Assembly (NCBI GenBank): GCA_964493915.1
Contig: CAZBQH010000415.1
Span: forward strand, 1-50,468
Reading direction: 5' to 3'
Length of the DNA: 50,468 bases
Source: an uncultured Nitrospiraceae bacterium
GTDB lineage: Bacteria > Hydrogenedentota > Hydrogenedentia > Hydrogenedentales > SLHB01
Both the position numbers and the translations under genes were made by a program. Below the pieces are notes generated by a model. It saw only the letters and a list, made by a program, of their open reading frames with translations. It ran no database searches and was not told the DNA's origin. Each line of letters starts with the position of its first letter. Positions within the stretch are counted from its first letter, which is position 1. Shown in pieces: positions 1-50,468 of this stretch.

Positions 1-1
1 T

Positions 2-1027
2 ACGGTTGTCGCAACCGCCACCGTACCCAAACACAACTTCATCCGAGACTCGCGCGACCCCCAAGTCGTCGACTCCCATCTGCCCTTGGCGTGGTTCACA
101 GAGAAAGGAACGAGCAACACCATTGCGGTGCTGGCTTGCTGGGGCATGCACCCAGAGGCCTTGGGCGGCCGCAACACATTGATCAGCTCTGATTTCGTGC
201 ACTACTTTCGCCGCGCCATCGAGGATGGTCTCGACGGTCCGCAGGCATTTGAGGGATTCGGCGGCGTCTGCATCTTTTTCGCAGGGCCTCTCGGCGGCCT
301 CATGACCCAGCTTGGTCTCCCGATCACGGATCGCCATGGCAACACACACAAGGATAACGGCGTTGGCAAGGCAAAGGCCCAAGGCGAGAATCTCGCCCTG
401 CTTGCAGCCAAAGCCTTGCGCAGCGAGACAAGCCGCATCATGAAGGACCAGCGTGTGGCTGTCTGCGCCAAGACCTTCTACGCCCCTATCGGCTGGCCTT
501 TCAAAGCAGCGCTCTACCTCGGGATCGTCCACCCCGGCGTTTACGGCGGCAAGGCGAAGAGCGAGATTGACGCCATCCGCATCGGGGAGATTGAGATGCT
601 CACCACGCCAGGCGAGCTGTTCCCCGAGATTGCCTATGGCGGGATCGAAAACCCTGAAGGCGCGGATTTCACGGTCGCCCCCGTTGAGACGCCGCCGCTG
701 ACGGCCGCCATGAATGGCGCCCCTAAGATGAACATCAACCTCTGCAACGACGAGATCGGCTACATCGTGCCCAAGTCTCAGTGGGATCAGAAAGCACCCT
801 TTGCCTATGGCCTGACAAGCCCTCCGTACGGCGAGGTTTACACGGGCGAACCGGAAATCGCGCCGGTAATCCACCGAACCAGCCTCGACGTGCTTGAAGA
901 GCTCCACCACGCACTTGGGGAAACGGCTGAGGCCGGATATGTCATCCACGAAGGCACCGAAAACGCACAGGAAACGGCTGCCGCAGCCGAAGAACCCGCT
1001 AATCTGCTAGAGGACAGTGCACAGTGA
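2..1027 (+). CDS. Neutral/alkaline ceramidase-like hydrolase family protein, 5'-truncated by the window edge
   Basis: The frame is open from position 2 (TVVATATVPKHNFIRDSRDPQVVD...), upstream of the listed 86 start. Motifs WGMHPEAL, ISSDFVHY, TTPGELFPE and NDEIGYIVP resemble ceramidase-like family proteins. Confidence 0.55.
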   Translation, partial: TVVATATVPKHNFIRDSRDPQVVDSHLPLAWFTEKGTSNTIAVLACWGMHPEALGGRNTLISSDFVHYFRRAIEDGLDGPQAFEGFGGVCIFFAGPLGGLMTQLGLPITDRHGNTHKDNGVGKAKAQGENLALLAAKALRSETSRIMKDQRVAVCAKTFYAPIGWPFKAALYLGIVHPGVYGGKAKSEIDAIRIGEIEMLTTPGELFPEIAYGGIENPEGADFTVAPVETPPLTAAMNGAPKMNINLCNDEIGYIVPKSQWDQKAPFAYGLTSPPYGEVYTGEPEIAPVIHRTSLDVLEELHHALGETAEAGYVIHEGTENAQETAAAAEEPANLLEDSAQ

Positions 1028-1091
1028 ACCACGTGTTTGCGGGCGCCTCAATGACGGCCTGCTGCACAAGAACGCCGCCATTACGAGCAAT

Positions 1092-3458
1092 TCATCGGAT
1101 CCACCTCAACAGAAAGCCCCCCGCCGTCGGGAATGCGAGCAAGAGCAATGCCAAACTGACAATCGTCCCAGCGGGCACGCCATCATGGCCGTTGCTGTTG
1201 TTTTCTTCTCCAACAGCACAGGAAAACTCACCACCGCACTCCTGGAATTCGAGATTTCTATTGGGAACCCCCACTCCCTTGATAATGAGCTTATCAATGC
1301 CTCCTCGGTAACTTCCGTTGAGGATTTGGGCGGGCAAGGTCCATCCCGAGGCTGTGGCGTCTCCCAAGCCTGGCAGCGCCTGCAGGTTAAGCCGGCCTAT
1401 CTCCATGAAATCAGAACCCCTGCAGTAAGAAAAAACAAAATCAGCGCCCTCCACCCGACAACGGTACTGCAACGTGGACGAGACGTCGATCGCTCCCGAC
1501 GTCCAGACACCGTTGTAGTCCGGGTCGAGCAGAAGAAGATGGGCGGCGCCGTCTCGCAGCCGGGCAACGATATGTCCTCGTGTAACGCCCTCAGGATCAT
1601 TCACAAACACCCAAAGCGGATAGAACACCCCCGTTACCGCCGGTTCCGTTAAAAGCACATTGACCTCGGGAAACTGGCTGTAGAACCGGTCTGCCTGATA
1701 CCTCGCGATGCTGGCGCCCGTAACGGCACCGGTAAACGTCAGCGTGCATGCATTCTGAGCGACTGCCCCTGCATCGGACCAGAACAGTTCGGCCTCTCGG
1801 TCGCTTTGGCTGCCCGAAAACCGTGCGGTTCCTCCCGCGACCCGCGTGCGGAGCCAGTCTCTGTACGCATTGTCATACGGTCCCAACTGCACGTCTTCGG
1901 GCGTCAAGTCAACATGAGAAGCGGTCTCATCGCCAAACACCTCCAGGAAAGCGTCTAAGTAACGGAAACCGTGCTCCCGGCACGGGATCAGATAGTGCCC
2001 CTCGAGCCACTCATTCCAATTGTCCAGAAGAACCATGCGCTGACCCAAGTCGCCCTCGGGCAGGTTCCCCATAAAAGTCTTCACTTGGCCGCAGAGCATC
2101 TGGAAGCTGTCCGAGCTCATGTGATAATGGGCAGACGCATGGTGATTCGGCAGCGCCTCGATGGGCGACGGGTCCCACATGAATGATAATGTCGGCACAT
2201 TGGGCAGAATGTCCCAGTCGCGGCGGTCCTGCAGGTTCTGCATAATCACCGACCGCGCCGTGGCATCGGAAGCGCCGTCGGGTACATTGCCCCAGCAATA
2301 CGCGAAACTCGCGTCAAGCCCGCAGTCGGCGATAAGCTGAATCACGTCCGGCCACCAGTGCCGCGATTCCCCAAAAACGTACAGCCCCGAGAAACCCTCG
2401 CCGACGCACCTGGCTCGCATCAGGTCCATAGCAGCGCGGACGTTTTCAGTGGATCCCAAATCCTCGATGAGACGTTGAATGTCGTAGATGAACAACACGG
2501 GCTTGCCGTCCACGACAAGGTAGTTTGGACGCCTGAAATAGGTTTGCATCCAGAACGCGAAGAGATGGTCCATCAGGTCTTCCTGGGAAGCCACACCCGA
2601 ATACGCCCCGTTGGTCCACATGATGGCAAACTTGATCCGGTTCTGGTAGCGTGCATGAAACAACCCTTCATGGAGGGCATGCCCCAACTGCTGCTGCAAC
2701 GGATCACCGTCGTTCCCGATAGCGCGGTACCAGTCATACATAAAAAAGTCCACGCCGTGCTCGACGGCCCACTTGATCTGCCAGTCCGTTGCCTCGGGGT
2801 CGCTCTCGTCGTACCAACCCAGCGCCGGTTTGCGCCAGGGATAGTCGACCTCGAGAGGCGCCCAACCCATGTGGTCGCCCGGCTTCCATCCCGGGAAAAA
2901 CATCATACCCACGAGTTCCGGCGTGTCGCGGACGATGGGTTCCGGCACATAATCGGCAGTCGAAGGGGCGACCGGTTCCGTAAAGGTCGTATCGAGGACG
3001 TCCTCGGTGGTCTCCGTGCCTTCTCCCGTAATGGTCACGCGAAAGACGCCTGAAAAACCCTTCTCGGCACGGACGCGCCATGACAGGCGGGCCGAAGGCA
3101 GAGGGGCCGGATAGCTGCTGGGCAGGAACGCGCCGCCGAGCTGAATCGTTTTCTGCTGCCAGTCGGAAGGTGAAATGCTGGTCGTCGAGTTCTCCAGAAG
3201 CGCCGCGTCTGCAGGCGCCTCGAGCGCGACCTCAAGCGCCGGATGGGCCTCCTCGAGATCCCGCACATAGAGCCAAAGCACCTCCTCGCGGCCGGCCCGC
3301 TGGACAGACCGGTCCCAGTACAACCTCGCGAGGAGATCGTCGGTCGAACCCTTAGGGGTTCCCGCCTCAGCATGTGAAATTCCGCCAGCACCACAAAACG
3401 ACACCCACACCAGGACACAAAACGCTAAAGCCACCCGGAAAGGAGAGCTGCGTGTCAT
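1092..3458 (-). CDS. Secreted GH99-like / WbsX-family glycoside hydrolase domain protein with C-terminal membrane anchor
   Basis: Signal peptide. Motifs FFPGW, KPALGWYDESDPEATDWQIKWAVEHGVDFFMYDWY, YLVVDGKPVLFIY and DNWNEWLEGHYL are typical of GH99-like/WbsX domains. Ends in a hydrophobic helix plus basic tail. Confidence 0.75.
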   Translation of the reverse strand: MTRSSPFRVALAFCVLVWVSFCGAGGISHAEAGTPKGSTDDLLARLYWDRSVQRAGREEVLWLYVRDLEEAHPALEVALEAPADAALLENSTTSISPSDWQQKTIQLGGAFLPSSYPAPLPSARLSWRVRAEKGFSGVFRVTITGEGTETTEDVLDTTFTEPVAPSTADYVPEPIVRDTPELVGMMFFPGWKPGDHMGWAPLEVDYPWRKPALGWYDESDPEATDWQIKWAVEHGVDFFMYDWYRAIGNDGDPLQQQLGHALHEGLFHARYQNRIKFAIMWTNGAYSGVASQEDLMDHLFAFWMQTYFRRPNYLVVDGKPVLFIYDIQRLIEDLGSTENVRAAMDLMRARCVGEGFSGLYVFGESRHWWPDVIQLIADCGLDASFAYCWGNVPDGASDATARSVIMQNLQDRRDWDILPNVPTLSFMWDPSPIEALPNHHASAHYHMSSDSFQMLCGQVKTFMGNLPEGDLGQRMVLLDNWNEWLEGHYLIPCREHGFRYLDAFLEVFGDETASHVDLTPEDVQLGPYDNAYRDWLRTRVAGGTARFSGSQSDREAELFWSDAGAVAQNACTLTFTGAVTGASIARYQADRFYSQFPEVNVLLTEPAVTGVFYPLWVFVNDPEGVTRGHIVARLRDGAAHLLLLDPDYNGVWTSGAIDVSSTLQYRCRVEGADFVFSYCRGSDFMEIGRLNLQALPGLGDATASGWTLPAQILNGSYRGGIDKLIIKGVGVPNRNLEFQECGGEFSCAVGEENNSNGHDGVPAGTIVSLALLLLAFPTAGGFLLRWIR

Positions 3459-3838
3459 AGTGCATTGCCCCTACGCGAAACAGCCATGAATCTCGCAACT
3501 CTCAAGCTGCATTCATCAGGCATAGCCCCGAATATCCTTTCAGCGTCCCGCAAACCAGGCGAGACCACACGATCCTAACGAAGCGGTCAAGCGCATGGCT
3601 CGGACCTACCCTAAGGCATGCACAAAGTGCGTTCTAGAAAAACCATTTTCACGCTTTACGGCCTGCCTTGTCCAGTCCTGCTGGATAGTTGCGCCATGAC
3701 CGCAGGTCTTCAGCATCAGATGCCTTGACAAAGCCGTCTCGGCCTTGAGGGTGTGCGCGAGAAAACACCTCACGACCGGCTACGAATGAAAACAGTCGGA
3801 CATCGCATGCCTGTGGCCGTTTGTGAACCGCCGGAATC

Positions 3839-3868
3839 TTGAATTTCGAAGCGAGCATAGTCTAAAGT
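3839..3868 (+). promoter_or_regulatory. Possible sigma70 promoter of rpsD
   Basis: TTGAAT (3839-3844), 18 nt, TAAAGT (3863-3868), about 120 nt upstream of the rpsD ATG. Confidence 0.4.
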
Positions 3869-3985
3869 ATTGCGTTTTTGTACATTCATGCATCGCTCGC
3901 GCTCAGGCCTTATTCAGGAAAGGCTGAGCCCAGGGCGTGCACACGCAGAACAAAAAGAGAAAGGAATCTAGGAAACAGGATTCAC

Positions 3986-4594
3986 ATGGGTAGATACACA
4001 GGACCAAAACACAAACTCTGCCGTCGGCTCGGGCAGTGTATATGGGGAGACCCGAAATGCCCGAGCGTCAAGCGCCCTTATCCACCGGGCCAACACGGCC
4101 CCACGATGCGGCGTAAGCTCTCAGTCTACGGTCAGCAGCTTCTTGACAAACAAAAGATCCAGACGCATTACGGCCTGCTCGAGCGCCAAATGCGACGGGT
4201 TTTCACCAGAGCCCAACGCATGGGCGGCGTGACCGGCGCCAACCTCCTGATGCTTCTCGAGTCTCGCCTCGACTCAGTCGTTCACCGTTTGGGCTTCGCA
4301 CCGACAATCCCGGGCGCGCGTCAACTCGTGGTCCACGGGCATGTACTCGTCGACGGGCGGAAAGTGGACCGTCCCTCGTTTCAGGTAAAACAAGGAATGA
4401 CTGTATCTATCCGCGAGCGCAGCCGGAAAATACCCATGATCCTTGAAGGCGCAGAGAATCCTCCGGCGGCCATCCCAGAATACCTTGAGCGCGCCCCGCG
4501 CTCCTTCGAAGCGCGCATGGTTGCCACCCCCAATCTAGATACGGTCCCTTTCAAACCGGACACGGCAGGGATCATCGGTTTCTACTCCCGCTAA
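3986..4594 (+). CDS. rpsD: 30S ribosomal protein S4
   Basis: MGRYTGPKHKLCRRLG...PYPPGQHG...YGQQLLDKQK...LESRLDSVVHRLGFAPT...ARQLVVHGHVLVDGRKVDRPS...IIGFYSR. The likely start is ATG 3986, not the track's 3878. Confidence 0.97.
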   Translation: MGRYTGPKHKLCRRLGQCIWGDPKCPSVKRPYPPGQHGPTMRRKLSVYGQQLLDKQKIQTHYGLLERQMRRVFTRAQRMGGVTGANLLMLLESRLDSVVHRLGFAPTIPGARQLVVHGHVLVDGRKVDRPSFQVKQGMTVSIRERSRKIPMILEGAENPPAAIPEYLERAPRSFEARMVATPNLDTVPFKPDTAGIIGFYSR

Positions 4595-4615
4595 TCCTCA
4601 GCATGCTATCTATTC

Positions 4616-4650
4616 CAGGGGCGGATCCGCAAAGATCCGTCCCTGTTTTT
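4616..4650 (+). terminator. Rho-independent terminator of rpsD
   Basis: 12-bp stem CAGGGGCGGATC / GATCCGTCCCTG (one G-U) followed by TTTTT. Confidence 0.85.
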
Positions 4651-4880
4651 GCTTTGCCCAACGTTTTAAATCCGCTGCCCAACGCATTCTATGAAAGATG
4701 GACCGCCCCCCTTTCCAAATCCCGTCTGATCACGCCCCGCCCGCCCAGCTCTCAACTTCCGGCTCGAACCACCTGAAGGCTGCTGTCCAGTGACTACAGC
4801 AATAAATGCACTATTATTGTGCTCGTCGAGTGCGCCCTGTCTGCATATTTAGTCAAGCGAGTTCAGTGAAAGGAAGAGTT

Positions 4881-4912
4881 ATGTTAGAAAAACGTTAGGA
4901 TTATGTTAAGAT
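4881..4912 (+). promoter_or_regulatory. Pho-box-like (PhoB/OmpR-family) direct repeats with extended -10
   Basis: TGTTAG 4882, CGTTAG 4893 and TGTTAA 4904 at an exact 11-bp period. The last overlaps TG-n-TAAGAT (4904-4912). Confidence 0.55.
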
Positions 4913-4952
4913 TACATGAGCAGCTGCTCATAGAGAAAGGGTCCTTTTTCAG

Positions 4953-7900
4953 ATGATCGGGAGCAGACACGGGGCCGGTTTTTCCGGCCTGGCGGCTGGT
5001 TTTATACTTGCAGCTCTAGCCTGCGGTGCGGCCCACAGCGCCGTCCTCATCAACGAACTGCAGGCCGCGACAACCGATCGCCTCCTGCAATGGCCCGAGA
5101 ATGGCATGCCATTGCTCGGCGCCGCCCCCTCGTGGACTTCGCCGGATTTCGACGACACAGCATGGCCCAGCGGGCCCGGCCCCTTGGGTTACGGCGAGAG
5201 CGGCATTGCCACATCCGTTGACACAAATGCGTACGGCGCCGTCTCCCTCTACGTTCGCAAGACCTTTTTCGCAAGCGCTGATGAGGCCGCATCGGACCAG
5301 GCGCTCACCCTTTCCATCGACTTCGACGACAGTTTTGTGGCGTATGTAAACGGCGTCGATGTGGCCCGGCGCGCCATGGCTGCCGAACATGGGTTCATAT
5401 ACCATGATCAGACAGCCTATAACGCGAGGGAGTCCGGCGTGCCAGAGGCTTTCTCTCTAGGACCCGCATCGAGTCTCCTACGGGAAGGCAAGAACGTGCT
5501 GGCCGTCCAAGTGCACAACATCTTTCTCGGCAGCAGCGACCTGGTCGTCAAAGCGGACCTTGCCATGGCAGGTCGTGCAGAACTGCTCGTTAACCATACC
5601 GGCACGTGGCGTTATATGGTGGGAACATGCGAGCCTTCGGGCGGCGTAAGCGACGAAGACTGCGCGTTCTGCGACTGGATCGAGCTTTACAACAACGGAT
5701 CTCAGGTGAACCTCGGCGGCTGGTCGTTGACGGACGACCCGCTGGACCCGGGCAAGTGGCGCTTTCCCAGTGTGACGCTCCCGAGCGGGCAATACCTCGT
5801 TGTTTTCGCCTCGGGCAAAGATCGGACCAGTCCCTACCTTCACACAAGCTTCAAGCTCTCGAGCGAGGGCGAATACCTCGGGCTTTTCGACAATGCGGGA
5901 GGCCTCGTAGATGTCATCGCGCCTGCCTTTCCGCACCAGTCCCCCTTCTACTCGTATGGGCGCGCCTCGAACGGATCGTGGGCCTATTTCGAGACCGTCA
6001 CCCCAGGAAGGCCAAACAGCCTTGGACGCCAGTTTCAGGGCATCCTGGACCCGCCCCGATTTACAGCAGAAGGTGGGCTGTATGATAGTCCTTTCGACCT
6101 GACGCTCAGTTCTGCACCGGCTACGACAATCCGCTATACCTTGAGCGAGCGGGCGCCGCTCGGCCAAGACGGCGTGCGATGGGAGTTCAACGGCGACGGG
6201 GACCCGGAAGGTTGGAGCCCTTGGCACTCGACAAGCGCCTTCGAAGTCTCGGGCGGGGCGTTGCATTTCAGCATCACGAACACCGACCCCTTTATCGGCG
6301 CCCCGAGTTTCGCCCTGGACGCATCCCTCCACCACTACGTGGTCATCCGGATGCGCATGTCCATCGCGGGCAGATGCCAGATTTTCTTCGTCACGCAAAC
6401 CCAAACCGGTTGGGACGAGCCGAAGAGCCGGTTCTTCGAGTCCGGGCCGGCCAATGAGTTCACGGACTATGTGCTGGATCTCAGCGACCACGAGCTGTGG
6501 AACGGCTACATCACAGGGCTGAGGGTCGATCCGCCGAGCGAGGCCTCGACGGGCGACGTCGCCATCGATTTTATACGGGTCATCGCCGAGCCTGACACGT
6601 CTCCAAGCGAAGAACCGTCGCCAGCCTCCCCCTTTGTCGAGGGACGCGAGCCTTCTGAACACTCCGGCGCTGTTTACACAGGTCCTATCCACATTGAGGC
6701 CAACACCATCATACGTGCAAGGGCATTCAGGGAGGGTTTCATACCCAGTCCGACGGTCACCCACACTTACATATTCGGCACAGGTCTTCCCGGCGACGAC
6801 CGTCCGGCGCTGCATTCGCTCCCGATACTCGCCGTTGTCGGCGACAAGGAGCGCAGCCTTGTCGAGCCGCACGGGTTTATGGCGATCCGCGGCGGATCTT
6901 ACACAGGCCAGTACGGATGGTGGGAACCGCAGGACATCGACGACTACAATCATCCCATCATGCACGGCCGCGCCTTCGAGCGGCCGGTGGCCGTCGAATT
7001 CTTCGACCCGCTGGGCGGCGCCGGGTTCTGCACCGATGTGGGGATGCGGCTGGCCCGCAGCGACGTCGCCCGGCCCTCCTTCCGTTGGGTAGATGGGTGT
7101 TGGGTGAGTTCCGGCAAGTGGTCGTTCCGCTTGTATTTCCGCAACGACTATGGGGAATCGCCTCTCGATTTCCCGCTTTACCCCGAAGAACACAGTTCGA
7201 ACCGCTTCGACGTGCTTGCGATCCGCACCTTTGGCGGCGATTGGAAGAACCCTTTTATCAACGAAGAGTTGACGCGGCGGCTCCAGATCGAGATGGGTGC
7301 GGGCGGATCCTACGGCATTTACGTGAATCTGTTCATCAACGGCCAATACAAGGCCTACTTGAACCTCTGTGAGCGGCTTGACGAGAGTTATTTTCAGCAC
7401 CTGCACAACAGCGACAATGAATGGGACGTTCTCAAGAAACAAGTCAACAGGGACTTCCAACCCGTTCTCGAGGTGCAAGGCGGCGACCTCACCGCCTGGA
7501 ACAGCCTCATCGACTACGTCCGGAGCCACGACCTGGCGGTTTATGCCAACTACCTCGAAGCGGCTGGACGCGTTGACGTCCCCCAGTTCATCGACTGGAT
7601 CCTCGCAAACGTCTACGCAGGGATGATCGACTGGCCCTGGAACAACTGGATCGCCGCCCGCGAACGCACACCCGAGGGGATCTGGCACTTCTACATATGG
7701 GACGCCGACTACACGTTCCGCATGCTCGAGCAACACGGTCACGGCGGCGTGAACCACCGGACAATGGACAACATCGAGTACCAGGGCAACCAGGTCAACG
7801 ACCTGTATCGGGCGCTCAAGAACAGCCCCGAGTTCCGCGTGCTCTGGTGGGACCGCGTGCACAAGCACTTCGGGCCGGGCGGCGCGCTGTCTAAGGAGAA

Positions 7901-10646
7901 AGTCGCCGCGTTGTTTCACGAGCTGCGTGCGCAAGTTGAGCCGTCCCTCGATCACATGTACCACGAACCATTCGATACATGGATTCTCGACCAGTGGATC
8001 CCCAACCGCGAAGAAATCCTTTTCCAGCAGTTCAGCGATTTCGGGTTGGCGCCGGCGCTCGATGCGCCCATCTTCGCGCAAACAAGCGAAAGCATCACGA
8101 TCACAAACCCGAACACAGACCTCTCGACCGAGATCCGCTATACACTCAACGGGGCCGATCCGCGCCGCCCGGGCACTGGCACGCCGGTCGGATATGCAGC
8201 GGTCGGCAAAGCGCTTGTGCCATTAAGCGGCTACACGGTGGTAAAAGCGCGTATCTACGGCAAGATAGGCGACCGATGGAGCGCCCTCGAGGAAACCAAG
8301 GCACTCGCTGAGGAAGCGGACTACGCCGCTCTGCGGATTACAGAGTTCATGTATCACCCGGCCGACGGCGGCGCCGAGTTCATCGAGCTCCGCAACATCG
8401 GCGACAACCCGCTTGATGTCTCGGGCGTCTACTTCAGCGACGGCGTCGACTACGCGTTCGACCCTGGAACGATCGTCAATCCGGAGCAGTATGTCTTGCT
8501 AGTCTCGTCGGAAACGGAATTCGCCGCGGCTTATCCGGGCGTGCCATATGACGGAGTTTACGACGGTCAGCTTAGCAACGGCGGCGAGCGGCTCGCTCTG
8601 AACGACCCGTCCGGGATCGAATTCCTTTCGATGACTTACAGCGACGAGCCGCCATGGCCCACTGCCCCCGATGGACAGGGTTTCTCGCTCGTCATCATCG
8701 ACGAAGGCGCCGACCCGGATAATCCTTACAACTGGCGGGCCAGCTCGGAAATGGGCGGCGGACCTGGTCTGGAAGATGAAGACCCGACCATCCCCCAGGT
8801 GCTGGTCAACGAAGCCCTTGCCCATACGGACCTGCCAGAGCGCGACGCCATCGAGATATACAACCCGACGGATCAGACGGCCGACGTCCGCGGCTGGTTC
8901 CTCACCGACAGCCGGACAGACCCAAAGAGAGCCCGCATCCCCTTTGAAGCGCGTTTTGTACTACCGCCCGGCGCCTATGCAGTAATTGACGACGCCCTAT
9001 TCGGCGATAATCCAGGCGAGGTCGACGGCGTGCCGCTCCCAGGATTTGGCCTGAGCGCAAAAGGCGGCGAAGGCGCCTACATCTATTCGGCGAACGAAGC
9101 CGGTCTGCTGACCGGGTACAGCCACGGATTCGAGTTCGGCCCTTCTGAGAGCGGCGTTTCGTTCGGGCGGCATGTGACCAGCGACGCCAAGGTCCACTAC
9201 GTCGCCCAGCGTCAGAACACGTTCGGCGCGCTCAACGCAGGACCCAAGGTAGGGCCGCTGGTCATCAGCGAGATCCATTACCATCCCCCAGGAGACGGCG
9301 TTGAATACCTCGAGTTAACCAATATATCGGACCAGGTTGTCTCGCTATGGGACACGGCGCCTGGCGGCAACCCGGCCAACACCTACGTGATAAGCGGCAT
9401 CGGCTTCGTCTTCGAGCAGGGCGTCGAGGTAGGACCCGGGGAACGCCTGCTCATCGTGAACTGCGAGCCTGCCGACTTCCTTGCGGTCTATGACGTGCCC
9501 GCCGACGTGACCGTTCTCGGCCCCTTTGGAAATGCTTCCCCTGACGGCGAGGCTGCCCTGAGCAACGGGGGCGAACGCATCACGCTCGAATGGCCCGACG
9601 CACCCGAACTCGAGACGGCTATGGTCTTTTACATCATCATGGACGAGGTCGACTACGACGACGAACAGCCTTGGGCCCCCGCAGATGGCAATGGGCTGGT
9701 GTTGCAGCGGGTCCGGCTCGACCAGTTTGGCAATGAGCCACATAACTGGACAAGCGCCATGCCGAGCTATCCGCCTCTCTCAGGCGCCGTAGAACCTATG
9801 GTCCACATTCCGGTTCACTCATCCGAAGACGACGCGGAAGAAAGCCCCGATGGCGGCGTAGACCTGGACGATCTCATCCTCGAGTTGACAGACGGTCCGT
9901 CTGGCGCTCAAACCGTCGGCTTGCGCTTCACAGACGTGGGCGTTCCCCGCCGCGCCGAGATCACCCGGGCCTATCTGCAGTTTTCTGCTGCGGCGGTCGA
10001 CGCAGCCCACTCGAGTATCGTGCTGTGCGCCCAAGCGACCAGTTCACCGCCGGCATTCTCCTCGACCGCGTTTGATATTTCGTCCCGTAGTGTCACCTCC
10101 GAAACAGTCTCATGGGCGCCGCCGGCCTGGTCAATCATCGGAGAACGGGACGCCGCCCAACAGACGCCCGACCTGTCCGCCGTATTGCAAGAAGTTGTCG
10201 CCAAGCCCGGTTGGGACGGCGGAAACGCAATTGTGATGCTGTTGACGGGCAGCGGGGTGCGGCGCGCCTCCTCCTGGGATGGAAGCGCGCAAAACTATGG
10301 AAATGACAGCGCTGCGCCCGTTCTCCACATCGAGTTCGAGGTAGGCAAGTACGCCGTGGGCGACATCAACCAGGACGGTTCCGTCAACGCCCTCGACGTG
10401 CAGTTGGTTATCAATGCAGCGTTAGGCTTTGATATTGGCGACTTCGTGGCAGACGTCAACCTTGACGAGAGTGTAAACGCACTGGATGTCCAGCTTGTGA
10501 TCAACGCTGCTCTAGGCCTCCCAGTCGCGATTAAGACAGAGGCGGGCAACGGGGGCGGTTGGGCGTCCGGCGGCCTTCTTCACAGGGACGGGGACGCCCA
10601 AGGGATCAAGACCGGCGTCGACAAAGTGGAATCTTGGCCATGGTAA
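4953..10646 (+). CDS. Large secreted CotH-family kinase protein with several lamin-tail domains, Fn3-associated repeats and C-terminal dockerin-like repeats
   Basis: Signal peptide. Lamin-tail starts (VLINEL, LRITEFMYHP, VLVNEAL, LVISEIHYHP; DWIELYN, EFIELRN). CotH motifs NGQYKAYLNLCERLD, IDWPWNNW and WDADYTF. Dockerin pair GDINQDGSVNALDVQLVINAALG / ADVNLDESVNALDVQLVINAALG. Confidence 0.85.
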   Translation: MIGSRHGAGFSGLAAGFILAALACGAAHSAVLINELQAATTDRLLQWPENGMPLLGAAPSWTSPDFDDTAWPSGPGPLGYGESGIATSVDTNAYGAVSLYVRKTFFASADEAASDQALTLSIDFDDSFVAYVNGVDVARRAMAAEHGFIYHDQTAYNARESGVPEAFSLGPASSLLREGKNVLAVQVHNIFLGSSDLVVKADLAMAGRAELLVNHTGTWRYMVGTCEPSGGVSDEDCAFCDWIELYNNGSQVNLGGWSLTDDPLDPGKWRFPSVTLPSGQYLVVFASGKDRTSPYLHTSFKLSSEGEYLGLFDNAGGLVDVIAPAFPHQSPFYSYGRASNGSWAYFETVTPGRPNSLGRQFQGILDPPRFTAEGGLYDSPFDLTLSSAPATTIRYTLSERAPLGQDGVRWEFNGDGDPEGWSPWHSTSAFEVSGGALHFSITNTDPFIGAPSFALDASLHHYVVIRMRMSIAGRCQIFFVTQTQTGWDEPKSRFFESGPANEFTDYVLDLSDHELWNGYITGLRVDPPSEASTGDVAIDFIRVIAEPDTSPSEEPSPASPFVEGREPSEHSGAVYTGPIHIEANTIIRARAFREGFIPSPTVTHTYIFGTGLPGDDRPALHSLPILAVVGDKERSLVEPHGFMAIRGGSYTGQYGWWEPQDIDDYNHPIMHGRAFERPVAVEFFDPLGGAGFCTDVGMRLARSDVARPSFRWVDGCWVSSGKWSFRLYFRNDYGESPLDFPLYPEEHSSNRFDVLAIRTFGGDWKNPFINEELTRRLQIEMGAGGSYGIYVNLFINGQYKAYLNLCERLDESYFQHLHNSDNEWDVLKKQVNRDFQPVLEVQGGDLTAWNSLIDYVRSHDLAVYANYLEAAGRVDVPQFIDWILANVYAGMIDWPWNNWIAARERTPEGIWHFYIWDADYTFRMLEQHGHGGVNHRTMDNIEYQGNQVNDLYRALKNSPEFRVLWWDRVHKHFGPGGALSKEKVAALFHELRAQVEPSLDHMYHEPFDTWILDQWIPNREEILFQQFSDFGLAPALDAPIFAQTSESITITNPNTDLSTEIRYTLNGADPRRPGTGTPVGYAAVGKALVPLSGYTVVKARIYGKIGDRWSALEETKALAEEADYAALRITEFMYHPADGGAEFIELRNIGDNPLDVSGVYFSDGVDYAFDPGTIVNPEQYVLLVSSETEFAAAYPGVPYDGVYDGQLSNGGERLALNDPSGIEFLSMTYSDEPPWPTAPDGQGFSLVIIDEGADPDNPYNWRASSEMGGGPGLEDEDPTIPQVLVNEALAHTDLPERDAIEIYNPTDQTADVRGWFLTDSRTDPKRARIPFEARFVLPPGAYAVIDDALFGDNPGEVDGVPLPGFGLSAKGGEGAYIYSANEAGLLTGYSHGFEFGPSESGVSFGRHVTSDAKVHYVAQRQNTFGALNAGPKVGPLVISEIHYHPPGDGVEYLELTNISDQVVSLWDTAPGGNPANTYVISGIGFVFEQGVEVGPGERLLIVNCEPADFLAVYDVPADVTVLGPFGNASPDGEAALSNGGERITLEWPDAPELETAMVFYIIMDEVDYDDEQPWAPADGNGLVLQRVRLDQFGNEPHNWTSAMPSYPPLSGAVEPMVHIPVHSSEDDAEESPDGGVDLDDLILELTDGPSGAQTVGLRFTDVGVPRRAEITRAYLQFSAAAVDAAHSSIVLCAQATSSPPAFSSTAFDISSRSVTSETVSWAPPAWSIIGERDAAQQTPDLSAVLQEVVAKPGWDGGNAIVMLLTGSGVRRASSWDGSAQNYGNDSAAPVLHIEFEVGKYAVGDINQDGSVNALDVQLVINAALGFDIGDFVADVNLDESVNALDVQLVINAALGLPVAIKTEAGNGGGWASGGLLHRDGDAQGIKTGVDKVESWPW

Positions 10647-11440
10647 AGCCGTTTCCACGCACGAGCGCGCACGAGCCCGCGTTTACGCAACGCTTCGAGG
10701 CGAAATACCTGGTAAGCGAACTCTTGGCCGAGGCGGCAAAAGACTATATCGGCCCTTATGTTCGCCCGGACGCGCATGGCGCCGCCTATAGCGTCACGAG
10801 CCTTTACTTCGACAGCCCATCTCTTCACACGTTCTGGAGCAGTGAACGGGGCGAATCAAACCGGTTCAAACTGCGGATCCGCGCATACTCGGACGCCGAG
10901 GACGCACCCGTCTTTTTCGAAATCAAGCGACGCATAAACCGGATTATCCAGAAAGACCGCGCTCTCGTACGCAGACCTTCGGTCGCCTCCCTGCTCGATG
11001 GCGGATTCGCTGATAGGCAGGTCCTTGCCGAGCCCGGCGACACGCAAGACATCGAGAACCTCCACCGTTTTCGCGCCTTGGCTGAATCCCTCGGGGCTGC
11101 ACCGCGTGTGACGGTACGCTATGACCGCGAGGCGTACGTCAGCGACCTGGAGGAGCCGGTCCGCATTACCTTTGATCGACAGGTCCGTTGCCTAGCCTCC
11201 CCGGTCTACCGCCCGGACCTCTGGTCCAATACCGAACGGTGGTTCGAGGTGAATGCCGTTCCGGTCCTCCTCGAGGTGAAGTTTACCAACCGGTTCCCGT
11301 TGTGGGTCTCTCACCTCATCAAACGGCTCAATCTCAGGCGCGGCTCTTTTGCCAAATACGTCGCGTGCGTGAAGGCCGTCCAACGCGCGGGGATTCCAGT
11401 TGGGGGCAACAAGGAGCGTGCCGCACCATGGAACTCCTGA
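10640..11440 (+). CDS. VTC (polyphosphate polymerase) domain protein, triphosphate tunnel metalloenzyme fold
   Basis: Motifs RFEAKY, SLYFDS, RFKLRIRAY, FFEIKRR, YDREAY, RITFD, LLEVKF and FAKY. Start ATG 10640 overlaps the CotH stop. Confidence 0.85.
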   Translation: MVKPFPRTSAHEPAFTQRFEAKYLVSELLAEAAKDYIGPYVRPDAHGAAYSVTSLYFDSPSLHTFWSSERGESNRFKLRIRAYSDAEDAPVFFEIKRRINRIIQKDRALVRRPSVASLLDGGFADRQVLAEPGDTQDIENLHRFRALAESLGAAPRVTVRYDREAYVSDLEEPVRITFDRQVRCLASPVYRPDLWSNTERWFEVNAVPVLLEVKFTNRFPLWVSHLIKRLNLRRGSFAKYVACVKAVQRAGIPVGGNKERAAPWNS

Positions 11441-12120
11441 ACCAACTCTCGTCCAGTGGTCAACTGGGCGCGAGCGGCCTCGCCCTTGAACAGGCCATAC
11501 TGGGCCTGCTGCTTGCCTTTGTGTTAGGCCAACTCGCTGCATGGATCTACATGTACACCCATGCCGGGCTTTCTTATTCACGCGCATTCGTCCAGTCCAT
11601 TATCCTCCTGACCATCATCATCTGCTTAGGCATGATGGTTATCGGCAACAACATCGTCATTGCCTTCGGCCTCATCGGCGCCTTGGCCGTCGTCCGGTTC
11701 CGCAACATCCTGAAGGACACGCGGGACATGGCCTTCGTCTTCTTCGCCCTGGTCGTCGGCATGGCTACAGGCACCGGGAGCCATCACCTGGCCGTGCTGG
11801 GCACGGCGCTGTTTTGCCTTGTCTTGCTCTACCTGCACTGGGCCCAGTTCGGGAGCCTGAGGACCGGCGACGGTTTCGTGCGGTTTCAGATGGATGCATC
11901 CACCGTCGATCCGGAAACCATACAGGCGATACTGCACCGCTACTGCCGGTCGGCAAACCTCGTATCGCAACGGTTCCACGACGAGGGCTACGGCGAGACC
12001 TCCTACCGTCTGATCATGCGCGACCCGGAGCGTGCGGACAACATGGTTGAAGCACTGCGGCAAACGCCTGGGCTATCGAACATAACCTTCGTGCTTCAAG
12101 AAGAACAGGCTGAAGTATGA
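11428..12120 (+). CDS. DUF4956 family membrane protein
   Basis: SD AAGGAG at 11411, ATG 11428. Motif MMVIGNNIVIAFGLIGALAVVRFRNILKDTRDMAFVFFALVVGMATG. Several TM helices plus a small soluble C-terminal domain. Confidence 0.85.
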   Translation: MELLNQLSSSGQLGASGLALEQAILGLLLAFVLGQLAAWIYMYTHAGLSYSRAFVQSIILLTIIICLGMMVIGNNIVIAFGLIGALAVVRFRNILKDTRDMAFVFFALVVGMATGTGSHHLAVLGTALFCLVLLYLHWAQFGSLRTGDGFVRFQMDASTVDPETIQAILHRYCRSANLVSQRFHDEGYGETSYRLIMRDPERADNMVEALRQTPGLSNITFVLQEEQAEV

Positions 12121-13286
12121 TGGGCGCTGGTTGGAAGCAACCACCGGGCAGGTCTTTCTCCCGCAGGCTGCGGTTCTGGCGGCGCCGGTATCTCCCGCTC
12201 GTTGTGTGGTTGGCAGCTATCGCAGCGGCCGGTTTCCTTCTCGAACGGCAGGCTTACCGCGTCGATGCGGTGGGCGTCGTCGAGCTGCGCCAAGTAGCCG
12301 TGGCTCCTCTTGTCAACGGCGCTCTTCAGAGCATCGGCGTAGACCTACTAGACCCGGTTAAGGAGGGACAACTTATCGGTTTGATGGACGACGCAGAGGT
12401 AGCCGGCGAACTGCGGATTGCGGAGTCCGAACTGAGCCGTCTCGAGGCGTCCCTCGCCGCTGAGAACCAGCGCCTGGTCGTCGAGCAGTCGCTCGCTCAA
12501 GCCCAAAACCTAAATGACTTCCGGCAGTTCGTCGTCAATGAGGAACAGGCCCGGCTTGACCTGCTCGACCGTCAAGTTAGCCAGGAAACGGACCGCGTCG
12601 CGCTGCAACGTCTCGAAATCCTTCTCAATCGCCAGAAACAGCTGCTCGAGGAACAGCTTATCGACGTGGCCGCTTATGATGAGGCGCGCCTTCAGTACGC
12701 GAATCTCGAAAAGCAAATCCTGGAAAACGAGGCTGCCATTGCCGTCGCACGCAGAAGTCTTGACGAAGCCATTCAAAGAAGGAGCGAGCGCGAGAAAGAC
12801 GCAGAATCCACCTTTCCTTTGGACCCATTCCTACAGCCCTTCAGGGCGGAGATCCGCGTTCAGGAAGCCCGCATTGCCCAACTCAAGGACCAACGCCTGC
12901 AGCTCGCCCTCAAAGCGCCCGTATCAGGGCACATCAGCGCCGTCCTGTGCCGCACGGGCCAGACAGTCCTCGCAGGCAGCCCCATCGTGATGATCGCCGA
13001 CGACCGGTCTCAACGCGTTGTCGCATATGTCGACGAAAAGGCGGGACGCAGCATCGAGCCCGGCGCCCCCGTCGATCTCCGTTCGCGCCTCGAGCCGCAC
13101 ATCGAGATCAACACCGCCGTATCACGGGTGTCGCTCCATGTCGAGGAAATGCCGGCCCGGCTCTGGCGCACCCCCCTTGTCCCGCAATGGGGGATGCCGG
13201 TGCTCATCAGCGACGTCCCCTCCGGGCTGTTCATACCAGGCGAGGTGGTTCAGCTGCGTCTTACGAGGAGATCCCCCGCACCGTAG
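12117..13286 (+). CDS. HlyD-family membrane fusion (periplasmic adaptor) protein
   Basis: One N-terminal TM. Lipoyl half-motifs VAPLVNGALQSIGV...VKEGQLI and LKAPVSGHISAV...GQTVLAGSPI flank a long coiled coil. ATGA overlap with DUF4956. Confidence 0.8.
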   Translation: MMGAGWKQPPGRSFSRRLRFWRRRYLPLVVWLAAIAAAGFLLERQAYRVDAVGVVELRQVAVAPLVNGALQSIGVDLLDPVKEGQLIGLMDDAEVAGELRIAESELSRLEASLAAENQRLVVEQSLAQAQNLNDFRQFVVNEEQARLDLLDRQVSQETDRVALQRLEILLNRQKQLLEEQLIDVAAYDEARLQYANLEKQILENEAAIAVARRSLDEAIQRRSEREKDAESTFPLDPFLQPFRAEIRVQEARIAQLKDQRLQLALKAPVSGHISAVLCRTGQTVLAGSPIVMIADDRSQRVVAYVDEKAGRSIEPGAPVDLRSRLEPHIEINTAVSRVSLHVEEMPARLWRTPLVPQWGMPVLISDVPSGLFIPGEVVQLRLTRRSPAP

Positions 13287-13309
13287 CTCACGGTTTTGCG
13301 CCCTGCCGA

Positions 13310-14626
13310 TCAGTTCCCGTGCCCATTGTAGTAATGGGCTATCGCCGCCTCAATCGCAGGCATAGGCGCCACCACCGGCCTGACGCCCCGCTTGGTCGCG
13401 TGCTCAACGTCGCCGATGGCAATCAGGTTCAAGGGATCGGCCATCGCAAGAACCAGATGGTTCTGATCCGCGCGCAGTGGAATACAACAGTGTTTATGGG
13501 CTATCCGCCCCGGCAGCAAGGCGGCAGCCTCCGGCTCGACCCCTTGCGCGTCAAGCTGTATGTAGAGCACCCCTTGTTGGCTGGCGACACCCTGCGCTAC
13601 CTGCTCGGCGCTGGCAAAACCTTCCTCAATAAGCACCTGTGCAAGTGACCTCCCGGGATTCCCTTTCTGACGCGTCACCGCTTCATCGAATTGGTCCTGC
13701 GTAATCACGCCAGCATCAAGGAGGATTGTCCCCACATTTCTGGACCGCCCCTCCCATTCGCGTCGCGAACGGCGCAGCACCTCGTTCTCCGTCTTGAGCG
13801 CCTCAAGCTGCGCTTGAGCCTGCTCAACTTGCTGCAAGGCCTCGGCAAACTGCTGGGCAAGCGCCGCCTTCGTGCCGTTTGCCGTCTCCTGTTCAAAACG
13901 CTCCGTCAGAAGCTGCGCGCGCCGGTGCGCTTCTTCGAGACGCCGTCCCGTTTCAGCGGCGTTCTCGGCCACGGGCCTCATCGCCTCGAGCTCTTCGCGC
14001 GCCGCGTTCAACTCGAGCCGCGCCGTGTTCAATTCGGCCAAGCGCTGCGCAAGGTCTTCTTCAAGCTCCTGCGCCTTCTGCTCAAGCCGAATCTGACCCT
14101 CCTCCAGATTCACCGCCTGCGCCTCCACTATCTCCGCTTCGCTCTCGTACTCCTTGACGCGCAACTCGAGTTCGGCAACACGCCGCTTCGCCGCGGCCGC
14201 AGCGTCCTGGAGATCCGCAAAGGCCTTTTCCGCCTGCGCCGCCCGCTGCGCTGCTTCCAAGGCGCGGTCCTCGTGTTCCTGGGCCGATTGCTCGAGCTGC
14301 ACTACCCGCTGCTTGGCCGCCTGAACCGCGTCTGCATTCTCTGCGACCGTCTTCTCGAGCTGGATCCGGCGATCCCGCTCCGTTTCCAGCGCCTCGACCT
14401 GCGCGGCATAGGATTCCCGCATGGCCTCGAGATTGCCCCGCAGACCAGCCAGCAACTGCACTGTCCCGGCCCCGTTCTCCGCTAGAGCCTCGTCAAGCAC
14501 GTCAAGCCCGTTTCGCAAACCCGAGACGTCTTGCTTGAGGCGCTCCGCTGCAGCGGCGGCCTGTTGTTCCCATTCAACAAGTGCGGTGTTGACCGTTACG
14601 CAAAGCGATTCAAAAGACAGTCCCAT
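13310..14626 (-). CDS. Coiled-coil protein with C-terminal MshEN / T2SSE_N (GspE/PilB N-terminal) domain and no ATPase
   Basis: About 290 aa of E/A/Q-rich coiled coil, then VGTILLDAGVITQDQFDEAVTRQ...LAQVLIEEGF...IPLR...LVLAMADPLNLIAIGDVEHAT...VRPVVA. Confidence 0.75.
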   Translation of the reverse strand: MGLSFESLCVTVNTALVEWEQQAAAAAERLKQDVSGLRNGLDVLDEALAENGAGTVQLLAGLRGNLEAMRESYAAQVEALETERDRRIQLEKTVAENADAVQAAKQRVVQLEQSAQEHEDRALEAAQRAAQAEKAFADLQDAAAAAKRRVAELELRVKEYESEAEIVEAQAVNLEEGQIRLEQKAQELEEDLAQRLAELNTARLELNAAREELEAMRPVAENAAETGRRLEEAHRRAQLLTERFEQETANGTKAALAQQFAEALQQVEQAQAQLEALKTENEVLRRSRREWEGRSRNVGTILLDAGVITQDQFDEAVTRQKGNPGRSLAQVLIEEGFASAEQVAQGVASQQGVLYIQLDAQGVEPEAAALLPGRIAHKHCCIPLRADQNHLVLAMADPLNLIAIGDVEHATKRGVRPVVAPMPAIEAAIAHYYNGHGN

Positions 14627-14671
14627 GACCCAAGCTCCACTCCCCCGACAGGATAGAAACAGTCTCTATGA

Positions 14672-14700
14672 ATTGTAGACTGAAACAGGGCATACGTCAA
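14672..14700 (-). promoter_or_regulatory. sigma70 promoter of the MshEN coiled-coil gene
   Basis: Minus strand TTGACG, 17 nt, TACAAT, with an AT-rich UP-element-like tract upstream (14701-14780). Confidence 0.65.
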
Positions 14701-14945
14701 GTAAAATGAATATTTATTTCGGGTATTACGGTGTAAACGCCATTAAAGGAGATATAAATTATGATAAATACTATAATAGCCGGTCTAAGACCACCCCCTC
14801 TCGACGGTACCCGAATCGCTCTCCTCTCGACATCCAGCCCCTTCCCCCATTTCCTTCCCCAGTGGAAGATGCCGCATCTCGTGTACTATGCTGGCGGCAT
14901 AGAATCAAATGAGTCCTCGAAGATCTTCAGAGAATAGGTTGATAA

Positions 14946-17900
14946 GTGAATCCAACTGCAACTGCCATAGGTATCTTTATTCTTTTCTCGACATGCGCGG
15001 AGGATGCAAACGTGGAATGGATGGTTTCAGAGGGTTGGCTCATGGCCGAGCACGCAGGTCTTGCACTGCTTGGCCGAGGCCACGGTTATGCAGTCGACGT
15101 CGTCGTGGACGACGAACCGCTGCTGGAAGATTCCGGAACGGTTGCTGAAGCAAAAACCAAGGGAACCCCGTTCGAGGTTGTCTACAACGCGGAGAAAGGT
15201 CGGCTTGTTGACCGTTTCGAGCCTTTCCCGGCCATGGGCAAGAACGCATGGTTGCGCACGCTGACGTATACAAACACAAGCGGAAACACCCAGGATTTGC
15301 TCCGCGCGACGATGCGTATCGCGCCGGCAATCACGCCGGAGGCCGCCAAGTGGAACCCGCGCTACTTCTGGATGGCGGAAACGGCCCAAGGCGGTTCCCT
15401 ATGCCTCGCTTACCGGGGAAGCACGGATTTCTACCACATCCGCGAGGATGAAAGCGGCAATCCGGCTCATGTTGTCGATTCCTGCTGGCGGCTCAAACCT
15501 GGGCAGCACGCCGTCATCGGGTCGCAGGGCGTATGGCTGGCCCAGAACGGACGCGAAGGATTCCGCACGGAGGCCCAGCGGTGGTACCGCGCCATCGATC
15601 TGCACGTCCCTGAGCAAGAACCGGACTGGCTTAACGACATGGTCCTCTACGAGTTCAACGCAGGCGGCCACATTGACTCGCGCTTCAGCGATGTCGGAGG
15701 GTTTGACCGCCTCGCCCGCCAAGCAGACTATCTCTACGACCTTGGCATCAGCGCCGTCTGGCTGCAGGCCGTCCACAAGCATAAAACGCCGCCTGATCCC
15801 ATGACTGGCGGCTGGAATCTCTACGATCCCCTCGACGTACTCGAGGTGGACGCGATTCTGGGCGGGCCCGAAGCGCTTGAACGGCTTATCGATGCACTTC
15901 ACGGACACGGCATCAAGGTAATGGGCGAGGTGGTCCCCCATGGCGGTCACTCCATTCAGGCTCAAGCGCTGGAATCGTGGTGGACCTACAAGCGCGACGG
16001 AACCCCGCAACGCAATTGGGGCGGCTGCGGCATGGACTACTCCTCGCCGGAATGGCAAGAAGTGATGCGCCAGGCCTGCGTCCTGCTTGCCCAACGCTAT
16101 GGCATGATCGGCGTGCGGGTCGATGTCGCTGACGGGAGCGGCCCCAACTGGAAATCACCGCGAACTAACCATGCCTCGTTCTCGACGCTTGCAGGTTCCG
16201 TCGAAATGCTCGAAGCCATCCGCCAGGGATTGCAGGAAGGTACGCCGGATCCCGTTATCCTGCCAGAGAACTTCAATACAGCCGAGCATTTTGGCGTAAC
16301 GCCGCTCGGCTATGGTCACGGCACGTGGATGATGCTCTCGCGGGAGATCCCCGGGATGAAGCACGACCCCGCGGCCATGGCGTCCCGTATACGCGATTAT
16401 TTTGAGGAAGAGCGAGGCGGTTATCCGGAAGGCGCCCGTATCATCCGCACCTTGAACAACCACGACACGGTGGCCGAGTCGGGCCGCGTGCACCTGCGCT
16501 ACGGCGTCGGTCTCGCCCGTGCATTATACGGGGTTTGCCTGATGACGCCCGGCATCCCCATGATGTACCAAGAGGAGGAAATCGGGTCTTTCGACGCGCT
16601 GAGGACCATGAACTGGGCGCGCCGGCGCATCCCCGAGTTCGCAACCGGCGAGCCCGATTACTTCGCAATCGATTTCGCGCCCGATGTCTTCACGTGCCTG
16701 CGCAGCCACGGCAATGCGCATGCGCTGGGCCTGTCCAACCTCTCCGGCGAGACGGTGTCGGGCGCCGTCTCCCTGCCGGCAGCGTTGAACATCGCGGATG
16801 GAACGCGCGTCTACGACGGCGTCTCGGGCCTACAATGGGCTGTTGAGCACGGCGCCTTCCAAATCGAGCTGGCACCCTATCAGACCGCGCTCTTGCGCAT
16901 AGGTCAACCGCCCGCCGGCAACATGCCTCAACCCGCTTTTCCAGGCGAGGCCCTTGTCGAACCGGCAACACAGGAAGCCCTTGTAGTCAAAGCGGCGGGA
17001 GACGGCATCCATGTGCGCTGCGGCAGGCTTATCGCAACGATAGAAGCCGGACCCGGTCCGTGGCGGGAATCCAAGGAACACAACGGGACAATTCAGCTCG
17101 ATGCTGAATACGGCAGTATCGCCATCACGCCGAACCTGGCATTCACCATCACGCTCGAGCAAACGGGGCCTGGTTTCACACCGGAACTCGCCATCCTCAA
17201 CGCCGATCGCTGGTCGGTGTCAGGACTGACGGCTTTGCTCGAGGACCGCCTGCTCCGGCGTCATTTCCCCTTTCCCCCCGAGGCCAACTACACCTGGAAC
17301 AAAAGCATGACCTGGGGCGCCAGGATCTACACTACGGCGCCAACGGCCAGGCTCTGGCAATCCCTGCTCGAACCCCTTCATCCCGCCAATCCGGCTCTGG
17401 CGTTCGCGGATCGGGACGGCGCAGTCTTGCTGCTAGCAGACGTGTACGCAGAACCCGCTGCAAACATCGTCCTAACGGATCGCACCGACGAAGGGGATCC
17501 CGATCCCTACGGGCTGGTTCTGCGTTTCCACGCGATCGACCCCGACCTGCGCCCTGACATCGCCGCTGTTGGACTCGGGCAACCCTGGATCGTCGAGGAA
17601 ACTGCCCAGATAGGACCGAAGCAACAGCGGGTCCACTTTCGACTCGAAGAGGCCGCGTCCGGCGCATTGCGCGCATTGCTGGCAGCCCCGAGACGCCCCG
17701 TCGAACGGTGCGAGGCGCGCGTGGTGCATAGCGGGGGAATAGTCAAAGGGCTGCACAACAACGCTGAAAACGCGATATGGCTTGTCGAACCCGGCACAGT
17801 GACCTGGTCCCACCTGGCCCGGGTCGAGGGGAAGTACCGGATCCGCCTCGAACTCCGGCACAGCGAGGGGTCAGCTGCCGGGACCGATCTCGAGAACGCC

Positions 17901-18098
17901 TACACGCTGACGATTGATGGCGAGAGCATTCCCCTTACCTGGGTCGAACATGACACGTCACACACTGGCAACGCTTACTTCGGCTACGCTGAGACCCCGG
18001 CCATCGACCTGGCAGTGAAAGGCCGAACCCTCTCGATCACAACCAGCAAACCGTGGTGCGCCATCCGCAAGGGTTTCCGCTTGATGGCCGGAGGCTGA
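14946..18098 (+). CDS. Multidomain GH13 (alpha-amylase family) protein
   Basis: GH13 conserved regions: YLYDLGISAVWL, LIDALHGHGIKVMGEVVPHG, GVRVDVA (nucleophile), ILPENF (acid/base), LNNHDT, PGIPMMYQEEEIG. Start codon uncertain. Confidence 0.8.
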   Translation: MNPTATAIGIFILFSTCAEDANVEWMVSEGWLMAEHAGLALLGRGHGYAVDVVVDDEPLLEDSGTVAEAKTKGTPFEVVYNAEKGRLVDRFEPFPAMGKNAWLRTLTYTNTSGNTQDLLRATMRIAPAITPEAAKWNPRYFWMAETAQGGSLCLAYRGSTDFYHIREDESGNPAHVVDSCWRLKPGQHAVIGSQGVWLAQNGREGFRTEAQRWYRAIDLHVPEQEPDWLNDMVLYEFNAGGHIDSRFSDVGGFDRLARQADYLYDLGISAVWLQAVHKHKTPPDPMTGGWNLYDPLDVLEVDAILGGPEALERLIDALHGHGIKVMGEVVPHGGHSIQAQALESWWTYKRDGTPQRNWGGCGMDYSSPEWQEVMRQACVLLAQRYGMIGVRVDVADGSGPNWKSPRTNHASFSTLAGSVEMLEAIRQGLQEGTPDPVILPENFNTAEHFGVTPLGYGHGTWMMLSREIPGMKHDPAAMASRIRDYFEEERGGYPEGARIIRTLNNHDTVAESGRVHLRYGVGLARALYGVCLMTPGIPMMYQEEEIGSFDALRTMNWARRRIPEFATGEPDYFAIDFAPDVFTCLRSHGNAHALGLSNLSGETVSGAVSLPAALNIADGTRVYDGVSGLQWAVEHGAFQIELAPYQTALLRIGQPPAGNMPQPAFPGEALVEPATQEALVVKAAGDGIHVRCGRLIATIEAGPGPWRESKEHNGTIQLDAEYGSIAITPNLAFTITLEQTGPGFTPELAILNADRWSVSGLTALLEDRLLRRHFPFPPEANYTWNKSMTWGARIYTTAPTARLWQSLLEPLHPANPALAFADRDGAVLLLADVYAEPAANIVLTDRTDEGDPDPYGLVLRFHAIDPDLRPDIAAVGLGQPWIVEETAQIGPKQQRVHFRLEEAASGALRALLAAPRRPVERCEARVVHSGGIVKGLHNNAENAIWLVEPGTVTWSHLARVEGKYRIRLELRHSEGSAAGTDLENAYTLTIDGESIPLTWVEHDTSHTGNAYFGYAETPAIDLAVKGRTLSITTSKPWCAIRKGFRLMAGG

Positions 18099-18168
18099 CC
18101 ATCGCGGAACCGCCGTAGCCTGGCCCTATCTCTTGCGACCTATAGCGGCTATGGAAGCTCGGCCGCCC

Positions 18169-19752
18169 TCAACGCCGGGTGGCGATGAAGGCATCCCACA
18201 GGTCTTTCTGAATGTACACGATGCGGAGCACGCCGGGCCGAAGGCCCTGATATTCGACCTGGTAATTACCCTCGAGGGCCGCCTCGACTGCCGACTGGCC
18301 CGCGGGAGATGTGATGACCACATCCGCATCCGCATCATCCGGCGAGGCGTTCCAATAACCGACCCGCGTATAACGCCGCAGATACCAGGGCAGGGGCCAA
18401 TAATCCCCGGTAGGCTCGATGACCCGGATTAGCATGGCCTTGCCCTTGGGCGACACGGCAGCGAGATCCTCAATCCTATCCACGAGGCGCATCAATGCGC
18501 TCGATGTGTGGGCATAAACGTACGGGTTGCGCGGGTCGGCCTCATAAACGTAACTGGCCCGATAGGCCTCGAGGCCCAGATGCGCGGCGCCCGCGGCGAA
18601 AAGCAATGCACTAACAGCGCGTACCCATCGAAGGCGCACCCGCTTGTACAACGCCGCCATGCCGTATCCCGCGAGCAGAATCATCCCCTCGAGAAAGCTC
18701 AAAACACACCACGGCGTCTTGTACGGGATTGCCGCGTAAAACACAGTCAACAACACCACGAAAAAGGCAACAAATGCCGGAAAGACTCTGCGCGACCCGA
18801 ACAGGGCGAAGGCGGCGCCGACAGTTGCAAATGCAAGGATGAACCCCTCGCTCCACCGTGGACCCAATGGATACCGGACATAGCCTAGAAGCCGTAAGTA
18901 GAAATGCCAGGGATGGTCATGGAGACCGGCGCCGCCCGCCCGGTCAAGATAGTAGACATAAGCGTGGAACGCGTCGAAAAGCCCTCGAGGATTGCTGAAA
19001 AAAGAGGAATAAAAGAGACCCGCTACGATAACGGCCACAGCAGCCCCGGCCAAGAGGTCCCGCGCGCGCCAGTACTGCTTGACGGGGAAAGGGATGCGCC
19101 GCCAATGCGCCCAAAAAAACGTCAGCGCAAGGCCGCCGGCCATCGCGGCCCAAGCCAGCACGGCCGTCTCTTTCGTGGCTTGTGCGAGGCCGAGAAATGC
19201 GCCCGCCAGCAGCGCCCAGTGCAGCTTGCGGACCTCAAGATAGCGCTGGCCACAGGCGATAACGGCGAAGGTAAAGAACACCAGGAGCGTTTCCTGGATG
19301 TAATACCGGCTGTAGAACACCATCGCAGGCGATACGGCGGTCAGGATCGCCACTCCCAATGTTGCACCGTAACCCAGGTCCCTGCGCAAAAGCCACAGTA
19401 GCAGCACCAACCCAATGCCGAAGAGCGCTGGTACGATGCGGAACGTCTGTTCGGTGCTGTCGGCGAAGGACTGCGTGCCCGTCAACCAGACCACAGGAAG
19501 GGTCAGGTAATAGAGGGTCGGCCCGTGGTGATCTTTCGGGTCATAGCGATAGAAACCGTCGTCAATGAGGCGGCCTGCCTTGTGGGCCTCGTTTGCCTCG
19601 TCGCCATGCATGGGGCGCCCGGAAAGTAGGGGCAACCGGAACCCTGCGGCGCCGGCAGCCACCAAGACAAGCACAACGAGATACACTGTTTGCCCGAACG
19701 GAGCTCGCGTCCTGGACGCTTCCTCAAGTTCAGGCGCGGCGTCAACGGCCAT
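18169..19752 (-). CDS. TIGR03663 / Agl23-like GT-C (PMT-like) integral membrane protein
   Basis: RPMHGDEA...YRYDPKDHHGPTLYY, SPAMVFYSRYYIQE, ATKET, YKTPW, NPYVYAHTS and YWPLPWYLR. Many TM helices. Confidence 0.8.
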   Translation of the reverse strand: MAVDAAPELEEASRTRAPFGQTVYLVVLVLVAAGAAGFRLPLLSGRPMHGDEANEAHKAGRLIDDGFYRYDPKDHHGPTLYYLTLPVVWLTGTQSFADSTEQTFRIVPALFGIGLVLLLWLLRRDLGYGATLGVAILTAVSPAMVFYSRYYIQETLLVFFTFAVIACGQRYLEVRKLHWALLAGAFLGLAQATKETAVLAWAAMAGGLALTFFWAHWRRIPFPVKQYWRARDLLAGAAVAVIVAGLFYSSFFSNPRGLFDAFHAYVYYLDRAGGAGLHDHPWHFYLRLLGYVRYPLGPRWSEGFILAFATVGAAFALFGSRRVFPAFVAFFVVLLTVFYAAIPYKTPWCVLSFLEGMILLAGYGMAALYKRVRLRWVRAVSALLFAAGAAHLGLEAYRASYVYEADPRNPYVYAHTSSALMRLVDRIEDLAAVSPKGKAMLIRVIEPTGDYWPLPWYLRRYTRVGYWNASPDDADADVVITSPAGQSAVEAALEGNYQVEYQGLRPGVLRIVYIQKDLWDAFIATRR

Positions 19753-19761
19753 GGGAAAATG

Positions 19762-20469
19762 TTACTCCACCGGCTTGCAGTAGACCTCGACCTCGACGTA
19801 GTGGTTTTTCTCGTCGGTAGTGTTGCCGTTGCTGTAGAGCCGGATGTAACGGCCCTTCACACCGCCCGCATCGATCAGTTTGCCCTGATACGACTCGATA
19901 TACTCCTTATCCTCGCCAATCCCGAGACCAGAGGAATTGTCGTGGTCGTTGTTGAAAACCGTCTTGACGCCCTGAGTAAAGTCTTTGTCCTCGGCGACCT
20001 TCGCGATGGTGTCAAAGTAAACGCGCTCGGCTGCGTGGTAATGCCACAAGAGCACGGCATATATTTCGCTCGGGACGCCCAGGTCGATCTGGACATACTG
20101 CACGCCTTCCGGCAGTTCAACTACGCCCTTCTCGAAATAACGCTTATCGCCGTCCGTGATGAGCTCAAGCTTGCCTGCCAGCGGTTTGGTCGCGCTGCTG
20201 GTCACAGCCTTGCCCTTCGCCAGATTTGCCGCACCCTGGGGCACATAGAAAGGAGGACGCTTCTTAAACGACCGCTCTTCAAGATTGGGGCTGAAATAGT
20301 TGAGGGGCGTGCCCCCGTAATACGGCTCGGGCAGCTCGAGTTCCAGCTCTACCTTGCCGTCGGGCGGCGCGGGCTTCTCATCTGAGGCGAAGGCCGGAAA
20401 CCCGCCTAGCGCGGCAGCGCCCAATGCGACGAGCAAGGTGAAAAAGAGAGGTACGTTACGCTTCATCAT
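19762..20469 (-). CDS. Secreted discoidin/F5-8 type C-like (galactose-binding fold) protein
   Basis: Signal peptide. NLAKGKAVTSS...LITDGDK...YVQIDLG...GRYIRLYSNG...YVEVEVY. Only 9 nt upstream of the TIGR03663 gene. Confidence 0.65.
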   Translation of the reverse strand: MMKRNVPLFFTLLVALGAAALGGFPAFASDEKPAPPDGKVELELELPEPYYGGTPLNYFSPNLEERSFKKRPPFYVPQGAANLAKGKAVTSSATKPLAGKLELITDGDKRYFEKGVVELPEGVQYVQIDLGVPSEIYAVLLWHYHAAERVYFDTIAKVAEDKDFTQGVKTVFNNDHDNSSGLGIGEDKEYIESYQGKLIDAGGVKGRYIRLYSNGNTTDEKNHYVEVEVYCKPVE

Positions 20470-20624
20470 GGTTTTCCTTCCAGGCTGCTTCGGTTCTACA
20501 ATCAGACGTGTTGTCGGCCGCGCTCATTCAATCCATTGCGAGCTGTGATCAGACATGGCCCGAATCTCAAGTATCCGGTGCGCTCCCGCACCAAGTCAAA
20601 TGCGCAGCATAAGCTGCGCCGTCG

Positions 20625-21482
20625 CTAATCCCCGACAACGACCTTCGCGAACACCGGGTAGTGGTCTGAAGGATACCGTCCGTCCTCCTCGTAGGCAACC
20701 GTTTCACAGTATGTTGCGCGTGCTGCGCCCCCCGTCAACACCCAGTCGATGCGGTCGTCTCTATCTGGGCACGGGCCTTTGAAGTCCCCGAACGTATGGG
20801 CCGGACCTCTCGTCGCTGCACTTACCAGCCACGCATCGGACAGTCCGCCGCCTGTCAGGATGCTCCAGGGTTCGCTCTTGCATGCAAGGGCGTTGAAATC
20901 CCCCGTTACAATTACGGGAGCGCCGGCGGCAATATCCTGGATGCGGCGGAGCAGAAGCCGGGCGCTCTCGATACGCGCCGTCTCGCTCGCATGGTCGAAA
21001 TGCGTATTGAAGGCATAGAACGCCTGTTGGCTCGGAATATGGTAAAAACGCGCCCAAGTCGCCATCCGGGTACACCGGGTGGACCAGGACCGCGATCCCG
21101 GCACATCCGGCGTCTCAGATAGCCAGAAGTGGCCCGAGGAAAGGGGTCTCAGCACGCGCACATCATAGAAAAGGGCGGTCGTCTCGCCCGTGCAGTCGGC
21201 CTCGCGTCCCAGGCCGATCCACTTGTACCGAGGCAGCGCCTCACAGATATAGTCAGCCTGAAAATCCAGGCATTCCTGCGCGCCGAACACGTGCGGCTCG
21301 TACGTGCGAAGAACGCCCGCCACGATGTCTTTCCGGTGCGCCCAAGCGTTCTCGCCATCATCCGCTGTACCGTGACGGACATTAAAGGACATCACTTTGA
21401 GCTCGACGCCCGCAAAGGCGGATGGGCATGAAAAGTAAAAGGCTATCCCGATTGCAAAGCAAAGAAGCGTCCACTGACTCAT
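20625..21482 (-). CDS. Secreted endonuclease/exonuclease/phosphatase (EEP) family protein
   Basis: VMSFNVR, GAQEC, FWLSETP, NTHFDH, VTGDFN, RIDWV and PSDHYPV. Confidence 0.9.
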   Translation of the reverse strand: MSQWTLLCFAIGIAFYFSCPSAFAGVELKVMSFNVRHGTADDGENAWAHRKDIVAGVLRTYEPHVFGAQECLDFQADYICEALPRYKWIGLGREADCTGETTALFYDVRVLRPLSSGHFWLSETPDVPGSRSWSTRCTRMATWARFYHIPSQQAFYAFNTHFDHASETARIESARLLLRRIQDIAAGAPVIVTGDFNALACKSEPWSILTGGGLSDAWLVSAATRGPAHTFGDFKGPCPDRDDRIDWVLTGGAARATYCETVAYEEDGRYPSDHYPVFAKVVVGD

Positions 21483-21535
21483 CGAAGATCCTTACCTGTT
21501 GCTCGAGTTTCCCGCGATGCCCGTGAAAAAACCAT

Positions 21536-22528
21536 CTACGCGATCGCGTCCAGGACCGTTCTGTCGAAATCCTTTGTGCGGCAGCAGCCGATGACAGGCG
21601 CGCCCAGGAAAGCGACGGTCCGCTCCGCCTGGTCCAGGCCGAAAAAGGCTTCCGCTCTGGCATGAAATTGCTCGATAAGGCGCTCGATATCGCGGTCGAT
21701 GGCCTCGACAAGCACCGGAATTCCCTCGCGAGCGCGAGGAGGCGCTCCATCGACAGCCGCCGCCGCGTAGTTGCGCAATATCCGCTGGTCGTTCCAAGCG
21801 CCCAATACCTCCTGGGCATTCTTGAGCTGCACGAGGAACGCGTCCATCTCACTTCCATAGAGGGGCGCGTAGACCTCGCAGGCGTACCGAAGCTTCTTGA
21901 AACGCACGCGAATGCGGTGGAGGATGTCCTCAGCAGGAGCGCTTGTCCAAAGCGAATAAAGGTTCCTCAGACGGCCATAGCCCTTGGTGAGACGGCGGGC
22001 TGCGGCCTTAAGATAGCACTCTTTGCAGGGCGCAATGCTCTCGAAGATGTCGATCAGGGCGCGGTTGAATTCAGGCGTGCTAACGGAAATTGCGGATGCA
22101 ATCACCTTCTCGGACTCAGCTTTCCGCAACGCGCGGAGCTTCTTGACAAGATGCACCACACCGTGCCGGGGGGCGCCGTGGACCTGTCTTCTGCGCTCTT
22201 CCAGAAGGCTAAGGCAAACATCAAGCTCGCGAGCCTTGCCGAGGGACGACGTGACTCCGCGCAGACGGGTCTGAAAATCGGCATAGGCCTTTTTCCCAAA
22301 GACGGCCTTGTGCTCGCGCAAGGCGGCGCGCAGCCGGCGCGACGCCACTCGCATATCGTGGATGCCGTCGACATCCTCGAGGCGGGCTTTCTCACTCGTT
22401 CCACGCAGTTTGCCCACGCGCTTCTTGAGCGACAAAGAGGCCGCCTCGCTCGCTAGTACACATGGCTTGGTCACAAACAGCCTTTCTGGAACGCCCCGCC
22501 TGCGACTCCGCGAAACCGAGCTTATCAT
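21536..22528 (-). CDS. CHAD domain protein (polyphosphate-binding family)
   Basis: IHDMRVASRRLRAAL, LGKARELDV, LHRIRVRFKKLRYACE and QEVLGAWND. Confidence 0.88.
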   Translation of the reverse strand: MISSVSRSRRRGVPERLFVTKPCVLASEAASLSLKKRVGKLRGTSEKARLEDVDGIHDMRVASRRLRAALREHKAVFGKKAYADFQTRLRGVTSSLGKARELDVCLSLLEERRRQVHGAPRHGVVHLVKKLRALRKAESEKVIASAISVSTPEFNRALIDIFESIAPCKECYLKAAARRLTKGYGRLRNLYSLWTSAPAEDILHRIRVRFKKLRYACEVYAPLYGSEMDAFLVQLKNAQEVLGAWNDQRILRNYAAAAVDGAPPRAREGIPVLVEAIDRDIERLIEQFHARAEAFFGLDQAERTVAFLGAPVIGCCRTKDFDRTVLDAIA

Positions 22529-22683
22529 GCTGCGGCCCTACCCGGCAAAACAACGACTATGAAATCGTTGCAGAAAACAGAACGAAGGGCGCCCGCGTCT
22601 ATGGACCTTCTTACTTTCCCTTTGCCAGGCCTGCGTAGACGCGGACATTTCTACTTTGCATTTACCCAGCGGACGCCGGGGGT

Positions 22684-22713
22684 TTGACCTGACTGGGTTT
22701 TGGCCGCTATACT
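22684..22713 (+). promoter_or_regulatory. sigma70 promoter of rpsA
   Basis: TTGACC, 18 nt, TATACT, 60 nt upstream of the ATG. Confidence 0.6.
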
Positions 22714-22772
22714 CTACCGTCTGTCCCTTTGGGACAAGGCAAATCCTATGATTGGAGGTCTTTGGAAACCGT

Positions 22773-24827
22773 ATGGCACAAGAAAACAACCTGGAACAAC
22801 AAGGTGCTGAAGAAGCACAACAACCGGCGCCTAATAATCTCGAGGCTGTAACACCTCCCCCCGAAGTGACAACAGACCTGGATTCCCCGCCCGACCAGTT
22901 TTCGATGGCAGAAATGGAAGCGCTTTACGACCAAAGCATGCGCAATTTCCGCGAGGGGGAAGTGGTCCACGGCAAAGTCGTCGAAGTCACCAATGACTTT
23001 GTACTCGTCGATATCGGCTACAAAAGCGAAGGCGTGATCCCTATAGGGGAATTCATCGACCCAAATGAAGTGCATCCGGGCGATGAGTTTGACGTTTTTA
23101 TTGATGAGCCGGAAGACGAGGACGGGATGCCCATCCTATCCAAGATCAAGGCGGACAAGATTAAGAACTGGACCCATATCCAGAAGGTATACGAGGAAGA
23201 CGGCGTGATTGAGGGGCGGATTATGCGCCGGGTCAAAGGCGGGCTCAAGGTCGACATCGGAGTCGATGCGTTCATGCCCGCGAGCCAGCTTACCTGGCGG
23301 CCGACAAGCGACCTCGAGCGCTACATCGGCCAGACCATGGAGGTTAAGATCATCAAGCTCACCAAACGGCGTCGCAACGTCGTAGTGAGCCGGCGCAAAC
23401 TGCTCGAAGAGCAACGGGCAGGCGAGAAAGCCAAGTTGTTGGCTACCATCGAGATAGGGCAGATCATTCCAGGCGAGGTCAAGAACATAACGGACTTTGG
23501 GGCTTTCGTCGATGTCGGCGGAATTGACGGTCTGCTCCATGTGACTGACATGTCTTGGGGCCGTGTCAAACATCCGTCTCATGTGGTCTCCGTCGGTCAG
23601 CGCATCGAGGTAGTGGTCCTGAACTTCGATCGGCACACAGAGCGGATCAGCCTTGGGCTGAAGCAAAAAACTGAGAATCCGTGGCGGTCGTCCGCCGAAC
23701 GGTATCCCGTAGGCAGCGTGGTGCGCGGCAAAGTGGTCAGCATGACGGACTACGGCGCGTTCGTACAGCTTGAGGATGGCATCGAGGGCATGGTGCACGT
23801 CAGCGAAATGAGCTGGACCCGCCGGGTCCGGCACCCCAGCGAGGTCGTATCGCTGGATGAAGAAGTAGACGTGATGGTCCTCAGTGTCGATCCCGAAGCG
23901 GAGAAGATCGCTCTTGGATTCAAACAGACGCAGCCCAATCCATGGCGGAGCATGGAACAGCGCTATCCGGCAGGCTCAACCGTTCGCGGCACTGTGCGCA
24001 ACATCACGGACTACGGCGCTTTTGTCGAGATTGAGGAAGGCATTGACGCGTTGCTCCACGTAAGCGACATGTCCTGGACCAAAAAAGTGGCGCATCCTTC
24101 GGATGTACTCCAGAAGAATCAGGAAATTGACGTCAAAATCCTGAGCATCGACCCCGACAATGAGAAAATAAGCGTCGGACTTAAGCAACTCGAGGAAGAT
24201 CCGTGGCAGCAAGTGGTCGAGGCGCATCCCATCGGCACGCACGTCGAGGTCGAGATCGCCAAGATTGTGAGTTTTGGCGCTTTCGCACGTATGGAAAACG
24301 GCATCGAGGGCCTTATCCACGTGAGCGAGCTGTCCGAAGAGCGCATCACAAAGCCGGAAGAAGTCGTCTCAGTAGGCGACAAAGTCTGGACCAAAGTGAT
24401 CAGCATTGACCCTTCGGAACGAAAGATCGGGCTAAGCATCCGCGAGTATCGGCGCGACATGGAGATCGCGGCGGAGGCGGAGCACCGCCAAGGCGGCGCC
24501 AGCAATGCGATCAGCATTGGCGAAGCCCTTGGCGATGCGGTGCCGCGTTCACTCCTGTCCGCTGGTCAGACCCTCAGCGAAGCGGCGAACGCAATGATGG
24601 CCGAGCTCCGGGCACAGGAAGAAGCCGAAAAGGCGAAGGCCGAAGAAAGTATGCAGGACAAGCTGCCCCAGCCGGAAGCCGAAGAACCACGCTCTGAAGC
24701 CGAAGCCCCTCCCGAACCTGTGACCGGTGAGGCACCTTCCGATGCCGTCTCTGATTCCGCCGAGGACAGCAAGGAAAACGGCGGCGACAGTGAAGAACGC
24801 GTCGAGGAACCCAAGGAAGAGTCCTAA
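22773..24827 (+). CDS. rpsA: 30S ribosomal protein S1
   Basis: Six S1 repeats (VDIGYKSEG, ITDFGAFVDVGGIDGLLHVTDMSW, MTDYGAFVQLEDGIEGMVHVSEMSW and others). Acidic N- and C-terminal extensions. Confidence 0.97.
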   Translation: MAQENNLEQQGAEEAQQPAPNNLEAVTPPPEVTTDLDSPPDQFSMAEMEALYDQSMRNFREGEVVHGKVVEVTNDFVLVDIGYKSEGVIPIGEFIDPNEVHPGDEFDVFIDEPEDEDGMPILSKIKADKIKNWTHIQKVYEEDGVIEGRIMRRVKGGLKVDIGVDAFMPASQLTWRPTSDLERYIGQTMEVKIIKLTKRRRNVVVSRRKLLEEQRAGEKAKLLATIEIGQIIPGEVKNITDFGAFVDVGGIDGLLHVTDMSWGRVKHPSHVVSVGQRIEVVVLNFDRHTERISLGLKQKTENPWRSSAERYPVGSVVRGKVVSMTDYGAFVQLEDGIEGMVHVSEMSWTRRVRHPSEVVSLDEEVDVMVLSVDPEAEKIALGFKQTQPNPWRSMEQRYPAGSTVRGTVRNITDYGAFVEIEEGIDALLHVSDMSWTKKVAHPSDVLQKNQEIDVKILSIDPDNEKISVGLKQLEEDPWQQVVEAHPIGTHVEVEIAKIVSFGAFARMENGIEGLIHVSELSEERITKPEEVVSVGDKVWTKVISIDPSERKIGLSIREYRRDMEIAAEAEHRQGGASNAISIGEALGDAVPRSLLSAGQTLSEAANAMMAELRAQEEAEKAKAEESMQDKLPQPEAEEPRSEAEAPPEPVTGEAPSDAVSDSAEDSKENGGDSEERVEEPKEES

Positions 24828-24866
24828 CAAGCTAGAGCCGATCCTGAAAAATGCACCGAACGTTGG

Positions 24867-24900
24867 AGCGCCGCTCTTGGAAGCGGCGCTTTCTCATATT
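24867..24900 (+). terminator. Terminator after rpsA
   Basis: 9-bp stem AGCGCCGCT / AGCGGCGCT followed by TTCTCATATT. Confidence 0.6.
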
Positions 24901-24987
24901 GAGTGAACAGCCAACCTGTGAAGTCTATCAGGGCACGTGTGACGTTTCGCGCGACGAATGTCTGCGGGGCCAAAGGGACGTGGGACT

Positions 24988-25506
24988 CTATGGAAGGCGT
25001 TTCTTGAGTTGCTCGATGTGGTTACGTTCTTCCCGCGTAAGACGATCTTCCAACCGTTCGATGTTGGCGCTATTCTGCCGATGCGTCTGCTCGAGCAGTG
25101 CACGGCCGAGCGTCTCGCGCACAGTCTCAAGGAAATTGTCTGAGCTCATCACCATGGCGCCCAACCCTCGGCACAGCTCCCGCAGCCCGCGGTCGCCACT
25201 GACCACGATCACGTCACCGCGATTGGCAAGCAGATAGATCTCACGCTCGATCAACGCATCAGCCGACTGGTGGCCTGGAGAGTAAAGGACCTCCACTCCA
25301 GCGGCAAGGGAGGCGACGGCGCCGTTTTCTGCCCGTCTCCCGCTCCCGTCGAACACAACCTTGATGGGAGAGCCGGTGGCGACGCTGAAGCGCGTTACAA
25401 GTTCAACGAGACGGTCGCGACCTGCCTCGAAATCGGAGAGGGGCACAGCGTGAAGGGCGGATGCGTGATAGACGACGTTATATCCGTCAATATAGTAGAT
25501 AGGCAT
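24988..25506 (-). CDS. YacP/Rae1-like NYN-domain ribonuclease
   Basis: MPIYYIDGYNV, VVFDG, SADALIER, VVSGDR and GLGAMVMSS. Likely start is ATG 25506. Confidence 0.85.
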   Translation of the reverse strand: MPIYYIDGYNVVYHASALHAVPLSDFEAGRDRLVELVTRFSVATGSPIKVVFDGSGRRAENGAVASLAAGVEVLYSPGHQSADALIEREIYLLANRGDVIVVSGDRGLRELCRGLGAMVMSSDNFLETVRETLGRALLEQTHRQNSANIERLEDRLTREERNHIEQLKKRLP

Positions 25507-25569
25507 TGCCGGCGGCTGCTTCCGTCCAAGGATGACAGCGCCTCGAAACGCTGACACTGAAAGGCAGGC

Positions 25570-25607
25570 AAAATAAGAGGGCCGCCATGGCAACACCCCA
25601 GCGGCCC
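25570..25607 (-). terminator. Terminator of the small-peptide cluster
   Basis: Minus strand stem GGGCCGC...GCGGCCC followed by TCTTATTTT, 35 nt after the peptide C stop. Confidence 0.65.
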
Positions 25608-25642
25608 ACGCAATCCAGTTCTCTAGCTCTCAAGCCCTCGGC

Positions 25643-25708
25643 CTAAAGCCAGCCGGTCACGCCTACGAGCTCAAGAATGATCAGAATCCACGCGAGCAAG
25701 CAGAGCAT
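25643..25708 (-). CDS. Small hydrophobic peptide C, 21 aa (MLCLLAWILIILELVGVTGWL)
   Basis: Translated by hand. SD AAGGAAAGGAGAAACAGG directly before ATG. Paralogous to peptide B. Confidence 0.7.
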   Translation of the reverse strand: MLCLLAWILIILELVGVTGWL

Positions 25709-25776
25709 CCTGTTTCTCCTTTCCTTACGTTAGTAAACGACCCCAACAACCTTCAGTCTGTCTTTAGACCACAACG

Positions 25777-25872
25777 CTACCACGCGTCGAGGCCAAAAAA
25801 CGCTCGTACAAGAAGGCGTATCACCATCACAAGCTCAAGGAACGTAGCAACCCACATAAGCAACCAGAGCAT
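25777..25872 (-). CDS. Small hydrophobic peptide B, 31 aa (MLWLLMWVATFLELVMVIRLLVRAFFGLDAW)
   Basis: Translated by hand. Purine-rich SD region GAGGAGAAGGAAGGGACAAACAAA before ATG. Shares MLxLLxWxxxxLELV with peptide C. Confidence 0.65.
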   Translation of the reverse strand: MLWLLMWVATFLELVMVIRLLVRAFFGLDAW

Positions 25873-25934
25873 TTTGTTTGTCCCTTCCTTCTCCTCAGGA
25901 TCAAACTAAATGGCCTTTAGCCTCCTTGAGGGTT

Positions 25935-25964
25935 CTTATACCAAAATGCCTTTGCGGATGTCTA
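25935..25964 (-). promoter_or_regulatory. sigma70 promoter for peptides B and C
   Basis: Minus strand TAGACA, 18 nt ending in TGG, TATAAG (extended -10). Confidence 0.55.
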
Positions 25965-26035
25965 GTGCAACCTTGCCCTCAACCTCCGGTCTAGAGCACT
26001 CTGGCGCATCCACCCTGAGCACCTTGTACCCGGGC

Positions 26036-26110
26036 CTAGAAGATGTCCAGGACTCCAAATACGTCAAGCAATGCCACAATCAGCGCTACAATCAGCAAAA
26101 AAGTACCCAT
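26036..26110 (-). CDS. Small hydrophobic peptide A, 24 aa (MGTFLLIVALIVALLDVFGVLDIF)
   Basis: Translated by hand. SD CGGAAAGGAGAGAGAT directly before ATG. One predicted TM helix. Confidence 0.7.
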   Translation of the reverse strand: MGTFLLIVALIVALLDVFGVLDIF

Positions 26111-26165
26111 ATCTCTCTCCTTTCCGTTTTTGCAACTCCCTCAATTCAGACCCGATTCAACTCAC

Positions 26166-35043: not shown

Positions 35044-36177
35044 ATGGCAATTGGCGCTAAACAGACTGCAGAATCCATGACCAAACGCGAAATGAACCTG
35101 CGCGTGTTTGATGGCCGGCCACTTCCCCACACCTTTTTCCAGCCGCGCATTGAACCTTGGATTGATCTCCATAAACGCGAGGGGACGCTCCCAGAAACGC
35201 TCGTAGGCCTCGACATGTACCAAGCCTACGATGCGCTGGATATCTCGATGCGCTACGTCAACTACTTCACGGGCGCGCCCAGTCCGATTGATGTGAGCTA
35301 TAGCAAGGAGGTGCGCGTCCATAGCAAGGAGGTGACAGGCGGCCTTCTCAATACCATCGAGACGCCCTATGGCGCCCTTGAGACGCGTTACGGCATGAGC
35401 CACGACGGTTACCGCATTGTTGACTTCCCCGTCAAGACTTCCGAAGATTTCCAAAAAGCAGCATGGTTTTTCCAGGGAATGTGCTACGTATTCAACCAGA
35501 AGGCCTTCGATGAAGGCGCCCGGATGATGGGCGACCTCGGCGAACCGCAGTTCTTTGTGCCGCGCAGTCCCTATCAGACGCTGAGTCTGGACTGGATGAG
35601 GTACGAGGATTTCGTGGTGGCGCTTATGGAAATGCCTGAGGAAGTCCAGGCGCTTATGGACGTCATTGACGCGTCCTACGACCGTCTTTACGAGCAGCTT
35701 GCGGATGCTGAGAACTTGCACATAATCAACTTTGGCGAAAACATAGATGCCCGGCTCATGTCGCCGGCTTTATTCGAGCGATACCATCTGCCCTTCTACG
35801 AGAAGCATGTTCCCCCGTTGCGCGAGGCGGGCATCTACACAACGGTTCACCTTGACGGCAGCCTTGGGCCCCTTTTGCCCTATCTTGGGAAACTTCCCAT
35901 GGACGCCCTCGAGGCGCTGACACCGACCCCCCAAGGCGATGTAACCATCGAGCAGCTCAAAGAAAGCTTGGACGACAAAATCCTGATGGACGGCATCCCA
36001 GCGGTATTGTTTCTGGCCGAGTTTTCAGATCAGCACCTGCAAGATTGCGTGGCCCAGTTGGTCGATCAATTTGCGCCTCGGCTCGTCTTGGGGATTTCCG
36101 ATGAACTCCCCATGGGAGCAGGGCCGGAAGGACTCGACAGGCTCCTCTGGGTCCGCGATTTCTGTAAAACGCATTAA
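35044..36177 (+). CDS. Uroporphyrinogen decarboxylase (URO-D/MtaA-CmuA) superfamily protein
   Basis: SD GGAGGA. INFGENID...MSPALFERYHLPFY, VHLDGSL, ALTPTPQGD, MDGIPA and LVLGISDELP. Confidence 0.75.
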   Translation: MAIGAKQTAESMTKREMNLRVFDGRPLPHTFFQPRIEPWIDLHKREGTLPETLVGLDMYQAYDALDISMRYVNYFTGAPSPIDVSYSKEVRVHSKEVTGGLLNTIETPYGALETRYGMSHDGYRIVDFPVKTSEDFQKAAWFFQGMCYVFNQKAFDEGARMMGDLGEPQFFVPRSPYQTLSLDWMRYEDFVVALMEMPEEVQALMDVIDASYDRLYEQLADAENLHIINFGENIDARLMSPALFERYHLPFYEKHVPPLREAGIYTTVHLDGSLGPLLPYLGKLPMDALEALTPTPQGDVTIEQLKESLDDKILMDGIPAVLFLAEFSDQHLQDCVAQLVDQFAPRLVLGISDELPMGAGPEGLDRLLWVRDFCKTH

Positions 36178-36189
36178 CGGGAGACGGCA

Positions 36190-36450
36190 ATGGGGAGGCG
36201 TTCCGAGGATGCTGAGACTCTTCATCGCAGCAAGGTGGATGAAGAACGAAAGGCCCGACCTGAACGCGAGGAGGAAACAGCGCTCGACGCTATTCAACGC
36301 TTGCGAATGGAGCGGCGTCTTGCACTGCTGTTTTTCGGGCTCTTCCTCGCGGCGGCGTGGGTGCTTTCGTTTCTCGCCGGCCCTCCCCTAGATACACCCA
36401 TTGGCGACAGCGTTTTTCCCGAAGCAGTTCATTCGGAGGCAGTTCCATGA
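36190..36450 (+). CDS. Small single-TM hypothetical protein
   Basis: SD GGGAG. Charged N-terminus then a hydrophobic helix. The stop overlaps the next ATG (ATGA). Confidence 0.55.
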   Translation: MGRRSEDAETLHRSKVDEERKARPEREEETALDAIQRLRMERRLALLFFGLFLAAAWVLSFLAGPPLDTPIGDSVFPEAVHSEAVP

Positions 36451-38312
36451 GACGAACGGCCGCCGCGGCGGGCCAGAGTCTCCTTTACGTGTTCGCCTTT
36501 GCCTGGCCCTGGGAGGTCTACGGCGACATCCCGCGACTGGGTTTCTCCCTTCCGGACGCGCTGGCGTTCATGATTCTGTGCCTCTGGGCAATGGACATGG
36601 CAGCTCAGCGGCAGCTTCGCGTCCCCTTCGAGCTTACCTGGCCTGTAGTCGCATTGGTTGCGCTGGTCTGGGCGGGATTCCTGCGCGGCGAGCTTGAGTC
36701 GCCGCTGCGTACTACGGGCGCACTACTCCTCTTTCCAGGCACAGTCCACCTCGTGACTTCCCACAGGATCATCCGCCGCTGCCTTTGGCTGAGCATGGTC
36801 GCGATCGTCTGCGTAGCCGTTCTTTCGTTGGCGTCCCAAACGGGATTTCTGTTTCCGACCGCTTTTGCCACGCACGCCCGAATCGAGTTCGCCTTCCCAA
36901 GGACCCTGGAAAGTGGAGGCCTGACGCTCATACTCGGGTTGTTGATAGCTTCGAGTTTCGTACGTTTCCCTCATACTACGAGTGCGTCGCGCTGGGTCCC
37001 CACGGCTTACGCGCTGATCATCACAGCGGCATTGGCCTTGCCGACAGTTGCATGCACGGGATTAATCAACCAGTGGCGCGCCGTCGACCTACGCAATATT
37101 TCATGGGTCTGGGGAGCCTTTGCCTTGTTGATCCTCTGGCTTGTCTCGAGGGTCGCCGCAAAAATCGAAATCGATCGCCGCGAGGCGCCCAGTTTCCGCC
37201 ACTCCCTTTTCCTGGCCATGTTGCTTGTCTGGGCCGTTTTCGCACTCCTTTTCCGGCCCGTGCCCCGGAACGGCGACTTCTTTCTCCTGGGACTTGCAGC
37301 AGCGTATGCCGTCGGTTCAAAAGACGGCGTCATTGTGCCCGTGCCGCGTCCTGCCTTGGTCGCGGTCGTTCTTCTCGCGGGGATCAACCTGTGGCACGTC
37401 TGGCCAAGCAACGTCAATGATCCCCGTAACTATGCCGCGGCCGCCCTGCGTGACTATCAAGCCGGCCGGATCGAAAAACTGTGGGACCGTATGGATCGGA
37501 TCCAACAACTCGCGCCGGCTGAACGCACGACCTACTACTGGAAAGCGAGGACCGCCTTGTCGGAGCGGCGAACTCACTTGGCGGCCGCGCTGTTCGCTGA
37601 AGCGATGAAGCGGCAGGCCCGCCGCACAGTGCTCCCAGGACCGAGGATTCCAGAAGTCGACGACTTTGTTGTCCAGATGCGTGATCTGACTTCCTCGTTG
37701 CCCCCCGAGGAACGCCGCTTGGCCTATGAAGAAGCGCTGATCGGTGCGCGAAGGCTAGACAGCGCCATGGCATCGCTGCGTCTGCGCATAAATGGAGAAA
37801 CAGGCGAGACTCCGCGCCTTACGCCTTGGAATCTCGCGCAGATCGTGGCCTTCCTATTCGGCGATCAAGGGCTTGCTCCGCGTTTCGCAGATTGGCGGAC
37901 GGAGGCCCTGCTCGACCTCCTGCATCTGTGGGGAGCAGAAACTGGATCGGCACCCGAGGGGTTCCCCGCGAACAAGCTTCCGCTGGTCTTAGCCGCCCGC
38001 AGCGGGCCGGGGCGCATCGACATTCTTTGTAAAACGGGCGCTGCCGATCTGCGGTCTTCCGCCACCCGCGAATTGCCTCCCCCGGTAGGGCGTTTGACCG
38101 CATGGACAGACGCAGGATGGGTCGTGCACGAAGACGGCCATGGCACCGGGTGGACCTTCACGCTCGGCCTTACGGGAATGCACGGTCCGGAGCAGGTTGC
38201 ACAGGTGCGTGCCTCGGCAGGGCGCCATTTCGCATCTCTCGAAACATACAACCTCGCCCGAGGGCCGGTTCCAGAAACGCCCGCCGTCTTCATCTGGTTT
38301 GAGGCGCCCTAA
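36447..38312 (+). CDS. Polytopic membrane protein with C-terminal soluble helical (TPR-like) domain
   Basis: SD GGAGG, ATG 36447. About ten hydrophobic segments in the N-terminal half, then a helical region. Confidence 0.65.
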   Translation: MRRTAAAAGQSLLYVFAFAWPWEVYGDIPRLGFSLPDALAFMILCLWAMDMAAQRQLRVPFELTWPVVALVALVWAGFLRGELESPLRTTGALLLFPGTVHLVTSHRIIRRCLWLSMVAIVCVAVLSLASQTGFLFPTAFATHARIEFAFPRTLESGGLTLILGLLIASSFVRFPHTTSASRWVPTAYALIITAALALPTVACTGLINQWRAVDLRNISWVWGAFALLILWLVSRVAAKIEIDRREAPSFRHSLFLAMLLVWAVFALLFRPVPRNGDFFLLGLAAAYAVGSKDGVIVPVPRPALVAVVLLAGINLWHVWPSNVNDPRNYAAAALRDYQAGRIEKLWDRMDRIQQLAPAERTTYYWKARTALSERRTHLAAALFAEAMKRQARRTVLPGPRIPEVDDFVVQMRDLTSSLPPEERRLAYEEALIGARRLDSAMASLRLRINGETGETPRLTPWNLAQIVAFLFGDQGLAPRFADWRTEALLDLLHLWGAETGSAPEGFPANKLPLVLAARSGPGRIDILCKTGAADLRSSATRELPPPVGRLTAWTDAGWVVHEDGHGTGWTFTLGLTGMHGPEQVAQVRASAGRHFASLETYNLARGPVPETPAVFIWFEAP

Positions 38313-38347
38313 ACGCAGCGCAGACGAAACGTCCATGCTCCCGGCGG

Positions 38348-40930
38348 CTATACGGCCGTCTCGACAGGCGCCTCGGCCAGACGGGTCTCTCGTTTCAGGA
38401 TGCGCGCCCCGACGGGATCCAGCCCGAGCATCGCCACAACCTCGGAGGGCCTTATCGAGCGCGTGTTCACTACCATCGTCTCGAGGTCCACGACCAGTTG
38501 CCCGTCTTTCACCTCGCGCAGACTCAACGAACGGACCATGGGCCGCACATTCACCTCGACCTTCGCACGACGTTTCCGTTTGCCGCGGCCCTTCGGCTTG
38601 CCGAGCCGCTCGACAACAAAGCGGTTACGCCCCATAAACTCGCGGATGTGCGCCTTCACTTGTTCGCCGTCGCCGGCCGCGCAGATCGTATAGGAGAACC
38701 CCGTCGTGCTGCTCATTAGGGACGGCGCGTTTAGTGCCACCTGGTCGGCGCTGAAGACGTGAATTCCATCGGGCAGCGTTGCACGGAGGCGCTCGAGCAA
38801 CCCGGCCGGGTCAACGCGTTCGTAAAGCACAATGTCCATGTAATCTGCGACGGACTCCTCTCCGACAGGAGGTGCACTCGAAAAGTTCACCTTAGGGTGT
38901 GCATGAAATCCTTGCGAGTAGGAAAGGGGCGCGCGGATGCGTCTCAGTGCGCGCACCCACACGTTAACCAGTTCGAGATGCGACAGAAACCGGACCTCGC
39001 CTCTCCGTCCGATGCGGAACCGGATCCGCTGGACCGGCGGTGGTTCCTGGAACGGGGGACTCGACGGCGGTTTCCAGTCCGCCTCCGCTTTCCGCCCTGC
39101 CAGGGAACGCTTGATCATGTCGCGGCACAGGTCCGGCTCGCGGTCGATCACGCCGCAAAGACGGCACTGACCTTGGCGGCAGTCGGGTGCGTGCTTGAGC
39201 TCCATCGCGGCGGCCCAGTCCTGCTGCAGCCATTGTTTCGGGACAAGGATATCGATGTGGTCCCACGGCAGACGTTCGTCAAGATCCCGTGCACGCAGAG
39301 CTTCTTGAACGTTGAAACCGACCTCGTCAATGGCCCCGCGCCACGCTCCGAGGTCGAGGTGCTCATCCCAACTGTCCAGGCGTGCACCCCTGCGCCAAGC
39401 TGCCTCAATCAACTCGGCAGCACGCCGATCAGCCCGTGCAATGAGCCCCTCGACGAATGAGCTAGCCGGGTTGTGACGCCCGAACTTAATGCCGGAGATT
39501 CCTCGGAACCCGCGTTCGAGAATGGCTTGGCGGCGCTCTGTTTCCTCGATCGAGATCTGCTCCGCCCATTGGAAAGGCGTGAAGGGTCTGGGCACGAATG
39601 TGGAGACCCCCGTGTGGACGCGCGCCCTCCGGTTCACGATCCGGCCCGCCTCGACCGTCTCCTTGCACAACTCGACGATCGCCTCGACGTCTTCGTCGCG
39701 CTCCGTCGGCAGACCAATCATGAAGTAGAACTTCACATGCCCCCAACCACGGCGAAACGCCTCGATAGACATGTCGAGCAACGGCTCATCGGGAATCCAT
39801 TTATTGATGACGGCCCGCAACCGAGGCGTTCCCGACTCGGGTGCAAACGTCAGACCGCTACGGCGCACGCCCGCCACCATGTCGGCCAGCTCGACAGAAA
39901 ACGAATCGAGCCGCAACGAGGACAGGGAAACGCTCACACGGTCGCCTTGCGCGCGCTGTGCGGCTTGTTGCACGAGCGTGCGGGGACGCGAGTAATCACA
40001 GGTGGAAAGGGAAACGAGGCTTACCTCCTCATAGCCGGTCGAGGCAAGGGTCCGCTCCATCAGCTCGTCTATCTTTTCAAGACGGCGTTCGCGCACGGGC
40101 CGTGTAACCATTCCGGCCTGACAGAAGCGGCAGCCCTGCGTGCAGCCGCGCAACACCTCGAGACTCACCCGGTCGTGCACTTGGTGCGTATAGGGAACGA
40201 TATAATCTGTCGGAAACGCAGCCTCATCAAAGTTCCGCACGAGCCGCTTCACGATCTTGGGCGCGTCCGCCACGGGTACGATACGGCCGTCATCAAGCTC
40301 TTCAAAAGGGTAAAGCCGAGGCACATACACGCCGTCAAGAACCGCAAGGGCCTCGAGTTTTCTGCGACGGGGTTGGCCCTTCACGGCCCTCATGACCTCC
40401 GCAATCTCGAGAATCACCTCTTCGCCCTCGCCAATCACGAAGAAATCGAAGAACGGCGCCATCGGTTCCGGGTTGAAGACCGCCGGCCCCCCTGCAAACA
40501 CAAGCGGATGCGCGTCGGCGCGGTTCTCAGCCCGCAGGGGCAAACCTGCCAGGTCAAGGGCATTCAGAATGCTTGTGTAGGTCAACTCCGACTGCAGCGT
40601 GAAGCCGATGCCGTCCATGACGCCGAGGGGATCTTTGGACTCCAGGGCGAACAACGGGAGACCCCGCCGGCGCAGCTCCGCTTCCATGTCTGGCGCGGGG
40701 GCATAGACCCGCTCCGCCCAGCACCACTCCAACCGGTTCAGAATCGCGTAAAGAATAAGGATGCCCAGGTTGCCCAAGCCCAGATCGTAAAGGTCGGGGA
40801 ACACTAAGGCGATGCGCAGTTCAACGCTTGCCGGGTTCTTCTGCACCCGGTTCAACTCTGTGCCCAGGTAACGGGACGGTTTCTGAACCCTTGGAAGGAC
40901 CTCCTCATACAGGATGTCGCGTAGGTTCAT
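38348..40930 (-). CDS. TIGR03960-family radical SAM protein fused to a TIGR03936 (DUF2344) domain
   Basis: VQKPSRYLGTELN, FPDLYDLG, RGCTQGCRFCQAG (CxxxCxxC), TFAPESGT and YFMIGLPTE. C-terminal RFLSHLE...YSQGFHAHPK. Confidence 0.9.
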   Translation of the reverse strand: MNLRDILYEEVLPRVQKPSRYLGTELNRVQKNPASVELRIALVFPDLYDLGLGNLGILILYAILNRLEWCWAERVYAPAPDMEAELRRRGLPLFALESKDPLGVMDGIGFTLQSELTYTSILNALDLAGLPLRAENRADAHPLVFAGGPAVFNPEPMAPFFDFFVIGEGEEVILEIAEVMRAVKGQPRRRKLEALAVLDGVYVPRLYPFEELDDGRIVPVADAPKIVKRLVRNFDEAAFPTDYIVPYTHQVHDRVSLEVLRGCTQGCRFCQAGMVTRPVRERRLEKIDELMERTLASTGYEEVSLVSLSTCDYSRPRTLVQQAAQRAQGDRVSVSLSSLRLDSFSVELADMVAGVRRSGLTFAPESGTPRLRAVINKWIPDEPLLDMSIEAFRRGWGHVKFYFMIGLPTERDEDVEAIVELCKETVEAGRIVNRRARVHTGVSTFVPRPFTPFQWAEQISIEETERRQAILERGFRGISGIKFGRHNPASSFVEGLIARADRRAAELIEAAWRRGARLDSWDEHLDLGAWRGAIDEVGFNVQEALRARDLDERLPWDHIDILVPKQWLQQDWAAAMELKHAPDCRQGQCRLCGVIDREPDLCRDMIKRSLAGRKAEADWKPPSSPPFQEPPPVQRIRFRIGRRGEVRFLSHLELVNVWVRALRRIRAPLSYSQGFHAHPKVNFSSAPPVGEESVADYMDIVLYERVDPAGLLERLRATLPDGIHVFSADQVALNAPSLMSSTTGFSYTICAAGDGEQVKAHIREFMGRNRFVVERLGKPKGRGKRKRRAKVEVNVRPMVRSLSLREVKDGQLVVDLETMVVNTRSIRPSEVVAMLGLDPVGARILKRETRLAEAPVETAV

Positions 40931-41136
40931 GGCTGTTCCTCGCAGATAAGCTATTGGGATGCAAAGACATAACGGCGCATCCTTGTCGCGTGCTGTATGC
41001 GCCGTCTCGCGAACGCCCCGTCACGTTCAGGCAGTTCATCGAAGAAATCGCTGAAAGACGCAGGCGTATTCCGAAGAACAGATCCTATCAACCTTTGGGC
41101 ATTTGCCGCAAGGACGGTTTTTACGCGAGAAACTCC

Positions 41137-41175
41137 TTGACAAAGAGACTTAGACGGCGTATTGTATCTACAATT
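41137..41175 (+). promoter_or_regulatory. sigma70 promoter with overlapping AraR/GntR-type operator
   Basis: TTGACA (41137), 17 nt, TATTGT (41160). Palindrome ATTGTA-TC-TACAAT (41161-41174) overlaps the -10 and start site. Confidence 0.75.
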
Positions 41176-41209
41176 AGTGACATATCCGTTCATTCAGAGA
41201 GGAAACTTC

Positions 41210-42343
41210 GTGTTAGAACCGTTCGCGCCCATTTATGTCAGCATCAAAAACCGGATCCGCGAAGAAATCGCTCAAGGCGTCTTAAAACCCGGCGACCGGG
41301 TCCCGTCAGAACTCCAGCTTGCAACGGAATTGGGGGTCAGCCGGACCCAGACCCGCCAAGCCCTTCGCGATCTCGAGATGGAGGGGTATTTGCTGCGCGC
41401 ACCCGGCCGGGGAAGCTTCGTGGCGCCCTCCGATCAGTGGCCGGGGGCTCGGCCGCGGACTGACCTCTTGCAGGTCACCGTTGCTATGCCCTCGAATGTC
41501 GACATCTATCACCAACGACTGATCCGAGGTTTCAACAGCACTTTAGCCCGCCAAGGTTTCAGTGCTCTGTATTTCTATTTTGAAGGAGAACATAAAGACA
41601 TTCGCCGTTATCTGCGCGATCTGCCCAACACAGGGGTGAGGGGACTTGCCCTTTGGCCCCATGACTACTCAGACGAAGGTCTCGACGTGGTCCGTGAGCT
41701 CTTGGGTAAGAGCTTCCCCTTGGTTCTCTTCGACAACCATCTGCCAAGCCTCGATACGGATCTTGTGGCCACAGAAAACGTCGGAATGTACGTTAGGCTG
41801 ACTGAAGAGGTTATCAGCCGGGGCCACAAACGCATCGGATTCGTACTCTCCGACTACCCGGGACCATCTGTCCGTGAGCGTCTCGAGGGCTACCGCAGAG
41901 CACTCGACGGGGCTGGCTTGCCCTTCTCGAAGGAGTATGTTGTCACCGTCGACGATCGGGGGGAACGGACGCATGAGGCTGCACAGATGCTTGCGCGCCT
42001 CGACCCACAGCCGACAGCTTACGTTTCTGCCCACAAAGCCTGCGGCTTCATGCTAATCAATGAACTCGAGCATATGGGCATTACGACGCGCGACGACGTT
42101 GTATGCGCATCCGTTGACGATCACCCGGACCCCCTGTATCCCAATCCGCCGCACTGGATCTTCGCGGAACAGGACGGCTACGGCATAGGCAGTGAGAGTG
42201 CGCGCCTTTTGCTGGCACGCATTGCAGAACCGGCCAAGCCAATCGAAGTGCGCCGGCTGCCGTCGCGGTGCCAATGGGAGCGATATGTATCTGCGCAGGG
42301 CAACAGAAAGGAGGCAGAAACGCCCTTGGGAAACGAACCTTAA
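41210..42343 (+). CDS. GntR-HTH / LacI-type sugar-binding domain transcriptional regulator (AraR-like)
   Basis: LKPGDRVPSELQLATELGVSRTQTRQALRDL...GRGSFV, then FPLVLFDN, GHKRIGFV and RERLEGYRRAL. GTG 41210 follows AGAGGA. Confidence 0.9.
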   Translation: MLEPFAPIYVSIKNRIREEIAQGVLKPGDRVPSELQLATELGVSRTQTRQALRDLEMEGYLLRAPGRGSFVAPSDQWPGARPRTDLLQVTVAMPSNVDIYHQRLIRGFNSTLARQGFSALYFYFEGEHKDIRRYLRDLPNTGVRGLALWPHDYSDEGLDVVRELLGKSFPLVLFDNHLPSLDTDLVATENVGMYVRLTEEVISRGHKRIGFVLSDYPGPSVRERLEGYRRALDGAGLPFSKEYVVTVDDRGERTHEAAQMLARLDPQPTAYVSAHKACGFMLINELEHMGITTRDDVVCASVDDHPDPLYPNPPHWIFAEQDGYGIGSESARLLLARIAEPAKPIEVRRLPSRCQWERYVSAQGNRKEAETPLGNEP

Positions 42344-42421
42344 GGGCAACAAACAAAGAGACGAAACCAAAAGCATTTAGGTAGAACGCCGCGCATCATG
42401 TAGAAAAAGGAGAGTGTAGCG

Positions 42422-43489
42422 ATGAATAAGCGAGGTTTCACACTGATCGAGCTGCTGGTGGTTATTGCTATTATCGGGATCCTGGCGTCTATTCTTTTGC
42501 CTGCCCTTTCCCGGGCAAGGGAAGCTGCGCGCCGGGCCTCGTGCGCAAACAACCTCAAGCAGTGGGGGCTCATTTTCAAGATGTACTCCTCTGAAGACCG
42601 GGGAGGCATGTTTCCCCCAGGGACCTACTATGTACCGTATACGGGCAAAGGCGAAAGCTCTTACGATTCTCGAGTACTTTATCCCGACTACTGGACGGAT
42701 CCAGCCATCGCGCGGTGCCCGTCCGATTCCGGCGGCGACACGTTGGCGGGTCCTCAGGGCTACGGGATCGAATATGATTTCCCCGCGCAAATCGAGCGCA
42801 TTGCCCAATCAACGGCGGGCACGCCACAACAACGAAGCGCCTGTCTACACTACAAACTCTCGATGCCGATCTCCTATATCTACCTGCCCTATGCGGTTGA
42901 GACGGCGAGCCGAGGGGTCATTATGGGGGTGTCGCTGTTCAACTGGCGACACTGGGGCGACACGCTAATAGAGGACTTTGGCGCCGGCGGCCTTCTGGCC
43001 GTGGACGAATCGTGCTTCAACTGGATTTTTGTCAGGAAGCACGGCGGCTTCATGCCGGGTCACGACGACATCCCATCTTCCCTTGTGGTATGGGCCGGTG
43101 TGCCGGACGACGACCTGACTCCCATCACAGAAGGCTATAAACGCCTCCGGGAAGGTATCGAGCGCTTCTTCATCACCGACATCGACAATCCCGCCGCGGG
43201 CGCACAAGCCCAAAGCTCGTTGGTGGTGATGTATGACTCGTTTGGACAGGGGGCAACGTGGAGAACACAAGCCGGCGTCAGCGACAGTGGTATCGTACGT
43301 TTCAACCACGTCCCAGGGGGCTCGAATGTTCTGTACATGGACGGCCATGTCGCCTTCGTCAAGAAAGAAGAGGCGTTCCCTCTGCTGATTGAGACACTGC
43401 ATCCCGCCTCAATGGGGGGTGCCCTGTATGGAAGTCTTGGAGTGCCTTGGTGGGTCCACGAGCAGGGTGAGATGGGCGGCTGGGGTTGA
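42422..43489 (+). CDS. Prepilin-type N-terminal cleavage/methylation, DUF1559 / H-X9-DG protein
   Basis: [45 protein letters not shown] and [24 protein letters not shown]. Confidence 0.92.
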
Positions 43490-43509
43490 AGCCGCATAGA
43501 ATCTCAAGT

Positions 43510-43542
43510 TCCGGGCGGGGCACGATAGTAGTCCCGCCCGGA
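43510..43542 (+). other. Intergenic GC-rich hairpin (partial terminator or RNA stability element)
   Basis: 12-bp stem TCCGGGCGGGGC / GTCCCGCCCGGA with no clear U-tract. Confidence 0.5.
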
Positions 43543-43546
43543 CCTG

Positions 43547-44632
43547 TTGAGAAGGAGCACACCTATGCTGTTCGCGTTCGCCTTGGCCTGCATCTCGGGC
43601 TGTTTGCAGGCCCCGCTTGACGCTGAGGGTCCCGCCGCCGGTCCCCTCTATGCAGTCGTGACGACGGCAGCGGAACTGCGCGACGCCGCTGCGAAAGCGG
43701 GCACCGCGGGCGCTACCATCGTGCTACGCCCCGGCGAATACATCCTGGACGAGGCGCTCACGTTCACCAAATTGAACCACGTTAACATTGCAGGAAGCGG
43801 CTGGAACACAACGCTCAGTACCAAGGATGCGGCCGCGATCATTTTCGAAGACTGCGGATTCTGCGAGGTTCGGGACCTGCTGATCGACGGTCCGGACGCG
43901 AGCAGCCACGGGAGCGGCATTGTCTTTCGGGGCTACAGCAGCTCGAATCGCGTGGTCCACTGCCGGATCCAGCGCTTTCCCGTCAGCGGCATCCGCTTCG
44001 AGGGGCAAGCAGAGTTCCCAATGTCCTCCAACAGCGTCGAGACGTGCCATTTCATCTCGAATCGGGGCGCCCAGCTTTACAGCTTGCACAACAACGACTT
44101 CTACATCGTTGGCAACCAATTCGGCACGCACGGGAGCATCCCGGAGGCAGGAGCCGTGCTTGACCACTCTTCGGCAGGAAGCTATACGCTCAACTACCAC
44201 TGGGACAATCAGGTCGGGATGCACCTCGGGCCTGGGGCGCATTTCAACCGCATCGAGAACAATCGTTTTGAAGAAAGCCGCTCGAGTGGACTGGTCATCG
44301 GCGCGCCCGAAGGCGACCCGTGCCGCCTGAACATCATCACGGGCAATACCTTCCACACCAACTCGAAAACGAATAGCGGGAAGCATCCTGCTGTGGCCGC
44401 CTACAACGCGGCGGACACAACCTTCACGAACAACCAGGTTTTCAGTTGGAACGCAGACTTGACGAAACACACGAATGGTCTCGTGCTCGACGCACGATGC
44501 CGGTCTTGGATTATCACGAGCAACATCTTCCGGCACCATACGCGCAAGGCCATGGACATCCCCGACCTGAGCGTGCACGTTGTCGCCCACAATCTGGCCG
44601 ACGCGGATCAGGAGCAGACCGTCCCTGAATAA
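43547..44632 (+). CDS. Right-handed parallel beta-helix (pectin lyase-like) lipoprotein
   Basis: Lipobox ISGC, IVLRPGEY, and repeated I-x-x-N-x-F/I strands with Asn ladders. Start may be ATG 43565 after AAGGAG. Confidence 0.75.
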   Translation: MRRSTPMLFAFALACISGCLQAPLDAEGPAAGPLYAVVTTAAELRDAAAKAGTAGATIVLRPGEYILDEALTFTKLNHVNIAGSGWNTTLSTKDAAAIIFEDCGFCEVRDLLIDGPDASSHGSGIVFRGYSSSNRVVHCRIQRFPVSGIRFEGQAEFPMSSNSVETCHFISNRGAQLYSLHNNDFYIVGNQFGTHGSIPEAGAVLDHSSAGSYTLNYHWDNQVGMHLGPGAHFNRIENNRFEESRSSGLVIGAPEGDPCRLNIITGNTFHTNSKTNSGKHPAVAAYNAADTTFTNNQVFSWNADLTKHTNGLVLDARCRSWIITSNIFRHHTRKAMDIPDLSVHVVAHNLADADQEQTVPE

Positions 44633-44786
44633 AACGGCTCAGGGACGGTCAAGGTCAGCGCCCGCCGTATCGAATGCGAAAGACTGGCGCCCAAATCAGG
44701 AGGGGCCGCGTCCGTGGTCAACCCAAGACCAGCAAGAGGAAGCGCTCGTGCAATGCTGAGACCACGGGCGCGGCCGTGTGGCGTGC

Positions 44787-44981
44787 CTAACTGTTAGAAG
44801 ACGTGCCCAGCCGAAACGGCTTGGGCCCGAAGGAAACCTTTTGTTGAATGTCCATCCCCAGGCCAAAGAGCGGATTGCTTTCCTCACGGGTCGCAGGGCG
44901 CGCAGCGACCGGGTCTTGCCCTGGAGGCAGAACGGCCGCGTTTGCATTTGCCGTGTTGTCTGCTGATCCGCTGAACGTCAT
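44787..44981 (-). CDS. Putative 64-aa small protein (MTFSGSADNTANANAAVLPPGQDP...FRLGTSSNS)
   Basis: GAGGGA before ATG 44981 and a sigma54-like motif about 50 nt upstream. No homology recognised. Confidence 0.35.
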   Translation of the reverse strand: MTFSGSADNTANANAAVLPPGQDPVAARPATREESNPLFGLGMDIQQKVSFGPKPFRLGTSSNS

Positions 44982-45031
44982 ACCATCCCTCGATGTCAAA
45001 GGTTCGCTTTGGTTGTCTTGTCAAAGGGGGC

Positions 45032-50468: not shown

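Follow-up and report, generated by a model that had tools for sequence, protein, structure and literature searches.

Bacterial polyphosphate is thought to be made intracellularly by PPK1 and PPK2, and the route by which the polymer reaches the cell exterior is an open question. The accessible text of a 2026 preprint describes extracellular polyphosphate that arises independently of PPK in the Bacillus cereus group, where neither a synthase nor an exporter is known, and states that this group is without a VTC4 homologue. Among the closest described systems is the eukaryotic VTC complex (Vtc4/Vtc3 or Vtc2/Vtc1; PDB 3g3q, 7ytj, 8i6v), which delivers its product to the vacuole in yeast. In bacteria, genes for CotH, a polyphosphate polymerase and DUF4956 form an adjacent accessory group at Gram-positive pel loci (bioRxiv 10.1101/768473, PMC7112168; mBio 2025, PMC12345266), and the same three families are adjacent in Clostridium perfringens NELoc-2 (PMC2879425). 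Deletion of two genes of this trio in Streptococcus intermedius reduces Pel-dependent aggregation (10.1101/768473, PMC7112168; PMC12345266). In the portions of these papers at hand, a role in polysaccharide production or regulation is suggested, and the mBio 2025 authors report no three-gene synteny beyond the Pel locus (PMC12345266).

CotH, VTC and DUF4956 genes are likewise contiguous in the window (the whole stretch of 50,468 nucleotides that we analysed), and are followed there by a gene for a HlyD-family adaptor. Four ORFs stand in one row on the + strand (4953-13286), in the order CotH-like, VTC, DUF4956 and HlyD, with successive overlaps of 7 nt (ATGGTAA), 13 nt and 4 nt (ATGA). ORFs, Pfam matches and hydropathy bear out the sequence-only reading of four overlapping genes for an exported 1897-aa CotH protein, a soluble VTC protein, a DUF4956 protein and a HlyD protein. 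The mechanical ORF of the VTC gene opens earlier (TTG 10559) than its ATG start (10640), and AAGGAG lies 5′ of the DUF4956 ATG. The features of the locus are as follows.

4616..4645, + strand: terminator-like hairpin 3′ of rpsD (12-pair stem, then a T-run)
4790..4817, + strand: weak sigma-70-like promoter match 5′ of the CotH gene (9/12 consensus positions)
4953..10646, + strand: gene 1, exported multidomain CotH-family protein, 1897 aa (ORF, Pfam, N-terminal hydrophobic stretch)
7089..8048, + strand: CotH kinase-like domain, residues 713-1032 (envelope of its own profile)
8316..8639, + strand: best of four LTD stretches, residues 1122-1229 (Pfam PF00932)
10359..10508, + strand: type I dockerin repeats, residues 1803-1852 (Pfam PF00404)
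10640..11440, + strand: gene 2, soluble VTC-domain (Vtc4-like triphosphate tunnel) protein, 266 aa from ATG (Pfam, profile match to Vtc4)
11428..12120, + strand: gene 3, DUF4956 membrane protein, 230 aa from ATG (Pfam, AlphaFold2 model)
11485-11841, + strand: predicted DUF4956 helices, residues 20-138 (AlphaFold2 model)
11869-12096, + strand: predicted DUF4956 ACT-like domain, residues 148-223 (ACT and MgtC-C structure matches)
12117..13286, + strand: gene 4, EmrA-type HlyD-family periplasmic adaptor, 389 aa (Pfam, NCBIfam, model, Foldseek)

The hairpin at 4616-4645 delimits the transcription unit on its upstream side, and no convincing terminator-like hairpin was found between the four genes. 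The promoter match is a lead only, since 2.6 such sites would be expected in the region and 4 are present. Contigs from a second, independent DNA run span 4700-13400 with zero differences and zero indels. A domain scan identifies rpsD, a WbsX-like protein, an MshEN-domain protein, an alpha-amylase and a PMT_2 protein as neighbours in the window. Whereas the pel loci lack HlyD and lie within polysaccharide clusters, the window carries the adaptor, no pel-type family was found among the 20 neighbouring window proteins scanned, and the trio is not contiguous with a pelDEADAFG operon. The earlier statement that no experimental characterisation of the unit was known thus falls for the trio, which is published beside Gram-positive pel with a deletion phenotype, and holds for the HlyD-linked form, on which our literature search, partly of excerpts, found nothing.

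The best 80 loci among at least 587 relatives of the window VTC, taken at one genome per species, fall in diderm phyla (Hydrogenedentota, Sumerlaeota, Planctomycetota, Verrucomicrobiota and Balneolales/Rhodothermota). The order VTC, DUF4956, HlyD is found in 63 of these 80 loci (one of the 63 with a split HlyD) and in 10 of the 12 VTC places across 41 related genomes; VTC stands alone in 14 of the 80. Ten of the 11 related genomes with DUF4956 also carry VTC, and the remaining genome is 83% complete. Seven matches in a plasmid collection, all from Bacillota or Actinomycetota, have VTC and DUF4956 adjacent (7/7) and CotH nearby in four, with HlyD in none. These counts (63/80 diderm-phylum against 0/7 monoderm loci) support a HlyD linkage that is conserved and, in the sampled loci, confined to diderms, a point that the sequence-only reading had raised for checking. 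Two diderm relatives (L020, L021) also have pairs in the order DUF4956, VTC without HlyD, so diderms do not strictly require the adaptor. The conserved unit is therefore three genes, VTC, DUF4956 and HlyD; the core of the proposed four-gene unit stands, and CotH, with a domain within 10 kb of the module in 23 of the 80 loci, is an optional neighbour rather than part of it. The window and the survey together show that the trio, or its VTC-DUF4956 core, is widespread outside the Pel locus.

The VTC protein consists of a single Pfam domain (PF09359; 123.4 bits, cut-off 23; the match spans profile positions 2-234 of 235). Both the SPX domain and the C-terminal membrane domain are missing, and hydropathy analysis of the protein found no hydrophobic stretch. 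A profile of the bacterial family matches yeast Vtc4 (3g3q) with an E-value of 2.5e-17 (66 bits), ahead of Vtc2 (6.1e-7, 32 bits) and Vtc3 (5.5e-4, 22 bits). A cryo-EM preprint, as far as its text is accessible, lists Vtc4 K200, R264, R266, K281, Y359, R361, E426, S457 and K458 as critical, with K458 the single listed residue changed in the inactive Vtc2 and Vtc3 (Ile/Leu) (10.1101/2023.01.27.525886). Eight of these nine triphosphate- or metal-binding residues are kept in the window protein as K22, R79, R81, K96, Y161, R163, E212 and K239, which align in that order to all but S457 (Ala238) and are invariant in 23/23 and 48/48 VTC-family sequences. According to the excerpted literature, the acidic patch of hydrolytic tunnel enzymes gives way to basic residues in the Vtc4-type polymerase (PMC4641920). 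Two positions of the window protein, R18 and K214, carry basic residues like Vtc4, and Glu20 (in R-x-E-x-K) is kept where Vtc4 has Thr, so that one of four patch positions is typical of hydrolytic enzymes and the other three are basic or Vtc4-like. The profile scores and the invariant K239 support a Vtc4-like, not Vtc2/3-like, assignment. Activity is not fixed by tunnel residues alone, since AtTTM3 is described as a tripolyphosphatase despite a tunnel centre in common with Vtc4, and our literature search found no measured activity for any bacterial VTC-domain protein.

Gene 3 matches DUF4956 (PF16316; 51.8 bits, cut-off 30.6). Its protein has three strong hydrophobic stretches and, in the AlphaFold2 model (pLDDT 84.9), five helices, in agreement with the multi-spanning protein proposed earlier. 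The family carries the invariant motifs W-x-Y-x-x-T-H...S-Y-S and R-F-R-N-x-x-x-D-T-x-D. The C-terminal domain of the model resembles MgtC C-domains (7qa5, Z 9.1, rmsd 3.3 over 88 residues; 2lqj, Z 8.8), and a structure search with the membrane part found no solved fold. A helical membrane domain followed by an ACT-like domain recalls MgtC, whereas the Pfam MgtC score (15.2 bits, E 0.027) lies below the cut-off of 31.4, outside the family proper, and the invariant motifs are those of DUF4956. The modelled protein is thus MgtC-like, a helical bundle with an ACT-like domain, and unrelated to the yeast VTC channel. The notion of VTC and DUF4956 as a split VTC complex does not survive this comparison, and the likeness of the module to yeast VTC is by analogy only. 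Our weak searches found no fused VTC-DUF4956 protein.

Compared with the eukaryotic complex, the bacterial module shares the VTC tunnel domain, the catalytic set of Vtc4 with the counterpart of K458 and, as proposed here, a logic in which polymer synthesis at the cytoplasmic face is coupled to membrane passage. It differs in an enzyme without SPX that keeps Glu20 and has Ala for S457, in a membrane domain that is not fused, in a partner that is MgtC-like DUF4956 with its ACT-like domain instead of the DUF202-type three-helix subunits of yeast, in the addition of an efflux-type periplasmic adaptor, and in its proposed target, the diderm cell exterior rather than the vacuole.

The adaptor matches HlyD_3 (38.0 bits) and HlyD_D23 (31.1) in Pfam, while all NCBIfam adaptor models score below cut-off (best TIGR01730, 72.2 against 94.9). 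Hydropathy gives a single N-terminal anchor. The protein is laid out as a membrane anchor (residues 25-43), a helical hairpin (93-262) and a beta-barrel (291-382); its model (pLDDT 92.1) has a hairpin helix of about 85 residues and no membrane-proximal domain. Foldseek places EmrA closest (4tko, E 2.8e-19), with further matches to EmrAB-TolC (8zar/8zal) and MacAB-TolC (5nik), and the protein models as an EmrA-type adaptor of a dedicated subfamily. At E ≤ 1e-10 the window adaptor finds one match each in 11 of the 41 related genomes, all adjoining DUF4956. The 11 coincide exactly with the set of DUF4956-carrying genomes; the other 30 give no match despite 7-36 first-look candidates. Cognate adaptors mostly score 276-428 bits against the subfamily profile, compared with at most 127 for other HlyD paralogues in the same loci; the exceptions are an adaptor cut at a contig end (L098, 191 bits) and one split by a frameshift (127+124 bits).

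As in EmrAB-TolC and other tripartite pumps, the predicted adaptor combines an anchor, a long hairpin and lipoyl and beta-barrel domains with no membrane-proximal domain, and 8 of the 23 genes scanned directly 3′ of it encode a TolC-like outer-membrane efflux protein (OEP); of the other 15, one encodes a phosphate-selective porin. Unlike those systems, the module has no MFS, ABC or RND pump. In keeping with the earlier claim of a HlyD protein without an ABC or RND partner, no ABC, RND or MFS gene was found beside HlyD in the window, where 18.5 kb separate HlyD from the nearest ABC gene, and neither a recurring pump gene nor any other conserved neighbour was found in nine extended related loci. 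Instead, DUF4956 (230 aa) holds the position of the pump, and the adjoining cytoplasmic gene encodes a polymerase-like enzyme. EmrA's inner-membrane partner has little periplasmic mass, a trait that DUF4956 shares. No outer-membrane gene was found in the window operon; outside it, at least six open frames of the window genome account for 13 OEP matches.

The CotH protein contains LTD (147.8 bits, four stretches), Fn3_assoc, CotH, CHB_HEX_C_1 and Dockerin_1 domains, and its single hydrophobic stretch is N-terminal and signal-peptide-like (residues 8-34). The CotH domain (PF08757) scores 46.5 bits against a cut-off of 23.8, with the match beginning at profile position 49, and the profile of its clade matches the Bacillus spore-coat kinase CotH (B. 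cereus 5jd9; also 5jda) at E 2.1e-32. Asp893 (DWPxNN) and Asp917 (WDxD), alignment columns D191 and D215, are invariant in 21/21 aligned CotH sequences, and we take them to be the two catalytic-core Asp of the family. The Bacillus enzyme has both, but differs from the window protein, which is 1897 aa long, exported and multidomain (LTD, dockerin), and whose host is apparently not spore-forming. The window protein and its nearest clade (L013, L017, L028) also lack the N-terminal R-I-x-G-x-x-S-R motif that most other sequences keep; a Lys downstream of this position, in G-K-W-S-F-R, is retained.

We put at roughly an even chance the reading that the VTC/DUF4956/HlyD core is a polyphosphate synthase-exporter across the diderm envelope, with CotH as an accessory. 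Gene anatomy, domain identities, conservation, co-occurrence and the diderm restriction of the adaptor are its observed basis, and each biochemical step would run as follows. The soluble Vtc4-type enzyme, judging by its conserved catalytic residues, would build polyphosphate from the terminal phosphate of ATP at the cytoplasmic face. The nascent chain would enter an oligomer of DUF4956, with five helices and a cytoplasmic ACT-like domain per protein, past the invariant basic and polar motifs at its predicted cytoplasmic face. The anchored EmrA-type adaptor, from its gene context and fold, may extend the conduit with its long hairpin through the periplasm to a TolC-like duct, whose gene adjoins that of the adaptor in some relatives and lies at another place in the window genome. 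The polymer would arrive at the cell surface or in the medium, where the secreted CotH protein, translationally coupled upstream, may act as a client on or with the exported polymer or on the same surface target. A bolder version, and a decidedly long shot, puts the polymerase in place of the pump: polyphosphate would be threaded through DUF4956 and an EmrA-type adaptor with TolC by polymerisation itself, a new class of envelope-spanning secretion, and the exported polymer would be an extracellular energy or phosphoryl currency for giant secreted CotH kinases.

Other explanations divide over what VTC does and how far its product travels. The enzyme could instead be hydrolytic, as a triphosphatase or polyphosphatase, or regulatory, as a sensor of nucleotides or polyphosphate, and together with the ACT-like domain gate a DUF4956-HlyD(-TolC) exporter whose cargo is something else, for instance a cation, small anion or precursor of a surface polymer. 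Ligand sensing is the general role of ACT domains, and MgtC, which DUF4956 weakly resembles, is a regulator and not a channel; the retained Glu20 and the varied activities described for tunnel enzymes with the same centre also fit. We nevertheless think it rather unlikely, given the three patch positions that are basic or Vtc4-like, the strict VTC-DUF4956 co-occurrence (10 of 11 genomes, the 11th being the incomplete one) and the invariant Lys equivalent to K458, reported in the source excerpts as critical in the polymerase and dispensable in AtTTM3. Polyphosphate might also be made but travel no further than the periplasm or the envelope, where it would buffer cations or form a layer resembling a capsule, with HlyD as a periplasmic scaffold that docks to no duct. 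The window operon without an outer-membrane gene, the 15 of 23 downstream genes that are not OEP and the HlyD-less pairs in diderm relatives agree with this, but in the solved pumps (8zar/8zal, 5nik) a long hairpin of the EmrA type is what docks to TolC, and eight loci place an OEP gene directly 3′ of the adaptor, which makes the idea improbable. That the genes do not cooperate, being neighbours by chance or through an assembly artefact, draws on the variable position of CotH and nothing else; given stop and start codons that overlap, a gene order shared by 63 of the 80 loci across five phyla and an identical sequence from the independent run, it is almost certainly wrong.

CotH raises a separate question, whether, as the sequence-only reading proposed, exported polyphosphate is the phosphoryl donor of the secreted protein, for which cytoplasmic ATP is out of reach, so that all four genes would make up a single system for extracellular phosphorylation. 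In the window, CotH shows translational coupling to VTC, has a signal-peptide-like N-terminus and both invariant Asp, and the loss of R-I-x-G-x-x-S-R in its clade could accompany an altered donor site. It recurs near the module in the 23 of 80 loci noted above (20 of 62 when only intact cores are counted) and in four of the seven monoderm loci, and is present in 9 of 10 VTC-positive against 6 of 31 VTC-negative genomes among the 41 relatives, a co-occurrence that is overstated because related genomes are not independent. In 14 control genomes VTC and DUF4956 match the same three, and CotH matches those three plus Bacillus subtilis. Yet 42 of the 62 intact-core loci are without CotH, six relatives have CotH without VTC, and known CotH enzymes use ATP. 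The CotH sequence bears no sign of polyphosphate binding and is strongly acidic (K+R 116, D+E 261), and the suggestion published for the pel-linked trio, in the parts accessible, concerns polysaccharide production or regulation. We consider the donor role unlikely.

The host genome also encodes PPK1 and PPK2, so the VTC protein would not be the sole polyphosphate route of the organism. If the synthase-exporter reading is true, the yeast-type polymerase gains a bacterial counterpart, polymer synthesis can be tied to a tripartite-efflux duct that has no conventional pump, and secreted CotH kinases may have an extracellular phosphoryl source. Because the module is widespread, with at least 587 VTC relatives and the core in 63 of the best 80 loci, one biochemical test would annotate many genomes.

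The four-gene unit is real and its operon is tight. Mechanical ORF calling placed four consecutive open reading frames on the + strand (4953-10646, 10559-11440, 11188-12120 and 12117-13286). For genes 2 and 3 we took the first in-frame ATG as the start, because these choices are backed by the alignments of homologues and by an AAGGAG motif lying 5′ of 11428. The resulting layout is as follows.

4616-4645, strong terminator-like hairpin closing the upstream rpsD
4953-10646, + strand, gene 1, CotH-like, 1897 aa
10640-11440, + strand, gene 2, VTC, 266 aa
11428-12120, + strand, gene 3, DUF4956, 230 aa
12117-13286, + strand, gene 4, HlyD, 389 aa

Successive genes overlap, as the sequence-only reading had described, by 7 nt (CotH/VTC), 13 nt (VTC/DUF4956) and 4 nt (DUF4956/HlyD), and a hairpin scan revealed no convincing terminator inside the four-gene stretch. 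An independent second DNA run yielded contigs that span 4700-13400 with zero differences from the window, which excludes assembly errors as the source of the reading frames and overlaps.

Pfam confirms the domain call made earlier for each of the four proteins, with four LTD domains, Fn3_assoc/CHB_HEX_C, CotH (46.5 bits) and a dockerin in protein 1, VTC (123.4 bits) in protein 2, DUF4956 (51.8 bits) in protein 3, and HlyD_3 and HlyD_D23 in protein 4. No NCBIfam model scored above its cut-off for any of them. The hydropathy profiles show a signal-peptide-like N terminus on the CotH protein, several hydrophobic stretches in DUF4956 and a single anchor at the N terminus of HlyD; VTC has no hydrophobic stretch, in line with the claim that it lacks a signal peptide and transmembrane segments. 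The adaptor was also correctly said to have no ABC/RND partner, as a Pfam scan of the window neighbours found no transporter gene beside it. The host genome contains many TolC-type genes (13 matches to the TolC-like outer-membrane protein family, OEP), from which we conclude that the host is diderm. It also encodes PPK1 and a two-domain PPK2, and holds one copy each of VTC, DUF4956 and CotH.

Among 41 related genomes, VTC occurs in 10, at 12 places, and at 10 of these places VTC, DUF4956 and HlyD follow one another in this order on one strand. The remaining two places have the reverse order, DUF4956 then VTC, without HlyD. These reverse pairs (L020 in G030:C7 and L021 in G027:C33) form a second, divergent type whose diderm hosts also hold the main type, and the L021 pair adjoins a classical CotH (608 aa, 176 bits). 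DUF4956 is found in 11 of the 41 genomes, namely the ten with VTC and one that is 83% complete. A search with the window HlyD at E <= 1e-10 gave exactly one match in each of these 11 genomes, every one on the same contig as DUF4956 and within a few hundred bases of it, and none in the other 30, despite 7-36 first-look candidates in each. Because the matches are confined to the DUF4956 genomes and always lie beside DUF4956, this distribution marks the adaptor as a dedicated subfamily and not as an efflux gene there by chance. When nine extended loci and the window were compared all-versus-all, VTC, DUF4956, HlyD and CotH were the sole recurring families, and no pump or other partner recurred beside the module.

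Other window genes were considered as parts of the system. A CHAD-domain protein (21536-22528, - strand, 133.5 bits), 8 kb from the operon and by eye without an obvious N-terminal signal peptide, adjoins an Exo_endo_phos protein (20625-21482, - strand); CHAD is described as a polyphosphate-binding family in the available part of PMC6537752. Neither gene recurs beside VTC in relatives, and both were rejected. A 438-aa protein (13310-14626, - strand) converges on HlyD across a 23-nt gap and ends in a domain of the c-di-GMP-binding MshEN family, while its 350 N-terminal residues match no family above cut-off; it is not conserved in relatives and was likewise rejected. Near the VTC module, WbsX-like (GH99-like) genes occur in the window (1092-3458, - strand) and at L019 (10738-11901, + strand) only, too few for a link, and two long ORFs (36357-38312, + strand, 651 aa; 19762-20469, - strand, 235 aa) have no match in Pfam at the thresholds applied.

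For a wider survey, a 13-sequence VTC alignment was searched against a one-genome-per-species collection, yielding at least 587 relatives, of which the best 80 loci were kept and scored with iterated profiles derived from the related loci. DUF4956 lies directly downstream of VTC at 66 of these best 80 loci, and the cognate HlyD, the adaptor subfamily adjoining DUF4956, comes next at 63 of the 66, one of them split by a frameshift. Two of the three loci lacking HlyD stop at a contig edge, and the third, L062, has room for it. VTC stands alone at 14 of the 80 (for example L053, L061, L077, L079, L088 and L090; at L053 and L061 it adjoins CotH proteins). Two genomes reached through VTC-alone loci have a DUF4956 gene elsewhere, and G042, reached through L101, has a second VTC match beside DUF4956.

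Intact VTC-DUF4956-HlyD cores among the best 80 survey loci, grouped by record-title label
Hydrogenedentota: 5/5
Sumerlaeota: 3/3
Records without a group label: 5/5
Balneolales/Rhodothermota: 9/9
Planctomycetota: 20/26
Verrucomicrobiota: 20/31
Locus labelled Bifidobacteriaceae (L043; label doubtful): 0/1

A gene-neighbourhood check had been proposed to see whether HlyD is added specifically in diderms, and the result supports this, with HlyD at 63/80 survey loci versus 0/7 monoderm plasmid loci. L043 was dropped as a monoderm comparison because its genome, at 7 Mb and with 49 CotH matches, casts doubt on the label. The monoderm loci used are the seven matches to VTC in a plasmid collection, all from Bacillota or Actinomycetota, with DUF4956 adjacent in 7/7, CotH in 4/7 and no HlyD match by annotation, Pfam or our profiles. 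Published Gram-positive loci show the same arrangement. The available part of a preprint (bioRxiv 10.1101/768473) describes an accessory group of cotH, polyphosphate-polymerase and DUF4956 genes that directly adjoin pel operons in Gram-positive bacteria, and the same three are among those listed for C. perfringens NELoc-2 in the part of PMC2879425 consulted. Mutating SIR_1592 (DUF4956-type) or SIR_1594 (CotH) in Streptococcus intermedius altered Pel levels and reduced aggregation, and the authors, in the available sections of that paper (PMC12345266), report finding no such three-gene synteny away from the Pel locus. At the 63 diderm loci, 23 genes of 250-650 aa start within 400 nt 3′ of the cognate HlyD; eight encode a TolC-like OEP and one a phosphate-selective porin. 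OEP identity was shown individually for L047 and L085, and for the other six is deduced from the tally of eight together with their 49-69% identity to L047. The porin, at L080 in a Pirellulaceae genome (13036-14778, + strand; Porin_O_P, 156 bits), lies 280 nt after HlyD and could offer a phosphate polymer another way across the outer membrane.

CotH is a frequent but optional companion of the conserved trio. A CotH domain above 100 bits lies within 23/80 survey loci and 20/62 intact cores, both lower bounds since contig ends cut many loci, and its position varies between upstream, after HlyD and convergent. By group, again as lower bounds, it accompanies 4/5 cores in Hydrogenedentota, 7/9 in Balneolales and 1/20 in Verrucomicrobiota. 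The related genomes, which are not independent of one another, hold CotH in 15 of 41 cases (9/10 with VTC and 6/31 without). The sequence-only interpretation is partly supported: the conserved unit is the VTC-DUF4956-HlyD trio, of which CotH is not a fixed member. The CotH clade profile matches B. cereus CotH (5jd9, E 2.1e-32), and Asp 893 and Asp 917 are invariant in 21/21 CotH sequences; the N-terminal R-I-x-G-x-x-S-R motif is missing from the window's clade, and the whole protein is strongly acidic. Very large expansions of giant CotH proteins were seen in G041 (reached via L043) and G042, with 49 and 57 CotH-domain matches respectively, many in open frames of 1500-3900 aa; each genome also has one DUF4956 and 2-3 VTC matches. 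The labels of these records (G041, 7 Mb, Bifidobacteriaceae; G042, 5.2 Mb, Akkermansia muciniphila) look unreliable.

The VTC family profile matches the catalytic domain of Vtc4, the active yeast polymerase (E 2.5e-17), and is far weaker against the inactive paralogues Vtc2 (6.1e-7) and Vtc3 (5.5e-4). Eight residues invariant in the bacterial family (K22, R79, R81, K96, Y161, R163, E212 and K239) align with Vtc4 K200, R264, R266, K281, Y359, R361, E426 and K458. As stated in the available part of a cryo-EM preprint (10.1101/2023.01.27.525886), the critical Vtc4 residues are exactly those eight plus S457, and K458 is the sole one that differs in Vtc2/3. Two positions of the window VTC stand out against Vtc4: Ala replaces S457, and the R-x-E-x-K motif retains Glu20 in place of the Thr of Vtc4. 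Hydrolytic tunnel enzymes are marked by four acidic positions that are basic in Vtc4 (Martinez et al. 2015, PMC4641920, in the part consulted), and Glu20 is the one of the four that remains acidic here. Because of the Ala substitution and this retained acidic-patch residue, polyphosphate-polymerase activity is likely, not certain.

AlphaFold2 modelled DUF4956 (pLDDT 84.9) with five helices across residues 20-138, followed at 148-223 by a domain of beta-alpha-beta-beta-alpha-beta topology. This C-terminal domain matches ACT domains and the C-terminal domains of MgtC (7qa5, Z 9.1, rmsd 3.3, 88 aligned residues; 2lqj, Z 8.8), and Pfam MgtC matches the helices below threshold. Foldseek and VIA-align searches with the full model returned no informative match to the membrane part; the C-terminal domain alone was matched. 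DUF4956 is not a DUF202-type channel subunit as in yeast VTC, and its proposed role as a split-off part of a VTC complex finds no support in this fold. Two invariant motifs, W39/Y41/T44/H45/S49/Y50/S51 and R90/F91/R92/N93/D97/T98/D100, would both face the cytoplasm by the positive-inside rule. Complex prediction for DUF4956 with VTC from paired 48-row alignments (score 0.00, mark 0.32) is evidence neither way, and neither protein turned up in a longer, fused form in searches that are a weak guide here. The HlyD model (pLDDT 92.1) lacks a membrane-proximal domain; it has an anchor helix, a beta-barrel, lipoyl halves and a hairpin helix of ~85 residues plus return helices. The structures closest to it are those of EmrA, as 4tko (E 2.8e-19) and within EmrAB-TolC, with MacA next, and the adaptor's cytoplasmic tail has eight Arg/Lys within 24 residues.

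The best reading, to which we give about an even chance and whose every step we infer, is polyphosphate synthesis by VTC and export through a DUF4956-adaptor-TolC-like duct. VTC would polymerise phosphate on the cytoplasmic side of the membrane, DUF4956 would form the inner-membrane passage, the EmrA-type adaptor would reach the TolC-like duct, and the polymer would arrive outside the cell. With Glu20 retained, VTC could instead be a hydrolase, or could regulate an exporter that carries some other cargo, a reading that we consider unlikely given the Vtc4-like catalytic residues. Use of the polyphosphate by CotH, as first proposed, is compatible with the duct reading as an add-on; the Asp pair is invariant, but CotH is optional beside the trio, and we consider this use doubtful. 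Delivery of polyphosphate to the periplasm only is improbable beside an EmrA-type adaptor that is in places followed by a TolC-like gene, and chance juxtaposition, facing the same gene order across the survey, is scarcely credible.

In the literature outside subscription journals we found no VTC-domain protein linked to HlyD and no assay of a bacterial VTC protein. With export as its proposed function, the module joins, by analogy, two known kinds of system, the polymerase-translocase logic of VTC and the architecture of tripartite efflux.
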